Part shown: piece after piece, positions 1 through 64,000 of the stretch | How positions within the stretch are numbered: position 1 is the stretch's first letter | Layout: the number at the start of each line of letters is the position of its first letter | NCBI GenBank assembly: GCA_965645245.1 | Contig: OZ287067.1 | Location: forward strand, 1,860,001-1,924,000 | Source of the DNA: Massalongia carnosa | Taxonomy: Eukaryota | Length of the DNA stretch: 64,000 nucleotides | Reading direction: 5' to 3' | Made by a program: the position numbers and the translations under genes | The notes under the pieces: model-generated | Databases searched by the model: none | What the model was told of the DNA's origin: nothing | The model's input: only the letters and a program-made list of their open reading frames with translations

Positions 1-3000
1 TTCGATTGGGTCGAAACTCATTCTTGGTTCATAACCTTTCGTGGCCATGAATGGTGACAATCCGGTAGTGGCCGATGGTGCGCTGTTTGCGGCAAATTCC
101 GCCATTGGAAGAAGGTCCGCCCAGTCGTCCTGATTATAGTTCACGAAACTCCGAAGGTGACGTTCCATTTCCTGATTCGCGATTTCACTTTGTCCATCTG
201 TTTCTGGATGATAGGCTGTGGACAATTTCGCTGTGATTCCAAGGATTTTACACCAGGCTTTCCAAACTGTTGATGTGAATTGGGGGCCCCGGTCCGATAC
301 TATGCTGCTTGGGAGTCCAAGATAGCGCCATACGTTGTCCACTAGGAGTTTTGCTGTGGCCTCGGACGTAGTTCCTTCTTCATCACATGTGCATGGGATA
401 TAGTGTCTCTCTTTGGACAGTCGGTCTACTACCATCAGGATGGCGTCATTTCCATTGCTCTTCGGGAGGCCGGTAACGTAGTCTAGGGTGATGTCCATCC
501 ATGGTCTTTCTGGTATGGGTAGCGGTTTCAGCAGTCCATTATACTTGTCCCTTGGGGCCTTGGCTCGTCGACACACATGGCAATTTCGCACATAGCGGCG
601 TATGTCCTTGTTCATGCCTGGCCAATAGTAGTTCCGGCCGATTACATTCACCGTTCTGGCCATTCCGGGATGCCCTACCGCCACTTGGTCGTGTATTTGC
701 CGAATAACCTCTAGGATGGTCTCTTTCTTGTCCGGCACCCATAAGCCCTTTCGTTTGTATAGCAGTCCGTTCTTCTCGGTGCAGTTCTTTATGTCCGGTA
801 GAGAGTCGTCATCAGAGTTTCCTTCCTTTATCGCGTTTCGTATTCGGGTGCAGAGTTCGTCTTCGAGGTTTTCCTGTTTGATTCTTTCGTCGAGGGTCGG
901 GAGTTCGGGGTCGGGTTCATCGTTCCGTGTCGTTTCTTCTGGTTCCGTCGCTTCTTCAATGGGCTGAAGTTCCAATCTTTCCGGGGGCAGTAGCGTCTGC
1001 AATTGGTGCTGCTGCCTTTCATCATCATCGTCGTGGGGCTTATCGTTTGGCCTTCGGGTTAGCGCGTCTGCTTTTTCATTTTTCTTTCCAGGCCGGTAGG
1101 TGATGACGAAATTGAACTCCGAAAGGAACTCCGCCCATCGGGCTTGCCGTCTAGTTAGTTTCTTCGTGGTCATAAAATACTCCAGGCTACGATGGTCGGT
1201 GAAGATTTTCACTGGTAACTCCGTGCTTTCGAGTTCCGGCTTCCATTGTTCAAAGTATCGAATGATTGCTAGCAGTTCCTTGTCATAGATTTCGTAGTTG
1301 CATTCTGCTGGGCTCATGTTCTTTGAAAAGAAGGCTACCGGGTGAAGTTCTCCGTCGTCTCCTATCTGGGACAACACACCTCCATTGACATGGTCCGAGG
1401 AGTCCGTTTCCAAGTAGCACTGCTTGTTCCGGTCGAAATGTATGAGGACTGGGGCTTCACCGATCCATTTCTGTAACGTCCTGAAAGCCTTTTCACATGC
1501 TGGGGTCCACTCGAATATCCGTTCTTTCTTTGTAAGGGCGTTCAATGGTTTGGCAATTTTTGAAAAACCCCTGATGAACCGATGATAGAAATTGCAAAAA
1601 CCAATGAACGACCGAACTTCACGTAGGCAGGTGGGGGTTTCCCATTCCTGAATAGCTTTGATTTTGGCCGGGTCCATGCGAATGCCATCAACTCCTATGA
1701 TCAGTCCCAGATATTTCGTTTCCGTCACATGGAATTCACATTTGTCTACGTCAGCCTGAAATCCGGCCTCTCGAAGCTTTGTCAAAACGGCCAGCACATG
1801 TTCCCGATGCTCTTTCAGGTTCTTGCTATAAATCAGAATGTCATCCAGGTAAGCCGTGCAGAATTTGTCCAGATAATCGAACAACACATCATTGATGAAG
1901 TGCTGCCAGGTCGACGGTCCTCCGGAAAGTCCAAACGGTAATACCTTGTATTTATAAGCGCCAAAACGGGAGTTGAACGTGGTCAGGTCTTCAGATTCCA
2001 TGGCCATTCGGAGCTTGTGGAACGCCTGTCGGATGTCAATTTTTGAAAAGATCTTAGCTTCCTTCAGCTGGGCCAGTGTTTCCTCGATCAGCGGGATTGG
2101 ATAGCGGTCTTTCTTTGACAGCTGATTCAGCCTTCTATAGTCGACACAAAAGCGAAGTCCTCCATTGGGCTTTCTGGCCAAAAGAATTGGGGACGAACAA
2201 GCTGCGTGGCTAGCCTCAATGAACCCTTTTCGGAGGTTCTCTTCCAGGTATTTGACGAATTCCAGCTCTTTTTGGGACATGCTTCTGAGAGGGCTATGTC
2301 CGTGATCCTTTCCGCCTTCCAGAATGATTCGATGATCATAGGGGCGGTGAGGTGCCAGCGTGTCGGATGCAGCCTTTGAAAAGACATCCAGGAATTCATG
2401 GTAATCTGGGGGAACTACGGTCTTCGGGTCAGTAGGGGGACGGTCTTCTTTATTCAGCTGGTACTCGATGTCTTTCAATGAGATGGAAAATAATTCAACG
2501 TCCTTTTGTTTGGACAATAATCGGTACGCAGCGGCCCCTATCATCGCCATCTCTAGCGGCTTTTCCTCGGTAGTCGGTTTAACCTTGATTCCGGAGTCTG
2601 ATAGTCCTTCTGATAGTCCCTTGTTCGACGTCGTCTTGGTTGAAATTGCCGGTTCTGGCCTGGTTTTTCCAGGTTCGTTTTGATTCATTCTGGTCAGGAT
2701 TTTCATGGCCTTCTTCGGTTCAGCGGGTTCTTTTGTCGTCTTCGTTATCTTCTTTTCTGATAGTGGCTTCGATATACCCGAATGCGTGCAGTGTCCGGGC
2801 CAAAAGACTATCTGGTCGGTGGCCATGTCTATGATCACCCCGTGCTTCCTCATCCATGGTTTTCCGAGAATCATCTTGTGTTGTCCGAGTTTGGTGATCA
2901 ACAGGGGGGCGACCGTTTCCATATGGTCTTGCACGGTAAGAGTAGGATAGATGGCATGAGTAATGTCTTTACCTCTTTTACCATCGAACCCTTTCACCGG

Positions 3001-3243
3001 TTTCGGTCGTGTTAGTCTCTGAAGGGAAATCTGAAGCTTTTCGCAAACTTCACGCGCAGTCGTTTCATCAATGAAAGCGTGTCCTGTTGCACCCGTGTCC
3101 AACAGTCCCATTACTTTTATTTCTTCGCTGTTACCTAGCCTACATTGTATGACTAGAGGTTCATCCGTAAACAAATCGCCTGGTAAACAGCTAGATGAAA
3201 TCAACAAAGGTTCACCTCCATCCGCGCCTTCGGTGGAGGTCAT
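1..3243 (-). CDS. Gypsy Pol polyprotein (protease, RT, RNase H, integrase), partial at window edge
   Basis: LLDTGATG (~3090), AYLDDIL (~1845) and VSDRGPQF (~290) all fall in the same frame. No stop-terminated ORF is listed in that frame, implying it is open to the window edge. Confidence 0.9.
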   Translation of the reverse strand, partial: MTSTEGADGGEPLLISSSCLPGDLFTDEPLVIQCRLGNSEEIKVMGLLDTGATGHAFIDETTAREVCEKLQISLQRLTRPKPVKGFDGKRGKDITHAIYPTLTVQDHMETVAPLLITKLGQHKMILGKPWMRKHGVIIDMATDQIVFWPGHCTHSGISKPLSEKKITKTTKEPAEPKKAMKILTRMNQNEPGKTRPEPAISTKTTSNKGLSEGLSDSGIKVKPTTEEKPLEMAMIGAAAYRLLSKQKDVELFSISLKDIEYQLNKEDRPPTDPKTVVPPDYHEFLDVFSKAASDTLAPHRPYDHRIILEGGKDHGHSPLRSMSQKELEFVKYLEENLRKGFIEASHAACSSPILLARKPNGGLRFCVDYRRLNQLSKKDRYPIPLIEETLAQLKEAKIFSKIDIRQAFHKLRMAMESEDLTTFNSRFGAYKYKVLPFGLSGGPSTWQHFINDVLFDYLDKFCTAYLDDILIYSKNLKEHREHVLAVLTKLREAGFQADVDKCEFHVTETKYLGLIIGVDGIRMDPAKIKAIQEWETPTCLREVRSFIGFCNFYHRFIRGFSKIAKPLNALTKKERIFEWTPACEKAFRTLQKWIGEAPVLIHFDRNKQCYLETDSSDHVNGGVLSQIGDDGELHPVAFFSKNMSPAECNYEIYDKELLAIIRYFEQWKPELESTELPVKIFTDHRSLEYFMTTKKLTRRQARWAEFLSEFNFVITYRPGKKNEKADALTRRPNDKPHDDDDERQQHQLQTLLPPERLELQPIEEATEPEETTRNDEPDPELPTLDERIKQENLEDELCTRIRNAIKEGNSDDDSLPDIKNCTEKNGLLYKRKGLWVPDKKETILEVIRQIHDQVAVGHPGMARTVNVIGRNYYWPGMNKDIRRYVRNCHVCRRAKAPRDKYNGLLKPLPIPERPWMDITLDYVTGLPKSNGNDAILMVVDRLSKERHYIPCTCDEEGTTSEATAKLLVDNVWRYLGLPSSIVSDRGPQFTSTVWKAWCKILGITAKLSTAYHPETDGQSEIANQEMERHLRSFVNYNQDDWADLLPMAEFAANSAPSATTGLSPFMATKGYEPRMSFDPIE

Positions 3244-3252
3244 TCTTTTCCC
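3214..3252 (-). promoter_or_regulatory. Probable -1 ribosomal frameshift signal (gag-pol)
   Basis: Slippery heptamer G GGA AAA (3252-3246) is followed by hairpin ACCTCCA-CCG...CGG-A-TGGAGGT (3240-3214). Pol is in the -1 frame relative to gag. Confidence 0.75.
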
Positions 3253-4481
3253 GAATTGGCTTCCTCAGCGATCTCCTGTATTCTCGCTGGCCGATTCTTC
3301 TTCTTTTCGCAGTCCCTAGATAAATGTCCCGTTTCCTTGCAAAAGAAACAACGACCTTCCCTTGTCAGTCGCTCCTTTTCCTCGTCTGACATGTAGTAAG
3401 TGGTCCTTGGTGTAGATGGGTTGGAGGTCGGGCGGGGCGGCACGTAGGTCTTGGTGGTGGCCGTCGTGGTTGTCCTTGTAGCGGAGGTGCTCGGGGTGCT
3501 CTGAGCCATGCTAGCACGTTTCTCGGCGAACCGTTCCATGCTGGCCTTACTTCGGTCCGACTCCTTGAGGCTCTGGTAAAGGCGTTGACACTTCTGCGCG
3601 AATTCGTATAGGTCGGTCGGTTCCAGGTCGCCGGTAGCCAATTGTCTGCTCATTTCCCAAGAGAGCTTATACTTCAATTCACCGATTAGCGTTTCCTCGT
3701 TATGGTCCAACTCAGCTGCTAGACGTTGGAACTCGGCCCAAAAGGTGTTGAAGTCCTTGCTTCCTTGTTTGAGCGATCGGAAATTGTTCATGGCGGTCCG
3801 CTTGCGGTTAGGGTCGCCGTATATGCGTTCTAATTGGTCGAACATTTCCTCGGCCGTCGTAAAGGGTCTGATGGCACCTTTCCGAAGTCGAGGTTCAAGG
3901 TGACCCATAGCTTCGCCACCGACCTGGTTCTCCACGTATGCCTTCTTTAGGACTTCTGTCGGCATGTGGTCATCATTGGCCGCTAGTTTGCTCCGCATCT
4001 TCGTCAGCCAATGGTCAATGGAAATCTCTTTTCCATCCGTAAAGATGGGTGGGTCAGGGAGTTTCATGGACTTCTTCTTGTCCGTTCCATCGGTCACCTG
4101 GGTGCTGGGTGTGTGAGAAGGAGAGCGAGGGCGTGGTGGTTCTCGGGTTGGTTCCTTGGTGGCCTGACGCCGTGCCTCCCTGAGTTCCTCCTTCTGGTAC
4201 TCCACAATTCCCTCTAGCTGGTTTATCCTATCTCGAAAACATTCCATCTTTCCGACCGCGTTACCATGGCGGATGAGATTGTCGAGGTAGGTGGCCTTCA
4301 GATCCTGGAACATGTCGGATACCGCTTGTGGGTCATGCTCCATCCATGCCTTCAATTGTCGCACGTTCTCCACCATCATAGGTTCAGCTACTTCTAGTTC
4401 GTCGTCAGTTTCTCGGGTTTCTGGAATGATGGACTCCCGTCTAGTTGGGAGGTCATCTTCGATTATCATGGGTCGCGCCAT
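3240..4481 (-). CDS. Gypsy Gag protein
   Basis: ORF of about 413 aa with KLPDPPIFTDG capsid-type motif and zinc knuckle CFFCKETGHLSRDC. Confidence 0.93.
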   Translation of the reverse strand: MARPMIIEDDLPTRRESIIPETRETDDELEVAEPMMVENVRQLKAWMEHDPQAVSDMFQDLKATYLDNLIRHGNAVGKMECFRDRINQLEGIVEYQKEELREARRQATKEPTREPPRPRSPSHTPSTQVTDGTDKKKSMKLPDPPIFTDGKEISIDHWLTKMRSKLAANDDHMPTEVLKKAYVENQVGGEAMGHLEPRLRKGAIRPFTTAEEMFDQLERIYGDPNRKRTAMNNFRSLKQGSKDFNTFWAEFQRLAAELDHNEETLIGELKYKLSWEMSRQLATGDLEPTDLYEFAQKCQRLYQSLKESDRSKASMERFAEKRASMAQSTPSTSATRTTTTATTKTYVPPRPTSNPSTPRTTYYMSDEEKERLTREGRCFFCKETGHLSRDCEKKKNRPARIQEIAEEANSGKE

Positions 4482-4697
4482 CACTGTAGGGGAGGCTTCC
4501 TTCGGTTCTTCTAGGTTCGTTTTCTGGGTTTGGTTCGGTTCGGTTCGGTTCGGTTCGGTGCCAACGCAGTGGCGGTCTCTGGTTCTTCTGGTTTCGTTTC
4601 GGTTCGTCGTTTTGGTTCAGGTTCGGTTTCTTTTCAGTGTCTTCGTGGTTCAGGTGAGTTCTTTTATATCCCTCACGAAGGATAGCGAAGTTAAATG

Positions 4698-4709
4698 ATC
4701 TTGATTGTA
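4698..4709 (-). promoter_or_regulatory. Primer-binding site, self-complementary to LTR (Tf1-type self-priming candidate)
   Basis: ATCTTGATTGTA (4698-4709) is the exact reverse complement of TACAATCAAGAT (4757-4768) inside the LTR, about 40 nt downstream of a minus-strand TATA box (4812-4807). Confidence 0.7.
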
Positions 4710-4710
4710 A

Positions 4711-4991
4711 TGTTATGATCTACCTAGAGACAAGTCATAGGGACACTAGAAACGAATACAATCAAGATGAAGAAGAAAAGATCAATTGAAAGACAAATCT
4801 CGCTCCTATATAGTCCAGCGGCCCCTAGCCCTCGACCGACTCGTGGAAGGATCTAGAAGGTTCGAGCATTGACCAGCTATGGAAACCGTGAATGCCGCGA
4901 TGAGTCTAGCGCGCACACGCGATCCCGTGACTTCGGCTTGTGGCTTGTTCCGCTCCGGTCTACCGAAGTAGTGCCGAGTAGAACCGTGACA
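4711..4991 (-). repeat. 5' LTR of Gypsy-1 (281 bp)
   Basis: TGTTATG...GTGACA. A near-identical solo copy lies at 11630-11910 in the opposite orientation. Confidence 0.93.
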
Positions 4992-6601
4992 CTAGCTGTA
5001 TCGTTGACCTGCGGCCCTGGGACTCCGGCGGTTTCGCTCCGAATTGCTGGGTTGACGTTTTTAGTCAAATTCAAATCTCCATTTGAATTTCCCTTCGATT
5101 TTGTCTGTACAGGTCGCACTGATTGTCTCTTTGTTTCTGGAATTTGGATAGTTTGTTCTAGCACCCTCTTCAATTTCCAATCAATCATTTCTAACGTTGC
5201 TTTTGGCTTGATCGATTTCTTTGCCAGTAGAGAATTGACGTGATCGATGACAATAGCCGTTTCGGGGTTTTGATCTAATACGAATGACTCTAGTAATGCA
5301 TTTTTTGCCGTATTCAATAGTTGAATCGATTTTGATCGATTGATGACTTCTTGACTTTCAATCGAATGTTCGTCAAATGTTCGTCTTTTGTTGCGTCTAA
5401 TTGGTGGACTCAGTCGAATATCAGAATTCAATGATGGCATGGGCAGATTAGTACTGAATTCACCAGATAGCGCGACAAAAGATTTCGCTTTTGGGGTAGG
5501 TGTGGACGGTGCGGACGAAAATTCTCGCGTTTGGTCCATGGCCTCCTTGGATTCTACGGTTAGGGGGGTGCTCCCAATTATCGCTACCGAAGATGGCGTG
5601 GGGAGTCGGTTCGGGGGGGGCCCGGGGGTGTACTCGGGGGGACCCATAGATGTTGTGAAGGGGGGCCTGGGGGAGGAGTTGTTGGTATCAATCGATTTGG
5701 TCTATGACCTATCGGGTTAAACCTTCGATTGAGCATAGTGTTTTTGCCTTTGCAATATCCCTTTTATCGCCACCAAATAATTTATTCTGACTTTCCCCGG
5801 ACGTACTAGTCAGAATAGAATTTACACCTGTTTACTAGTCAAATGACTCTTTCTTTCCTATCCCTATTTATTTGACTATAACGCGTCAAATAAATCCTAA
5901 TCGGGTTAAAATAGACCGTTCCTCGCTAAGGCAGTAAGTCTGATTTAACCCTTTACCAGACACTATAATAGTTGAAAATAATGAAAGGGGTTTTTTTTTT
6001 TTGGCTTTTTTCAATAAAGATAGATTAATGCAATGTAAGACAATACGAGACTTCCTATTCTGATTAATCTGAAACAGGACCTTTGGTATAATCCTATTCC
6101 AGACGTTTTTCCCCTTCTTTTCAGTGATCTGTTGACCGGCCGTTCAACGAAGATCGATAAAGCCGAAAATGAAATGTGCAAAAATTATACGTGAAATATG
6201 CTATGAAAATTTGTGCTTGCGGAAGTTCCCGTAACCTTAAATGAGGAATGAACTTTAGAAGACTTTGACGTCGCGACAATTGTTGTACAGTACCGCGAGA
6301 GTAGATATTTTTTGTAGATAGTTCTTATAGTAATAACCGAAGGTCATGCGACAACAGAACATAAGAAAGCAAGAAAAAGGAGCGATTTTTGGTGATGTTG
6401 TTGGTATTTGTTGTTTTTTCCAACTTCTAGAGCGCGCTTTATCACGTCGGTCGCGTGCGACCAGCAGAAAAACTCTGCTGGAGCTTTGCTAGAGCTCTCC
6501 GACACTCAATCTGAGAGCGTTTTTGCTCTGGAGGAGCTCAAATGACTGAGTAATAGAGGCTCAATTGACTGTTAAAGTTATATTGTATCAAAAGTTGCGG
6601 T
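4992..6601 (-). mobile_element. Repeat element copy 1, probably the 5' UTR and start of ORF1 of a LINE (Tad-like); interrupted by Gypsy-1
   Basis: Colinear with 11492-16025 once the nested inserts are removed, and both copies end at GTATCAAAAGTTGCGGT. The ORF starts at 5647 (MGPPEYTPGPPP...). Copy 2 continues ...TARTWSEMLGK...WTTVPRSKK, reminiscent of fungal LINE ORF1 N-termini. The LINE identity is inference. Confidence 0.55.
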
Positions 6602-6910
6602 GGCCTTCTATATACAGCTGAGGTGCCCTAATCTTCTAAGCTAGTGATTTAGCTCCCGCAGCTTACTCGGAGCTAGCCTATTAGGCTCCTTTACTAGCCC
6701 TGCATTTACATAGGGTCACGTGATCGAGTGCAGGTAGTGCTACCAGGCAACTGACTAATCGGCTTTCGACACTCCCACTCAGGTGCTGGTTAAGCACTCC
6801 CACATCAACTGTAGGTGAGACTACTATGAGCTGAGTACTCCGCAAGCTGTGCTGCAGGCGAGTTGCACCGCCGTTGGCGAGGCTGCGGGTGATGTGAACC
6901 TGGAGGTTGA

Positions 6911-9900
6911 TCACTCCAGGCCCAATGCATTCCTAATTGCAATGAACTTGTCCTTGGATAAGGCCTTGGTAAGACCATCTGCTACTTGATCCTCAGTGGG
7001 GACGTAGCGAAATTCCACCGTTTTGTCCTCTATTTTCTCCCGTTGGTAATGCCATTGAATGTCGATATGCTTACTCCGGGCATGGGCCTGGGGATTCTTG
7101 GCCAAAGCAACTGCTCCTTGATTGTCGCAGTGAATGATGACGGCTCCAAAAGAAAACGAGGTGGGGAGACAAGCTAGGGCGATGTTGGCACTATGAGTCA
7201 TTTGCTGCATGGAGTAGGTACCTGGGGCTTCTGGAGGGTTGATTTGGTCCAGAAGGCTAGATAGCCACACAGCTTCCTTGGTGGTTTGTGTCTGGCCCAT
7301 GTACTCAGCCTCACAGGAGGACAGTGCTACCGTTGGTTGACGTTTTGAAGACCAACTAATGGCACCACTGCCGACGTTGAAGACATATCCAGAAGTGGAT
7401 CTCCGGGTGTCGTGATCTCCGGCCCAGTCTGCACCCGTGTACCCGTTTAAAGGCATCAAGGGACCTTTAAATGTTAGCTGTAAGGTCAGCGTACCTTGGA
7501 TGTACCTAAAAATGCGCTTAACGGCCTTCCAGTGCGTCTCAGTTGGATTTGAGGAATAACGGCTGACCACCGAGACAGCGTAGGCAAGGTCTGGCCTAGT
7601 CCCAAGCATGGCGTACATTAGGGATCCCACTGCGGACTGATACCGCAGGCGTGAGTCCTCTGTAGCTTGGTAGCCTTCTGGTGCTGCCTCAAGGCGTCCT
7701 TCCACGGGGCTGGGCAACTGGATTCGTCTCCCACATACCGTGGTCACGGAGCACCTTCTCCAGGTATGCTTGTTGGCTCAAGCGCAGGATTCGGTTGGGG
7801 CGGTCCCGAGTGATGGAGATTCCCAGATAATAGCTGATGGGTCCAAGGTCGACCATTTGAAAACGTTCGCTGAGGGCCTGTTTGATGCATCGAATTTCTG
7901 ACGGGGAGGAGCCAGTGATCTTTAGATCGTCCACGTAAATAGAGACGATGACCCTTTCCTTTGCAAATATGCTGAAGTCGGCGTTGATCATGTGAAAGCC
8001 TAAGGACTTCAGGAAGATAGTCAAAGTCTCGTACCAAATTCGTGGGGACTGCTTGAGGCCGTAGAGTGCTTTGTTTAGCTTGCACACTCGTTTGGTTCCG
8101 TCCTCGAAGCCTTCTGGCTGCTCCACGTAGATGTCTTCTTCAACGCAGCCATAGAGGAAAGCCGTTTTGACGTCCATGGCGTGAATCTCCCAGTTGTTGG
8201 CGGCGGCGATTGCGAACAGGGCCCTATAGCTCATTGGCTTAACCACGGAGGCGAACGTTTCGTTGAAGTGGATGCCCTCTCGTTGCTCAAAGCCTCTGAC
8301 CACCCATCGTGCCTTGTGCCGGAGAACCTCACCCATGGCTCCACGTTTCAGGCGGTAGACCCATTTGGCACGGAGCGCTCGTCGGTTTGGAGGGATAAAC
8401 ACCAGCTTGTAGCTATTATTGGCGTTAACTGAGTCGATCTCGTCCTGCATGCCCTTTCTCCAGTCCCGGTGATCTCGGCACCGTACGGCCTGCTTGTAGG
8501 TTTTCGGCTCGTAGGGCTCTATGCTTGCGGCGTGGGCGAGGAGAGCGAGCATGGCCAGGGGGTCGGGGGAGCATTCTCATAGCTCTGGATACCTAGCAAG
8601 CACCTCCGATTGGACTCTTTGCCGGGTAGGCTTTGGAGGATGAGGAGGTGGTGTAGGCATGGGTGATAGGACTTCGTCGGTCGGTACTTCAATAGTGTCT
8701 AGGAATTCGAGAGCGGCGGCCTCATCAGATGGGGAGGTCTTAAGCCTTTTTGTACGGGGAGCGTCGTCTTCAATTTCGATGATTTGAGGCGGCGGGGGCG
8801 GGGCGGGGGAAGGGGGATCTGAAGGGGCCTGAGGCAGCGACGCGGGAAGGTTGTCTATCCATTTGACATTGGAGAACCGCATCACTACTCCCTTGGGCGT
8901 GATCATTCGATAAATATGATCGCCTTCGTAACCAACTAATCTGCACTTGATGGCGAGATCCTGGAATTTCTTCCGACCGGTATTAGGCTTTCTCACTTGT
9001 GCGTAGCCGGTTTGCCCTACAATGCGTAAATGTCCTAGCTTGGGGGGACTGCCTGTGTGAGATTCGTAAGGGGTGATGTTTCTTCCTGCCGTGGGTTGTC
9101 GATTTCGCAGGTAATTGGCTGTTAGTACCAATTCGGCCCACCACTTTTCATCTAGCCCCGCGTCCACTCGCATTGTGCTAGCCATCTTGTGCAACGTTTT
9201 ACCCAGGCGCTCTGCTTCGCCGTTTTGCTCCGGGTTTCTTGGCACAGTCGGCTCCCACCCGATGCCGTTTTCGAGTCGGAACTTGTCAAATTCAACGGAG
9301 TTGTACTCACCCCCGTTGTCCGATCTCAAACGTTTGATGCATTTGTCTCCGTACTCGTTTTGTTTTTTGTAGTTGAGGAAAGCTTGAAACACCCCGTCCT
9401 TGGAGCGGAGCAGAGACACGTGAGACCGTCTGTCGAAGTCACAGTGAAAGGTGACCAAGTATTTGGCGCCGTTGGCTGCTTCTTTGAAGGAGCCCTGAGC
9501 GTCGCTGTGGATGAGGTCCAGTGGGTGCTTACCTGGCTCCATGGGGGCCTTATGAGGTTCCGCTGTGATTTGGGCAACGGCGCAGGGCCGCAGGAGTCTT
9601 CGGGAGGCGGCTTGCTGAGGTCCATGCCTTGCGACATGCTGGCGAGCTTGACCACGTTTTGCTCTCCTAAGTGGCCGAGACGGGCATGCCACATCTTCAA
9701 TGCCTCACTGTTGACAGCAGCCAGGGCGAGGGCGGATTGGGGGACGTTGAACAAATCTAAAATGTACAGGTTATTTTCTTGACGACGTGCCATGATGCCG
9801 TAGCTGCCGATCTCGATTCCCTGAGGCACAATTTGCATGAGGCAGCCTTCTCGTTGCAGCTGACCTTGGGAGATGAGGTTGAGGCCTCCTTCGGGGACAT

Positions 9901-10100
9901 ACAGGACGTTGTAAAGGGGGAAGGTGCGGCATTTTCCTTGACCGTCCACACAGGAGAGGGAGACTGTACCGGGTACCCTTCATGATCCGAGAGCTTGGGG
10001 ATCTTCTCGAGGATGGATAGGGAAGTGGAGCCGGAGACTTTGTCAATCATCACGGGCAGCGAGATGATGCTTGCTTTGCTTTGGGGGTACTTCTCTTGGG
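6911..10100 (-). pseudogene. Copia polyprotein remnant (protease tail, GAG-pre-integrase, integrase, RT, RNase H); frameshifted, most of gag deleted
   Basis: WHARLGH, LRSDNGGEY, PEQNGEAER, KARWVVRGFEQ, LYGLKQSPR, YVDD, DWAGD...RRSTSGY and RSKHIDI are spread over four overlapping ORFs. Confidence 0.92.
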
Positions 10101-10312
10101 CGATCTAACTGTCAGGCCAAAAAGGTCACAGTCGCTTGGGGCTTCTAGGTCCGATTCAGATTCAGACTGGCCTGGGGTGACTGGAGGAGTTCGATATTTA
10201 GGAATCTTGGGTTACGAAATCCTTGTCTTGATCTGAGTCCTCTAACAGTGACGCTATGATAGCAGCCTCTATCGATTGGGTTGTTCGGGGGAAGTACCGC
10301 TCGAGCTTGATG

Positions 10313-10550
10313 AGCTTTGGCCTTGATTGTGCCTTGAATAGCTTTGGCTTTGATTGTGCCTTGAATAGCTTTGGCTTTGGTTGTGCCTTGAATAAATTTT
10401 GCTTTGGTTGTGCCTTGAATAGATTTGGCTTTGGTTATGTCTTGAATAGCTTTGGCTTTGGTTGTGCCTTGAATAGCTTTGGCTTTGGTTATGCCTTGAA
10501 TAGATTTGGCTTTGGTTATGCCTTGAATACTTTTGGCTTTGGTTGTGCCT
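10313..10550. repeat. 27-bp minisatellite, about 9 copies, inside Copia-1
   Basis: Unit TGCCTTGAATAGCTTTGGCTTTGGTTG with period 27 (e.g. 10331, 10358). Confidence 0.95.
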
Positions 10551-11629
10551 TTTTCGAGGCCATATTCGGCAGTCATATGTCTGCCTTGCGCAGCAGCAGC
10601 TCGAATAGGGGGCCAATCAAAATTTGGTGGCTGGGAGATTGCTCTCGCGGCCCGCGCAAACAAAATTAAAGCGGTGGCCAGGAGATTGAATTTCTCAACT
10701 GAACCACGCGTACTTCGTGTCTTTTTGGTGTTTCGTACGTAGTTAACACGTAGTTGGCATATGTGTTCCGTGTTGAACTCGTGAAATTCGGTGGCAGGGA
10801 GATTGAAAATATGTAATTAGCCTAAAGCAAAACGAAAAAAGTAAGGGATTGCCCACGGTTTGGCTTGACTTAGGGCTTCGCTTGCAGGAAAATGCTACAT
10901 GTGACACCCATGTAGTGGCAATTTGACCACCAAGGTTTGAGTTCAATCTCCGACGTCCGAAGGCATGACTGAGAGAATTCCATTAGTATTAACTACAGTA
11001 GAAAAAGGGGAAGCTGGGCAGTCGATGGGTTTGCTTAGCCATTTGAAGGTCAACTTGATTACTTAGAGATGTCTCGGGTAAGGGTAGAGATGAAAGTTGA
11101 CAGGTATGAATTGGATTTTCAAAAGTAATAAGCAAACACGTCGAAGATGCCCTGCAACCCGGGCTCATAACCTATCAAAAGCACATAGGTGAACGAAGCA
11201 TAGGTAGTAGATTGCTTGATTCTCTACCTAGGTGGGCGAAGCCTTCTATATACAGTTGAGGTGCCCTAATCTTCTAAGCTAGTGATTTAGCTCCCGCAGC
11301 TTACTCGGAGCTAGCCTATTAGGCTCCTTCACTAGCCCTGCATTTACATAGAGTCACGTGATCGAGTGCAGGTAGTGCTGCCAGCCAACTGACTAATCGG
11401 CTTTCGACAGTTGTTTGTTTTTTTGGATCGAGGAACGGTAGTCCAATTTCCGGAATTGACAGTCGCTTTTCCGAGCATTTCGCTCCATGTTCTAGCTGTG
11501 TCATTGACCTGCGGCCCCGGGACCCCGGCGGTTTCGCTCCGAATTGCTGGGTTGACGTTTTTAGTCAAATTCGAATTTCCATTTGAATTTCCATTCGAAT
11601 TTGTCTATATAGGTCGCACCGGTTGTCTA

Positions 11630-11910
11630 TTTCACGGTTCTACTCGGCACTACTTCGGTAGACTGGAGCGGAACAAGCCACAAGCCGAAGTCACGGGATC
11701 GCGTGTGCGCGCTAGACTCATCGCGGCATTCACGGTTTCCATAGCTGGTCAATGCTCGAACCTTCTAGATCCTTCCACGAGTCGGTCGAGGGCTAGGGGC
11801 CGCTGGACTATATAGGAGCGAGATTTGTCTTTCAATTGATCTTTTCTTCTTTATCTTGATTGTATTCGTTTCTAGTGTCCCTATGACTTGTCTCTAGGTA
11901 GATCATAACA
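11630..11910 (+). repeat. Solo LTR of the Gypsy-1 family
   Basis: Reverse complement of 4711-4991. 5-bp TSD GTCTA at 11625-11629 and 11911-11915. Confidence 0.95.
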
Positions 11911-12058
11911 GTCTATTTGTTTCTGGAATTTTGCTAGTTTGTTCTAGCACCCTATTCAATTTCTAATCAATCATTTCTAACGTTGCTTTAGGCTTGATTG
12001 ATTTCTTTGCCAGTAGAGAATTGACGTGATCAATGACCATAGCCGTTTCGGGGTTTTG

Positions 12059-12554
12059 TATAAGAGGGACAGTAGACACTAGTCCTTATGGGTTATAATG
12101 CTCAGTATGACTGCTAATAGATTGGTAGGTGCTAAAGCTAAAAGCTGATTCCCTGAAGATGGGAATCGAGCTTTCTATATACCCCTTGGGGTCCTATTTA
12201 CAAACTACTTGTCTGGTTACCTCTCTGCCTTGTTGCCTTCAGCTGAGGTCTAGTAGATAGCCTTGCTGCCTTCAGCTGAGGTCTAGCAGATAACCTTGTT
12301 GCCTTCAGCTGAGGTCTAGCAGATAGCCTTGTTGCTTTCAGCTGAGGTCTCCTAGGCGTCCCAGGCCTCCCATGAGATCGAGGCTTATCTGAATAGCTTT
12401 AGTTGCTGCCTAACAAACTGGTAAGGCTGATTGCTGATGGCTTAGTATTGCTATCCGCCTTATCATGACTAAGCATCCGGATTATCAGTCACCCAGTCTT
12501 CTTGGGTGAGTCATCCCAGGAGCTAGCGCAGTCCTGTATTGCCGCGCTATTACA
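12059..12554. repeat. Solo LTR family Y (496 bp) with four internal 33-bp tandem repeats
   Basis: TSD TTTTG at 12054-12058 and 12555-12559. Empty site visible near 5267. Inverted copy at 18332-18828. Confidence 0.92.
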
Positions 12555-13479
12555 TTTTGATCTAGTACGAATGACTCCAATAATGCATTTTTTGCCGTAT
12601 TCAATAGTTGAATCGATTTTGTTCGATTGATGACTTCTTGACTTTCAATCGAATGTTCGTCAAATGTTCGTCTTTTGTTGCGTTTAATTAGTAGACTCAG
12701 TCGAATATCAGAGTTCAATGATGGCATGGGCAGATTAGTACTGAATTCACCAGATGACGCGACAAAAGATTTCGCTTTTGGGGTGGGTGTGGACGGTGCG
12801 GACGAAAATTCTCGCGTTTGGTCCATGGCCTCCGTGGACTCAACGGTTAGGGGTGTGCTCCCAATTATCGCTACCGAAGATGGCGCGGGGGAGTCGGTTA
12901 GGGGGGGGCCCGGAGGCGTAGTAGGGGGACCCATAGATGTTTCGGAGGGGGGTCTGGGTGTTGAGTTGTTGGTATCAATCGATTTGTTCTATGACCTATC
13001 GGGTTAAACCTTCGATTGAGCATAGTGTTTTTTGCCTTTGCAATATTCCTTTTATCGCCACCAAATAATTTATTCTAACGTTCCCCGGACGTACTAGTCA
13101 GAATAGAATTTACACCTGTTTACTGGTCAAATAACTCTTTCTTTCCTATCCCTATTTATTTGACTATAACGCGTCAAATAAATCCTAATCGGGTTAAAAT
13201 AGACCGTTCCTCGCTAAGTCAGTAAGTCTGATTTAACCCTTTACCAGAGACTACAATAGGTGAAAATAATAAATTTTTTGTTGTTTTTTTCAATAATGAT
13301 AGATTTAATGCAATATAAGATAATACGAGACTTCCTATTCTGATTAATCTGAAACTGGACCTTTGGTATAATCCTATTCCAGACGTTTTTCCCCTTCTTT
13401 TCAGTGATCTGTTGACCGGCCGTTCAACGAAGATCGATAAAGCCAAAAATGGAATGTGCAAAAATTATACGTGAAATAT

Positions 13480-15621
13480 CCCTTCGTCTGGCAATTTGGC
13501 AGCTACCTTAAATAGGCTTAGTGAGATACCGTAGGGCTGAGTCGCGAACTTCTAAACATTCTCCCCTTTTTTTGTAAATAAGAAGGTAAACATCAATTGA
13601 AAATCATTAAAACATCTACAATTTCTTTAGAATAATCATGAGAGGCATTGAGATAGAAGTTCCTGACCAATCGGACGCTTTGCCCCCCTCAATTCTGAAA
13701 GAACAGGCCAAAAAGAATAAACCCAGCGTACAAAGCATAATTGACTCTATGCCCCCTCCGTCATCAAATTATTGCCCAATTTCGATCCCATTTCGAAAAC
13801 CACAGCCGGACGAGACGTTGCGCTTGATAAATCAGACTCCTTTCAGTTTATTCTGCCTCTTTTGTAGCTTTGAAATGCTTGAAATCATAGCTAAAAACAC
13901 CAATATTAAAGCGAAAAAGAAGTATACCCTAAACGACATCAAGAGACGTCAATGGCATGATACCTCTTCTTCTGAAGTAGGAGCTTTTCTGGGAATTCTG
14001 TTATATATGGGGTATACACTGATGCCACGTCTTACTGACTATTGGAACACATCTCCTAAATTTGCCATACATGACATGGTGATTTAAGCCATGAGTCTTC
14101 GAAGATGGGAGCAACTCAAGCGATTTTTGAAGATATCCAACCCCGACGAAGATGAGATCATTGATACTCGAGGCCCTGATTGGTGGAAAAAGCTGGAACC
14201 ATTGGCCACAGACTTTCGAAAAGCATCAAAGAAATACTGGATTCCTGGAAGTCATGTGTCAGTTGACGAGCAATTGATTTTATTCAGGGGTAGGAGCTGC
14301 CATACTATGCAAATAACCACCAAGGCGGCTGGTGTAGGCTTCAAAATCTATAGTTTATGTCAGGAAAATTATCTTTTTGACTTCTTATTTACCTACAAGG
14401 TGAGTAGAAAAGGCCTCAATTTGCATCGTACTAATTGCAAGACAGGTGTCCAAAATCAGTAAGTTAAAAACGCCTGGACAATTGAAATCTCCGACAACCA
14501 AATGGGATTTGTCTCCTTCCTCCCTAGTCGTCATTCAACTGGCTCGAAGTTTACCGTCTGATGAAGGCTTGAAATACGTCATCTTTCTGGACAACATCTT
14601 CACAAATACGAAGCTATTCAAAGCTCTGAAAACAATTGGAATTGGTGCCTGTGGGACGGCTAAATCAGGATGCGGTTTTCCTGTTGATCTGCCACGTCTG
14701 AGGGTTGCAGCCACCAAGAATAAGGACTGGGGAAAGAAGGCACTAATGACGGTACCTGCAAATAAAAATAATAAATCAAACATTGATGACGGGGACATTC
14801 TGTGTATAGCATGGGTGGATTTAAACACCGTGCAATTCATGACCACGGTTCATACAATTGAGGATTTGAAGACTTCTTTCTACAAGAATTCCCGTCGACG
14901 TCATAGAATTCCTGCAAATTCCAGAGTCATCGTTGATGATGAAGAAGAAAAGCTTCTATTTCCCATGCCCATCGTGGAATATAACCAGCACATGGGCGGG
15001 TCAGATGGGAATGCTCAGCAAAGAGCATATTATTCACCTCAAAGATCTAATCGTCGCTACTGGTGGTCAATTTTCATCTTTCTTCTGGATGCAGCCGTTC
15101 TAAATGCCTTCAAATTGTGGAGAATTCTGTATCCGAATTCAACACTCAGCCATTTGGACTTTCAAAAAGAAATAGTAAATGCCCTAATATCCAATCAAGC
15201 AGATGCCCTACGGAAACGTCCGACAGATGTCATAGTTACTACTAATCAAGACGTTAATAAAGACGTCGAGTCAACTTGCAAATGGGAGCATTTGAATAAG
15301 AAGGACTATTGTTTGGCCTGCAAAAGGCAAGTGCCAAGACTCAAACGACGCCGACCACTTGCGGAAATTGATGAAAATTGCACCAAAAGACGACGTGCAA
15401 GTCAGACCAGATGGCAATGTAAGAGCTGTGGACAATGTTGCAAAAAGGAGGCATGTTGGGAAATTTCACATAGATCATGAGGGGTGATTGAGGTGTTGTA
15501 CCAATTATCGTTGAAAAGGGAAAATCTGATTGGCCAGATTAAAGTTAATAGTCATTACCCGGAGACGGCGCGTGTAAAATTGAATATTACCTAAATGGCT
15601 GCCAAATTGCCAGACGAAGGG
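13480..15621 (+). mobile_element. piggyBac-type DNA transposon
   Basis: Perfect 24-bp TIR CCCTTCGTCTGGCAATTTGGCAGC at both ends. Absent from the paralogous site at ~6199. Confidence 0.93.
13638..15480 (+). pseudogene. piggyBac (DDE_Tnp_1_7-type) transposase with one intron (14400-14445) and one in-frame stop (14085-14087)
   Basis: VSVDEQLILFRGR, GFKIYSLC, IFLDNIFT, YNQHMGGSD and a C-terminal Cys-rich domain. The GTGAGT...ACTAAT...CAG intron joins the frames. Confidence 0.9.
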
Positions 15622-16025
15622 ATACTGTAAAAATTTGTGCTTGCAGAAGTTCCCGTAACCTTAAATGAGGAATAAACTTTAGAAGACTTTGACGTCGCGA
15701 CAGTTGTTGTACAGTACCGCGAGAGTAGATATTTTTTGTAGATAATTCTTATAGTAGTAATTGAAAGTATTGCGACAACAGAACAGAAGAAAACGAGAAA
15801 AAAGAGCGATTTTTGGTGATGTTGTTGATATTTGTTGTTTTTTCCAACTTCTAGAGCGCGCTTTATCACGTCGGTCGCGTGCGATCAGCAGAAAAACTCT
15901 GCTGGAGCTTTGCTAGAGCTCTCCTGCACTCAATCTGAGAGCGTTTTTGCTCTGGAGGAGCTCAAATGACTGAGAAATAGAGGCTCAATTGACTGTTAAA
16001 GTTATAGAGTATCAAAAGTTGCGGT

Positions 16026-17077
16026 ACTTGTGTTTCGATAGGTGTAAGATTTATAAACTCAGGGGTGCAACGAGTCCCATGATTATCTATGAGCATCAAT
16101 TTCTACTTCTTTTTAGGCTCCGAGTTTGTAGTCCTAATGAAATACTTTAAATATTCAATAGCTATTTTATCGGTAATAAACCCACTTTCTGATATTTCAA
16201 TTAAAGTCCCCGTAGTCAGCCCCTTTTGGAACCAGTTCTGCATTATTCATGTTATGATCTACCTAGAGACAAGTCATAGGAACACTAGAAACGAATCCAA
16301 TAAAGATGAAGAAGGCAAAAGACAATCGACAACCAGAATATGCCCCTATATATCCTCTACTGCGCTAGTACCCATGTGTTATAGTCGTCATAGAACCTTC
16401 TAGCAGCTGCGGGAACGAAATCGAAAGCGCCTGCGTGTTCTATCTACGATTGCCCTAGGCGGTGCCGAGTGCCGAGGTCGTGCCGTGTAGAATCCTGACA
16501 ATTCTACGACCTTGAATTATTAAAACGGGAAAAAGTGGTTGATGAGCGGCGGCGTTGATGCTTTCGATTATGATAAGAGATTTGCGATTTTCTGCACTGA
16601 TTAAATGGAACTCCTTAATATCTAATAGAATTAGAATTTCATGACCCTTAATACACTCAACTCGAACTCCTGCTTCATTAAAGTTCCAGATATCTTGTGA
16701 ATGAGTTATCCCCAACTCTGCAAGAACCCGCTAATTCGATCGAACCACAATCTTACATCCGACTCCTGAGCCGCAGTATATCGAACAACTGCCAGCGGCT
16801 TAGTCTTTATTATGTGCAGGCTATTGTCTTTCTACCATTGCCTAAACCACCGTGGACTTGGATCATTGAATTCGGCATCTTGAGCACAATTCAGAGTCTT
16901 AATAGCAGCAAAAACCGCTTTATGAGTAGGTTCAATACCATACGCAATCGGAGATCGAATGAATTCGTGAATGGCTCTGACCTGATGCTCCTCCAGTATT
17001 TTGTTCTACCCTTCAATTTTCTTCAGCGGCGTCTTTTCACGTTTAATTGAACTGTACAAAGTGATGTCGACGAGGTT
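16026..17077 (-). pseudogene. Decayed Fot1/pogo (DDE_1) transposase, central part
   Basis: DIWNFNEAGVRV, ENRKSLIIIESINAA, SESGFITDKIAIEYL and LMLIDNHGT motifs, with stops. Continues across the Copia-2 TSD at 31253. Confidence 0.75.
16250..16500 (-). repeat. Solo LTR family Z (related to the Gypsy-1 LTR)
   Basis: TG...CA ends. TSD ATTCA/ATTCT (4 of 5 match). Confidence 0.88.
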
Positions 17078-17479
17078 TATTGAATATCCAATTCCTGCCA
17101 GCACAATAATTACCTTTCAGTTCAATGAACATAGCACCTACGGCGGCCCTAGATTGACCTACGGAAACCGTAGATGCCGCATTAGGCTTAGTCCCAAGAT
17201 AAGATAAGATCACCTCGCTTAGAAGGGTGACCAGTAATAGGGAAAGATTGCTGCATAGCAACTCTTCATTCTTAACATCACGGTTATATATACCTTTATT
17301 ATTACATAGCCATATAGCAATAGTCATATACCTATTTCAACAGGTTATGAGCCCGGAAGGGTGCTATCGATTTAAAACGAATCGAAGCTTTTAATCAGCA
17401 GCATCGCAGTGCAATCAGCTAAGTATCGTTCCTATTCAATAAATCGTAGACACATGACTAAAATCTTTCTGTGTCTTTA

Positions 17480-17723
17480 TGTTATGATCTACCTAGAGAC
17501 AAGTCATAGGGACACTAGAAACGAATACAATAAAGATGAAGAAGGAAAAAGACAATCGACAACCAGAACCTGCCCCTATATATCCTCTACTACGCTAGTA
17601 CCCATGTAGTATAGTCGTATTGGAACCTTCTAGTAGCTGCGGGAACGAAATCGAAACTGCCTGCGTGTTCCATCTACGATTGCTCTAGGTCGTGCCGAGG
17701 TCGTGCCGAGTATAATCGTGACA
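17480..17723 (-). repeat. Solo LTR family Z
   Basis: TG...CA ends. Perfect TSD CTTTA. Confidence 0.92.
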
Positions 17724-17844
17724 CTTTAGAAACGATCCCTCAAATCACATCAATTAGTTCTCTCTTCTGTACATAGCGATTTCTTGTCAGAAGCACAAAA
17801 ATTGCGTGTTAGAAAGAGCATGAACACATTGATCGTACTACACC

Positions 17845-17978
17845 GAAGCCCTCGGATACCAAAGAGCTTGCTTAGCACGATATTCGAAGGCACCCAAGTC
17901 CTCGGATACCAGAGAGCTTGCTTCGATGGTCGAAGGCACCCAAGTCCTCGGACACCAAAGAGCTTGTTAAGCTCGATA
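17845..17978. repeat. 50-bp tandem array of the Copia-2 leader, left part
   Basis: Unit GATGGTCGAAGGCACCCAAGTCCTCGGACACCAAAGAGCTTGCTAAGCTC. Resumes at 25957. Confidence 0.9.
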
Positions 17979-18331
17979 TGTAACGGTTTGTAAGGGGTCA
18001 AGTCTAACAGCGTGACTACTATATAGATTCGATGAATATACGAATAGAGAGTGGTAAATCAATAAATTGATCAGTGACCCCTCGAAAGAAGTTGGCGATC
18101 AGGTCTTTATCCTATAGCCCCACTTCTTAGGGTCACCAGTCCGTTGATTTAATTACAGTGATTATGATTGGTACAATGAAAAGAAGATTACGAACACGAG
18201 CCGTGTCCTAGTCAGAGATCGGAGATCGGTTATAACTACCGATTCGCTTATGTCAGGACGTGCGTGACCTGACATTACCCTGCATCTAGGGCTCATGTTC
18301 TCAGGAGCCCGATGTGAAAGTTCTATGTAAC

Positions 18332-18828
18332 TGTAACAGCGCGGCAATACAGGACTGCGCTAGCTCCTGGGATGACTCACCCAAGAAGACCAGGTGACTG
18401 ATAATCCGGTTGCTTAGTCATGATAAGGCGGATAGCAATACTAAACCATCAGCAATCAGCCTTACAAGTTTGTTAGGCAGCAACTAAAGCTATTCAGATA
18501 AGCCTCGATCTCATGGGAGGCCTGGGACGCCTAGGAGACCTCAGCTGAAGGCAACAAGGCTATCTGCTAGACCTCAGCTGAAGGCAACAAGGTTATCTGC
18601 TAGACCTCAGCTGAAGGCAGCAAGGCTATCTACTAGACCTCAGCTGAAGGTAACAAGGCAGACAGGTAACCAGACAAGTAGTTTGTAAATAGGACCCCAA
18701 GGGGTATATAGAAAGCTCGATTCCCATCTTCAGGGAATCAACTTTTTAGCTTTAGCACCTACCAATCTATTAGCAGTCACACTGAGCATTATAACCCATA
18801 ATGACTAGTGTCTATTGTCCCTCTTATA
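18332..18828. repeat. Solo LTR family Y inside Gypsy-2
   Basis: Inverted copy of 12059-12554. TSD GTAAC/ATAAC. Confidence 0.9.
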
Positions 18829-21800
18829 ATAACTTCATATCGCATGTGGTTCCGGGTACTGCCCGAGTACTAGGGATAGCATCTTCAGACACACGTTATC
18901 CGTGTTCACTCTACAAGTCATGCTTGCTGTCATGAGTCCAAGTCTCAACTCTTTCTTATTGTTCTGTTGACGTCTCATCAGTCTTAACCCTTCGTTGTTG
19001 TTGAGCGTACCTTGCTGGCGGTGCCAACTTTTTTGGGCTTAGTCTCTTCTTTCTTTTCATATCAACAGGTAGGGTTCGTTGTTACTTTCTCTTTAAACAT
19101 CACCTCACCCAACTCCGTACTCCATATTTTCATCAATCTTTTATCATTTTACCATCAACCACTCCATCATCAACTCTCATGTCGAGGTCTAAACAACCTC
19201 GGCGTGTTGTTCCGGTTTCTGCCCGTTCATCGCGGGCCTAGCGGTCCCACCCGGCCCTTTCCCCCCCTCCTCGCCCCCGCTGCCCTACCACTCCTGGTCC
19301 GCAGGACCATGTTTTCCTGGGTGTTTTGGTTTCCCCCCGCCGCGCCACCCGTTTCCGCCCCGGTTCGTGGCGGTTCCCCTCTGCCTCCCCCTTTTCCGCT
19401 CCTCCACCCGCCCATTTGGGTGGGGCCTACCCCGGAGGTAAGCGTTTGCCTCCGGTATGCCAAGCAGACCCTTGGGGGCGACCCTGTCGCCTGTGATTGG
19501 TCCGAGGAGTCGGGGAAGTGTGGGGAGTGTCGCCGGAAGAAGGATAAATGTTCTCCGTAGGTGGAGCTCTATTAGGAAAATTTGGTCTAATTTGGGTAGG
19601 TTCCAGTCAATTTCCGCTGCTCGGTGGCTCATCTCTTGGGGGAGGTCTAGTGTCGAATTAATTTAATCATTTGACACTTTTAGGCAGGATTAGAGGTTGG
19701 ACCCCCTCCAGAGGAGGATATTTTGGTGATTGAAAAGGGGGTAAAGGGGTGAGAGAAGGTGGTTGTGGTGTGGTAGATAGCACTCTGATTCTGGATTATT
19801 CGACTCCAATGGAAATGGTTCATGCCTTCGATTTTCTTTTCTTCCTCGTAAGTGTTCTGGACGGTTTTTCCGGATATTGATTATGATAGTAATTAATTAA
19901 TTCCTGTGATCCTTCCATGTCTTCGACGGATAACTATTGATTATCCGTATCAGAAAATCCCATCCATTTCACCAGATATTGGAGTTTTCTATAGTGAATT
20001 CTACTATCCAGCACCTGTTCTACCTCCCATTGTTCTTCCCCTTCTACTTCTATAGGTAGAGGTGGTTCAGATATTTTGTTCGGGTCATATCTATAAGGTT
20101 CCAATAGGGAAACATGGAACACATTATGAATACCCTTCAATAACGGGGAAAGTTGGAGTTTATAGGCCTGTTTTCCTATAGGAGAGACAATTTCGTATGG
20201 CCCGTAATATTTGTAGTCCAGTTTTTTGGACGGACGAGTGGATTTAATATTTTTTAGCGTTCAGGAGGACTTTATCACCAATATTATACGTCTTGGGAAT
20301 ATGTTTCTGATAATAATATCTAGCCTGGCTACTTGAAGCTGTTTGTAATAATTTCTCCAGGTGTTTTCTTTTGTCCATTATGTCAGTGGCCAGGACGCGT
20401 GCAGCAGGAACCTCGGACCCCTTTTCAGTCAGAATATCGTCTTCCCATTTGGGCGCTTCTCCAAATATAGCTTCGAAGGGGGTCATTTTTATGACACTAT
20501 ATAAGCTATTATTATAAGCGAACTCTGCTAAGGGTAACCAATAAGTCCAGTCATCCTGTTGATAATTGACGTAGCATCGTAGATATTGTTCCAGTATCTG
20601 AGTTTGTCTCTCGGTTTGACCATCTGTTTGTGGATGAAAGGCTGTACTGTAACTAAGTCGAATTCTCAAATGATAACAGAAATGAGACCAGTACTTTGAG
20701 GTGAATAAACTACCCCTATCCGAGACAATAGACACTGGCATACCGAATTTGGTAAATATTTCTTCCACTATGACGTCAGCCATGATTTCAGCATTCCAGT
20801 CCTTTCGTGCGGGAATATCGAGAATATTTCGTATACGGATCCACCATGACAAGAATCGCATCATAGGCCACGGTTCGGCGGAGACTCGGGGGCAGATCCG
20901 TTATGAAGTCCATCGTCCAATTTTGTCTAGGCCCTTTTGGTACGGGTAGGGATTCTAATAACCCGAAGGGCTTATGTCTGGACAATTTGACTTGATGACA
21001 ACGAGTACACGTTTCCACATAATGCTTGATATCCTTGACCATTTCGGGCCAATAATATTTCCTCAGGATCAATTCCAACGTTCTGGAATAACCAAAGTGG
21101 CCCGCATTGGGATCATCATAATTCTGCCGCAAAAGTTCAGCACGTAATAGACCAGGGGGAATATACCACCTATTGTCCCTGCATAGGATATTATCCTTCA
21201 TGTGCCATCGGGTTTTTTCTAGGTCTCCTTCGACTTCGCCCCCCGACTCCCGCCCGTCTTAGAGTTGAGAGCCTGACGAGTCTTCGTTGCCCCCCGATTT
21301 ATCCCTCGACGCGTCATGTAGTCGTCCTATAGAATTCCGCCCCTCTTCCATCGACGATGCGATGGAGGGCCGTTTCTTCTGCACTAGTTGATCAGGCTCT
21401 TGCAGAATTTGTAAAACGGTACATAGTTCTATTGGGGCGGCCCCAAACGCCGAGTCTTTCTCAGAGACATTTTTTATCTCTTCCCGAGAAATTCCAAACT
21501 TCTCATCCGAAGTTTCCACGAGTTTGAGTCCAACTGATTTTAAATTAATCAATTTCTCGTGTAACTGAGAGGTATCGGAACTACTTCCTGATTTTTTCCC
21601 CTTAGTTCTTCCAACAACCGCAAGAATTTCAGGAATTTCGACAATTTCAGCCGAATCAATTCCAATTCCTTCAGTAGTTTGTTGGGCCTGCGCAGTACTC
21701 CGACAATTTTTGTCGACAACGGGTAGACTCATCAAATCGCGATTTGCCCTGTCTGATAATTCATTTATAGTAGATTCCCAATCCATAGCATCGTCAGCTA

Positions 21801-21915
21801 CTTGAGATTCACTATTCACAAGGGCCATTGTCCAATTTGACGTAATGGGCACCTCTATCCCACCCCGATTCCCCTCCGAGACCCCCCCGAATCTTTCAGG
21901 AATTATAACTCCGGC

Positions 21916-22077
21916 TACGCCGCGGAATGGGTTGGGTTTTGCCACAGTTGGGTAACCCAAGTTACTAATATTAGTATACTTTTAAGGGTTTAATTCTATG
22001 TATAGTATACTAGTATACTAAATATAGTTGTTTGGGTTGGGTTTTCAAGGTCAGAACCCAACCCATTCCGCAGCGTA
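21916..22077. mobile_element. hAT-type MITE (162 bp) in Gypsy-2 pol
   Basis: TIR TACGCYGCGGAATGGGTTGGGTT. 8-bp TSD ACTCCGGC/GCTCCGGC. Confidence 0.88.
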
Positions 22078-22423
22078 GCTCCGGCTTGAGGAGACAAGTC
22101 GTGCCTTTCTTCCATATAATCCGGGCGTCTAGAGGGTCCATCGGCTGGATTATGACGACCTGGACGATATTCAATGACGAGATCAAGACTAGAAAGTCTT
22201 TCCCACTATCTCGCCTCTCGTCTAGATAAATTTTTGGTAGTAAGAAAGGTACGAAGATTACAATAATCGGTTATTACCGGAATCAAATGTATCGCCTCAA
22301 GATAATATCTCCACTCCTTACATGCTTCAACAATGGCCAATATTTCTGTTTCGCCAACACCGTAGTTTAATTCGGCTGCATGCATTTTTCTTGACCAAAA
22401 AAGCAATAGGATGCCACTGTCCC

Positions 22424-22594
22424 TGTGACGAAGCGAGATAGTGAATAGATTTCTACCATTGCGCCACCTGTCCTTCCCGACCAAAAGGCACAATACTTAG
22501 TCCGCAGACCAAGCTCTATTCTACTATAACTGGGACTCCTGCTATGTTCGCTTTAGGTCCTGCCGTCCGCACCACGCTTGGTCGAACCGTTATA
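22424..22594. repeat. Solo LTR family X (171 bp) in the Gypsy-2 RNase H region
   Basis: Perfect TSD GTCCC. Ends TG...TA. Confidence 0.92.
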
Positions 22595-25500
22595 GTCCCG
22601 TCGATTCAACCAATTGTGATAAAATAGCCGAAATCGCGACTCCGGACGCGTCCGTCTCTAATTGTATTTTCCGCTTAGGGTCAAAATGCAATAACATAGG
22701 AGCGGAGGTAAAAGCATGCTTGAGACGACGAAATGATTCTCTTGCTTCTTCGGTGAATGAGAATTTAATATCGAACTTTCCTTTCTTTCCCCCTTTTAGT
22801 AGCGTCGTTAAGGCGGCCACAATGCGCGAGAATTCGTTAATAAATCGCCTATAGAAATTTGCAAACCCGAGAAATACTTGAACATCTCGATGATTTTTGG
22901 GTTCAGGCCAATTTATAATCGTCGCTACCCGAGACGAGTCCATAGATGTACCACCATTCCGATTTACAATAAATCCCAGAAATTCAATTTCAGTCTGGTC
23001 AAAGAGGCACTTGGATAATTTCACCTGTAGACTGAATTTCCGTAATTTCTCCAGGACTAGTCGGACATGAAATGTATGACCTTTCATCGATTTGGAGAAT
23101 ATCAAAATGTCGTCCAAGTACACCACTACAAAGTCGTCTAAATATTCCCGTAGGGCTTCGTTTATGTAGGCCTGGAATGACGCAGGGGCGTTGACTAGTC
23201 CGAATAGCATAACCCGGTATTCAAATTGACCGTACCTGCATCGAAAAGCCGTTTTCCATTCGTCACCGGCCCGTACCCGGATTTTATGATATGCATCCCG
23301 GTATCGAGTTTAGTGAAGTAGACGGCGCCAACAAGAACATTTAATAGGTTCATGATCAAGGGTAAAGGATATCGATTTTTGATGGTAATAGCGTTCAGTC
23401 CCCGATAATCAACATCTAGTCTCAGACCACCATCCTTTTTCTTGACGAATAAAATAGGAGCACCGGCCGATGAAGTGCTAGGAACTATAAATCCTTTGGC
23501 CAAATATTCGTCGAGGTACTCCCGTAATATTTGTAACTCAGTCAAGGATAAATTGTATATTGGACCGAATGCAGGCTGTTTTCCTTCCGTATCGATAGCA
23601 TGATCCTGAGGTCCATGTTCAGGCAACTTCTGTGCATTATCTTTCGAAAAGACGTCATGGAAATCTGAATATTTGGAAGGGATTTCATTTGTAACCTCCG
23701 TCACCGAACCGACTACGGTTCCTGCCCGATCGAGCTTCTCGATATCTAAAAGGAATGCCTGAACTCCATCCTTTTCACAAATGTCCCAAATTTTGTCCCT
23801 GCTCACCATCGCTACGTCCGCTTGACTACTGGTATTTTTACTTCGGGGGGGGGGGTAACCCCCCCTTCTACAGGCCTTTCAGTCTCGAGAGGTAAAATCT
23901 CATGCAGACAAGCCCCATCGTCACCACTTTTGGTCCGACGAACGTGGAACAATTTGCGCTCATGCCAGCGGATAACCGGGTCCACCCAATTTAACCAGGG
24001 TAGGCCTAGTATCATATCCACCCCGAACATGTCAGCACCCACGAACTTATGTTCCGTTCGATCCTCAATACCCCTACTGTCAACAACCCCAACTAGTAGG
24101 GAGTGATTTCGATAGGTACGCAGAGGTGTTCCATCCAGAGTCTTTAAATCGGACGGCGGTGGCGAGTCTGGGGTGAATCGGATGCCGAGTTCTTTGACCT
24201 TGAGTTGTGACACGAAATTCCATGTCGAACCGCAGTCAATCATGGCCCGAATTAGTAATATGACTTGTTCTAGATATAAAGTTATCATAGTAAACAAGTG
24301 AGTTATTTTTTCACCTCTCTTTTGACGAGCCAACACAATCGAGGCAATATCGATTGACTCTAGGCTTTTCCCGCCTTCCTTGTTGGGGCTCGACAGTCAG
24401 ATTTTTTATGACCCTTCTTACCATAATTCCAACAAGTGATTTTTGGAGAGTCGGTGGTGTCTTCTCGGGGTCGTTTACGACTCGGGGAGGTAACGGCTGC
24501 TTGAGCGGGACTAGCCTTGGAAGTTTCGCTCGTCTTTGAACTCGAGGCCTTGTTGTAGGTCACGGTTCGTTGGTGACTCTGGGCCCTCTGCGGCCTTTCT
24601 TCGTTTGTAGATCGATGATGGGGACGAGTAGCGTTCCGAACGAAATCGGGTTTAGGTTCCACTCTTTCTGCTACTCGGGCCGCTTCAATTAATGCAAGTC
24701 GTGTTGTGCCCTGAGAATTAGCTCGAATAATAGCTCTCTGTAGATAATCATGAAGAGAATGTAGAAGATTACTATGTCTTTATGATTCGGAAGGTATTTC
24801 TGGAAGTTGATCTTCCAGTGTGTCGAGATAAGAAACTAACTCCGACACTGTTTGTCCTGGTCGTTGTTTTAATTTCTTCAATTGTCCTCCGAGATCCAAT
24901 AGACGAAGATGTTTTGGTTTTAGCTTTTCCTGGAGAAAGTCAACAAAATATTTCCATGTAAGAGAAGATTCATCAAGTGTGGGCTTCTCTCTATGCCAGT
25001 CATCTGCTGGAGTTCCTCCAATATAATTCTCCCCATACAAGACCTTTGTTGTGTTCTTTTCATAGGTGATGGGTTTTTGATTGAAGGTACGAAGACATTC
25101 TCTGACGAATTGTTCGTAGTCCTTCGGGTTAGTCCCTGTATAGGTCTTTGGGTAAGTAGTCTTGAACGATTTTTCAAGACTCAATGGGTCGATTTCCTTA
25201 GGACGAATAGTCAACGTCGTCGGGAGGGGTTCGGCGGGGAATCCGGCGTCTCTGTCTGCTCTGGCTTTTTCTAGACTAGTAGCCAGCTGGGCGCGTTGTC
25301 TTTGGGCGTTTATCTCATCCAATTCACGTTGCATATCGTCCATGGAGGATAGAGGCGGGTTAGTCGTCCCGGAGTCGGGCGTGTTTTCCACTGTGTCCGA
25401 CTCGTTGTTTCCAGAGGAATTACCTCTGACCACAGCTGAAGTCGCACGTCGGGGTGCCATAGTATCGTCGGGCTGTTACTAGGATATAAGACTGATTAAA

Positions 25501-25956
25501 ATGTAAGGGGTCAAGTCTAACAGCGTGACTACTATATGGATTCGTGATGAATGTGCGAATAGAGAGTGGTAAATCAATAAATTGATGCAGTGACCCCTCG
25601 AAAGAAGTGGGCGATCAGGTCTTTATCCTATAGCCCCACTTCTTAGGGTCACCAGTCCGTTGATTTAATTACAGTGATTATGATTGGTACAATGAAAAGA
25701 AGATTACGAACACGAGCCGTGTCCTAGTCAGAGATCGGAGATCGGTTATAACTACCGATTCGCTTATGTCAGGACGTGCGTGACCTGACACGGTTCGACC
25801 AAGCGTGGTGCGGACGGCAGGACCTACAGCGAACATAGCAGGAGTCCCAGTTATAGTAGAATAGAGCTTGGTCTGCGGACTAAGTATTATGCCTTTTGGT
25901 CAGGAAGGACAGGTGGCGCAATGGTAGAAATCTATTCACTATCTCGCTTCGTCACA

Positions 25957-26170
25957 CGATGGTCGAAGGCAACCAAGTCCTCGGACACCAAAGAGCTTGC
26001 TAAGCTCGATGGTCGAAGGCAATCAAGTCCTCGGACACCAAAGAGCTTGCTAAGCTCGATGGTCGAAGGCACCCAAGTCCTCGGGCACCAAAGAGCTTGC
26101 TAAGCTCGATGGTCGAAGGCACCCAAGTCCTCGGGCACCAAAAGAGCTCGCTAAGCTCGATGGTCGATGG
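25957..26170. repeat. 50-bp tandem array of the Copia-2 leader, right part (about 4 copies)
   Basis: GATGGTCGAAGGC recurs at 25958, 26008, 26058 and 26108, with a variant at 26159. Confidence 0.93.
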
Positions 26171-26699
26171 CAAAAAAGTATATTGCTGGGCCTGATCGCC
26201 CCATTGGTACAAATATCATCAAAGCGTCAGTTTCAACCGCCATTGAATTCTGGACACGCAAAAATACAAAATCCATCGGACATCAAAGAGCTTAGTAAAC
26301 TCATTGATCGAAGACACAAAGACCTTTCTTTTTGGCAATTATGCCTCATTAAGGCACTAGGTGAGATTGTGCGGCAGTTGCCTCTTATTATTTAATCGGC
26401 CCAAGGCCGGTTAAATCAAATTGGAAGAACCCTGCGCTCAATTTCCTTTTGGTCAATTGGACCCTTGAAAAAGCCTAAGTTGAAATTCTCATCATGGCAA
26501 ACAAGCATGTTAAGCAAACAGGTTTCTCTGTTGAGACATCAGAGTGGACACTGGCTAAGGAGGGACAGTCTTTTCCTTGTCTATAAGAAAGGTCACAGAT
26601 CCACATTCTTTCAGTCACTACTTATACAAGTTTCTCGCCTTGTTCAATTGCTCCCCATTCTCCCATTATGTCTATCATAGATACGTCACATCTTTTGGA

Positions 26700-29600
26700 G
26701 AAGGCCGAAAGATATTCGGCATGGGCAAGCTATACGAAGGGCATTCTGCTCAAGAATAACTGCGAAGGAGCCATTCTAGAGAATTAATCAAAAATCACCG
26801 CTGAAACCATCAAGGAAGGTTTAATACAAGCAGGCTTCGACGCCAAAGGTCTTTCTGTCAGCATCTTGGTAAAAGAGCTGCGTGACGAGAAGAATAGACA
26901 GAAGGCCGAGATGACCAAGGCTATAGGAATCATTCACGGATTAGTTGCGGAGTGCCATTACAGCCTCATCGACAACAAGAATGCGGCAGAAATGTGGAAA
27001 ATCCTGAAGGATAGATTCCAAGATATAGCACCAATGAGCATCAGCGACATCATTCTGAAGGTTAGTTCTAAGAAGATGACTGACTTCGAGACCACCAGCC
27101 TATACTGTGCAGAGTACGAGAGCGCTTTAAACAAAATTAAAGGAATGCTGGACGACAAGGCCAAAGTGGATGTGCATACCGTGGAGTTCATGCTTCAGGG
27201 AATGATGCTGGTTAACACCACAGACGTCTATTCCCCATTGATAGCCCAACTTCGACGAGATTGGACACACGAAACCAAACCTGTCGGAAGCAATGAAGAC
27301 CATTGTTGCTTATTCTGTCAACATGAAAAACACCAAGGCACTTCATATCAGCACACCTGACTCGAGAGGTCGAGCCCCATTTGGGACCTGCACCTTCTCT
27401 GAATGTGTCGAGAGAAAGAACACTCGTCATTGGCCAGCTAACTGTTGGCAGAAGTTTCCACAGCTAAAAAGACATAGAAGTTCGCTCGAATCCGGAAGAG
27501 CAAAGAAACAAAAGACTACCTCGTCAGAAACGAAGGCGGACTTACCTCATACATCACCCAACATTCCAACGGTGAGTAGTTGACTCACACAGGTCATGGC
27601 CACAAGACTGCAAAAAGTCATGACCAGGACGAATCTGAACAAGAACTCGTGGTTATTGGACAGCGCTGCAGATATGCACGTATGCAACCACAGATACTCG
27701 TTTACTGACTATACGAGCTACTCTACTAATCTAGCAGGGTCAACGTCCACAGGAACGTCGCCAGGAAGAGGAACTATTCATAAGACATTGATCTTGGAGG
27801 ACGGCTTACCCTCGTCGATACTGATTCTTAACAATGTTCTCTACATTCCTCAATATCCGGTGAACCTTGTGAGTTTGGGAATGCTGAATCAACACGATAT
27901 CTTCTATGACAATTCAAACTGGAGACTGTTCATGGGATCCACTGCAAAAGTCATAGGGCACGTACCGAGAGTTGACAACAACTTCATGCTACAGACCGTT
28001 GACACCCCAGATATGAGGATGCATTTGAGCATAGTAGACGAGGACACCTATCAAGGACTGGACGTCACTATCTGTCAAATATCTGTCAAATCAAAACTCA
28101 CTACATGGCATGCAAGGCTTGGTCATCTCAACATTCCGACGTGTCGAAAATATTTGAAAACGCTAGACATAACGTATGATGACGATATCAACCAAGGTTG
28201 GTTTTGCCATGCATGCGAAATGGGAAAAGCCAAAAAGATATACAACCGAACACAGCAAGAGAGGGCCACAGAGCTCTTTCAAAAGATAAACTCTGACCTA
28301 GTGGGACCAATCAAGCCAGCAGGTCTTCTTGAAGAACTTTACTTCTTCACTTTCACCTGTGATGCTAGCAGATACACTCATGTCTATACCGGACACAAGA
28401 AGAGTGGATGGTTTGATCACTTGTTGACGTACTACAGCATGGCCCAAAACAAAATCCGGAAGGCTAAACCCATAAGCAGTTTTCGCACTGACTTCGGTAC
28501 GGAGCTTCGCAGTCACAAGTCAGACGTTTGGTTCCTGGAACAAGGCATAACGTTTGAACCAGCTGCTCCATACTTTCAAGAGGAAAACGGAGTCGCGGAA
28601 CGAATGGGCAGAACCATCATGGACATGACAAGATGCAGTGTCATTGCCGGAGACATTCCCGACTACTTGTGGGCAGAAGTAGTTCTCGCCATGGTTCACA
28701 CCAAGAACGTCAGACCAACCAACGCCTTGGCAGGTAAAACCCCGTATGAGATCTTCGAGAAGAAGTCACCTAAGCTGGATCACCTGAGAATTCTCGGATC
28801 CACAGTCTATGCGTTGATTCACGAAGAAGAGCGAAAAGGACTAAACAGCAAGGCTGCTAATTTTTCTCTGAGGGCTCAGAAAGGAATCCTGTGTAGATAT
28901 GACGGAAGCACCATCTATCGCGTCTTTATGGAAAAAGACTACAAGGTCATCAGGGTCAAGGACTTACGGATTCGTGAAGACGCCACATTCAAAGATGGGA
29001 CCGATCTACCCACGTACGATTCCATAATGATTCAAAACGAGAAAGATACCACACTCGAAATCAGTCCCACTCCTTCAAAAGACCAACCAGAGTTGAATTC
29101 CAAGATAAGTGACATCCCCAAACGTGGACGAGGTAGACCCAGAAAACACGCCTATGTCGCACAAGTGCTGAGTCTCCTGTCAAATGAGGCATTAAGTGAA
29201 CCAGAACACATCCCCACACTGGCAGATAGAGACGAAGAAGACCTACTTATACTTCTGGCCAAAGAACTGGAAATAGAGGGAGCAGCATACCTGAACGACT
29301 ACGATGCGTTCATTCAGTCAGACACAGCTGAGCCACAAACATATCATCAAGCAATGAACTCCAAATACGCAAACGAATGGAGTCTGGCAATGGATGAGGA
29401 GATCAAAAGTCTGCTGGAGAACAACACCTGGGATACATTATCCACCGAGTCCATGGAACCCGGACATATAATCTTGAGTGGCAAATGGGTATTCAAGCTG
29501 AAACGGGACGTAAATGGAAAGATCGTTCGCTTTAAAGCTAGATGGGTTGTCAAAGGATATCTACAACAATACGGAGTAGATTCGATCAAACCTTTGCATC

Positions 29601-30895
29601 TGTGGTCAAACCAATGGCTTTTCGCTTGCTATTCGCGTTAGCTGCCCATCACGATCTGAATATCGAGCAACTAGATATAGTGACAGCTTTTCTGAACGGT
29701 CTCATCGATCAACTCATCTATGTCCACATGCCGAAAGGATATGACACAGCTGGCATGGTGTGCAGGCTGAATAAAGCCCTGTACGGTTGGAAACAGTCTC
29801 CGCGTCTCTGGTATGAACGACTATCAACTTTTCTATTGAGCAAATTAGGACTGGAGAAACTCCACGCAGATCATAGCATCTTCGTCACACCTCAAGGGAT
29901 GAAAGGACCCATTGTTACCTCTTTCGTTGACGATTTGAACATCATAGGCCCAAAGGGTTCCCCGATGATCACCGAAGTCAAGAAACAGCTCAAGCTAGCT
30001 TTCAAGATGGTAGACATGGGACCAATCAGCTACTATCTAGGCCTCAAAGTCGAACGAGATCGAGTCAACAAAACCATAAAGCTATCTCAACCAGCCTATA
30101 TCGAGAAGGTATTGGAAAGATTCCATATGCAAACCGCAAAGACAACAAACACTCCCATGCGAGAAGGCTGTCTCTTCATCAATGAATCTCAGGCCTCCGA
30201 CAAGAACATAAAGTAAATATCAAACCATGGTTGGATCCATCATGTTCGCAATGATAGAAACCAGGCCAGACATAGCTTTCGCAACGTCCGTAGTCAGTCG
30301 CTATGCAAAGAATCCAGGCAAAACACATATGGAAGCGGCCAAACACATTCTCAGATACCTTAGCGGTACCAAGAATAGAGGCATCACCTTCGGTGGGGGA
30401 GATTTATTTATACAAGGTTATTCTGACTCTGACTGGGCCGGAGACAAAGAGCAGCGAAAATCCACCTCGGGTTATGTGTTCATGCTGAACAATGGACCAA
30501 TAAGCTGGTGTTCCAAAAGACAAACGACCGTCGCATTGTCATCAACCGAAGCAGAGTATATGGCACTCACCTTAGCAGCAAAGGAGGCTACATGGCTACG
30601 TTTACTGATGACTGAACTCGGATTGATGACTTCTGATGACGGATCCCCGACAATAAACGTGTTAAGAGGAGAAGGCACAATTGCATTGAAAGGCGACAAC
30701 CAAAGCGCCATAGCACTGGCCAATAATCCCGTATTACACTCCAGGACCAAGCATATCGACATTCAGCACCACTTCATACGAAACGAGGTGCTAGAAGGAA
30801 GAATCGACCTCACCTATGTTCTGACCGAAGACATGTTTGCAGATAGACTGACAAAACCCCTTACGCACGTCAAGTTCTACTCCTTTATCAGATAG
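26700..30895 (+). pseudogene. Copia-2 gag-pol polyprotein with stops and frameshifts
   Basis: AEMWKILKDRF (gag), WLLDSAADMHVC (protease), WHARLGH, FRTDFGTE, EENGVAER, KARWVVKGY, FVDD, YSDSDWAGD and RTKHIDI. The start is approximate. Confidence 0.94.
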
Positions 30896-31252
30896 CTCAA
30901 CATGGACAAACAGACATGAGAGGTTAAGAAGTTCAATCACGGTTGAATCTACGATGGAAACAAGTACTGGTAGGACTTGAGGGGGGGTGTTGAATATCCA
31001 ATTCCTGCCAGCATAATGAACACCTATCAGTTCAATGAACATAGCACCTACGGCTGCCCTAGATTGACCTACGGAAACCGTAGATGCCGCATTAGGCTTA
31101 GTCCCAAGATAAGATAAGATCACCTCGCTTAGAAGGGTGACCAGTAATAGGAAAAGATTGCTGCATAGCAACTCTTCATCCATTACATTACGGTCATACA
31201 TACCTTTATTATTACATAGCCATATAACCATAGTCATATACCTATTTCAACA

Positions 31253-31360
31253 AGGTTGAAGATTCGAGCAGCGCAAAACGATGCTCTCCTTAGGGTTTTC
31301 TAATAAAACTGCTTAGCATTTTGCACGCGCGTTTCAATAGAATTACTGGTTTTAATAATG
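31253..31360 (-). pseudogene. N-terminal (HTH) part of the decayed Fot1/pogo transposase
   Basis: Removing Copia-2 restores ...AARIFNLVDITLY... across the AGGTT TSD. Confidence 0.6.
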
Positions 31361-31759
31361 TTCTTATTCATGATACTACTGCTATACATGATTGAAGTGG
31401 GGAGCGGTTGATGAAATAAGAAGAGAGGGATTGACGAAATAGGAGGCATGCAACTTATGCGGTTGCGATTTAATAAAGGTGAATATCCCGGTTAATCAAT
31501 GAGTAGTTAGAATGTGCAGTTGATATCTATGGTATAAATAATAACAGCTAACGGTCGTAGGCTGCGGTCGAGAAGTGTTGCAAAAAGCTGCAAAATAGGT
31601 GGGATAATGGGTAAATTTTGACAAATCCTGAAATTGAAACTACGCAGACCACTTTCCCCGACTAGAGGTGGTACACCTCGTATGGAGGCAGCTAAGCGAG
31701 GCCGACGATTACAATTCTCACAATACTTTCGTCGAATTTTCATATTTAATTTGCAGAAA

Positions 31760-31919
31760 AAACGGACCGGGTTGAACTGTTTAACCCGGAAACCCGCATA
31801 AAAAACCCGAACCCGACCCAAACCCAACCCGTTTGTGGCGAACCCTATTATTTTTGGTGTCCGGGTTAAGTTTTGAAAGAAAAACCCGGCGGCGAAAACC
31901 CAACCCGTTGCGCGGCGTA
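31760..31919. repeat. Single terminus of a TIR element related to the neighbouring MITEs
   Basis: Ends AACCCGTTGCGCGGCGTA, with AACCC-rich subterminal repeats. No left TIR seen. Confidence 0.65.
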
Positions 31920-32157
31920 TGCGTATATCGAATAAGTATTAAAAGATACGATTTTTACAACTAAAAAAGGGTTTCCACGTAACATAATTTGGATAACTTT
32001 GTCCGCATGAGCCGGTCTACGGTCGATAACATATTAAAGTATGAATATATTATTATCATCATAACTTATCAATAACTCGTATAAAGTCTTAATAAAGATA
32101 ATCGTTTTGAAATCTGCTTTTTATCTTTATCAAGTCTTTATTTCTCTATGACGGAAA

Positions 32158-32390
32158 TGTCACGATTCTATACGGCACGACCTCGGCACTCGGTACCGCC
32201 TAGGGCAATCGCAGATGGAACACGTTGCTGCAGCTACTAGAAGGTTCCATGACGGCTATACCACATGGGTACTAGCGCAGTAGAGGATATATAGGAGTAG
32301 GATCTGGTTGTCGATTATGTTTTTCCTTCTTTATCTTTATTGTATTCGTTTCTAGAGTCTCTATGACTTGTCTCTAGGTAGATCATAATA
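32158..32390 (+). repeat. Solo LTR family Z
   Basis: Perfect TSD GGAAA. Ends TG...TA. Confidence 0.9.
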
Positions 32391-32418
32391 GGAAAGACAA
32401 TTCCTTGAAATTTTACAG

Positions 32419-32731
32419 TACGCCGCGCAACGGGTCGGGTTTCTCTTATGAAAACCCAACCTGTTTGTAGCAAACCCTATGATTTTTAGTGTCCGGGTTG
32501 AGTTTTGAAAGAAAAAATGGTGGCGAAAAAGCAATTTTGTCGCAAAAACCTAACCCGTTGCGCGGCGTAATTGTGTTATTACGTCGCGCAACGACTCGGG
32601 TTTCCCTATTGAAAATTCAACCCGTTTGTGACGAATCCTATGATTTTTGATTTTCGGGTTGAGTTTTGAGAGAAACCCCCGATGACGAAAAAGCAATTTT
32701 CGGTCGAAAACCTAACCCGTTGCACGACGTA
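32419..32731. mobile_element. Two tandem ~150-bp MITEs (32419-32569 and 32580-32731)
   Basis: TIR TACGCCGCGCAACGGGT...ACCCGTTGCGCGGCGTA, similar to the hAT-type MITE at 21916. TSDs are not clear. Confidence 0.8.
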
Positions 32732-33104
32732 TGCCTAATGAAGAATTCGATGACGCAATTTTGATATGCGCTTCACAAGTCGTTTTAGACTTTCAACAGT
32801 CGTATTTTAACTATCTGCATTTGATTTTAACGAGTCGACGCTGCTACGGAGACTTCGCGGAGATGCGCTGAAGAGAAATCGGACCACGATAGTTGTGCTT
32901 TGAATGGTTGATTCTCGAAACGATATATCGTATTTTTAAATCAATCGATTAGTTGGCTCTAAGTCTAATCAAGCTCTTGTTACGATATGTCAAAGACGAA
33001 TCGTAACAATTTGCAGGATATGTGTTTATTGCTTTCAAATAAACAAAATAACAATTCTTGATTGTTTGAAATATATATTTCTTTGTTATATTTTGTAGCA
33101 GTCT

Positions 33105-36100
33105 TTAATTGTTTCCTCGTAACATTTCAATACAATTCGATAATAAATGCGCCGCTTCGTGAGCCAGTTCCCAACGACATTCATCGAACATATCGCGCAA
33201 AACGTAAAGCATACCCATGCATGCATTACGATCACGCATTTTCTCAAGATCTGCTGGAGATTTTACCCCCCCCACTCGCTCCAGAAACAGCCGCATATCA
33301 TGTATCTGTTGGTTCAAGGTTGACAGCTCGGGAAGAGACCGGACAGGTCCATCCAACGCATACCCATAAGACCAAACCGTCAGTGCCGCAAAATACAAAA
33401 CCCATGACCTATTGAGCAATGAGTCGTCCTTAGCCGAATATTCCAGAAGACAGTCCAGCCCGTTCGCTTTTGCGCTACGCTGTGGATCACTTGTTTCTGG
33501 GATCAGTATCTGAGCTAGAAACTTGAGGGCAAAGAATGTCGCATGACGGGCGCTAGCTTTTGGTGCCCAATTTTCACGAATTCGTTTCTGCGCTATGTCG
33601 TAATCGGAGGGCAACGTCGTTCGACCAAGGAGTCGTGAAGCCTTGGCAAATATCTGGCAGCTAACAATGTCCACGTGCATAGCCATATGTGCAAGATGAT
33701 GTAGCACAGTTCTGCTCTCACAAATATTGTCCTCCTCTATCCTACTTGTTGGCTGGATCAAGAGTGATGGAGGACTTGCATCCTTTCCTATACTCTGATC
33801 AAAATCCTTCCGCCATGAGTCAAATGCTTTAATGAGAGTACCCCGCCATATATCTTTTCCGCCCAGGGCTTTCAGTGCTCCTAAAGAGCGTACCTGTACA
33901 TCTCTTTGATTCATGTGCCAAGTTACGCTGAGTAGACCAGCCATCAGGGCGGTTCGCCCAAATGCGTTAGTCCTCACCTTTTTTTGGTTAAGAGTAAGTT
34001 TCAAGCCTTCAAAGAAACTGATCGGTTTGATGCCCCTTGCATGAAGGTTCATCTCAATGCGATTCACTTCAGCGCTGCTGTTTGCGGACCATGCTGATTC
34101 ATCACATGGGAGCTGAAGTTTCATCTCATGGGCAACCAAAGTGGCTGAGTGACCAAACATGGTGGCATGAATAGAGTCGATGATGAATGCGCCGAACGCC
34201 ACTCGACGGGTAGCTTCATTGGTGATCCAGTGGTTCCACCACTGCTCAGGTGTGTTAGTGCTCGACCCTTGCTGACCAGGCCTAGAGGCAGGTAAAGTCT
34301 TCTCCTCATTAGCGGTAGGTGGGAAATCAAGCGCCGATCGACCGATGAGGGATGAACCTCGACGCATGAGGGTAAGCGACGACCCATGATGGATATGAGC
34401 ACGCTCATGAAGTATACGGGTGGAATACATTTTTTCGTAAATCTCTAGGAGGAGAAGTGCCTGAAAAACCCATAACTTCGCCGGTGGCAAGAAGTCTCTG
34501 TCTTTGAAGATCTCATTCCGGAGATGCCAAGCCAGAAAATTTGAAAGTTCTTGTCCTTTATCCGTAATAGCCTGACCGTGACGCTTGTCGAGGCATGATG
34601 CTCCTATTGCGATAACAGCTAACAACAATAGACTCTGCGCCGTGTCCGCCAGGAATGTCGGTTGGTGAAGAATCGGCATCTGGGGATGGAAATGATACCA
34701 GTAGGAGCCGATGTAGGTCTTCATCATCTGAAGACTAAGAACGTGCCCATCTGTGTTCAAATCGCCATTAAGAAGCTCTTCTTTCAGATTCCGAACCGGG
34801 GCGTGATCTGTCTCTTCAAAACGCTTCCTAATCAGCTCAAGAAGCTGCGTCCATTTTTCCTCTGAGAGAATGGTTGAAGGTAAAATAGGTTCTAACAAAT
34901 GTTCTACAGCCATACGATGTTGTGACGGTATCGGCTGCGCATAATGTCCAGTCAAAGCTCTCTCGTCCTGACCGTACTGTACTCCCGGAAGTTTGCCACT
35001 TGTGTCCATGAACGCGGTTTGCCCGAGCGTAACAGAAGGATGACGGGGGTCTACAGGTGAGAGATTGTTGGGGTTTGGCACGCTGAATAGCCACGCGGCG
35101 AAGTCATCAGCCAAGGCGCTTGGGCTTAGTCCATATCCCTGACCACCAAAGACAGGCATCGAGTACAAATTTGCCGTAGGGTCGATCAGGTGGGGATCCA
35201 TGCCGCCAGAGCCTGACAGGTCTAGCGATGAAACAGTATCTACTGGCGTCAAGGGAGTGGAAGAGGTTGGATAGCTTACTTGTGACGCACAACTGGCTAT
35301 ATGCGGTATAGAAGGAAAGCTGGGAGTGGGCAATGGTAACAAAGGTGGAAAGTTTTGATGCGGTGTATACGACTGGTCATCACCATCCTTTTGTGAATGT
35401 GATGATGGGGTTTGATGTTGTGATGAAGGAGTAGACATGGCTGAGGCTGAGGAAGGTGTGTAGTTCACCGGACTTGTAAAAGGTTGTGTGCTAGACCTAG
35501 ACAAATGAGGATCCGGATTTGGGCTTTTCTGATTTCGTCCTGAGCCGTACGAGGCGAAGCTTGCATGCCGCTGACTGGTGTTGTATTCGCGAAGGGCCAA
35601 GTTTCGATCGAGTTTATTGGACTCATATAAGCCGGTTATTGGGTTGGCATAATAGCGTTCATCACTATCTGATCTTTGCAATGAAGGCATATGCCCATAA
35701 TCTGGAGTAGAGGCTGAGTGATAGGGATGGGGGGACCTATTTTGGGGTCCTAAAGGCGTTTTGGTGACGGAATGTTGCTGCTGCTGCTGCTGCTTCTCGT
35801 TCAATCGATTCGGTAAGGGAGAACGTACGGGCATCGAGGGGATCGAAAGGGGTGGGACGAAAGGTGCAATGCTCTTCCGAGGATAGGTCCCGCTTGCAGC
35901 TCGAGGCTGGTCTGGTGATGGATGATACAACGACCCCGTCTGCTCTCGGTAGATGATATCTGGTGACCCAAGACTCGTTCGGCCTTCGGCATTGTGTCCA
36001 TATGGTTCCTTCCTTTGTAAATGCGAACCACGAGCGGTGTGTCTTTCCCGGTGCCGAGCACGCAAGTCTTGTCTAACAAACTGCCGCTCGCAGCCGGGGA

Positions 36101-36513
36101 AGCCACAGGTATAAATCTCCTTCGGGGTATCTTACATTTACATTTCAGACGATATCCAGCAGCGGCTCAGGAAGGCACTTACGGTTCAACTGATGACGAT
36201 ACAGGTGCTCGGCTCTTGAATAACTTTTACCACAGCCCTGGTGAGGACATGAGAAGTTTTTGTCCAAGCCTTTCCTACTCCGCTTTCTCTTTCGCGGTTT
36301 CCCATTGGTTGAAGCTTCGGTACCATCGTCTTTCTCCTCACAACTATCATCGTCTGCTTTTGCAGCTGACCCGCTCTCCCGGTCTTGTCTTCGACCTCGT
36401 GAACATTCAGCTTCATGCTGAGAATGTTCAGATAAAGAAGACGGTGAACTTTTGTACGATGATTCGGTTTTGACGGATGAAACCGTGAGGGTTGAAACTA
36501 GTTGAGGGCTCAT
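33105..36513 (-). CDS. C2H2 zinc-finger transcription factor with fungal-specific TF domain (Klf1/Zas1-like); exons 36513-36183 and 36130-33105
   Basis: FSCPHQGCGKSYSRAEHLYRHQLNH and YTCGFPGCERQFVRQDLRARHRERH zinc fingers, plus YWYHFHPQMPILHQPTF. The GT-AG intron 36182-36131 joins the frames. Confidence 0.93.
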
Positions 36514-38009
36514 TTTCAACTTTCTTAATTCTCACAAACAAAGCAAAGATATCCCCCTTCTGTCGACCGTGCGGAATGACAAATAAAGCCTTTAAAAACT
36601 GCCTATCTCTATTTTCCCGATCATGGCCCTTATAAAATGCTTATAAATACGAAGTGGAAACATGGATGCGCCCTTGCAATGGACTGGCGCAGCGGATATA
36701 GCCCTAGGGTTGAAGAAGCGGCTGACGATTTGCTGATGAAGCAGAATATGTATCTACCACTCTGCAACGAATACACCTAGTGCTTTGGCTAGATGTATGA
36801 AAGGCTCAATAGAAGTGGCAACATGGGGCAAATAAAAGGAACAGCAATCAGATTCTTGACGGTGCAGAGTACAGAGTACGTACATGCAGTCTGAACATGG
36901 CATCAGAACAAGACTCTGGTGAGTAGGAGAAGGTCAGCATCAGTGCCTGTACAAAGTGCGTAGCGCCCAAACCAAACCTGCGGAAGCGAAGCACAAGCCT
37001 GCGAATTAATATACCCGTAAGAGCCCTTCAGATGGCTTTTAGCCTCTGGGTGGCATTATCCAGCGGCGAACGGACGAAGGAGTGCACGATGGAGCCTAGG
37101 TAGATGTTTTCTAGGCAGTGGGATTTTGCAAGGCGTGGTAAGATTGGTTGATTGATGATGGTCACTTGATGGTCGCAAAATGCGAAGTGTATTTGTACGA
37201 AGCAAGAGAGGCGATTTGACTCGAGCGCGTCTAAAAAACCCTACCGTATCTCTTATGCTCGTCTACGGAGAAGACGGTACGGTACAGCTTGGACGTGATT
37301 GGTACAGAGTACGCAGATGATGCTCAACGGACTTACCCTGTGCAGAGGATCTTGTAGGCAAAGTGTTAACTCACTGGCAGCTTTGCTTTACGTGAGAATG
37401 AGACGTGTGCCTCCGATGTGGGGTAGTTACGCGGGGCGGCACACTCTTTAAAGGGCATGGCTCTGAACGCGGAGCACGATCTCTCGTGCAAGGCATTCCG
37501 AAAGGCACACACAGTAACCTATTTGGTACGCAGTACGGAGTAGCTTCCCTCTCCTGGGTCTATTCACCACTCCTCTACACCAGGTACTCTACTCTGTAGT
37601 TATCTCTGTACGGATTCCGGATTACTCTGTACACAGCACCTCATGGCTTTGGGTTTGCTGGACCCAGCAGCCCGGGGCGCACGCACGGTACAGGGTTCTC
37701 CTATCCTTTCACTAGATACGTCCAGAGTACTCTGTACTTCGTGCAGATTGGAGAGGCTTTACCGTCTGCGCCATTGCCCATAGCTCTAATCGGCCTAGTC
37801 ATCAGTGGGGGATCATGAATGGCCATACACTACTACTCCGTACTCGCCAACCGCGATTCACTGTGGAACATCATTGGTGGAAATTCTATAGGCGTACGTA
37901 CCCGTTTTGGTGCTGGTACGGAGTACATACTATCAGCGGCTATCTACCAAATCAACCTTTCTCGAGGATTCAGGTTACTTTCGGAAACACCAAATTACAT
38001 ATTGCTATA

Positions 38010-38645
38010 ATGGCTCCGCAGCGCCAACGTGTAGTTCCGGACGACTCAAGATCGGAGACTTCAAGTTCCAAGGAAAAGCAGATCCTAGTGGCGCCTTCAA
38101 AGGCCCGGCGCATTGGAAATCTTGCAGCTGTTGCCCGGAATTCGTCGCTCAAGGGCGTCGCCGTAGTAGCACCGTTAACTCTAGACCCAGAGCACGATGA
38201 AGCAGACCCGTTAGGTGGAGTATGTTCCATAAATGTTGCTTTACGATCCTGATGCTGAGTATACGATTATATTTCTAGATCAACTGGTCCAGCTTTAATC
38301 TATCGGTTCTACACGCATATCGACAGGCCCACCGCTTAAAGACGCCTTCAGCTTTCAGCTCCGTTTACAACCAGAGAATACTATCGCGGGCTGGAATCGG
38401 ATGGTCATCGCCTACAATGGCTGCCCACAGAGAGCGTCGGAGAGTCAACAAGGAACACCTGGCCATGGCTGTTAGAAAGGACTTCAACGATGCAATGGTT
38501 CATGAATCCGAAGCTATCACGGCTTTCTTGTACTCGGTTCACAATCAAGGTTAGATATCGGCCATTTTATTTGGTATGTGGAAGATCTAACGTCTTGAAA
38601 GATAAAAACTTTCGCATGCGATTCGCTACTCCTCTACTCAAGTAA
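38010..38645 (+). CDS. SAP30: SAP30-like Sin3/Rpd3 histone deacetylase complex subunit; exons 38010-38219, 38279-38549, 38602-38645
   Basis: Spliced translation gives INWSSFNLSVLHAYRQAHRL...KEHLAMAVRKDFN...ESEAITAFLYSV, a SAP30 Sin3-binding pattern. The ORF track misses it. Confidence 0.85.
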
Positions 38646-39393
38646 TTGTACGATATTTACATAATTAGAATTCTACTAATTCTACAATCCGGTTTGATGC
38701 GGTAACACCGCCTACTTGCTTCTCCTACCCTTCAACTCTGAAGCAGTGATCGAAACCCAGAAGACGTGTAAAGCTTGTAAATTCTTGGCTGTAATGAACG
38801 CTTTGTAGCATCTCTTTTCTGATTTCCCGTCCTCGCAGCAGAAAATTAATAACACGTTCGTAATGTATCATCTAAATGTCAAAATCCGGGATCTGAATTA
38901 ATTGAAACGTCGAAATCATGCCCGAGGACTTTGTGCCACTACACCAAAGCCCTCATTATGAAACTCCTTTTGTCTTCATCGGCCCCTTCCTCTATCACTA
39001 CCTCCTCGACCATTTCGATCTCTCCTTGATCTCTCCGCCATTATCTGCGCGCCACTTTCGGTTGACGCTTTCATGGCGAGATGAAGAATTAACAGCGAAG
39101 GAGTGAAATATGAAGAATGAGGGCAGGTGAAGGAGTTGGAGAGAGAGGGGAAAAGGTAATGTGAAATGTTCGTCGAGTGCGGCGACTGAAAATTAAGGAT
39201 TATATAATTTCAATACCGACATGAGGTGCACAAACTTTTATCCGAGCTTTTTTTTTTCCGCTGTGAAGCTACACCAATATTTCCACATCTCTTGATGAAT
39301 AGTTACTACCAACGTCCCTGTATATTCTCCGTGAAGAAACCGTAACTGTGCCTGGCTAAGTCTTGATTCTGCATTTGTTGTCCGCCGCGGAAG

Positions 39394-41141
39394 ATGAATG
39401 CTGGATACGCATTACCTTCAAGGGCTTGTGTTTCGCTACGCTCTGTATCCACTTCAACACCTTTTCAGCAGTGGTCCCTTGTCCGAAAAGCGCAAACCCG
39501 AAAGCTCAGCGACTACCCTCGAGGAAGCTCCAAAGGTCCGTTATGTCTATTTCTACCTCCGCGCAAGCGATGGATTGATGAATCAGCTCACAGGGTGTGT
39601 ATTTTGGTTCCCCCAAAAGCTTACAGTTACTAATGTCTTTTCCGTTCAGTCGTTTCACGCAACCCCTACCATTCACGCGACCAAAAATCCTTATACCGTG
39701 TTAGGTGTTGATCAAAATGCCTCCTCGTCTGAGATTAAGAAAGCATATTATGCATTGGCCAAGAAGTATCATCCAGATACCAACAAAGATTCAACGGCTA
39801 AAGATCGCTTCTCGGAATCGCAAACAGCCTATGAAATTCTTTCGGATACCAAGAAAAAGGCGGCTTGGGATCAGCATGGAGCTGCTGCGTTCGACCAAGG
39901 CGCAGGATACGACCCCAGCGGATCTTCGGACAATGGTCCCTTCAGTGGAGCGGCTGGTGCAAGTGGCTTTGGAGGCTTTGGAGGTGGGTTTGGGGGAGGA
40001 TTCGGTGCAGAAATCAATTTCGAAGAACTTTTTGGAGCATTTGGAGGTCAAAGGAAGAAAGGGAGAGGTTCGCGTCAGGGTCCTTTTCAGGAAGAGCTGG
40101 TTGGCCAGGATATCGAAGTACAGGTTAACATATCCTTCATGGACGCCGCGCAAGGCAGGAGCAAAAACATACATGTTACCCCGATGGTAAAATGTAAGAC
40201 CTGTTCAGGAAGTGGCTTGAAAATTGGACAATCACGTTCCACATGCAAAACATGTGGGGGTTCGGGAACCCGTATTCACTTTATGCAACAAGGTTTTCAG
40301 ATGGCAAGCACCTGCGAAGCTTGTGGAGGCATAGGTGTAGTAGTCGCTCGAGGGGCAGAGTGTGGGACTTGCAGCGGTGGCGGGACCATCAGGGAGCGAA
40401 AAACCGTGCATGTTGACATCCCTGCAGGCGTTGAAGATGGAATGCGTCTTCGCGTTAGCGGAGAAGGTGATGCCCCCCCTACAGGGACAGCTGTAAACCC
40501 CAGCGTGCGCTCGAAGGCTGGAGACCTATATGTTTTCATAAGGGTTGCCCCTGATTCGAAGTTCAGCCGGTCTGGTGCAGACGTGCTCTACACCGCTTCA
40601 ATCCCGCTGACGACTGCTGTCCTGGGCGGTGAAATGAAGGTACCAACCTTGGAAGGAGAGGTCAAAGTGAAAATAGCAACAGGAACTGGGACTGGTGATA
40701 AGCTCACGATGACGGGTATGGGCATGCCCAAACTTGGCAATCGAAGGAGCGCAAGGGGAGATTTGTGCGTCGAATTCAAAGTTACGATGCCGAAGTACTT
40801 GAATTCAAATCAAAGAACAATACTCGAGATGCTGGCAGATGAAATGGGGGACCAGACTGCAAAGCGAATTATGGATGTGGGGAAGGCCAGGTAGACAGAC
40901 TATATGGGATTCTAATATTTCTTAGCTAATATGGATCAGAAACGCTCAACCCTCCAGCATAGGCACTTCATCTGCTTCTGCTACGGATAGCTCCTCTAAG
41001 AACGAAAGCTTTCTCAAGAGTGCATGGCACAAGCTGACCTTTCAGCGCGAGAACCTAGCACCAGAACAGCTCCCTGGTGAAAAGAGCTCGGAAGGCAGAG
41101 GTAACGAGGAGGAGCCCAAGAAAGCAGCAGGCTCTAGATGA
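39394..41141 (+). CDS. MDJ1: Mitochondrial type I DnaJ chaperone; exons 39394-39535, 39587-39594, 39650-40890, 40940-41141
   Basis: J domain with HPD, G/F-rich region, four CxxCxGxG repeats, and an Arg/Ser-rich presequence ending RSFHAT. Confidence 0.92.
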
Positions 41142-41739
41142 GGAATTTACTCCTACTCCTTGCGATATCGTTGGTCGTTTGGTAGAATCCTCACTCCTGG
41201 AGCAAGGTTTATGGAGTCTGTTGGAATGGTAATTCCTTGTCCGCGCGGGTATTGGCGCACTATGAAGTACCTCGGGGGTATAGTAGTATGTTATCTTTAC
41301 CTTTCAGAGAAATTCACACCGTCAAACAGTTTCCAAGACCCTTTTCATTCAAACTTGTTTGCCTAAATTCTTCATTTCAAACTTCTAGCAAACAATGGAC
41401 ACAATTGAGATTGTCAAGCGTATTTCAGCCTTTATTCAGCTCTGTGCAATACCACGTTTGTTAAAAATATAAAAATAAAACTTTATAGACGTAGTTAAGC
41501 GCGCGCCTCTTTGGTGACTCGTCCGCTAATGTTATGCCACCGAATTGCTTATGCTACGTAGTGAGTGTATCCGTTCAATGAAGCACAGCTGACCTAAATG
41601 TTTCAACTCTCTATGCGTGCCAGAGAAGGCTGAAACCCGAGAAGGTGGTTTTTTCAACAGCATTAATGACCCCAAGCTGACAGAACAGTTTGTACTCCTT
41701 AAATCGAATGATTACTGGTCCTTTCAAGCAGTCACCTTC

Positions 41740-44700
41740 ATGATGCTGCAGGCGCCTATGATATCAAGCCCGCTGAAGCAAACCAACGAGATTGACTGGG
41801 TCCTGCCATTAAAGGGCTACATCAGGCAAACCTATGGCGATGATCCCGAGCGATATTCTGAGGAGTGTAATACCTTAAACCGACTACGGCAAGATATGCG
41901 AGGAGCGGGCAAGGACAGCGCGGCTGGAAGAGATTTGCTCTATAGGTACTATGGCCAATTGGAGTTGTTGGACCTTAGGTTTCCGGTAGACGAAAACCAT
42001 ATCAAGATATCCTTTACATGGTACACTGCGCAGTCAACTTTAGAAGCTTTTGTGCATCACATTAACTAGCCTAGGTTTGACGCTTTTACACACAAGCCAA
42101 CATCGCAATATTCGCTAGCCTATGAGAAAGCCTCTATAATTTTCAACATTTCTGCCGTGCTTTCCTGCCATGCTGCTAATCAGAATCGTTTTGATGAAAC
42201 AGGCCTGAAGACAGCCTATCATTCATTTCAGGCTGCAGCTGGTATGTTCACCTATATCAATGAGAACTTTTTGCACGCTCCATCCACAGACTTGAGTAGG
42301 GACACGGTGAAGACCCTTATTGCGATCATGCTTGCACAAGGTCAAGAAGTAGTCTTGGAAAAGCAGATTGCAGGTGAAAAAAAGGTTGGCCTTCTTGCGA
42401 AACTCGCTAGTCAAGCAGCATATCTCTATCTTCAAGCCGTAGAAGGCATTCAAGACAACGTAACCAGGGGGATTTTCGACAAAGTGTGGCTACAAGTCGC
42501 GCAGGTTAAAGCGAACTATATGTCTTCATTGGCGCATTTCTTCCAGGCCCTCGCTGACGATGATGCTAATCTTCACGGCACCGCAATTGCGCGCCTTCAA
42601 GTCGCCGAAGCCAACGGTAAGGATGCACACCGAATTGCAAGTTCTTTTCCATCGTCGGTCTCGCCAGGCTCCAATCTTAGTTCAGATACAGCATCAAGCT
42701 TAACTGATGCAACCAAGAGGCATCTCGCCAATATTCAGGAGAAGATGGTTTTGTTTAACAAAGACAATGACTTTATTTACCATCATACTATTCCTGCTGA
42801 AGCCTCATTGGCTGTAGTCCCCAAACTTCCAGCTGCGAAAGCAATCCCGGTGAGCGAACTCTATCAGGGTCAGGATATTCAAAGAATCATTGGACCAGAC
42901 ATTTTCCAGAAAATCGTTCCAATGTCTGTTACTGAATCTGCAAGCTTGTATGATGAAGAGAAAGCCAAGCTTGTCCGAGCCGAAGCGGAAAATGTTGAGA
43001 CTGCCAACGGTGAAATGGCGGCAAGCCTTGACTACTTGAAGCTACCTGCAAGCTTAAACGTATTGAAGGGTGGGATGGATCAAGAGACAGGAGTGGACGA
43101 CGAGTTCCGTGCTTGGTGTGAGGAATTAGCAGGGCATGAATCTTTTGGAAAAGTGTTTGAACAGCTCCAGTCGGACAAAAATATTGTGCTTGGCATTTTA
43201 GAAACATGTACTAAGCAGTTAGATATGGAAGAGAGTGTTTGCGAGAAAATGAGGTCAAAGTACGGCGGGGATTGGACTCAACAGCCAAGCTCGCGCCTGA
43301 CCACCACATTACGTGGCGATATTAGAAGTTACCGAAGCGCTATTGATGAGGCTAGTGGTAGCGATTCCCAGCTTCTTGGTACCTCTCGCCAATACGAGTC
43401 AGATTTTGACGAGATGCGTTCGGCCGGCGAAACGGATGAGGCGGATGTGCTGTATCAGCGTGCCATGATGAAAGCAGGAGCGAATCGAGGGCAGAGGAAG
43501 AGCCATGCCGACATTTCGGGTGCGCTCAATCGAGAAGGAAGCCTCTTGGATGATGATTATGGTGAAGGAGGGCCAAGCGTTTCAGATCAGATCGCGAAAG
43601 TAGAAGATCTTTTGAAAAGGCTGAACTTGATCAAGCGTGATAGAACCCAGGTCCTCAAGGACTTGAAAGAGAAGGTTAGAATACCTTTTCCATTTAAATT
43701 ATGCTTTAAACTAACTATTGGTTATCTAGGTTCGTACAGATGATATATCTAACGTACTTATTCTCAATAAAAAGTCCATATCAAACCATGAGAATCAGCT
43801 CTTCCAGGCCGAACTTGAGAAGTTCAGACCCTATCAGAATAGACTCTTACAAGCAACTCATAAACAGACTGCATTGATGAAGGAGCTGACTAAAACTTAT
43901 GGTGATCTACTTCAGGACAAAAGAGTGCGATCAGAGCAGGCTAGATATGAAGCTTACACTCGGCAACGCAACCTTGTACTTGGGAAATACAGGAAGGTTA
44001 TTCAGGCATTTAATGAATTGATTGCGGGATTTATTAGAGCACAAAGCTTTTATTCGGAGATGAAGGATACAGCTGAAAGCCTCGACAAGAATGTTGAAAC
44101 GTTCGTAAACAACCGCCGGTCGGAAGGAGCTCAACTACTAAGTCACATAGAACGGGACAGGGCAACGAGTATAGGGGGCCAAGCAGACCGAGAACGAGAC
44201 CGGCTGCGGGAGCTCATGGAGCGGATGTCGGTGGACCCATCCTCCAGTTCACCCACCAAGATTACACCCCAACCCAGTCCTTTATCAAGAACGCAGACAA
44301 ACGATCATTACTCGTCTAAAACGCCCCCTATGTCCCCGCCGTATGTTCCGACGCTATCGCGTCCGAATAACAACATGCCCCCGCTGCACACACAGGCCTT
44401 GAAGCCAGTACATTCAGGGAATTCCCAGTACGCCTCATCCCCAGATGGAAATCATCAGCATATGCATCATCACCAGAAAAATCAAGATTCATATCCGCAC
44501 GGGGCCAACGCGCTTATTGGCGAAGCCTATAATCCAATGGCCTATCCTTTCCAGACATCCGCGTCCATGCCACCACCTCCAGGGCATACATATTCAAATC
44601 CTACCCCTTATGGCTATCCTCAGCACTCACAGCACAGCCAATACCTACCTCAAGGATACGTCCCACCTCCACCTCCACCAGGTCCTCCTCCAAACGCTCA

Positions 44701-44839
44701 GCCTAATTTTGGAAACCTAAGCATGCCTTATCCTTCCGGCGCTGGAGGTTTAAACCCCCATCAAGCCTCTCTACATGGTAACGGAAGCGCACAGCAAGGC
44801 TCAAATGACCCTTGGGCTGGGTTGAATACGTGGAAATAG
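41740..44839 (+). CDS. BRO1: Vacuolar protein-sorting protein Bro1 (ESCRT-associated); exons 41740-42020, 42075-43674, 43730-44839
   Basis: LYRYYGQLELLDLRFP, QYSLAYEKASIIFN and FLHAPSTDL motifs, V domain and proline-rich tail. Introns are canonical. Confidence 0.93.
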
Positions 44840-46240
44840 ATCTCTAATCTTTTTCTTTGACCCATTTTTAAGGCTATTGTCTTGATGAGGACCTTCAAAA
44901 ACTGATGACAAACAGGCAATCAATTCTTGGGTAGTTTTTCTTGAGTTGCAGACTCTTGGCTGAAAGTAAAATCGAAATCTTAACTCTAACAATATAGCCC
45001 AAGCGATATATAGCCACCTCAAACTGCTATTCGAATTGGGATGGTCGAAGTACGCTCTCCACTTGATTGGTGATAACCTATCCGTACATCAATCAAGCTC
45101 CAATAGAACCCAGTTTTTCCGTTGATCCTTATCGCAAAACCAGCGAAAGGCCATCGGGGTTGTGGGTGAAGACGTTTCAAGGCGGAAAACTCGTGACCTA
45201 CAGATTGACACCAGTACTCTGTAGCTATACACTGTCACCCAAGCATCCTGCACAATCAACTTTATTATTCCAATACTCAGTTATATTTCGCTTGCCTCGC
45301 TTCCGGAAGTCTAGAATTGGCAATAATGATTTGCCACCCAATCTACAATGCGCTGTCCAGGTACCCGCTGATATCCGCTGGCAACGTATCGTACGCACTT
45401 TATCACATGAATTTGTCTAGATAACTTTTCCTCCCATACCATGTCCCACATGGAGAAATATCGTGGGGCCTCTCCTCGCACATCAAGGAAGGGGGTTAAT
45501 CATGCCCACAACGCTGTCCGACGGTCTCTAAAGAGTGCGCGCGTATAGCAATAGCCGCCTTGTGCTTGGCATTTGACATTGCACAGGCCCATGCCGAGCA
45601 TGCGCCGTTTGAAGCTAGGGAGATGCGAAACCCAAAGACAAAATGAAGTCCGGGGCTCGAGCGACATGAGGTCTCCGGCATGGGAAAGGACGGCGAAATT
45701 GTGCAGATTACCTAATTATGGTGACGAAATCGATCCTTGGTTTTGGGGATCCGATCCTTATTTACTGTGATCTAAGATACAAAGCTAGACTGTCGGAAGA
45801 AGGCTTTGGCTTGGGGCATTATCGAGACGTTCCGCTAATTATGGGAAGGGTTTCACATGCTCGTTAACTAAAGGAGTCGTTGCTTACTTACGTCATGATA
45901 AGTGTTCATCAATGCGAGCGACTCGACCGCGCGCCCTGCCCCCACGAGTGTAGTTAGATCCTTCTCTCCATTTCAGAGGTTATTCGCTGGATTAGCTAAG
46001 GGAGACTTTTGATATAATTACGATAAAGTTTCCAAAAGACAGAAATTCCTTAGCCCCAATAACATAAAACGTGATTAAATGCAATGTATCAGCAAACTCC
46101 CATCCGGGGGGGGGGTTAAAAAGGGGTAGAGTCCTGGCAAACGTAGAAATACTGGGATAATGCGAGGGGGGGAAAACGCTAGATACATCAAGGCCCAACC
46201 CTCCTCTCTAATAAAATACTCTAAATAGAAGTCCGCTTTT

Positions 46241-47624
46241 CTATGCGGAGAATTGCTCGCGCTCCGCCAGGCGGGTGCTTCCGCCCTTGATGACATGACT
46301 TATGTCGCCAACAGGTAGTTGGAAAGGAAAATCGACCGACGCGAGCATTTGAGCTAGAAATATCCACCTGCATTAAACCTCGTCAGCAACGACGATACCA
46401 AAACGGGGCGGCTGGTGGTGGTAGAGAAGAGCAGCTTACCATCCGGCCATGCACGCCAGGAAGCCGAAAGCACCAGATGCCTTGGGCACGAATTAGCCAA
46501 CCATGCATCCCAGTTTTGGGGGGGAAGTAGATATTTCCGAAACTTACGATTTCCAGGTTACCGCCTAGCTTGTGGTGGCCGAGCGCGTGGTGCCAATACG
46601 ATGCAGCCAGAAGGACAAAGGTCATGAAGAGCCCCAGGAAGATTGTTACGAAGACTAGGTTAGTCCGAAGAGCGCAGACGAGGTAGATCAGGCTCAACAG
46701 ACCCATGAAGAGCAGGAAGAAGGCTGCAGGGAAGGGGGGTCTTGTCAGTTTGGAGCAAACCGTTTTTTTCCCCCCCTCGTTCCAAAAAAGACAAACAGCG
46801 TTGCGCAGGCAGGAGTACGTACCGAAGGCAGCGTGAAACCCAGGGCTTTGAAGGCCAGACTCGGAAGGGTCGGTGAGATAGGTGGCGAATGCATTGAATC
46901 CGGGAGTTAAAGTGCTTCCGAGTGTTAACCAGAAACCGCCTGGCCATGTTACTTAGGTTCAATCTGCTGGTTGCACGTCAAAGATGTTAACCCACCATAT
47001 GAGCAGAAAACCACGAAAGAGAATGTGTTCCCAAGGAAGAATTCCAGTATGCCACCAAGCGTCATCAAAAGCCCTCCCTACACAGATTTGTCAGCTGTTT
47101 TGTCTAGGGATTGTTTTGGTCCAATCGCCTTGACGGAAGTATTGAATGATGGGGAGTGGCTGACTATGAAATAATATGAGCCGACACCAGCGATACCGGC
47201 ATCGGCACCGAGGCCAGAAGCCCTCCATCCCATCATCTCGCACGCCAACGGACTTAGACTTAGTAGGAAACCAAGAAGTGCGAGAGGAGTGGGATTGCCA
47301 AATGTTGCGCGTAGGTTGCCTTTGACCGCATTCTGTGGACTTAAATACATCTTCTCAAAGAGTTCTGTGTTGGATTAGCGCAAGGGGCCTGCTGGGAAAG
47401 AACACCAGCATCGCACCTGGGCTAATGGAGATGGAGTTGGCAGTCCGTATTTTCCGAAGCGCTTCGTCGCTGGGAACATCGCCGCGCAACTGGTAGGGTG
47501 TCGACTCGGGGAAATTCGGCCTCGATGAGTCTTCGGACCCGTTTTGCAAGGAAGAAAAGGTTGGATTGAAGCCATCTTCTCTCCTAGGATGTTCCTTTTC
47601 GTGTTCTAATGGTGTGTGGTTCAT
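46241..47624 (-). CDS. GPR1/FUN34/YaaH family acetate transporter (Ady2/AcpA-like), multi-exon
   Basis: MYLSPQNAVKGNLRATFGNPTPLALLGF, EFFLGNTF, CALRTNLVF and VDFPFQLPVGDIS. Internal exon borders are not all resolved. Confidence 0.9.
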
Positions 47625-49959
47625 GGTGAAATAGGAGCGTCGGGAGGTTCAAGGCGGACTATCTAATTGGTTGCGGAGGCAGAAGGAAAAGCGTTCCAAG
47701 GGCGTTTAGGAAGAATAACAGAATGACTGGTAGGTTGAAGTGGGATTAGAAGGAGAGAAAGTAGACAGCGGATCAGAAGGGTAGACAACAGCAGAATGGT
47801 GGAGATATAAACACAGCTGCAAGGTGGCATAGCCGATTGGAAAGGAAGGAAGAAAGAAACATGGCTTCAAACGGGGGAGGGCTAGGGAGTTTCATCCGCG
47901 CCAGAAGCGTGGGCCGGGTGGAGATTTTCTTCTTCTGCTTCTTCTGCTGCTTCTACTGCTTCTTCTTCCCTTTACCTCGCAGGCAGAAGGAAACTCTTCT
48001 CGCGGTTTCGCCACCAGGGCAAATTCGAACTTTAGACCGCAATCTGTATCGTCTTCACGCACGCTAAAGGTCATAGCTTGGCCGGGGGTACAGCCGCGCT
48101 GCAGCTACAGAGGTTCTGCTTTGCGGGAAACCGAATAAGAGACAAAATAGACGGCTGGAGCTGAAGCTGAACTTTTGATTGAGTTGTGAAGGCGCACGGT
48201 TCTACGCGGTTTGCAACGCTCTTACCGACGAAAGAAATTAGTGTTTGTCTCATCAAGTTGGATGTACTTTCTCCTTTTTTTTCTCCTTTTTTCTCCTTTT
48301 TTCTCCTTGTTTTCTTTCTTTACTCTTCCGTTTTCCTTTTAAAGTAATGATTATCCAACAATAAAATACGTCCATCCATCTTCTACGTAGAAACAAGTCC
48401 AAATAGCTTCAACTTACATCATGCCCAGTACTCGTTCGCAACATCTCTTCGTCAACCTGACAGTAGTTATGTGTGAAAGACTTGATTCGATTCTTCTTGT
48501 TCACCTTCCTACATCATTCACTCCATATTATCCTTCTGCTGCTTTGGTTCCATCATCTGACCAAACCAGCGCACCGTTGGAAAGTTGGCGCCTATCGACT
48601 AAGTAGGGCGGAAATTCCGCCCGCCTATACACGGCACGTACAGAGCACCTACTCTAGAGAAATGCAAAGGCGCCAAAATAAAAATAAATAAAAAGTACCC
48701 GGCCTGGCAAAGAAATAACTCGGAGGGTCCGCGGCGGCAACACGCTGGAAAGCCCAGAGGATCAAATGGCCTCGTTGATACATAGCCGTGGCCAATCCAA
48801 CCCCCCCAGCTTGCATTCTCTTAATCCCTGGAACCCCCGATCTAGTAATTCGTCTCGCACACTTCCTATCAGAGAGCCAGGTACAAAGTACAAATCACTG
48901 GTGCGGCAAGTTGATCGAGCATAACCTTAATAAAGGCATTCCATCTGAACCTGGGCCTGCCCAGAGAAGAGACCTTGCTCTCCTCTCGTTCTGCCGTCCA
49001 TTCACTCTCAGCCGTTATCCCGACTTGAGCGTTGTGAGATATAATCGAGATTACGCAACACTGTATCGCGTGCGATCCCCCACTATATGAGAATGCATGA
49101 CTTCATTGTCATCGGGGCTTAGGACCATTATGAGCCTCCAATCCAGTCCAGATGCCCTATTCTCTGTGACGCGTTGAGCTGTGCACAGAAGCAATGCCTG
49201 CTGCGATCAATGGAACGACATATCAGTGCGCTGATCCCGCTGGCACCCCCGATGTATCGAAAGGCGGTTTTTTATGCGACTTGACGATGTTGTTTCGTAC
49301 GGAACTGATGTCATGAAGCTCAAGTCTCATGACGTAAATTCCTGTGTTGCGTAGCGCCCGTTCATGAAGAGAGCGAAAGTTTGATATATCACGCATTACA
49401 AGGGTGTATGCTCTGTACACGGAGAGTTATTGCCACGCTTAATGAAGTGTTTTAGCCCTACAACAGTTTCTCACCTTGATGGTACCTTAAAGGAAGCCTT
49501 GAGCGATGATTCGGAATCATTTCATCTACAAACACCATCATGCAACATTCGCTCAATTCCTGGATACAATCGATGGTTGCGACGACCTTCCTTGCCTGTT
49601 TGTCACAAAACGGAGTCAAAGATATAAGTTCCTTGGGGGTTCTAGTAGCAGGGTTCACCAATCGAGAGATAGTGGTTGCGGGATGCATAGTTAAAGCGTC
49701 GTTAAGGTAATATTAGTATATCCCGATTTCAACAGCCGGTTGGACAGGTGCGGGGAAAGGGAGTATGTACGTGGTCCGCTTGCTGGTTGACATCTGGTTC
49801 GGCTGTACACTAGATCTCCATTTCCCCTCCCAAACCGTCAAAAGATATTATTGGGTTCGCTAGGTCCCGACTCACAGACTGTGTCAATATTATTTTCTTT
49901 GTCCAAAGTAAGCATGCCAAGCCTGCCTTTGAACGCCCCTGGCCGAACAAAACATCACA

Positions 49960-52439
49960 TCACCACTCCAACGGCTCCTCAATCGGTTCGCCCCGATTGG
50001 TTTTGGGAACTGGAACTGCCTCAATCTTAACGGGGTCGCTCCTTGCCCGCCTTTGCAAATAACCACTCCCATCTAACCAGGGTGTAAGGGCAGTACGATT
50101 GACCTCAAATCTATTGATCTGGTCTTCCATTTCCATGGTTAGACCAATGTCGTCAAGCCCGTTGACGAGGCAGTGCTTTCGGAACTCTTCAACCTCGAAA
50201 TCTGTCAGCTTCTTGCCCGATGCATCGTTGATTTGCTGGTTAACTAGGTCAACCTCTATTTCACGGCCAGCCTTGGCTTCTTCAGCAATTCGGAGAAGGA
50301 TGGTTTGATTTGGAATAGCAAGTGGAAGCATCCCATTCTTGAACGTATTGTTAAAGAATATGTCGGCGTAAGAGGGCGCAATGACACAATTTATGCCGAA
50401 ATCAAGAAGCGCCCATGGCGCATGTTCACGGGAGCTGCCACAACCAAAGTTAGGACCTGTGACCACCAGAATTTTTGCGTGGCGATAAGGCTCAACGTTC
50501 AGGACGAAGTCTTGCTTTTCAGAGCCGTCTTCGTTGTAGCGAAGTGCGTAGAAAAGCGCAGTGCCTAGACCTGTCCGTTTGATCGTCTTCAAAAACTGTT
50601 TGGGGATGATCGCATCGGTGTCAACATTAGAACGTTCCAACGGTACCGCTATCCCTTTGAGCTTTGTGAATTTGGGCAAACCTGCTGTCAACTTCGGGGT
50701 TTCGCTGTTGACATGAGGCTCATCATCTTTGGGTAGGTCTAGCAAATGTTCAGAATCCTTCGCGTCGATGTCTGCGAGATCGGAACCAACGCTGAGCTTT
50801 GATACTGATTTAGTTACTGCGGGTACCCCATCTATTAATCTCCGCACATCGGCCAGTTTACCTGTGATAGCGGCGGCTGCAGCCATTGCAGGTGACATCA
50901 AATGTGTCCTTCCACCCGCACCTTGGCGTCCTTCAAAGTTGCGATTCGATGTACTCGCGCATCTTTCACCGGGTAAAAGAATGTCGGGGTTCATGCCTAA
51001 GCACATTGAACAACCGGCTTCACGCCACTCGAACCCGGCGTCGGTGAAGATCTTGTCAATGCCCTCACATTCAGCTTGTTCCTTGACGAGACCTGATCCA
51101 GGTACTACCATAGCCCTCTTTAGGTTCTTTCCAATTTTCTTTCCCTGAAGTATATTCGCTGCCGTTCGTAGATCCTCTATTCTGGCATTGGTGCAGGAGC
51201 CGATAAAAATTTTATCAAGCTCAATGTCCTCCATTCGGGTGCCCGGCGTCAGTCCCATATATTCCAGAGCGCGCCTTGCGCTATCCCGTTTCGCCTCGGT
51301 AGAAAAATCTTCCGGATCTGGAACGACCCCGGTTATTGGTACCACATCTTGAGGCGAGGTTCCCCAAGAGACGGTCGGAGGAATGTCTTCAGCATAGATT
51401 ACAATCCGCTCGTCATATATGGCGCCAGGATCGCTCTTTAGGTCAGACCAATACTTCACCGCCCTTTTCCATTCATCCGAATCCGGCTTGGGGGCCAGTG
51501 GCCTGCCCTTAAGGTATCCAAAAGTTATGTCATCAGGGGCGATCATGCCAGCTCTTGCACCTGCCTCGATGGCCATGTTGCAGATTGACATCCTAGCTTC
51601 CATGCTCAACCCACGGATTGCAGACCCACAGAATTCGATGACCGCACCAGTGCCGCCCGCCGTCCCGATGACGCCTATAGCATGTAAAATAATGTCTTTA
51701 CTACTCACGCCAGGAGGTAATGTGCCATTGACTTCTATCCTCATGTTCTTGCTGCGCCGCGTGATGAGCGTCTGTGTCGCAAGCACGTGCTCAACCTCAC
51801 TAGTCCCAATACCAAAAGCCAGCGCTCCGAAGGCACCATGGGTAGATGTATGGCTATCACCACATACAACTGTAGTTCCCGGAAGCGTAAATCCTTGCTC
51901 CGGTCCGATGATATGAACGATGCCCTGCCGTTTGTCTCCCAATCCAAAGTACGTAAGTCCGAAGGCTTTAACGTTTTCTTCTAGTGTAAGGCATTGTGTG
52001 CGAGAGTCAGCCTCTTCGATAAATTGCCGAACATTTTTGAAGTTTTTCCTCGGCGTTGTAGGGATGTTCTAGAAATCGTTAGTTTATTCTCGCACTTCGA
52101 TTCAGTGAGGCCTACATGATCAGTTGTCGCGAGAGTACAATCAGGACGTCGAACTTTGCGCCTGGCATTTCTGAGGCCCTCGAAAGCTTGCTGATAAGTC
52201 CATTAGATCTCCAAAACCTGTCTCTTTTGTTTTTTACATTCTCCAGGAACTTACAGGCGAGGTGACTTCATGCACTAAATGTCGATCTACATTGACATTT
52301 AGACGTATGATAAAAGATCATAAGGAATGCCGCGCCTACCAATGTACAGGAGAACCGTTCCATCATCACGCTCGTCCACAATGTGAGCGTCAAAGACCTT
52401 GTCGTACAGAGTACGAGGCTTCTGCTTCGCTGAGGGCAT
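49960..52439 (-). CDS. LEU1: 3-isopropylmalate dehydratase (fused large and small subunits), three 5' introns
   Basis: [57 protein letters not shown] and [13 protein letters not shown]. Confidence 0.97.
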
Positions 52440-52607
52440 GGTTGCTCTGATCAGCTCCGCTATACACAGTTCTGAAGAACCAACAGAAAATGTCTATTTG
52501 CTACTTTTGGATATGTGTGCAATGGCTTGCAGTAGCCGTTGGTTTTAGGCATCTTTATATCAAAATCATGTTCTTTTAGAAAGCCGACACATTTGGTGGC
52601 AACCCTT

Positions 52608-52617
52608 CCGATATCGG
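52608..52617. promoter_or_regulatory. Candidate Leu3/LeuB binding site (CCG-N4-CGG)
   Basis: CCGATATCGG about 170 bp upstream of the LEU1 ATG. Confidence 0.65.
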
Positions 52618-52735
52618 GTTCAGGGTTCGTTGAGTTATTCAATAGCTGTTTGCTAATTGGGCAACCCTCCGCCCCGGACACCGTCTAAACTAAGTGCCGA
52701 TTTGCCAAGCCCTTAGGGAAACTGTATAGTATAGT

Positions 52736-53003
52736 AAGCATGCACGCGCGTGACAAAATGGGCCGAACACCAAACTTTACTATGTTTGCAGCCTGATAAA
52801 AGATATCGGATTATATTATAAGCTTTGTAATTTTGTAAGTGCAGCTCGTTCGATATTCGATTTTAACCTTATGATATTTTATACTGAAGCGTGGTTATTT
52901 AAGAAAAATTTCCAAAGCAAGATATTTGAAAAATCTTTAGTGAAAATCGCCTATCAAGCGAGTTTTGGTGTTCGGCCATTTCTGTCACGCGCGTGGCACG
53001 GTA
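52736..53003. mobile_element. MITE with ~40-bp imperfect TIRs (probably Tc1/mariner-pogo type, TA flanks)
   Basis: CACGCGCGTGACAAAATGGGCCGAACACCAAA on the left and TTTTGGTGTTCGGCCATTTCTGTCACGCGCGTG on the right, with an AT-rich core. Confidence 0.78.
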
Positions 53004-53087
53004 GGGTATAGAGTACTATTGAACCTTTACTGTTGATGTCATGTTTAGTCAGCGAAAAGGGGTTTTTTTTTCAGACGTTGCCCGGTC

Positions 53088-53106
53088 AAGCCCCTTCGGG
53101 TTAGTC
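53088..53106 (+). repeat. 19-bp hairpin direct repeat, left copy
   Basis: AAGCCCCTTCGGGTTAGTC is identical to 63850-63868. Confidence 0.85.
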
Positions 53107-53680
53107 TTACAGAACGTTAAGCCATAATTATCGCCCGTGACACTTAGCGGCGTTTAAAATCCTAAATCCCGCGATTTTTTCTTGTCACGCCAAATAACCT
53201 TAGTAACCTGAAGTTGTAGTCTCGCGCAGCGAGAAAAAATTTTATTTTGAAGCAATTTAAACCGTCAAATAGAGCATCCTTCAACGAGTAGACCCGCGCC
53301 TGAATTGTCTGATTTGATGTGCTGTGAAGTGTAGGATCGCCGTGCAAAACTGACGCCCTGCTTGGCCCTGGTCGTTGCGAAGGTCGACATTTGCGCTTCG
53401 CAATCGAACCACAAAGGGGTTTTGCTAGAATTTTGAAACTGGGTTTGCTGAAAAGAGCTTCTTCTGAATAGAAGAAACATCTTACCCCGAGTAGAATTAA
53501 CGTAGCGCTGATGGCGCGATACGTGGTGCAGTTGCACGCCTCGTCACAAGATGTCCCACCCAGTCACAGAAACGAGAAGGAGGTACTACAGGAACATTAC
53601 GAGTGATCGCTTCTTAGTAGAAACGGTGTTACAGGCCTCCATGACTAGTACTCGTAGAGAGAAAGAGAGGTACCATTGGC

Positions 53681-56491
53681 CTATCTACGAAGCAGATCCT
53701 CTCCAGCGTCAATACGCTTAGAGATCTGATGTCCAGAGAGCCCCAAACTGTCAACTTCCCGCGCAATATCCCACGGATCCCTCCCCTGCTCATTCGCCTT
53801 CCCCTGAAGGTACCGACGGATCCGTCTCTTGACGTAGAACCGCTGCCTCAGGGCAGGAGTGTACCTCCACTTAGCCCCAAAGAGGCGGTCCAACTCGTCG
53901 AGAGATGCACGCTGGACCCCCTCCACCAACGTCCCCAACGCGAATTCCTCCAACACCGCCTCCGCCGAGGTCACGCCGCCGAGAATGGGCTCCGCCGGGC
54001 AGCCAGGAGGACGTTGAGGCGGCCCCTCTTGGGGGAGGGAGCCACAGGGCGCAGAGACCGTAGACGTCTCTCCGGGGACGGAAGTGAGGACGACAGAAGG
54101 TGTAGGAAGGAGAGAAGCGACTGCGTCGACGTACGAGGACGCCGACGCAGCAGGCTCTTCACCAACGGAGTGCGCCGCCGTCGCAAGAGCAGTCGCCTGC
54201 CCTCGCCAAGAAGCCTCGTCCAGCAGCCAGTCCCTCCGAACAGCCTCCACAGGAACCGTCAGAAAGGATCGAAGCAGCGTCGAGACCGTGGCCTGCAATT
54301 GTGAGAGCTGCGAACCCAGGACTCGAGCTATCTCCTGGGCATTTGCCGCCGGCAGCGCACTCAAGGTGGTCGTCAGCTGGCTCTGCCCGGAGAGCAACCT
54401 CTCCACAGCGTTGAGCGTGCGATCTTGCTTAATTGCAACACCGCTGACCTTGTTACTGACGCCATCAACGGAGTCAGTAACAAGAGGCAGCACGCCGTGG
54501 ATGGCCACGTGCAAAGGTTCCTTTTCTACAGCCTCCAACTCCCGTATCTTCGCCGCGAACGCAGGCCAAAGGGGATCTCTGAAGACTTGGTGTCTCCAGA
54601 GCGAAAGCTCAGGAAACTGAGGCTGTAGAAGCGCCGCGTCTTGCAGGAAGACACAACGCAGCCGCAGCAACATCTCCAGAACCTTCTTCCCTGCCTTATC
54701 CGCATCAGGAAAAAGACCGCCTTTGTACGCCGCCAGAGCGTCATCCACCCAAGGCCACACCTGCCGCTGCAGGGCCAGATCCGGTGAGTGTCCTCTTCTC
54801 AAAAAGTAACTCCCGGGGGAGTTGCCAAAGCCGGCGGCGCGACGCATGTAGACACGCGGCAGGCGAGTGAGGTAGTTAGTGGCCCAGACGCCACGTTCCC
54901 ATCCGCCTGCTCTCATGATCTGTAGTAGTTGATATAAGGGTAACGCTAGTAAGTATAAGGGGCCATGAATCGTAGAGTACTTACCTGGTCCGCGGGGACT
55001 TCCCACATGTCGGCCAGCCGTGACGAGGACTGCCGCATGGTGTGGACCGTCTTGGAGCTGTCGACGCCGACAGCATCCAAAGCCGGCTTGATCCATCGGG
55101 CCTGTGTTTTGTCGGAGATCTCCTCCTTAGATCGCGCCAGGCTCCCGGAGATGACCTTCCTTCGTGAAATACCACTAAGATCGATCCCGGAAGTCCGGCC
55201 GCTTCTCCAGGAGGAGGTCCTAGCACAAGACGAGCCAGTGGGCGAGGGCGCCGAGAGGACAAAGGACGACATCTCTGCTCCGCAAAGCACCATAGTAATG
55301 CTGGCGGCGCGAGTTGCCCCCGTCCGCCAGAGGAATGCTCTTGCCCTAGCCAATTCGAAGGATCAACGCAAGGCATTCGGACCCCTCGTTAGGGAGGTCG
55401 TAGGCGCAGAGGTCAGATAGCTCAGCCCTCCGCGTTGACTCCCCCCGCAGCATCATCGAATGCATTAGGAGGAAGTCGAGGCTAGTCCGCAGGAGGTGCC
55501 ACTCGCCGCCCGCCACGCCCTCCTCCCCCAAAACCTTGCCCCCGGCGAGCAGCATTGCCGAAAATTGAGCGGCCTGCTCAATCGTGTAGCCGTCGGTGAG
55601 GCCGTGGATCGCGCGATCCTCGAACGAGGCCCGTTTGAAAGCGCTCCAATCGATGCGTAAGCGCGTCATCAGGGCTTTGGTGGCTTTCCCTCTGGGATGG
55701 GGCACCACCAAATTCTTTTCGAGATGCTGGCCATCGAAGAGGGCGCAGAGGGCAGAGACGTAGCCCGATTCCACGCTATCGGGCGCCAGGGGCCGGGATA
55801 AAGGGTCGTCGGCTTGCTGCAAGACGAGTCAGTAAGCTACAAAAAGATGATTCTATCCCTGAATTCGAGTTCAGGGGCCGACTCACCGTCTCAACGAGCT
55901 CCTCGCCGTCGGAGAATTCCTCGAATTTTTCCACCTCCTCCAGCTCCTCTCCCTCTACCGCTGGCGAGGCTTCCACCGCCTCCATCGCCTTCCCCTTCCC
56001 CCTCTTCAACGCGCGGCGCTTAGCCTGCCGTTGGCGATCCTGATCCCGCCGCCTGGCCTGCGCTGCTGCGCCTGTGAACTTGGGACGTGGGACGAAGCGC
56101 AGGCGGAGGACGACCTCTTCGAGGAAGAGGAGCATCTTCCGCTCCCACACAAGGACGCCGTCAAGAAAATTGCGCCGTCGGCACCACTTCTGTAGGATGT
56201 TAGCGTAGGCCCAAAGTTGCAGGGCATACCTATCGTAGTCACCTCCCACAGATGCCAGCACCTGCGGTACGCCTTAAGGGTGTTGGCCCTCCGATCCTCC
56301 TCCCGCATCCCGCGGACGCGCCTCATGGTGGCGGCCATGGCGGCCTCGTTGTTGCCGTGGGTGGCATAGGCCTGAGACTCACGCTTGACGGCCTCGACAT
56401 CAACGTAAGCCTCAGGAGGAGGCCAAGAAAGAGGCGCCGCCGTCTCCGGATCTGCGACAGCGGGGCCTGCAGCGGAGGGGCCCGGGTCCAT
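53681..56491 (-). pseudogene. CryptonF-type tyrosine recombinase (Ndc10 domain II-like, probable C-terminal GCR1_C-like domain); three introns (56242-56190, 55886-55817, 54984-54920), premature stops and a frameshift
   Basis: NTLKAY, SGYVSALCAL, EDRA...DGYT, LRTSLDFLLMHSMMLRGES (catalytic R), CPLGALA, SKTVHTMR (HxxR), RAGGW and NYL (catalytic Y), MRRAAGF, VFLQDAALL and ELDRLFGAKWR. TAG at 55348-55346 and a frame change near 55160. Confidence 0.9.
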
Positions 56492-57068
56492 CGTGCGGCC
56501 GCCAAAGAGGGTATCCGTGGTATGTAGAACGCTCGTTGACCAGCAAGTCGCTCGCGGCGCAAAACGGGGACAGGCAGGCTTTTTGCAGTTCGACTGAATG
56601 GGTCGAGGAGAGAAAATCGTGGTATGGAGCTTGGTCACGGGCGATATTGTCCATACAGCGTGACGATTTTGCAGGGTCACGCCTATAAGTCGGTTTATAC
56701 CCCAAAGTCACAGGCGATAAGTCCACTTTTCGAAGGACCGCCAAGCCAGCATTTTTTACGCTAAATCTCAACCCCGCGGCCCCGAAAAAAAAATCGGCCT
56801 CGGATAAGCGATCTTGAGGGCTAGCTATGTGAAAATTCGCCGAAGTTGCCGTGAACTATAGATTTCGGAATTTTTGATTAATGGAAGTTCCTTCCTTCGG
56901 ATCCCCAAGTGGGGGAGGATGTACGAGCATGAAAAGGGGTGTACGACCACTGAAAGGATGGGAGGAATTAGTTATGGATTACGGGATTCTTTATACAAAT
57001 AATACATTAGTTGGACTTTTTAAGACCAGTTATTAGACCAGCTTGCCATGATATTATCCATTCGTCAT

Positions 57069-57146
57069 GATCGGTCCTCCTCCTTCTACACCATCGGTCC
57101 TCCTCCTTCTACACCATTGGTCCTCCTTCTACACCATCGGTCCTCA
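57069..57146. repeat. Short tandem repeat, ~20-23-bp unit CATCGGTCCTCCTCCTTCTACAC, about 3.5 copies
   Basis: Directly visible. Confidence 0.9.
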
Positions 57147-57229
57147 CCACGGAGACGCCAAAGGCCTCACCGTGGGGCGACCGTCAAACATATAGATTTG
57201 CTCCTATTTCTTCGCATCAAAACAATGCT

Positions 57230-58860
57230 AATTTAACGCGTTCACACGCGTCGCAGACGTACGTACGGAAGAGGATACGAAGGCCAACCGCCGGGGGGTA
57301 GAATGCGCGCGTCCCTGCACCATGCTTCTAAGGGTTCAAGTGCCTTCATGCAGTCATCAGCTGGAAGAAGATGTGGACCAAAGGAGCCGCATCATCCCCC
57401 ACCCGGGCACAGTCGACACGCGTTCTAGCTCCTGAGAGTTCAAGTCTCCCCATGCAGTCATCAGCTGGGATCAACAGAACGCGTAAAGGCACCGGGGCGA
57501 ATGCTGTCACCTCAAGAAAACTCCATCTCGGAGCAGAATAACAATATCCCATTTAATAGGCCTGGCCTGTTAAATAAAATCGAGGAAAACACAGAGTCAC
57601 AAAACACATAGTCATCAATCACACGTTGTACAAAGCACACAGTCACAAACATACAGTCACAAACACACAGTCAAAAACACACAGTCACAAAACACACAGT
57701 CACAAAAAACACAGTCACAAATCAATAACACGTCCCTGTGAAGGGGGTTCTGCGGGGGCTCGTTAAGACAGATCTGCACCCCGTTAATATCGGAGTACAT
57801 ATTTTTAGAGGTTCAAGTCCTTTCTAGCAGTCATCAGCTGAAAATAATGTATTTGGACACGGGCATGGTGTGGATTTGACACGGGTAGACCTCGATGGAT
57901 CACAAAACGAATGAAAAGAGTTCAGCGGAACTTCGTTAATATTGTTCTCGAAGACCTCGTTAATAAGATTTTCATAGACCTCGTTAACAACGTTCGGTCA
58001 TACTCTTAAAGGTTCAAGTCCTTTCATGCAGTCATCGGCTGAGAGCTAAAGACGTACGACACGGGTCAGCTATGTCTATCACACGGGTCTCCTTCGTCTA
58101 CAACACGGAGCCCTCCGGCTGAAAGAAATAAAACATATAGACACATAGTGTAGGGTTACACCCTACACGATACAAGGGATTTGGGTTATGAAAACCATCC
58201 GATTGATGGCTACCGTGAGCAACACGGCCCGAACCGGAGTCGTACCGGGGATGGTGGAGGCAACCTAGTCATCAAATAGGAAACCCTTGGGACAAGAAGA
58301 GGGCAATATACGAGGAACCCGTTAATTGATAACAGTCTAGGCCCTGAGCTAATAGACGAATTTCAAACGAGCACCCCTCCGAGTTGTCCTCGACTCGTTT
58401 TGGTTAGTAGGGACGGAAAATCGATACTATACTGCCTGGTCAGGAGCATAGTGGTCGAAATCCCTGCGAGACATGGTCGGTTCATAAACGGGAGACCTTT
58501 ATGAATAACGCGAAGTGGGCGTAAAAAACCCGTGAGGCGTGGTATGCAATGGCGGCCACCGTACGGAGACCGTCTGCATAGCCCGAGAGGACAGTATGCG
58601 CATGTCGGTATATATAGAGCAGGGAATGTCTATCTCGCTCGTAACGAGACCCCGTCGGTTCGCCGGCGCATGGGCTACGGCTAGACTCGCCCTTGATATA
58701 TGCTTAAGGAGTAAACTGGGTTTGACCTGGGCGAAAGGGACGTCGTTCACCCCAATCGTAGAATTCATCAATAGTCTTGGGCCGTAAAACGCACCAGTGA
58801 GATGAACGAAAACTGGGATAGAGACTTCACGAAGGAGATGTCAACTCTATTTTATCATTC
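57230..58860 (+). ncRNA. Putative large modular structured RNA of unknown family (boundaries approximate)
   Basis: Four covarying T-loop three-way junctions, two long rods rich in G-U pairs on the + strand, many GNRA/UUCG-capped hairpins, and no credible ORF. Folded by eye only; transcription not shown. Confidence 0.6.
57586..57723. repeat. AC-rich ~14-bp tandem repeat (AAAACACACAGTCAC), about 9 degenerate copies
   Basis: Directly visible. Confidence 0.9.
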
Positions 58861-58862
58861 TT

Positions 58863-61523
58863 AGCCCTTCTGGAACGAGCGTTGCGCTGTCGCTGTGGCG
58901 GAGACTCGGCGTCGAAGACGCGAGTGGACGAGGTGGAAGACAGAGGCAACGTGGCGCAGGTATCTCAAATCGGCGGATGAAAAGAAGAAGATCATCACCA
59001 AGGAGAAGAAGCTCGACTTCAGAAGAACCTTAGCAGAGATGACGTCTGCGTCCGAAGGCATATGGCGTCTTGCCCGATGGGCTCGTACGCGCAGTCACTT
59101 ACCGCGAGACATTCCCAAGGTGCCCGATCTGACGCACACGCTTGCGGACGGCACAGCAGTCACTGCGTCCACATTCGACGAAAAGACGTCTCTTCTCTCT
59201 GACATGTTCTTCCCCAATGCAACCGCGGCAGACCTCAGCGACACGACGACGTATCGCTACCCTCCCGCTGTCGCAGAAACGGAGTCTCTTATCACAGGCG
59301 AGGAGATAGAGGCAGCAATCAAGCGTTGTAAGCCGGACTCTGCTCCGGGCCCCGACGGAATACCGAATAGAATACTCAAGCTTCTGATCAAGTCGATACT
59401 GCCCACGTTGGTCCTTCTATTTCGCGCCTGCGCAGAGCAGGGGTATCACCCACTCTGCTTTCGCGAGGCTCACACTATTGCAATCAAGAAGCCGAACAAG
59501 CCGAACTACACTCTCGCTAAGGCCTATAGACCTATCGCGCTTCTGAATACGCTTGGGAAGGTCTTGGAATCGATCATAGCTAAACGCATCGCCGCTATTG
59601 CGGAGACCCACAATCTGCTTCCTGAGTCTCAGATGGGAGGATGACGACAAAGATCCTGTGAAACGGCGCTTGAACTCCTCACCGAACAGATACACACGGT
59701 GTGGAACATGGGGTCAGACAAAGTGGCCACGCTTTTGAGCATTGATGTGGCCGGTGCCTTTGATCACGTCTCGGCGGAGAGAATGCTGCACAATCTGCGC
59801 AAGAGAAAAATTCCTGAATGGATCGTAGCATGGGTCGGCAGCTTTTTACAGCAAAGAAGGTCCACACTGACAATCGGCGGTCAGACGTCTTCGATGCGCC
59901 TTGTTCATGCCGGTATACCGCAGGGGTCGCCAGTGTCGCCCATTCTCTACATTTTTTACAACGCAGATATTTTGGAGGAGCTAGAGCGATCTCGACTCAA
60001 AGTCACCGCGTTGGGGTTTATTGACGACATCAATATACTGGCATACGGCACCTCGACTGCGAGTAATTGTCGAGCTTTAGAACGTGCTCACGAGATGTGC
60101 GAGCTGTGGGCTAGACGTCATGGAGCGCACTTCGCGCCTGCTAAATACGAGCTCCTACATCTCGCCAGAAATGATCGTCGCTTCGACATGACGGCTGCCG
60201 TGTCCATAGGAGGCGTGGACAAGACGCCTTCGCCGTCGGTGCGAGTGCTTGGAATTCAGATCGACTCCAAGCTTAAATGGGGCCCTCATCTAAAGTTCAT
60301 ACAGGGCAAAATGGCTACACAGACCTTGGCATTATCCAGGCTTACGGCTTCTACGTGGGGAGCGTGCTTTACGAAGGCGAGACACGTTTATAGCGCCGTC
60401 GTGCAACCGGCGATTACCTTCGGCTCTACCGTCTGGCATTCGCCATATGGCCGTCCCGACGGCACGCAGAGGATCGACAAACAGCTCGGTGACATACAGC
60501 GAGAGTGTCTGCGAGTGATAAGCGGAGGATTTCGCGCTACTCCGCAAATCATCATCGAAGCCGAAACTCACGTTTCTCCAATTCAGCTGCATCTAGCTCA
60601 CTTGCAGGCGAAGGCACGACGACGTCTTAAAGAACATGAACACGATCAACGCATCTCCGCTTTCTGTGAGAAGATCAAGCGCAAGCTGACTGCCTCGCGT
60701 GGTAGACGACGGCGCGCCTTCAACGCTACGCCGGCTCAGCGTAAGCGTGACTGGTATACGAGGCAGATTGCTCGAGTCCGGCCTGCTGACATGATAGAGG
60801 ACTCTCCGACGGACAGAGGGCTAGCCAAGATCTTCAACAATCAGTGGAAGCAGACCTGGAGCGCGTATCAGGCGGCTCATCAGCGTCATCCCTGCGCTGC
60901 GCTTACTGAGGGTCTTTCGATAAAGAGACTGGGATTACATAAGAACTTCTGCAAATCCGAAAGCAGCCTCATCATTCAAATGCGTACTGAGCGTATTGGC
61001 TTGGCGGATTATCTCTTCTCTCGTCGAGTTCCCACGTTCGCTTCGCCGGCGTGTAGCTGTGGATGGGCACGCCAGACGCTCAAGCATGTGCTACTCAGCT
61101 GCCCCAGGTTTGTTAACGGCCGAAGCAACATGTGCAGAGACGCCGGAACGACGGATTATCGCCGCCTTCTGACCACCGAAAAGGGCTTACGAGCCTCCGC
61201 TCGCTGGCTTATGCGGACTAATCTACTGACACAGTTTTCGCTAGCTGTAGAGTGTCTTTCTTCCTCCCCCTAACTGTCGCGTAGTGATAGTCACAAACTC
61301 TAGTTATAACAGAGGCAGAAGGTAGTCTCTTGATACGCATGTCGTAGACGTGGCGCTGGCGAAACGTAGCATTCGCGAAGTGAGGTCGAGCGATCACGTG
61401 TAGGTATACAGATGAAGGTTTTTTCCCCTCGATGAGGGTTTTCCTTCTTTGAAACTTTGATAGCTTTTCTCGCATGGGTCGGCTGTAGCTGATGTCACAA
61501 CGAGTATGAATTTAATAATAATA
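58863..61523 (+). mobile_element. 5'-truncated Tad-like LINE (non-LTR retrotransposon) with (TAA)n tail
   Basis: ORF2 begins mid-gene (PFWNERC...). It contains APGPDGIPN, YRPIALLNTLGK, GIPQGSPVSP, FIDD and the C-terminal CSCG...HVLLSC. One in-frame TGA at 59642-59644; ORF ends at 61273. Tail TAATAATAATA. Confidence 0.93.
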
Positions 61524-63802
61524 CAGTCAAACCTTCCTATAACGATAGGGTTTGTCCACGCCGGCCAATCGTTATAGCCAGATTATCGTTATAGCCAGAA
61601 TATATTATTTATAAGTTAAACATAACGGTTATGTGTGATGATGAGATTCATAGACCTAAGAATCTATATAGCATGAAAATAAGTCTGAATAGACTGTTGC
61701 TGCAACTCCTGTGTGCCTCTGCCTCTGATATCCCGTCGATAACGTGTCAAACACCGCAAAACCTCGCTGTTACCGTTGTCTTGTTGCTCCTCGTAGAGAC
61801 AGTCTATTCAAAGCAGTAATAGCTTCTGCACTGCTCACTTTTGCCATCATCTCTTGCTCCTCATCTGTCTCATGGTCTCGTTCAATCAAAGGGTGACTAT
61901 AACTGTCCAGAATCTGTTCAAATATCTCCTCCTCGTTGTCTTCCACCACCTCATCCACGAGATCCAAGAAATGATCTATCTTCATCGCCTCTGTGATGTG
62001 ATTTTTGTCTTGTAGAGTCCGTATTGTAGCGTCCATCTGCTTGATCATCTCTCGCTGCTTGACATCATCTGCATCAGACTGCTCCTTCCACCCCAATTGT
62101 ATAGCCACACTTTCCGAAACAGGTCCGTACTTTGGACCCAAAACTTTGGATTTCAACCAGCAATTGGCAATTGTAGTAGAAGAAACGTCTTCTTGCCAAG
62201 CAGCTACACTCCATCGAAGAGCTTGTAGAATATGAATTGACTTTAACGGATCGCGATCCAAATCATATTCCGAACAGATGTAATTCAACCAATGTCGACG
62301 ATAATGAGCTTTAAAGGCCTTGATGATGCCTTGATCAAGAGGTTGACAGACGCTTGTGGCGTTGGCAGGTAAGAAAAGTACCTAAAAAGTTGATTAATCG
62401 ACGCTCTTGAAAATACACATCAGTCTAACGTACCTTGACGTTGTTCAGAGCAGTTTCATCTGCTTCTAAAAGCTTCAATCCGGCGTGATGGGATGAAAAC
62501 CCATCTACTAGAAGCACTACATTGCGATCTGCGGTCAAAGCGTTGAACCATAGAAGATACTCTTTGAATATCTTGCCAGTCATCCATGCTTTTTTGTTAT
62601 GACGCCAAGTCATCGGTAGGTTTTCTATCTTGACGCCAGATCGAGCAAAACAGCGAGGCTTTGCTGCCGTTCCAATAAACCAGGGATCCATCTTGTGACC
62701 CACGACATTACAACAAAGATTGATGGTGATTCTAGACTTATTCAACTTAACACCAGCTGAATCAGACACTGCCAAGGTACGATCCGGCGTCATTTTCCAG
62801 TATAGAGCTGATTCGTCCATGTTATAGATGTCTTCATTAGGATACGACTTTAGTTCTTCCCTGAGATCCACGAGTTCAAGCTCCACTGTTGCTTGATCTA
62901 CCGCAGCAGCTTCGCCATGACGAACTACTCTATGAATCTTATACCGCTTCTTGAAGCCGTCCAACCAGCCTGTTGGGAATTTGGGCTCCTCAACGCCTTG
63001 ATATTGCGGCATTCGAGCCCAGAATCTTTTGGCCATGGCCTTCAATATATCACCTGTTATGGTGGCATGCTTGAGCTCCTGTTTCTGCTGCCATTCGTAC
63101 AACGCCATCTCCAGATCTTCCCAATTTGCTGGCTGTCTCTTCTTTGATTGCGGATGAATGAGTCTTGAATCATCCAGATGATCATACTGATGAGACAAAC
63201 AGACAGAAACCGTGGATTGAGACAGCTTACGACCAAACTGATTTAGAAACCAGGCTATTAAGGAGTTGGAATTGGGCTTGGGATGATCCGCCTGATTATA
63301 GTGAGCTCGCAAGGCCTTTCTCTCAGCGTCAGTAATAGCTCGTCGTCGCTTGACGCAGGCGGAGGAGCTAATAGGTCTATTCAAGATGGACGACATGATG
63401 TTGTGAATACTCGGCGAATATCTTGGAAGTAGGAGGCTAGGTTATCAAATGGTAATACAACAAACGGGAACGACTTGGCTAATCAGCTTAACCAGAGCTT
63501 GATTTGTGACTGCTTATACTACTACCTCTAGTAAAGAGTGATTCTATGAAAATATAGCAGAATAGGCTCCCTATATATATACCTATCAAAAAACTACACT
63601 GCATTATTTAAGTAGGAAGTTCGGTCGAGGTGCAACCTGGCTTCTATGTATAACGATACCCTACAAAAATTTTGAGATTTACTAACGATATCGTAATAGG
63701 GAGATTATCGTTATTTTGCACCTAAAATTGCCGGATTTCTCCAACCAATCGTTGTGGAGCGATTATCGTTATAACCAAAATCGTTATAGGAAGGTTTGAC
63801 TG
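61524..63802 (-). mobile_element. pogo/Tc5 (Tigger/CENP-B-like) DNA transposon
   Basis: Perfect 23-bp TIR CAGTCAAACCTTCCTATAACGAT and TA TSD. Inserted in the LINE TAA tail. Confidence 0.96.
61664..63396 (-). pseudogene. DDE_1 transposase with Abp1/CENP-B-like HTH domains; intron 62433-62382; probable C-terminal frameshift near 61800
   Basis: GWLDGFKKRY, HGEA, IYNMDESALYW, KKAWMT, LLVDGFSSH and FLPANATSVCQPLDQGII. Confidence 0.88.
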
Positions 63803-63847
63803 TAATACAATAGAACTGCCTTAGTACTGCGTCGCTCTACGAGCTGT

Positions 63848-63955
63848 CTAAGCCCCTTCGGGTTAGTCAATTTCGCTAAGCTCCTTCGGATTAGTGATTA
63901 AGATAGCACGTCTGAGCGCAAAATGACGTGTCCAGTTAAGCCCTTTCGGGTTAAC
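63848..63955 (+). repeat. Three copies of a TTCG-capped hairpin (TAAGCYCYTTCGGRTTA)
   Basis: Copies at ~63849, ~63877 and ~63937 with covarying closing stems (CTAA/TTAG, GCTAA/TTAGT, GTTAA/TTAAC). Confidence 0.8.
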
Positions 63956-64000
63956 AGGCTGACTACGCAGCACATCTGTAGAGCCCAAAACTTGCCTCAG

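Follow-up and report, generated by a model that had tools for sequence, protein, structure and literature searches.

The 64-kb window, i.e., the whole stretch of Massalongia carnosa DNA analyzed here, contains on its plus strand a non-coding leader of ~1.8 kb (57070..58867) that is joined head-to-tail, directly and in the same orientation, to a 5′-truncated LINE (58868..61520). The leader, delimited by the points at which sequencing-run contigs depart from the window and by homologs in 12 metagenome contigs (L001–L012), holds all four copies of a small motif, which the sequence itself, read directly, places at 57325–57367, 57430–57470, 57801–57845 and 58003–58045. As to both identity and architecture, what is present is very probably a chimeric non-LTR retroelement, and the four copies are iterated units of its non-coding leader.

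Contigs leave the window sequence at 57069/57070 in runs X1, X2 and X6 and at 58866/58867 in runs X2, X5 and X6, in each case with differing continuations, and these departures therefore mark the leader boundaries. Contigs of run X5 leave at 57133, within the 5′ tandem repeat, and none of the three continuations at 58866/7 (X2, X5, X6) is found in the LINE part of the window. Run X1 alone gives 3876 matching contigs, with a summed depth over the leader of 250,000–570,000 compared with 735 over the left flank, a ratio that is not a copy number. Identity of the leader to its homologs in L001–L012 is 67–75%, no plus-strand open reading frame exceeds 83 amino acids, and ACGCGT sites are enriched (2.2 per kb, versus 0.11 per kb). 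The 5′ terminus is a tandem repeat of 23-nt units, ATCGGTCCTCCTCCTTCTACACC (57070..57145, plus strand, family D3); contigs of X1 and X2 whose ends run free of the window carry more such units right at the leader 5′ end, and the leaders of other lineages also open with tandem repeats, of different sequence. Tandem 14–15-nt repeats, ACACAGTCACAAA, separate the first pair of motif units from the second (57586..57742, plus strand, families D1 and D5) and occur as copy-number variants among the sequencing-run contigs.

Downstream of the motif units, three plus-strand segments of the leader are conserved. The segment 58145..58291 is 70–75% identical to L001, L003 and L006–L012. For 58398..58625, RNAalifold on eight sequences predicts a structured 3′ domain of 74 pairs, 26 of which have changes on both sides. 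The 3′-terminal segment, 58700..58867, is defined by alignments and combines a covarying hairpin with a constant end, …TTCTTAGCC. In this hairpin ATAGAG (58818–58823) pairs with CTCTAT (58845–58850), and the equivalent strands are GTAGGG/CCCTAC in L007 and L012, GAAAGG/CCTTTC in L003 and GTGAGG/CCTCGC in L002. The leader ends in …TTCTTGGC in the window and in L002, L003, L007, L009 and L012; L001/L010 and L009 have a common insertion inside the leader 3′ end. Taken with the motif units, these segments lead us to regard the leader, from sequence comparison and structure prediction, as a densely structured non-coding RNA.

The LINE retains the post-endonuclease linker, the reverse transcriptase (RT), a CCHC motif, a 3′ UTR and a TAA-rich tail. 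RVT_1 is detected in both of its open reading frame pieces, with an in-frame TGA at 59642–59644. An N-terminal endonuclease (PF03372/PF14529), present in relatives, is missing from the window copy, and RT identity between lineages is 47–50%. Fusion to a LINE is seen in the window and in 3 of the ~6 loci that reach past the leader, and the point of joining differs each time: RT residue ~1 in the window (in the linker after the endonuclease), ~384 in L007, ~412 in L012 and ~416 in L003. When APE-bearing LINE relatives were compared with the loci, these were the only three contigs matched; what follows the leader in L002 and in L001/L010 is sequence of no recognized kind, and in L009 it is an open reading frame with two zinc-knuckle-like CX2CX4HX4C patterns and no Pfam family. 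The leader is thus a discrete module, fused to LINEs at varying points and spread among fungi. A candidate target-site duplication, AATAATACATTAG, was read directly at 56998..57010, 59 nt upstream of the shared leader 5′ end; its partner, AATAATACAATAG, spans 61517–61523 and 63805–63810 after removal of a nested pogo element and one TA. The two are AT-rich and agree at 12 of 13 bases.

Each motif unit is predicted to form a three-way junction composed of a variable closing stem P1, a 5-bp stem P2 with the loop UUCAAGU, a linker J23 of the form CWWG, and a stem P3 (CAG/CUG) with the loop UCAUCAG. The sequence-only reading had described the four copies with their positions and stems, all of which we re-read as given, including a single G·G mismatch in copy 1 and a single A·C mismatch in copy 2; the retroelement leader that holds the copies did not figure in it. 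All four units lie on the plus strand. Copy 1 (57325–57367) has P1 CTTC/GAAG, P2 AAGGG/GCCTT and P3 CAG/CTG, with the G·G mismatch at the closing pair of P2. The responsible base, 57342, is G in the window and C in every matching contig from four sequencing runs, which restores a G-C pair; the mismatch is private to copy 1 of the window. Copy 2 (core 57430–57470) has P1 TCC/GGA and P2 GAGAG/CTCCC, with the A·C pair, and is enclosed by an outer 9-bp helix, ACGCGTTCT/AGAACGCGT (57417–57425/57476–57484), which extends the unit to 57417..57484; a ACGCGTTCT-type outer helix also surrounds one copy in L002. Copy 3 (core 57801–57845) has P1 ATTTT/AAAAT, which extends past one bulged A to 57796–57851, and P2 AGAGG/CCTTT. 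Copy 4 (core 58003–58045) has P1 CTCT/AGAG, P2 AAAGG/CCTTT and the variant second loop TCATCGG.

Within the window, the TTCAAGT heptamer as such is not enriched (11 matches, 10.86 expected). The second block of the motif, GCAGTCATCRGCTG, is found six times with up to two mismatches against 0.71 expected, and its four exact matches are the four copies. A repeat search groups the copies as one 44-nt family (D2), and a covariance model trained on 25 copies gives exactly four matches over the 64 kb and none elsewhere, copies 1 and 2 scoring 59.2 and 61.0 bits. Folding energies of single copies (z-scores for copies 1–4) are +0.51, −2.29, −1.34 and +0.04 on the plus strand and +1.08, −1.99, +0.17 and +0.73 on the minus strand. 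Only copy 2 reaches z ~ −2 among these eight folds; its 9-bp outer helix accounts for this value on either strand. Single-sequence folds thus scarcely support the junction, and the case for it rests on comparison rather than on energy.

The same motif was found in all 12 contigs in a metagenome scan, and pattern scans of prokaryote genomes and of viral contigs returned no match. The comparative set comprises 25 distinct copies in a gap-free alignment; these are related by descent, and the counts below are not independent events. Seventeen alignment columns are invariant, all of them in loops, in J12 or in P3, and both 7-nt loops are invariant across the distinct copies (TTCAAGT of P2 in 25 of 25). 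The stems vary and keep pairing: pairing holds in 82.9% of cells, compared with 70.5% in shuffles and 39–54% with slid partners, and changes on both sides are seen in 15 of the 18 pairs. P2 is paired in 96% of cells and the inner four base pairs of P1 in 91%, values reached in none of 5000 shuffles, with 20 distinct stems for P2 and 19 for inner P1. When each copy is matched with its own partner strands, all nine of these pairs form in 14 of 25 cases, versus 50 of 600 combinations with the partners of other copies. Two copies in L011 replace a C-G pair of P3 with G-C, and RNAalifold recovers the junction unaided. Some features of the set temper these figures: the stems are short overall (P3 has only 3 bp), the outer six positions of P1, compared in a fixed register, are paired in no more than 58.7% of cells, and one side of P2 is purine-rich and the other pyrimidine-rich, so that chance pairing is already 70–88% in shuffles.

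A further helix, P0 (CYYGU/ACRGG), predicted by RNAalifold and then counted, encloses the units and is paired in 98.3% of cells; C-G in six cases is swapped for U-A in four, and a U·G pair is conserved in 10 of 12. The conserved block upstream of the units, GTTAATACTGG, is part of this P0 stalk, and most units consist of the junction on a stalk shut by one to three P0 helices. The unit is accordingly larger than the one first described, which did not include P0. In the window, the copy 3 arm (57759..57885, plus strand) is predicted to comprise two nested P0 helices (CTCGT at 57759–63 with ACGGG at 57881–85, and CCCGT at 57780–84 with ACGGG at 57859–63), the extended P1 and the junction core, and the minimum free energy (MFE) fold of 57752–57892 gives the nested helices with z = −2.06. 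Three nested P0 helices surround the junction core in the copy 4 arm (57932..58109, plus strand), i.e., TTCGT at 57932–36 with ACGGA at 58105–09, where both sides have changed, 57956–60 with 58083–87, and 57980–84 with 58061–65; the MFE fold of 57925–58115 holds the junction and part of this ladder, with a z of −0.34 that is not significant. Units number one to five per leader, at ~116 nt each.

The strand on which the fold acts can be read from non-canonical pairs. G·U outnumbers A·C by 23 to 4 in P2 and inner P1, which points to an RNA of the sense strand. CGTTAA and ACACRGG occur almost exclusively in the plus orientation, and the units have the orientation of the LINE open reading frame. 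Judged from these patterns, selection has most probably acted at the RNA level on the fold. This bears out the core of the earlier proposal of a selected RNA tertiary module, given pairings kept in 12 contigs, invariant loops and the excess of G·U over A·C; a ribozyme, which it also suggested, finds no support from Rfam, and a true tRNA none from Rfam or from ARAGORN at default settings. The alternative offered with that proposal, a mere DNA B-box, fails on the same alignment, where conservation extends beyond GTTCAAGT to a second loop and a P3 that are just as invariant, and where the stems show covariation.

The P2 hairpin carries the signature of a tRNA T-arm. A UUCAAGU loop on a G-C-closed 5-bp stem fits the tRNA T54–C61 consensus, and G-TTCAAGT-C fits the consensus of the Pol III B-box and T-arm. 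The copies have the 5-bp stem and a 7-nt loop of the form UUCRANY, the loop being the same in 25 of 25; the closing G-C pair is present in 24 of 25, copy 1 being the exception, and the GGTTCAAGTCC-type sequence in the copies matches the B-box consensus. The hairpin lies on the 5′ strand of P1, whereas that of a tRNA lies on the 3′ strand, and, as the sequence-only reading held, there is no cloverleaf: ARAGORN at default settings finds no tRNA gene in the window or on 57000–58900, and there is no D or anticodon arm. With -ps80 it makes a single weak call, built on the T-arm of copy 3 and of no other copy (one of four), and relaxed and mitochondrial modes return mostly noise. Unlike in a type-2 Pol III gene, no convincing A-box was seen by eye 30–60 nt upstream in the 12 full units and the copy table, and no consistent run of T4 or longer follows the units in the same set. 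Rfam, at gathering thresholds and with E up to 10 on 56500–58900, gives three weak, unrelated matches, none of them on a copy and none to a ribozyme or tRNA.

Three other resemblances were considered and rejected. A hammerhead reading of the minus-strand CUGAUGA/GAA fails because CUGAUGA occupies a hairpin loop and both a stem II and a GAA junction are absent. Pairing of J23 (CUUG) with the P2 loop (CAAG) as a pseudoknot is contradicted by a J23 that varies (CAUG, CUAG, UAUA, CCCG) against a constant loop, and by the lack of a linker. A likeness of P3 to a helix region of human 7SL was judged to be coincidence. The junction unit is neither a tRNA, nor an Rfam family, nor merely a B-box, and together with the leader 3′ domain it is at least one new RNA family, absent from Rfam 15. 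We found no description of the junction motif in the literature searched.

The closest known relative in architecture is MINE of Magnaporthe, a WEIRD RNA joined by template switching to variably truncated MGL LINEs (Gogvadze et al. 2007, PMC2104539). WEIRD is reported there as an abundant non-coding RNA, with neither a solo gene nor known relatives, that has repeatedly been joined to LINE cDNA, and duplications are reported to flank 19 of these chimeras, each as a whole unit; the paper gives no RNA structure and mentions no WEIRD-like sequence in other genomes. It names the accessions EF585235–EF585237 for MINE/WEIRD of Pyricularia oryzae. The window element shares with MINE, as described there, a full-length 5′ module that encodes no protein and has a constant 3′ end, LINE 3′ parts cut at many points and joined directly in the same orientation, and membership of a multi-copy family. 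The differences are the length of the module (~1.8 kb here, 1,113 nt in WEIRD) and the host, here M. carnosa, placed by the analysis as a probable lecanoromycete, a lichen-type ascomycete, rather than Magnaporthe. The M. oryzae MINE primer MNR2 has no match with up to three mismatches, a result of little weight between fungi of different classes. In architecture, the window element is of the MINE type.

Other systems resemble the leader in part. In Alu/B1 SINEs, the Alu domain of 7SL, to which SRP9/14 binds, is likewise a small three-way junction that displays two conserved hairpin loops, and the RNA around it relies on a LINE RT; the units here are instead repeated one to five times within a much longer leader. 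The 5′ UTR monomers of mouse L1, tandem DNA-level promoter units, resemble the ~116-nt units in their variable number and in lying toward the 5′ end of an element of LINE type, but the units here show RNA-level covariation and a strand-specific G·U bias. In U6–L1 chimeric pseudogenes, also named in PMC2104539, an abundant structured RNA is again the 5′ partner in template-switch chimeras. Neither SRP RNA nor U6 has sequence or Rfam similarity to the leader.

On this basis we propose that the units would form a multivalent, tRNA-elbow-like platform on the leader RNA. The platform would bind a highly conserved host factor that recognizes tRNA, e.g., on or near the ribosome, and the bound RNA would stay where the LINE ribonucleoprotein assembles; this would account for the repeated joining of the leader to LINE cDNA through template switching and for its mobilization in trans, and would be a fungal analog of what the 7SL Alu domain and SRP9/14 are to Alu elements. 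This platform mechanism as a whole, whose binding partner and ribosome link are purely inferred, is put forward tentatively, as a possibility to which we give less than even credence. The full explanation, in which identity, architecture, RNA-level selection and mechanism are blended, we consider about evenly poised between right and wrong. A bolder version, and a doubtful one, would make the leader a widely conserved, large structured RNA of filamentous ascomycetes, of the long-puzzling WEIRD type, that hijacks the LINE RT; its T-loop junctions would mimic the tRNA elbow and dock the RNA to the ribosome or to some other universal machine that binds tRNA, and its remainder would supply a promoter that travels with it and an acceptor end for template switching.

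The partner of the units might instead be the LINE itself, through its own ORF1p (zinc knuckles) or ORF2p and with no host factor, the units being a binding or packaging site. Such a site would explain the multiplicity of the units, the invariant loops on variable stems and the constant partnership of leader and LINE, and the two CX2CX4HX4C patterns behind the L009 leader would suit it. Yet the loops are 100% identical across lineages whose RTs are ~50% different, and this invariance appears more in keeping with a conserved partner from the host than with a protein of the element, which would evolve fast; the covariance model, moreover, finds no unit in the LINE part present in the window. We therefore regard a LINE-protein site as rather unlikely. 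Also unlikely is selection on DNA, with GGTTCAAGTCC as a TFIIIC-bound Pol III B-box that is part of an internal promoter or a chromatin barrier guarding the promoter activity of the leader, and with the pairing inherited from a tRNA-derived ancestor. The T-arm sequence of the units is also a perfect B-box, the B-box and T-arm consensus fits 24 of the 25 copies, copy number varies as in promoter monomers, and the ACGCGT enrichment points the same way; what speaks against it is conservation that reaches beyond the B-box to the second loop and P3, covariation of P1, P2, P3 and P0 with a G·U bias, and the failure to see a convincing A-box or consistent T-run by eye, and T4–T5 runs within the leader would make it hard for Pol III to transcribe all 1.8 kb.

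A processing signal, in which RNase P, tRNase Z or the tRNA-like junction itself makes the cut that defines RNA ends, would draw on the T-arm-like hairpin carried on a closing stem and on the defined leader 3′ end (58866/7) that an acceptor role in template switching needs. The units, however, lie 800–1500 nt upstream of that end, and retro-copied leaders retain all sequence 5′ of the units, so that the copied RNA was uncut. The hairpin, too, is on the 5′ side of the junction and not beside the P1 3′ strand as in tRNA, and neither the Rfam search nor the minus-strand CUGAUGA, without a hammerhead stem II and GAA arrangement, reveals a ribozyme or tRNA; we hold processing to be very unlikely. 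Most improbable is that the leader is a repeated host sequence into which a site-specific LINE inserts at …TTCTTGGC. The constant leader-side junction with variable LINE 5′ ends would follow from it, as would the fact that a duplication around the whole unit is known only as a 12/13, AT-rich candidate; but the leader 5′ end adjoins different flanks in different contigs, and the leader itself is therefore dispersed. The 19 Magnaporthe chimeras, reported to have duplications at their flanks as wholes (PMC2104539), argue in the same direction.

WEIRD and MINE have stood unexplained since 2005–2007 (PMC2104539). The window and the 12 metagenome contigs indicate that RNA of this architecture exists far outside Magnaporthe, and that the most conserved part of its leader is a repeated three-way junction with the signature of a tRNA T-arm. 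To judge from its conservation, this junction would be a functional piece of RNA, apparently undescribed, and it offers a concrete, mutable element for asking how a non-coding RNA comes to be copied by a LINE. The bolder, doubtful version of the mechanism, if true, would amount to a counterpart in fungi, of independent origin, to the strategy of Alu and SRP9/14.

Direct reading of the window sequence bears out the coordinates that the sequence-only reading gave for all four copies of the three-way-junction unit (57325-57367, 57430-57470, 57801-57845 and 58003-58045), together with the stems it listed and both mismatches, G·G in copy 1 and A·C in copy 2, each in P2, the 5-bp stem with the TTCAAGT loop. 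The heptamer TTCAAGT alone occurs about as often in the window as chance predicts (11 occurrences versus 10.86 expected); the block GCAGTCATCRGCTG is above chance, with six matches at ≤2 mismatches versus 0.71 expected, and its four exact matches are copies 1-4. A repeat search recovers the copies as a single 44-nt family, the surrounding 2.4 kb being otherwise unique within the window. No Rfam family was matched at gathering thresholds or at E up to 10, and ARAGORN found no tRNA. When copies are folded singly, copy 2 reaches z of about -2 on both strands, owing to a 9-bp outer helix, and the others lend the fold no support.

Relatives of the junction were obtained from metagenome contigs, where a scan located 12 loci with TTCAAGTNNNNNCWWGCAGTCATCRGCTG; comparable scans of prokaryote genomes (596 Gb) and viral contigs returned none. 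With ≤5 mismatches, these loci and the window yield 25 distinct copies that align without gaps, with 17 invariant columns comprising the J12 U, G20 (the last G of the P2 5' strand), the P2 loop, and most of P3 (the CAG/CTG stem) and its loop. For the structure proposed from sequence alone, extended to 10 pairs of the variable stem P1 (450 cells), 82.9% of the cells are paired, compared with 70.5% in shuffles and 39-54% with slid partners, figures to be read bearing in mind that the copies share descent and the stems are short. Pairing is 96.0% in P2, 91.0% in inner P1 and 98.7% in P3, and only 58.7% in outer P1. Among these 25 copies, related by descent, 15 of the 18 pairs have changed on both sides, and one P3 pair has gone from C-G to G-C in two copies of locus L011. 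All nine pairs of P2 and inner P1 form in 14 of 25 copies with their own 3' strands, but in only 50 of 600 combinations with strands of other copies. RNAalifold arrives unaided at the same junction, and a covariance model built from the 25 copies gives 33 matches over the window and the loci combined, those in the window being the four known copies only. Since G·U cells outnumber A·C cells in P2 and inner P1 (23 to 4), the folded strand is assigned to the plus strand as RNA. As far as comparative sequence analysis reaches, these data show a sense-strand RNA fold under selection.

The junction is part of a larger unit. Twelve full units (ten from the loci, plus copies 3 and 4) have the flanks ...CYYGTTAATACTGG... 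and ...CAACACRGGC... in common, in which RNAalifold pairs CYYGU with ACRGG. This outer helix, P0, is 98.3% paired in the alignment; its middle pair is C-G in six units and U-A in four, and 10 of the 12 retain a conserved U·G. The full structure with P0 is 97.0% paired versus 88.5% in shuffles and 42-56% with slid partners. Within the window, copy 3 is enclosed by two nested P0 helices and copy 4 by three; direct reading shows the outermost one of copy 4 (TTCGT/ACGGA) to be changed on both sides. The minimum free energy fold contains the P0 ladder for the copy 3 arm (z = -2.06), and only in part for the copy 4 arm (z = -0.34). CGTTAA occurs six times on the plus and once on the minus strand of the leader, the non-coding module that holds the four copies, and ACACGGG four times and not at all, respectively.

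The leader (57070-58867) recurs in the metagenome loci at 67-75% identity, and in every locus extending that far it ends in ...TTCTTGGC. Contigs from four coded sequencing runs, compared with 56800-59300, diverge from the window at 57069/70 (at 57133, within the 5' repeat, for run X5) and again at 58866/7, and their continuations all differ; the three 3' continuations are absent from the window. In every aligned contig of these runs position 57342 is C, so that the G·G mismatch is private to copy 1. In run X1, 3876 contigs align, with a summed depth, which is not a copy number, of 250,000-570,000 in the leader, 735 in the left flank and 16,000-81,000 in the LINE part. One X1 joint connects copy 1 with copy 4 (57324 to 57998), which indicates that unit number varies. 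A single low-depth 8.2-kb contig in X5 covers 57133-58867 with unrelated sequence on both sides; in that organism the leader may have few copies or even exist as a solo gene. In all lineages the leader starts with tandem repeats, whose sequence differs between lineages, and ACGCGT sites lie upstream of the units. This MluI-box-like motif, at 57236, 57246, 57418 and 57479 in the window, is enriched 20-fold in the leader, before or around the units, and recurs in five loci (L002, L003, L007, L009 and L012); the sites may act as promoter elements at the DNA level, or may be no more than halves of helices, as seen in copy 2. A 3' domain at 58398-58625 is a covarying multi-helix RNA (74 predicted pairs, 26 changed on both sides in eight sequences), and the terminal hairpin at 58818-58850 covaries too; this plus-strand 3' half would deserve an RNA family of its own. 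Some 60 nt ahead of the leader 3' end, between this hairpin and the ...TTCTTGGC-type terminus, loci L001/L010 and L009 have in common an insertion of ~62 nt.

The copies are followed downstream by a LINE (58868-61520) whose ORF with RVT_1 (58865-61273) carries one in-frame TGA. Its relatives have an N-terminal endonuclease that the window copy lacks, hence the LINE is 5'-truncated. The leader is joined at the linker after the endonuclease in the window, and at reverse transcriptase (RT) residues of about 384, 412 and 416 in L007, L012 and L003. Among the loci, only these three matched endonuclease-bearing LINE relatives; the sequence after the leader in L002 and L001/L010 gave no such match, and in L009 the leader is followed by an ORF with two CX2CX4HX4C patterns, for which Pfam gave no support. 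A candidate TSD around the window element is AT-rich, with 12 of 13 bases in agreement.

The window is transposon-rich fungal nuclear DNA, and its 3-isopropylmalate dehydratase is 79-83% identical to proteins of lichen-forming Lecanoromycetes. Directly upstream of the leader, an intron-split minus-strand gene (53681-56707, GC 0.60) encodes NDC10_II and GCR1_C, the domain pair of Crypton-type tyrosine-recombinase transposons. A minus-strand pogo/Tc5-type DNA transposon (61524-63802; HTH_ABP1_N, HTH_Tnp_Tc5, DDE_1), with terminal inverted repeats CAGTCAAACCTTCC... and TA duplications, sits within the TAA-rich tail of the LINE. The hairpin-like small repeat AAGCCCCTTCGGGTTA occurs four times on the plus strand (53088, 63850, 63878 and 63938; 0.02 expected), on both sides of the transposon nest at 53.1-63.8 kb, as if its array had been split by transposon insertions. 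Other transposon remains (1-4616, 6911-10816, 14404-15480 and 27584-30895) include Gypsy-type gag-pol, Copia-type integrase and RT fragments, and a piggyBac-like DDE_Tnp_1_7 ORF; the host genes for a Zn-cluster factor, DnaJ, Bro1/ALIX and Leu1 lie at 33-52 kb.

With respect to function, each leader has 1-5 repeats of the unit, in which both loops are invariant and the stems vary, and the junction occurs in lineages whose LINE RTs are only 47-50% identical, a combination consistent with a highly conserved host factor recognising the units. The P2 hairpin is the tRNA T-arm signature. Our tentative preference, a possible reading of these sequence features, is that the units would form a multivalent tRNA-elbow-like platform that retains the leader RNA where the LINE particle assembles, making it a favoured template-switch acceptor. 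That LINE proteins bind the units directly is somewhat doubtful. A B-box/TFIIIC role at the DNA level is doubtful, and in its pure form it fails the test set by the sequence-only reading, since GTTCAAGT is only part of what is conserved and covariation, too, reaches far outside it. It is improbable that the units are a processing signal or ribozyme, and very improbable that the leader is the target of a site-specific LINE.

The leader-LINE element has the same architecture as MINE of Magnaporthe, to which it is likened by architecture alone. According to the available part of the MINE study (PMC2104539), MINE comprises a full-length 1,113-nt non-coding WEIRD RNA and an MGL LINE with 28 different truncation sites; duplications bracket the entire element, which is attributed to template switching by the LINE reverse transcriptase. 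WEIRD is described there as having no known function or solo gene and no similar sequence elsewhere. A published MINE primer, from the available part of PMC3978060, had no match, and the accessible portions of the literature yielded no description of the junction motif, nor of any WEIRD-like RNA from beyond Magnaporthe. The leader end at 58860-58867 reads ...TTAGCC, and GCC lies just upstream of template-switch sites in MGL RNA; this common GCC could be a microhomology guiding the switch, for which the authors report finding none (same part of PMC2104539). Judged by its architecture, the element belongs with the MINE-type chimeric retroelements, and its leader is a structured RNA, conserved between lineages, in which a T-loop junction is repeated.

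What the first reader, a model, noticed from the sequence alone, without database searches (positions are those of the whole stretch)
57737..58123. Two long rods with a five-times-repeated YYCGT-TAA / AC-ACGGR internal-loop module and + strand G-U bias
Seen: rod A (57737-57904) pairs TGTGA/TCACA, GCTCGT/ACGGGT, CAGATCTGCAC/GTGTGGATTTG (11 bp, 3 G-U), CCCGT/ACGGG and GAGTACAT/ATGTATTT. Rod B (57921-58123) pairs TTCAGC/GCTGAA, CTTCGT/ACGGAG, CGAAG/CTTCG, AGACC(T)CGT/ACGGGTCT, CATAG/CTATG and GACC(T)CGT/ACGGGTC. Each rod is capped by a T-loop junction. Every CGT/ACG helix is followed by TAA opposite AC (2 times in rod A, 3 times in rod B) at ~21-24-nt spacing. Non-Watson-Crick pairs are mostly G-T on +, whereas neutral decay or RIP of a DNA palindrome should give G-T and A-C about equally. 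Inference: a + strand RNA with arrayed, roughly phased protein-binding or docking sites.
Basis: partly seen in the sequence, partly recalled or inferred. Interest (0 to 1): 0.8.

Follow-up and report, generated by a model that had tools for sequence, protein, structure and literature searches.

The report
Structured leader RNA of fungal LINE
The two hairpin rods are real, evolutionarily conserved RNA-folding units inside a 1.8-kb non-coding leader that is fused to a truncated fungal jumping gene (a LINE), a rarely studied kind of hitch-hiking element whose RNA architecture has apparently not been described.

Summary
Rods A and B, their T-loop caps and the five CGT-TAA/AC-ACGG loops sit at the stated coordinates. 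Single-sequence folding energy is unremarkable (z -1.7 and -1.4).

Related sequences decide the matter. A search with the cap pattern found 40 metagenome loci. In 81 distinct units the variable stems covary (84.6% of cells paired, against at most 47% when partners are slid). The cap and the loop module are conserved and occur almost only on one strand.

The rods are units 3 and 4 of four capped hairpins in a discrete 1.8-kb non-coding leader (57070-58866). The leader is fused to a 5'-truncated LINE (58867-61273). In other copies the leader keeps the same 5' and 3' ends but joins the LINE at many different positions. This is the architecture of the MINE (WEIRD-MGL) chimeras of Magnaporthe.

The cap is a three-way junction with a tRNA-type T-arm (GUUCAAGUC). 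The loop fits the UA_handle sequence signature (UAA/GAN-like).

The plus-strand structured RNA is well supported. Its proposed role, as docking sites for proteins or other RNA that help the leader use the LINE machinery, is inference. The G-U bias is strong in rod A but weak across the family. Homology to WEIRD could not be tested.

The parts
57070..58866 (+). Whole non-coding leader module (WEIRD-like), 1797 nt, with discrete 5' and 3' ends
   Evidence: Contigs of three other coded organisms match up to 57069/57070 and up to 58866/58867, then run into unrelated sequence. The same fixed ends are seen in a related clade, at L022:812/813 and 2591/2592. Junction alignment.
57070..57145 (+). 23-nt tandem repeats at the leader's 5' end (3.4 copies)
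   Evidence: Tandem Repeats Finder. Similar C/T-rich tandem repeats open the leader in L009. Copy number varies among copies (joints and loose ends).
57293..57401 (+). Capped hairpin unit 1 (cap 57330-57363). It has no UAA/AC module, and this copy has a broken T-arm pair
   Evidence: G57342 is C in essentially all other copies, which restores the G-C closing pair of the T-loop.
57412..57492 (+). Capped hairpin unit 2 (cap 57434-57467). ACGCGT-type stem
   Evidence: Covariance-model hit, 44.2 bits, E 1.2e-7. Fold.
57586..57721 (+). 15-nt tandem repeat AAAACACACAGTCAC (9.2 copies) between units 2 and 3
   Evidence: Length varies in other copies, with a 15-nt insertion in X7.
57737..57904 (+). 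Rod A = capped hairpin unit 3, with two UAA/GAC modules
   Evidence: Covariance-model hit 57774-57872, 81.9 bits.
57807..57840 (+). Cap of rod A: T-arm AGAGG-UUCAAGU-CCUUU, linker CUAG, mini-hairpin CAGU-CAUCA-GCUG
   Evidence: T-stem covariation and the invariant mini-hairpin.
57759..57787 (+). Rod A, 5' strands of the two modules (CTCGTTAA, CCCGTTAA)
57857..57885 (+). Rod A, 3' strands of the two modules (G-ACACGGG twice)
57921..58123 (+). Rod B = capped hairpin unit 4, with three modules
   Evidence: Covariance-model hit 57972-58074, 79.7 bits. The arms are tandem repeats of 24 and 22 nt.
58008..58041 (+). Cap of rod B: AAAGG-UUCAAGU-CCUUU, linker CAUG, CAGU-CAUCG-GCUG
57932..57987 (+). Rod B, 5' strands of three modules (TTCGTTAA, CTCGTTAA, CTCGTTAA)
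58059..58109 (+). Rod B, 3' strands of three modules (ACACGGG twice, ACACGGA once)
58140..58300 (+). Conserved leader block 1
   Evidence: blastn matches of 71-76% identity in many loci.
58395..58640 (+). Conserved leader block 2, a structured RNA core
   Evidence: 12-locus alignment with 75% mean identity. 59 consensus pairs, 25 of them with compensatory changes.
58680..58780 (+). Conserved leader block 3
58867..61273 (+). 5'-truncated non-LTR (LINE) ORF2 remnant: RT and C-terminal region, with a frameshift near 59644
   Evidence: RVT_1 in both reading-frame pieces. ORF listing. No endonuclease domain is left in this copy.

Best explanation
SHOWN. Rods A and B are the third and fourth of four 'capped hairpin' repeat units in a discrete 1.8-kb non-coding leader (57070-58866). 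The leader is fused, on the same strand, to a 5'-truncated LINE (58867-61273). The whole thing is a non-autonomous chimeric retroelement of the MINE (WEIRD-MGL) type.

Each unit is a stem of free sequence closed by a conserved three-way junction. The junction has a 5-bp T-arm with a tRNA-type T-loop (G-UUCAAGU-C), a 4-nt linker and an invariant CAGU-CAUCA-GCUG mini-hairpin. The stem carries 0 to 3 copies of a conserved asymmetric internal loop, 5'-YCGU|UAAKAY...RAC|ACGGR-3'. Selection keeps these units paired at the RNA level on the + strand. The rest of the leader is also a conserved, covarying RNA.

INFERRED (mechanism). The T-loops and the UAA/RAC loops are docking modules. They fit the sequence signatures of the T-loop and of the UA_handle (UAA/GAN-like), motifs that in solved RNAs make long-range RNA-RNA contacts or bind ligands. 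The T-arm also fits the GUUCNANNC hairpin that Pus4/TRUB1 recognises.

Arrayed about two helical turns apart, the modules would fold or oligomerise the leader, or load proteins on one helical face. The result would be a compact particle that stays with the LINE machinery. The LINE reverse transcriptase could then jump from LINE RNA onto the leader's fixed 3' end (...UURGCC). Chimeric transcripts that carry the leader would also be copied in trans.
For: Structure and conservation
- The cap occurs 4 times in the window, with 0 expected.
- A collection scan with the cap pattern gave 40 loci. Their flanks also carry the CGTTAA and ACACGG motifs.
- In a structure-blind MAFFT alignment of 16 units, 87.3% of cells pair, against 31-48% when partners are slid. 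18 of 31 pairs have changes on both sides, and 67 cells show double changes against 23.2 +/- 5.1 in shuffles. RNAalifold independently finds the T-arm with three AU/GC-swapping pairs and the CUCGU/ACGGG helix.
- The covariance model finds 104 units (81 distinct) in 38 sources, always on one strand within a locus. On that alignment 84.6% of cells pair against at most 47.1% when slid, and 26 of 31 pairs covary.
- 73 of 81 distinct units keep GTTCNANNC.

Strand
- The conserved U.G pairs are UG 60 against CG 5, and UG 75 of 78.
- YGTTAA occurs 115 times sense and 10 antisense. ACACRGG occurs 87 and 0 times.
- For rod A the mirrored - strand structure is 13.4 kcal/mol worse.

Context
- A LINE ORF2 lies downstream on the same strand in 16 of 16 loci that have a tblastn hit (of 40 searched), starting at at least 12 different ORF2 positions.
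- An endonuclease domain follows the leader in L007. ORF1-type zinc knuckles follow it in L029.
- The leader ends are fixed.
- Multi-module rods recur in other clades: L001/L022, L007, L034, L040.
- Block 2 covaries, with 25 of 59 pairs showing compensatory changes. It is about 75% identical in nucleotides between elements whose RT is only 23-51% identical in protein.

Known analogue
- MINE is a full-length 1.1-kb non-coding WEIRD RNA fused to variably 5'-truncated MGL LINE. It is expressed, has no solo copy, and has a GCC*A/U junction rule (PMC2104539; abstract, passages and section 9 read).
- Here 14 of 17 junctions continue ...TTRG with C. In 2 of the 3 testable cases the lost LINE sequence ends in AGCC.

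Motif grammar
- The UA_handle is 5'XU/AN(n)X3'. T-loops are always involved in long-range contacts or ligand binding, and a T-loop can recognise a UGA/gAN-type loop (PMC2615604, passages).
- GUUCNANNC is the Pus4/TRUB1 hairpin motif (PMC5340967, passages).
Against: - Single-sequence folding is not better than shuffles, and rod B's minimum-energy fold is lower on the - strand (-57.6 against -51.9).
- A strand-symmetric arm-against-arm comparison of 32 units shows no + strand G-U excess (104 against 120). In the structural alignment the excess is only 36 against 22 outside the two conserved U.G pairs.
- The 104-unit alignment is fitted to the model. The units are paralogous repeats, so the shuffle controls overstate significance. 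The slid-partner control is the fairer one.
- The 3' strand of the loop is RAC (purine in 40 of 49 contexts, G in only 17 of 49). It is G in 3 of 5 loops in the window. It is therefore not a textbook GAN.
- No partner protein or RNA has been identified, and no three-dimensional or experimental evidence exists.
- No target-site duplication was found for this copy.
- Homology of the leader to WEIRD itself is untested.
- How a free leader RNA with a defined 3' end would arise is unknown.
Confidence: 0.6

Rival explanations
1. DNA-level role. The units are tandem promoter 'monomers' of the leader, like the monomers of the mouse L1 5' UTR, or arrays of B-box-like sites (GGTTCAAGTCC) that recruit TFIIIC as an insulator or targeting mark. 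On this view the hairpin potential is secondary.
For: - The T-loop sequence resembles the internal B box of tRNA genes (recalled consensus, not tested).
- Unit number varies between copies: 1 to 3 or more 183-nt units, and deletion joints between caps.
- The leader also carries tandem repeats, a TATA-like ATATAGA and ACGCGT motifs near its 5' end.
- A retroelement needs an internal promoter.
Against: - A DNA site does not need 25-30 bp of flanking stem whose two arms change together (18 of 31 and 26 of 31 pairs with double changes).
- The outer T-stem pairs swap AU and GC while keeping the pairing.
- Conserved U.G pairs make sense only in RNA.
- T runs inside the rods (TTTTT at 57802-06) would stop RNA polymerase III.
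Confidence: 0.12
2. RNA processing signal. Each cap is a small self-cleaving ribozyme, or a tRNA-like handle for RNase P or tRNase Z, that trims the leader or releases it from chimeric transcripts.
For: - There is an invariant 11-14-nt stretch (GCAGUCAUCAGCUG) next to a T-arm.
- Retroelements often carry ribozymes at their 5' ends (recalled: HDV-like ribozymes in R2 and L1Tc, hammerheads in Penelope-like elements).
- The - strand reads CUGAUGA.
- The leader has a precise 3' end that needs some explanation.
Against: - Rfam gave no match at gathering scores over the window, and none to any ribozyme family at E up to 10 over 56700-59000.
- On the - strand the hammerhead GAAA box is not conserved (AUGAAGG and AUGGGGA in units 1 and 2). 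Only 6 nt separate CUGAUGA from it, so helix II cannot form.
- ARAGORN finds no tRNA.
- The caps lie 0.8-1.5 kb from the leader's 3' end and are repeated 2-6 times. That does not fit a signal that defines an RNA end.
Confidence: 0.08
3. Relic of a tRNA-derived SINE head or tRNA fragment that was captured into the leader and then duplicated. The conservation would reflect recent copying, not function.
For: - The T-arm is indistinguishable from a tRNA T-arm in sequence signature.
- In Magnaporthe a SINE (Mg-SINE) is found inside WEIRD-LINE chimeras (PMC2104539).
- The copies are high-copy repeats: 3728 contigs were laid in run X1.
Against: - The units are kept in clades whose LINE proteins are only 23-51% identical, with compensatory changes. 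This is long-term selection, not recent copying.
- No other tRNA part (acceptor, D or anticodon arm) is present.
- The mini-hairpin and the UAA/RAC loops have no tRNA counterpart.
Confidence: 0.07
4. Decaying DNA palindromes or a foldback/MITE insertion unrelated to the LINE, with the mismatches left by RIP-type transitions.
For: - Some degenerate units show C-to-T runs, such as GGTTTAAGTCC and GTAGTTATTAG.
- The arm-against-arm comparison gives equal numbers of G.T and A.C.
Against: - The internal loops and the cap are asymmetric and conserved in the same orientation. They are not mirror-image decay: ACACRGG occurs 87 times sense and 0 antisense.
- The units always lie inside the leader, upstream of the same conserved blocks.
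- The stems covary.
Confidence: 0.03

Closest known systems
MINE elements (WEIRD RNA fused to the MGL LINE) of Magnaporthe grisea/oryzae. Gogvadze et al. 2007, PMC2104539: abstract, passages and section 9 read. Fudal et al. 2005: recalled, not seen.
   Same: - A non-coding 5' part of fixed length and fixed 3' end, fused in sense to LINE tails truncated at many different points.
- The chimeras themselves are multi-copy.
- The junction shows a short GCC-type rule. MINE has GCC*A/U. Here 14 of 17 junctions read ...TTRG-C, and 2 of the 3 testable lost LINE ends are AGCC.
   Different: - The leader here is 1.8 kb (1.1 kb in MINE).
- It occurs in many divergent fungi from metagenomes, whereas WEIRD was reported to have no relatives in other genomes.
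- Its RNA structure (capped hairpins, UAA/RAC loops, covarying core) is described here, while none was described for WEIRD in the text I read.
- Sequence homology to WEIRD could not be tested. The supplements are unreadable .doc files, and no fungal genome collection is on hand.
tRNA T-arm / T-loop motif, and the Pus4/TRUB1 hairpin substrates (GUUCNANNC). PMC2615604 and PMC5340967, passages read.
   Same: A 5-bp stem, a 7-nt loop UUCAAGU, a closing G-C pair that is invariant in the 16-unit alignment (16 of 16) and 77 of 78 across distinct units, and a U54/A58-type UA_handle signature. The motif is kept in 73 of 81 units.
   Different: It is not part of a tRNA. There is no cloverleaf. It sits in a three-way junction with a rod and a CAGU-CAUCA-GCUG mini-hairpin. 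Modification or docking has not been shown.
UA_handle / UAA-GAN internal loop. Jaeger et al. 2009, PMC2615604, passages read. Lee, Gutell and Russell 2006: cited there, not seen.
   Same: The 5' strand is ...U|UAA and the 3' strand is RAC|A.... This gives 5'-XU/ANX-3' stacked on a Watson-Crick U-A pair, flanked by helices on both sides. Motifs of this kind act as receptors for long-range contacts.
   Different: The first base of the 3' strand is G in only 17 of 49 contexts (A in 23). The 5' strand has 5-6 unpaired bases, not 3. No structure is available.
SINEs and other non-autonomous LINE partners; U6-L1 chimeric retrogenes of mammals (the latter as described in PMC2104539).
   Same: A non-coding RNA head joined to a LINE-derived tail that the LINE machinery copies in trans. 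Formation by template switching of the reverse transcriptase.
   Different: The head is over 1 kb and highly structured. It is not a known cellular RNA (no Rfam match). It appears to exist only in fused form.
Tandem monomers of the mouse L1 5' UTR (recalled).
   Same: Repeated units of variable number at the 5' end of a LINE-type element.
   Different: Here the units are RNA hairpins under pairing selection, not only promoter repeats.

Membership tests
MINE/WEIRD-type chimeric LINE retroelement | Non-coding 5' part with a constant 3' end, fused to LINE tails truncated at variable positions | tested here: met
   The leader ends at L022:2591/2592 in all copies of one clade, which then diverge. 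It ends at 58866/7 in three other organisms. LINE entry occurs at at least 12 ORF2 positions plus ORF1 and the inter-ORF region.
MINE/WEIRD-type chimeric LINE retroelement | 5' part and LINE part on the same strand | tested here: met
   16 of 16 loci with a LINE hit, of 40 searched. All 104 units are co-oriented within each locus.
MINE/WEIRD-type chimeric LINE retroelement | Whole chimera flanked by 10-20 bp target-site duplications | tested here: inconclusive
   No repeat longer than 7 nt links 57030-57075 with 61270-61900. The LINE 3' end of this copy is not defined.
MINE/WEIRD-type chimeric LINE retroelement | Sequence homology of the 5' part to Magnaporthe WEIRD | not testable with these tools
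   The WEIRD sequence is not in the paper's text. The supplements are unreadable, and no fungal genome collection is available.
MINE/WEIRD-type chimeric LINE retroelement | Junction consensus GCC*A/U in the LINE template | tested here: inconclusive
   2 of the 3 testable entry sites are preceded by AGCC in longer copies, and the third by AAG. 14 of 17 junctions start with C after ...TTRG. The numbers are small.
tRNA or tRNA-like structure | Cloverleaf with acceptor, D, anticodon and T arms | tested here: not met
   ARAGORN finds 0 genes in the window. Rfam gives no tRNA or tRNA-like match. Only the T-arm signature is present.
T-loop motif | G-UUCRANN-C loop closed by a G-C pair on a covarying stem | tested here: met
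   GC in 16 of 16 and 77 of 78 for the closing pair. Three or four stem pairs swap AU and GC.
T-loop motif | U54-A58 reverse-Hoogsteen pair, U-turn and an intercalated partner base (three-dimensional features) | not testable with these tools
   No RNA 3D prediction or probing is available.
UAA/GAN internal loop | UAA on one strand | tested here: met
   5 of 5 loops in the rods. YGTTAA occurs 115 times on the sense strand in 33 loci.
UAA/GAN internal loop | GAN on the opposite strand | tested here: inconclusive
   GAC in 3 of 5, AAC in 1 and CAC in 1 in the window. In the family G occurs 17 times, A 23, T 6 and C 3 out of 49.
Hammerhead ribozyme (- strand CUGAUGA) | CUGAUGA, helix II, GAAA, helix III and a cleavage triplet | tested here: not met
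   No helix II is possible, since only 6 nt lie between the boxes. GAAA is not conserved in units 1 and 2. No Rfam match at E up to 10.
Any Rfam family | Match to a curated covariance model | tested here: not met
   0 matches at gathering score in 64 kb. Only three weak, unrelated matches over 56700-59000.

The most novel reading that the evidence does not exclude
The leader is a previously unrecognised family of large (1-1.8 kb) structured RNAs, widespread in filamentous fungi, that exists only as a passenger fused to LINE tails.

Its arrays of T-loop caps and UAA/RAC receptor-like loops would make specific RNA-RNA contacts, within one molecule or between molecules. These contacts would build a compact particle, or a multimeric one.

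That particle would place the leader's GCC 3' end at the LINE reverse transcriptase, so the enzyme jumps onto it. On this reading the RNA has evolved to be the preferred template-switch acceptor, a 5'-end counterpart of a SINE. This would also explain the long-unexplained WEIRD RNA of the rice blast fungus.
Probability: 0.25. Interest if true: 0.85.

Novelty: new variant of a known kind. Interest (0 to 1): 0.64.

Why it matters
Chimeras of a mysterious non-coding RNA (WEIRD) with LINE tails were described in one fungus in 2005-2007. That RNA was reported to have no relatives and no known function.

This window shows the same architecture in a different, high-copy family, and the cap pattern retrieved relatives from many metagenomes. 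The leader is more conserved than the LINE protein next to it. It is full of covarying helices and is built from recognisable RNA docking motifs.

This turns an oddity into a testable class: a structured RNA that parasitises LINE reverse transcription from the 5' side. It offers defined mutants (caps, UAA/RAC loops, the GCC end) for studying template switching by LINE enzymes. It also provides a covariance model with which the family can be annotated in fungal genomes.

Tried and rejected
- Hammerhead reading of the - strand (CUGAUGA...GAAA). Rejected: no helix II, and GAAA is not conserved.
- Rfam at gathering and E-value thresholds, and ARAGORN: nothing.
- Own-genome search: no genome is held for this window. 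The records behind the loci are not held either.
- Viral contigs with the cap pattern: 0.
- Earlier findings of this scan by place, sequence (twice) and words: nothing relevant.
- Sequencing runs: no RNA holder listed, so expression could not be examined.
- Contigs of 4 runs were laid. They gave the leader boundaries and variants but no strand or expression information.
- Short probes taken from the loose ends behind 58866 did not map into the window's LINE (0, 2 chance-level and 0 matches). The entry points of those copies could not be placed.
- Target-site duplication search: only 7-mers.
- Splicing (SpIRE-like) origin of the junctions was considered because 3 of 3 testable entry sites are preceded by AG and one has TACTAAC 27 nt upstream. 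It ranks below template switching for four reasons: none of 17 junctions is followed by GT; one acceptor would be GAG; the shared bases extend to GCC; and this matches the published MINE rule. It is not excluded.
- Strand-symmetric arm alignment as a G-U test. It is noisy because the loops are forced into the alignment, so the structural alignment was used as well.
- Literature: the cap sequence as text gave 0 papers. The terms 'WEIRD, MGL, LINE, chimeric' and 'Mixed Interspersed Nuclear' gave only PMC2104539. Li and Breaker 2017 (PMC5640933) has no transposon-linked motif by term search. The 2026 ribozyme-screen preprint has nothing on T-loops or fungal LINEs in the passages seen.
- The supplements of PMC2104539 (element sequences, primers) could not be read. 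They may hold the WEIRD sequence that would settle homology.
- Not used, because they were not needed for the question: protein homology searches, structure prediction and complex prediction.
Full report
**1. What is in the sequence**

RNAfold gives rod A as the minimum-energy structure on the + strand (-50.2 kcal/mol). For rod B the full rod costs -51.6 against a minimum-energy fold of -51.9.

Both rods end in the same about 34-nt cap. A 31-nt pattern of that cap occurs four times in the 64-kb window, all on +, at 57333, 57437, 57810 and 58011, with none expected by chance.

The loop module is also real. Six of the window's 11 YYCGTTAA sites and five of its 11 ACACGGR sites lie in 57759-58325, all on +. 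They are spaced 21-24 nt apart.

**2. Is it more than chance?**

By folding energy it is not. The z-scores are -1.73 and -1.43 on + (8 and 19 of 200 shuffles fold as well) and -1.00 and -1.96 on -. Rod B's minimum-energy fold is even lower on the - strand.

The G-U claim holds locally. Rod A has 12 G-U pairs and no A.C 1x1 mismatch, and it loses 13.4 kcal/mol when mirrored onto the - strand. Rod B has 5 G-U and 1 A.C and loses 2.5 kcal/mol.

**3. Relatives**

No genome is held for the window. Pfam shows a transposon-rich fungal nuclear region containing a Fungal_trans factor, aconitase, BRO1 and DnaJ, plus Ty3-, copia-, pogo- and piggyBac-like genes.

A scan of metagenome contigs with the cap pattern returned 40 loci. 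The flanks of the caps, which were not part of the query, carry the same ...CUCGUUAAUAC... on the left and ...CAACACGGGC... on the right. Rods with two modules recur in other clades, namely L001/L022, L007, L034 and L040.

Of 78 units with full flanks, 32 remained after removing near-duplicates. Seventeen of these have a recognisable module. I aligned 16 of the 17 with MAFFT, leaving out L007:1462-1574, which has a long insertion.

RNAalifold finds the CUCGU/ACGGG helix (C-G in 9, U-A in 4) and a 5-bp T-stem with three pairs that swap AU and GC. With a hand-drawn structure on the same alignment:
- 87.3% of cells pair, against 31-48% when partners are slid.
- 18 of 31 pairs have changes on both sides.
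- 67 cells show double changes, against 23.2 +/- 5.1 in shuffles.

A covariance model built from this alignment finds 104 units (81 distinct) in the window and 37 loci. L020, L021 and L037 were left out because they overlap other loci. Hits are always on one strand within a locus. On that model-fitted alignment 84.6% of cells pair, against at most 47.1% when slid, and 26 of 31 pairs covary.

**4. Anatomy of a unit**

The cap is a three-way junction made of:
- the rod;
- a 5-bp T-arm with loop UUCAAGU, closed by a G-C pair that is invariant in the 16-unit alignment and 77 of 78 across distinct units;
- a 4-nt linker;
- an invariant mini-hairpin CAGU-CAUCA-GCUG.

73 of 81 distinct units keep GUUCNANNC.

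The module is 5'-YCGU|UAAKAY...RAC|ACGGR-3'. The U-A pair followed by U on one strand, and A-N on the other, is the UA_handle signature 5'XU/AN(n)X3'. UAA opposite RAC is close to the UAA/GAN loop (PMC2615604, passages). However, the first base is G in only 17 of 49 family contexts (A in 23) and in 3 of 5 loops in the window.

**5. Which strand?**

Several lines point to the + strand:
- Two U.G pairs are conserved (UG 60 against CG 5, and UG 75 of 78). On the - strand they would be A.C mismatches.
- YGTTAA occurs 115 times sense and 10 antisense. ACACRGG occurs 87 and 0 times. This count covers 33 loci (81.2 kb); seven overlapping or duplicate loci were dropped.

A general G-U excess is weak. 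It is 66 against 22 in the 16-unit alignment, but only 36 against 22 without the two conserved pairs. A crude strand-symmetric arm-against-arm alignment gives 104 against 120.

**6. Context: what the rods belong to**

Downstream of the units, three blocks (58140-58300, 58400-58632, 58680-58780) are conserved in the same order in most loci. Block 2, aligned in 12 loci, is 75% identical with long invariant stretches. It folds into 59 consensus pairs, 25 of them with compensatory changes. The whole region is therefore a large structured RNA.

It is followed, on the same strand, by a LINE:
- The window has an RT-bearing ORF2 remnant at 58867-61273.
- tblastn finds the LINE downstream in 16 of 16 loci with a hit (of 40 searched), starting at at least 12 different ORF2 positions.
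- L007 continues into the endonuclease domain.
- L029 continues into ORF1-type zinc knuckles.

In one clade all copies share the same first base (L022:812/813) and the same last base (2591/2592), and then diverge.

Laying contigs of four coded runs on 57000-58900 bounds the window's leader at 57070 and 58866/7. Different sequence lies beyond these points in three organisms. The family is high-copy there, with 3728 contigs laid in X1. The same call shows that G57342, which breaks the T-loop closing pair of unit 1, is private to this copy; the other copies have C.

**7. Comparison with what is known**

This is the architecture of the MINE elements of Magnaporthe: a full-length 1.1-kb non-coding, expressed RNA of unknown function (WEIRD) fused to variably 5'-truncated MGL LINE. 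WEIRD has no solo gene and, in 2007, had no relatives in other genomes. The chimeras were explained by template switching of the LINE reverse transcriptase at GCC*A/U sites (PMC2104539; abstract, passages and section 9 read).

Here the leader ends ...UURG. In 14 of 17 junctions the next base is C, and the contigs share the window's sequence through ...TTAGCC. For the three entry sites that a longer copy spans, the lost LINE sequence ends AGCC, AGCC and AAG. This fits 1-3 nt of GCC-type microhomology with the leader's 3' end, and it fits the published rule.

A splicing origin is less likely: none of the 17 junctions shows GT after the leader, and one acceptor would be GAG. It is not excluded.

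Whether the leader is homologous to WEIRD could not be tested. The element sequences are in .doc supplements that cannot be read, and no fungal collection is available.

I found no description of the cap, the module or a structured LINE leader in fungi. The searches were those, and the Rfam scans.

**8. How it most likely works**

Shown: + strand RNA hairpins under pairing selection, with conserved cap and loop motifs, as repeat units of a discrete leader of a chimeric LINE element.

Inferred: T-loops in solved RNAs always make long-range contacts or bind ligands, and they can recognise UGA/gAN-type loops. The T-arm also fits the hairpin that Pus4/TRUB1 recognises. I therefore read the caps and UAA/RAC loops as docking modules for RNA-RNA contacts, proteins or both. 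Modules spaced about two helical turns apart would lie on one face of the rod.

Their likely benefit to the element is a compact, stable particle that stays with the LINE machinery. The reverse transcriptase would then jump onto the leader's 3' end, and transcripts bearing the leader would be copied in trans. The leader's nucleotide conservation (about 75%) next to RT proteins that are only 23-51% identical argues that the RNA itself is under strong selection.

No partner, structure or expression data support the functional step.

**9. Rivals**

- DNA-level promoter monomers or B-box arrays. This fits the variable unit number, but it cannot explain the compensatory stem changes or the conserved U.G pairs.
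- Ribozyme or RNase P/Z handles. There is no Rfam match, no hammerhead core, and the position is wrong for defining an RNA end.
- A tRNA or SINE relic. The T-arm may well have such an origin, but it is maintained across deep clades.
- Decaying palindromes. These are contradicted by the conserved asymmetry.

**10. Verdict**

It is unproven on binding and incomplete on context. The element is a new, widespread variant of the MINE/WEIRD kind with a newly described RNA architecture.

Noticed in passing
Junctions leader|LINE: window 58864-58867; L001, L002, L007-L009, L014-L017, L022, L024, L025, L029, L031, L038, L040: The leader always ends ...YTTRG, and in 14 of 17 junctions the next base is C. 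For the 3 entry sites that a longer copy spans, the lost LINE sequence ends AGCC, AGCC and AAG, and one has TACTAAC 27 nt upstream. This fits GCC-type microhomology, as in the published MINE rule. A splicing origin is not fully excluded.
   Followed up: partly
window 58395-58640 (and 58140-58300, 58680-58780): The downstream part of the leader is a strongly conserved, covarying RNA core (75% identity in 12 loci; 25 of 59 pairs compensatory). It has long invariant single-stranded stretches such as GGUAACGCGAAG and GAGAGGACAGU, and no Rfam match. It may deserve study in its own right, possibly as a catalytic or scaffold RNA.
   Followed up: partly
L009:721-800, L023 (- strand) 540-460, window 58318-58325: Between blocks 1 and 2 the soil-clade leaders carry a capless hairpin with two nested UAA/AC modules. 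The window keeps only one left half (CCCGTTAA at 58318), so this part is degenerate here.
   Followed up: no
window 57342 and 57855: Two bases are private to this copy. G57342 breaks the T-loop closing pair of unit 1, and essentially all other copies have C. At 57855 this copy has G where the other copies have T.
   Followed up: yes
L015:1649-1751, L018:79-181, L031:1283-1385, L001:1794-1904: Degenerate units show runs of C-to-T changes (GGTTTAAGTCC, GTAGTTATTAG), as RIP-type mutation of repeats would give.
   Followed up: no
window 53681-56680 (-): Directly upstream, on the other strand, lies a long reading frame with NDC10_II and GCR1_C domains. This is the domain pair recalled for Crypton-type tyrosine-recombinase transposons of fungi. 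No link to the leader was found.
   Followed up: no
window 12227-12350 and 18536-18659: Two 33-nt tandem arrays (3.8 copies each) are reverse complements of each other and lie 6.3 kb apart around a DDE_Tnp_1_7 (piggyBac-like) transposase frame at 14446-15480. They are probably the subterminal inverted repeat arrays of a DNA transposon.
   Followed up: no
window 57237-57262; L009:270-300; stems of units 1-2 and of L005, L007, L008, L010: ACGCGT (an MluI-type palindrome) recurs near the leader's 5' end and inside the stems of the units that lack the UAA/AC module (23 of 81 distinct units).
   Followed up: no
window 57324/57998, 57774/57898, 58115/58289 (joints in run X1): Some copies in another run lack whole units or parts of rods, for example a cap-to-cap deletion of 673 nt. 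Unit number is therefore polymorphic within the family.
   Followed up: no

Follow-up and report, generated by a model that had tools for sequence, protein, structure and literature searches.

So far, chimaeras of a non-coding RNA and a truncated LINE have been described in a single fungus (MINE/WEIRD) and in mammals (U6–L1), and the partner RNA has been seen as an accidental bystander or an orphan. The U6–L1 chimaeras are attributed to template switching in target-primed reverse transcription, and spliced L1 copies also retrotranspose in humans. SINEs (100–500 nt) mimic the 3′ end of a LINE to start reverse transcription, and HDV-like ribozymes at the 5′ ends of R2 and RTE elements and the folds of the R2 3′ untranslated region are parts (70–250 nt) of the LINE transcript. 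For MINE of Magnaporthe grisea, the available portions of the original report describe full-length WEIRD followed by a 5′-truncated MGL, with target-site duplications, no solo copy of WEIRD and a short consensus where the switches occur, and attribute the arrangement to template switching by the reverse transcriptase (PMC2104539). In the same portions, the authors report no microhomology, no WEIRD relatives in other genomes and no RNA structure, and propose that WEIRD is a cellular RNA whose LINE-fused copies are accidental (PMC2104539). Primers for WEIRD are printed in another paper (PMC3978060).

We analysed a 64,000-nt stretch of the Massalongia carnosa genome (the window; coordinates below are counted from its first nucleotide), in which a non-coding element of approximately 1.8 kb (57070–58866, + strand) is joined to a LINE. 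The element has short tandem repeats and copies of a 44-nt motif in its 5′ half and a structured domain at its 3′ end. The LINE (58865–61522, + strand; Pfam RVT_1, 8.5e-22) is 5′-truncated, starting just past the endonuclease region, and has an in-frame stop codon (59642–59644) and a (TAA)n-like tail; its 3′ end (61522) was read from the sequence. It aligns to the LINE of a related copy, L007, downstream of the APE domain of that copy, and another LINE copy, in run X3, extends upstream of 58865.

The extent of the element was determined by comparing flanks among contigs assembled from four public runs. In these contigs, the block from 57070 or 57133 to 58866 or 58867 has unlike flanks on both sides: the 5′ boundary lies at 57070 in two runs and at 57133 in one, three different right-hand flanks follow 58866/58867 in three runs, and an 8164-nt contig spans 57133–58867 with 21 differences and 5 gaps relative to the window copy. 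A Crypton lies near the element in the window; this nearness is coincidental, because in another run the Crypton sits in separate contigs with flanks of its own. Sharp ends were also found in related copies of approximately 1.95 kb at other loci. At the LINE junction, the element closes with an unpaired 3′ tail (58851–58866, + strand) ending ...TTCTTAGCC, which is the common 3′ end of the family (...TT[AG]G in 18 loci, then C in 15 of the 18). The last G of this string is invariant in the 18 loci with ends read, and the end is ragged by 0–4 nt (TTGG, TTGGC, TTAGCC and TTGGCCTA). Given that the copies end alike and that three unlike sequences follow the block in different runs, sequence comparison identifies 58866 as the natural 3′ end of the approximately 1.8-kb non-coding element. 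A preliminary description of this DNA had the structured region truncated by the LINE; instead, the match of the window copy to the family profile extends to the final positions (58143–58869, score 537), and it is the LINE that is the 5′-truncated partner. The alignments establish 58143–58866 as the complete 3′ module of element 57070–58866.

This module is a conserved structured RNA domain (58143–58866, + strand) of approximately 720 nt with some 30 helices, and it is intact as far as the 3′ end of the element. An nhmmer search with the window sequence as query yielded, among the matches listed, 23 metagenome loci that align nearly end to end (scores 135–219), and the homologues fall into 7 lineages with 57–67% identity to one another. 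In an alignment of the window sequence with 13 homologues (alignment A2), the consensus fold has 178 pairs in 30 helices and 93.8% of cells are paired, compared with 86.1 ± 0.3% in shuffled controls (0 of 500 as high) and 38–44% when partners were slid. Two-sided change occurs at 85 pairs (47.6 ± 4.1 shuffled, 0 of 500 as high; 19–25 slid) and in 272 cells (92.3 shuffled, 0 of 500 as high; 25–46 slid). Run independently, RNAalifold predicted 146 pairs, with compensatory changes in 76, and the window row itself retains 158 of 175 pairs. G·U cells outnumber A·C cells (321 versus 77), indicating that the + strand is the folded strand, and about 130 bases of the domain are invariant. Covariation thus establishes that + strand RNA of 58143–58866 would fold into a large, phylogenetically conserved structure. 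The preliminary description had put forward a large folded RNA domain and named covariance analysis of homologues as a check; the domain proved real, on the + strand, and its conserved pairs exceed those of the shuffled as well as the slid controls.

The fold opens with helix 1 (58149–58167), a hairpin of 8 bp with two-sided change at 5 of 8 pairs, and a first multi-branch subdomain (helices 2–8, 58173–58289) that is closed by 58173–58178/58284–58289 and contains 58203–58212/58266–58275, 58213–58227 and 58234–58249. A lineage-variable insert follows (58290–58400), closed by helix 9 (58290–58296/58394–58400; two-sided change at 5 of 7 pairs), and in other lineages it holds a further copy of the 44-nt motif (alignment A2, columns about 335–365). 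Most of the invariant unpaired strings on the conservation map lie in the central core (helices 12–28, 58401–58815), which is closed by the long-range helix 58401–58405/58811–58815. The last part is a terminal hairpin pair (helices 29 and 30, 58818–58850) formed by 58818–58823/58845–58850 (two-sided change at 5 of 6 pairs) and 58825–58828/58834–58837 (3 of 4). All of these features are on the + strand. A sarcin–ricin-like reading of CGAGAGGAC and a 16S-like reading of AACGCGAAG were considered as putative resemblances.

Nine literal hairpin strings had been listed for this region, and each is present in the sequence where it was placed. Set against the homologues in alignment A2, four were confirmed by compensatory changes: 58148–58168 (two-sided change at 5 of 8 pairs), 58213–58227 (6 of 7), 58421–58458 (7 of 14) and 58481–58505, in which two helices beneath the invariant GGGAGACC have such changes. 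The other five were wrong or unproven. In place of hairpin 58264–58280, TAGTCATCAA pairs with 58203–58212; in place of 58365–58400, CTCGTTT pairs with 58290–58296; and the bases of 58530–58537 belong in two other helices. Hairpin 58583–58590 (C/Y-GAGA-G) is compatible with the homologues, although the change there is one-sided only, and hairpin 58653–58668 sits in a lineage-variable tip. Near 58583–58590, two alternative pairings may compete, 58470–58479/58599–58606 and 58583–58590/58726–58732. The density of hairpins claimed for the region did not stand out in this sequence alone, in which counts for seven stem/loop classes gave p = 0.06–0.43 against 300 dinucleotide shuffles. GNRA/UUCG caps numbered 5 on stems of at least 2 bp (2.16 ± 1.46 expected, p = 0.064) and 1 on stems of at least 3 bp (0.57 expected). 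The minimum free energy of the whole region had z values of −1.84 (+ strand) and −2.96 (− strand; 20 shuffles per strand), and z ranged from −2.19 to +1.52 on the + strand in 200-nt windows starting at 58100–58700. Such non-significant single-sequence statistics are what would be expected if the hairpins had arisen by chance in decaying intergenic or repeat DNA, with no RNA structure under selection. That reading is refuted, and we give it practically no credence: the homologues, at the 57–67% identity noted above, keep their pairs and change them on both sides far above the controls.

No Rfam 15 covariance model reached its gathering score anywhere in the window; a relaxed search of 56800–59200 at E ≤ 10 gave nothing but noise (best 24.8 bits against a cut-off of 50), and nine homologous loci gave no hit at E ≤ 5. 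Group I and group II introns, RNase P/MRP, telomerase RNA, SRP and ribozymes all lacked a match among these models, in agreement with the preliminary description, which had recognized none of the RNA families it listed. The domain lacks coding potential: the longest open frame is 113 amino acids, each frame has 4–33 stops in all 14 homologues, and Pfam gave no hit for the four longest frames of the domain. ARAGORN found no tRNA in the window, and a pattern made of an invariant 25-mer of the domain had no match in viral and prokaryotic collections. In a limited collection of papers, searches by sequence strings gave unrelated primer matches only, and a search by topic found no such RNA beyond the MINE and mammalian U6–L1 work. 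Telomerase RNA had come into consideration owing to the 1.8-kb size and an invariant GGTTAG; it was rejected, as only 6 nt match the telomere repeat, the strand is wrong for a template and the element is multi-copy.

The 5′ half of the element begins with a 23-nt tandem repeat (57070–57145, + strand, 3.4 copies) and also contains a 15-nt tandem repeat (57586–57721, + strand, 9.2 copies), both found by Tandem Repeats Finder; the copy number of the latter varies between strains, and one contig skips 57609–57713. The 44-nt motif is present in four + strand copies (57321–57363, 57428–57468, 57798–57841 and 57999–58042), the first of which has a 5-bp hairpin with the loop TTCAAGT followed by GCAGTCATCAGCTG. 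This hairpin shows covariation across 44 distinct instances, and the motif carries a string like a Pol III B box (GGTTCAAGTCC). Among the matches listed, 39 of the 40 loci reached through the upstream motif have at least part of the structured domain, in support of the earlier suggestion that the domain belongs with the upstream repeats and motifs. Lineages differ freely in their tandem repeats and in how many motif copies they have. The minus strand of the motif contains CTGATGA, for which a hammerhead or C/D box was considered and discarded, as there is, judged by eye, no helix II and there is no Rfam hit. A tRNA-derived SINE was likewise rejected: the B-box-like hairpin motif is present, but there is no tRNA, the element is 1.8 kb long and a comparison of element and LINE found no shared 3′ tail.

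Among the matches listed, 17 of 20 distinct loci have ORF2 or ORF1 of a LINE beginning right after the element end and in the same orientation, and all copies checked extend to one common LINE 3′ end. The LINE is entered at different points, at least 13 in number (ORF1 three times, a1, a173, b66, b124, b152, b156, b219, b263, b348, b388 and b419/428); the least-truncated copies (L007, L014 and L029) are entered at different ORF1 points, and none at a common LINE 5′ end. The largest group has 9 different junctions in 10 loci, with no solo element copy seen among the matches listed, and its copies carry many transition differences of the kind left by repeat-induced point mutation. In the reference LINE copies, position −1 is G in 6 of 7 junctions and position +1 is C in 5 of 7, mirroring the ...GG(C) end of the element. 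At position −2, which is G in the element, 5 of 7 junctions show A in the donor LINE, and microhomology therefore does not fully account for the junction pattern.

The same junctions bear on the possibility that the element is the LINE's own 5′ untranslated region and promoter exon and that the variable junctions arise by splicing, the element end serving as donor and cryptic AG dinucleotides in the LINE as acceptors, with the spliced RNAs then retrotransposing. Indeed, AG precedes 5 of the 7 junctions in the reference LINE copies, and the element is always the same-strand 5′ neighbour of the LINE. Nevertheless, neither a GT nor an intron-like sequence follows the element end in any copy, and an unspliced parent was not seen. 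Of the five AG sites, three would make poor acceptors, being AAG or GAG, and the other two junctions are GG and TA. Considering also that L007, L014 and L029 offer no common LINE 5′ end, we regard splicing as highly improbable.

No LINE follows the element end in 3 of the 20 loci among the matches listed: L017, for which only 123 nt of flank are available; L008, with 1.1 kb of flank; and L004/L030, which adjoins a Zn2Cys6 transcription-factor gene, has no downstream LINE similarity and keeps 92% of the pairs. Should these be solo genes, a cellular role for the RNA itself would be possible; the locus sample was chosen through the 44-nt motif and comprised the first 40 loci at most (among the matches listed), so that solo genes could be missed. 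The RNA could then be a cellular housekeeping non-coding RNA, abundant in the nucleus and encoded by a single functional gene per genome, with its LINE-fused copies being accidental retro-pseudogenes, like the U6–L1 chimaeras of mammals, and its fold serving a cellular function instead of retrotransposition. Strong purifying selection on the approximately 130 invariant bases and on the pairs would fit such an RNA, as would a solo copy at L004/L030 beside a host gene, and the WEIRD authors took the same view of WEIRD in the portions of their report available (PMC2104539). We nonetheless consider this explanation unlikely, in view of the absence of the family from Rfam 15, the fusion to a LINE in most loci and in every copy seen of the largest group (among the matches listed), the transitions of the repeat-induced type in that group, and tandem repeats and motif numbers that vary with a freedom unusual for a housekeeping RNA.

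Significant target-site duplications surround element plus LINE in two of the three related copies examined: 13 bp in L001 (2 of 1000 shuffles) and 14 bp in L027 (0 of 1000). In the third copy, L022, the only repeat is of 8 bp and lacks significance (238 of 1000 shuffles). L001 and L027 have one common junction at different genomic sites, indicating that the chimaera itself has been copied. In the window, a pogo element lies directly after the LINE tail, and no target-site duplication was found around the window copy, even with the pogo insertion mentally removed.

The unit combines a non-LINE part that has its native 3′ end, a variably truncated LINE on the same strand and a non-coding 5′ partner, as in template-switch chimaeras. 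On the sequence evidence, the joining of an exact 3′ end to a 5′-truncated LINE on the same strand makes it a composite, MINE-like retroelement. As far as the available portions of its description go, MINE likewise has a full-length non-coding RNA of about 1–2 kb as its 5′ part, a 3′ LINE truncated at many points, absent or rare solo RNA copies, some junctions common to two copies and a short sequence preference at the switch site (PMC2104539). It also has a target-site duplication around the whole, as two of the three related copies examined here do. By the same description, the two differ in the size of the RNA (1.8–1.95 kb here, 1.1 kb for WEIRD) and in the junction preference (RG|C here, GCC|A/U in MINE) (PMC2104539). 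The RNA described here, moreover, is represented in 7 or more lineages and has a covariation-proven fold. With the mammalian U6 snRNA–L1 pseudogenes, in the portions of their description available, the unit shares an intact RNA 3′ end on a same-strand, 5′-truncated LINE (PMC4476161). However, U6 is a housekeeping RNA of 107 nt whose gene and function are known, whereas the present RNA is 1.8 kb long and is mostly or only seen fused. Similar to SINEs, the element is non-coding, LINE-dependent and dispersed and has the B box-like GGTTCAAGTCC, but it shares no LINE 3′ tail, sits 5′ and relies on the LINE's own 3′ end. Its conserved structure is linked to the life cycle of a non-LTR retrotransposon, like the structured RNAs of LINEs; in contrast to these, the fold is approximately 720 nt long, lies in a separate RNA and has no Rfam HDV-like or ribozyme match.

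We favour, as the probable though by no means settled explanation, a composite element in which the fold would present the 3′ end of the RNA to the LINE enzyme as a template-switch acceptor; this role is deduced from position and conservation. While copying LINE RNA, the LINE reverse transcriptase would stop at a variable point and switch to the free 3′ end of the element (...TTGGC), helped by 1–3 nt of complementarity, and the whole element would be copied, after which the chimaera would integrate as one unit with a target-site duplication. The fold at the acceptor end would most likely bind the LINE enzyme or particle and present the 3′ end, and might also set this end through directed processing. 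Transcription signals would come from the 5′ half, where the tandem repeats and hairpin motifs lie, and we propose that some chimaeras could therefore be copied again. The preliminary description had suggested a catalytic or scaffold domain, and a scaffold or recognition module appears to be the better-supported half of that suggestion.

The catalytic half would correspond to a ribozyme that either cuts the transcript at its own 3′ end, leaving a free ...TTGGC, or joins its 3′ hydroxyl to LINE RNA before reverse transcription. In its size, its many invariant unpaired bases, its invariant GAGA-capped hairpin and its long-range helices, the domain shows traits typical of a large ribozyme; ...TT[AG]G has an invariant last G; and the many junctions of the largest group, with no solo copy seen among the matches listed, imply a steady supply of free 3′ ends that fold-directed cleavage would provide. 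We judge this improbable, since no known ribozyme model matches even at E ≤ 5–10, the 3′ end is ragged, and the 1–3-nt microhomology and the target-site duplications of the related copies are as template switching predicts. The ragged end also speaks against the idea of a group I terminal G.

Beyond the favoured template-switch acceptor, we tentatively raise a broader possibility, doubtful as it is at present, that the RNA represents a new class of LINE parasite or partner, in which a folded RNA would capture the reverse transcriptase at the far end of the reaction instead of mimicking the LINE 3′ end as SINEs do. With its structure of approximately 720 nt, the RNA would bind the enzyme, set its own 3′ terminus, perhaps through self-processing, and offer it as acceptor; it would thereby become joined ahead of each prematurely ended LINE cDNA, and WEIRD would be one member of a widespread fungal family. 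If this is true, dead-on-arrival LINE copies would gain a new 5′ module. In the present case, relatives of the partner RNA occur in 7 or more diverged lineages sampled by many metagenomes, and the RNA has a fold that is among the larger covariation-supported RNA folds absent from Rfam and is placed exactly where the enzyme must switch. Annotators gain a model for a repeat that masking would otherwise label 'unknown', and the question of why an RNA becomes fused to a LINE becomes testable in terms of recruitment of the LINE enzyme, a self-made 3′ end and kinship with WEIRD.

The domain at 58143–58866 (+ strand) belongs to a non-coding stretch (57000–58860) of eukaryotic, fungus-like sequence. 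On its left lies a Crypton-type tyrosine-recombinase gene (53681–56707, − strand; Pfam NDC10_II, 7e-14; GCR1_C, 2.7e-4), carried by a Crypton-like element (53220–56809, − strand; GC approximately 0.6, frame in several pieces) that is bordered by unlike sequence of its own at 53220 and 56809 in another public run. On its right are a LINE reverse-transcriptase frame (58865–61273, + strand; RVT_1, 8.5e-22) and a pogo/Tc5-type DNA transposon (61523–63803, ends approximate, − strand; DDE_1, HTH_Tnp_Tc5 and HTH_ABP1_N), which was inserted directly after the (TAA)n tail of the LINE and has inverted ends of approximately 25 nt, TA on each side and a transposase frame in two parts. An in-frame TGA (59642–59644) splits the LINE frame into 58865–59644 and 59645–61273, so that, its 5′ truncation aside, this copy is already dead. 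Sampled words of 57000–58860 were present at 51–83% in seven public runs (labelled with four organisms and one lichen metagenome). Comparison of contigs from four runs over 53000–62000 showed that the block from 57070/57133 to 58866/58867 is a self-contained unit between unlike flanks: three runs have three different sequences downstream of 58866/7, and in a fourth a LINE copy extends upstream of 58865 with its own LINE-like sequence. The 5′ boundary fell at 57070 in two runs and at 57133 in one. Tandem-repeat copy number within the element (57609–57713 and 57070–57145) also varies among runs, one contig having a 103-nt skip in the 57609–57713 repeat.

Upstream of the domain, the element carries four copies of a 44-nt motif (57321–57363, 57428–57468, 57798–57841 and 57999–58042), a repeated module between CTYGTTAA and ACACGGGC strings in which a 5-bp hairpin, capped by an invariant loop of 7 nt (TTCAAGT, resembling a T-loop or B box), precedes GCAGTCATCRGCTG. 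Scanning metagenome contigs with the invariant core of this motif yielded at least 40 loci, in which elements have 1–5 copies, often in tandem with 183-bp spacing; across 44 distinct instances, all five pairs are canonical in 33 and four of five in 11, with varying pair types. With window 58043–58866 as the nhmmer query, 23 of the 40 listed loci aligned nearly end to end (scores 135–219), and a profile built from 14 sequences detected the domain, at least in part, in 39 of these 40 and as one full copy (58143–58869) in the window. The homologues fall into seven lineages with 57–67% mutual identity. Elements of approximately 1.95 kb also carry a second, diverged and incomplete copy of the domain in their 5′ half (profile positions ~91–492, scores 59–68; at 2150–2602 in locus L001 and at the same place in L002, L015, L022, L027, L032 and L033), which suggests an old internal duplication.

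On the window sequence alone, the structure is inconspicuous. All nine hairpin strings quoted in the preliminary description are present where it placed them, and the unusual hairpin density that it claimed did not hold: counts in seven stem/loop classes do not leave the range spanned by 300 shuffles with dinucleotides preserved (P = 0.06–0.43). GNRA/UUCG caps numbered 5 versus 2.16 ± 1.46 expected on stems of ≥2 bp (P = 0.064), and 1 versus 0.57 on stems of ≥3 bp. Folding z-scores for the whole region were −1.84 (+ strand) and −2.96 (− strand), with only 20 shuffles each, and ranged from −2.19 to +1.52 on the + strand for 200-nt windows starting at 58100–58700. Density indistinguishable from shuffled sequence was the outcome that the description itself had named as counting against it; on this sequence alone its finding would fail.

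Comparison among homologues bears out its intuition of a distinct structured RNA domain. De novo covariance analysis with RNAalifold on a MAFFT alignment not fitted to any structure (A2) gave 146 pairs, 76 with compensatory changes; a second run yielded 30 helices totalling 178 pairs, which were counted against 500 shuffles and against slid partners. Paired cells made up 93.8% (shuffled, 86.1 ± 0.3%, 0/500 as high; slid, 38–44%), 85 pairs had changed on both sides (shuffled, 47.6 ± 4.1, 0/500; slid, 19–25), as had 272 cells (shuffled, 92; slid, 25–46). Pair conservation and two-sided changes above both controls exclude chance hairpins, a vanishingly improbable reading. The excess of G·U over A·C cells (321 versus 77) assigns the structure to the + strand. 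No open frame in the homologues exceeds 113 amino acids, and every frame has 4–33 stops; the domain is an RNA structure, not coding sequence. Covariation backs four of the nine hairpins. Another three give way to different pairings; of the remaining two, one fits the fold but is unproven and the other falls in a variable tip.

The fold lies at the extreme 3′ end of the non-coding element, and 158 of 175 pairs are retained in the window copy. It comprises, in order, a 5′ hairpin, a multi-branch subdomain (58173–58289), a lineage-variable insert (58290–58400), a large core that a long-range helix (58401–05/58811–15) closes, a pair of terminal hairpins and an unpaired tail of 16 nt. In four lineages (L034, L007, L008 and the L024 group; A2 columns ~335–365) the insert holds an extra copy of the 44-nt motif; in the window (58314–58364) just its CGTTAAT portion survives. 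Roughly 130 positions do not vary, and many of these are in junctions. The string AGCCYGAGAGGAC (58581–58595) is invariant and includes CGAGAGGAC, apparently shared with the sarcin–ricin loop of large-subunit rRNA; the flanking bulged-G bases differ. The preliminary description recognized no core of group I/II introns, RNase P/MRP, SRP or telomerase RNA, and Rfam gave no match at gathering score in the whole window, only noise around the region at E ≤ 10 and no match at E ≤ 5 in nine homologous loci. An invariant 25-mer pattern of the domain was absent from the viral and prokaryotic collections searched, and full-text searching turned up no account of the element's RNA in the papers covered. 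A ribozyme role for the domain seems quite unlikely.

The domain had been described as truncated by the LINE; the relation is the reverse, as the domain reaches the natural end of the element and the LINE is the truncated partner. The group of loci sampled best has an element of approximately 1.95 kb that occurs at ≥10 places with unrelated, AT-rich left flanks, the copies being 88–97% identical with many of the differences transitions, and that has a sharp 3′ end, ...CCTTGG; the window element ends at the same terminus (...TTCTTAGCC). tblastn placed LINE ORF2 directly after the element end, on the same strand, in 16 distinct loci. The entry residues all differ (a1 in the window, then a173, b66, b124, b152, b156, b219, b263, b348, b388 and b419/428, a and b denoting the halves into which the window's LINE frame is split), and two near-full LINE copies with the endonuclease domain are also among these loci. 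A seventeenth fusion, L029, enters in ORF1, its flank being homologous (E = 8e-13) to the ORF1 zinc-knuckle region of L014 (Pfam zf-CCHC). All LINE copies checked continue to one common LINE 3′ end. An intact element end is joined to variably truncated LINEs. No LINE follows the element in 3 of 20 loci: one has just 123 nt of flank, another has 1.1 kb of flank that could be assigned to nothing, and the third (L004/L030, also L028), a possible solo copy, adjoins a Zn2Cys6/Fungal_trans_2 transcription-factor gene. The 3′ end of this last element is slightly different (...AATTCTCG), with 92% of pairs kept. Two related copies of element plus LINE are flanked by target-site duplications, with direct repeats of 13 bp in L001 (2/1,000 shuffles) and 14 bp in L027 (0/1,000). 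These two loci share one junction at different sites, indicating that a chimera has itself been copied. A third case had only an 8-bp, non-significant repeat, and no target-site duplication was found for the window copy, even allowing for the pogo insertion after the (TAA)n tail.

Seven junctions could be read against a longer copy from the LINE family concerned. The LINE base just 5′ of the junction is G in six (AG in five, GG in one) and the base just 3′ is C in five. The terminus of the element itself reads ...TT[AG]G, and a C comes next in 15 of 18 loci. By these matching bases, the nascent cDNA is complementary to the 3′ terminus of the element's RNA over 1–3 nt, the footprint that would be expected of a template-switching reverse transcriptase. 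A constant A at −2 of the LINE junctions is not accounted for by microhomology and keeps faintly alive a splicing-type origin, with the element derived from a spliced 5′-UTR, which we otherwise regard as highly improbable. We moderately favour a joint reading in which the fold would draw in the LINE enzyme, or the particle containing it, and would offer, perhaps also create, the acceptor 3′ end, and the 5′ half of the element would be the source of transcription signals. The main rival reading, a cellular RNA with the LINE-fused copies as its by-products, is rather unlikely.

The architecture matches that of MINE of Magnaporthe grisea, as published (PMC2104539). In that report, full-length 1.1-kb non-coding WEIRD RNA is joined to copies of the MGL LINE that show 28 different truncation sites, with flanking 10–20-bp duplications, and the authors, who found no solo WEIRD gene, invoked template switching (PMC2104539). 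The same authors report no similarity of WEIRD to other genomes, describe no structure and propose a housekeeping RNA of unknown function (PMC2104539). Its switch-site consensus is GCC|A/U, with GCC just upstream in the LINE (PMC2104539, Table 3); this GCC could be microhomology if WEIRD also ends in GCC. The window element ends ...TTAGCC and some relatives ...TTGGCC(TA). Set against WEIRD by its published description, the domain is a new RNA family within a known kind of composite retroelement, and it gives a tangible starting point for asking why a particular RNA becomes fused to LINEs.
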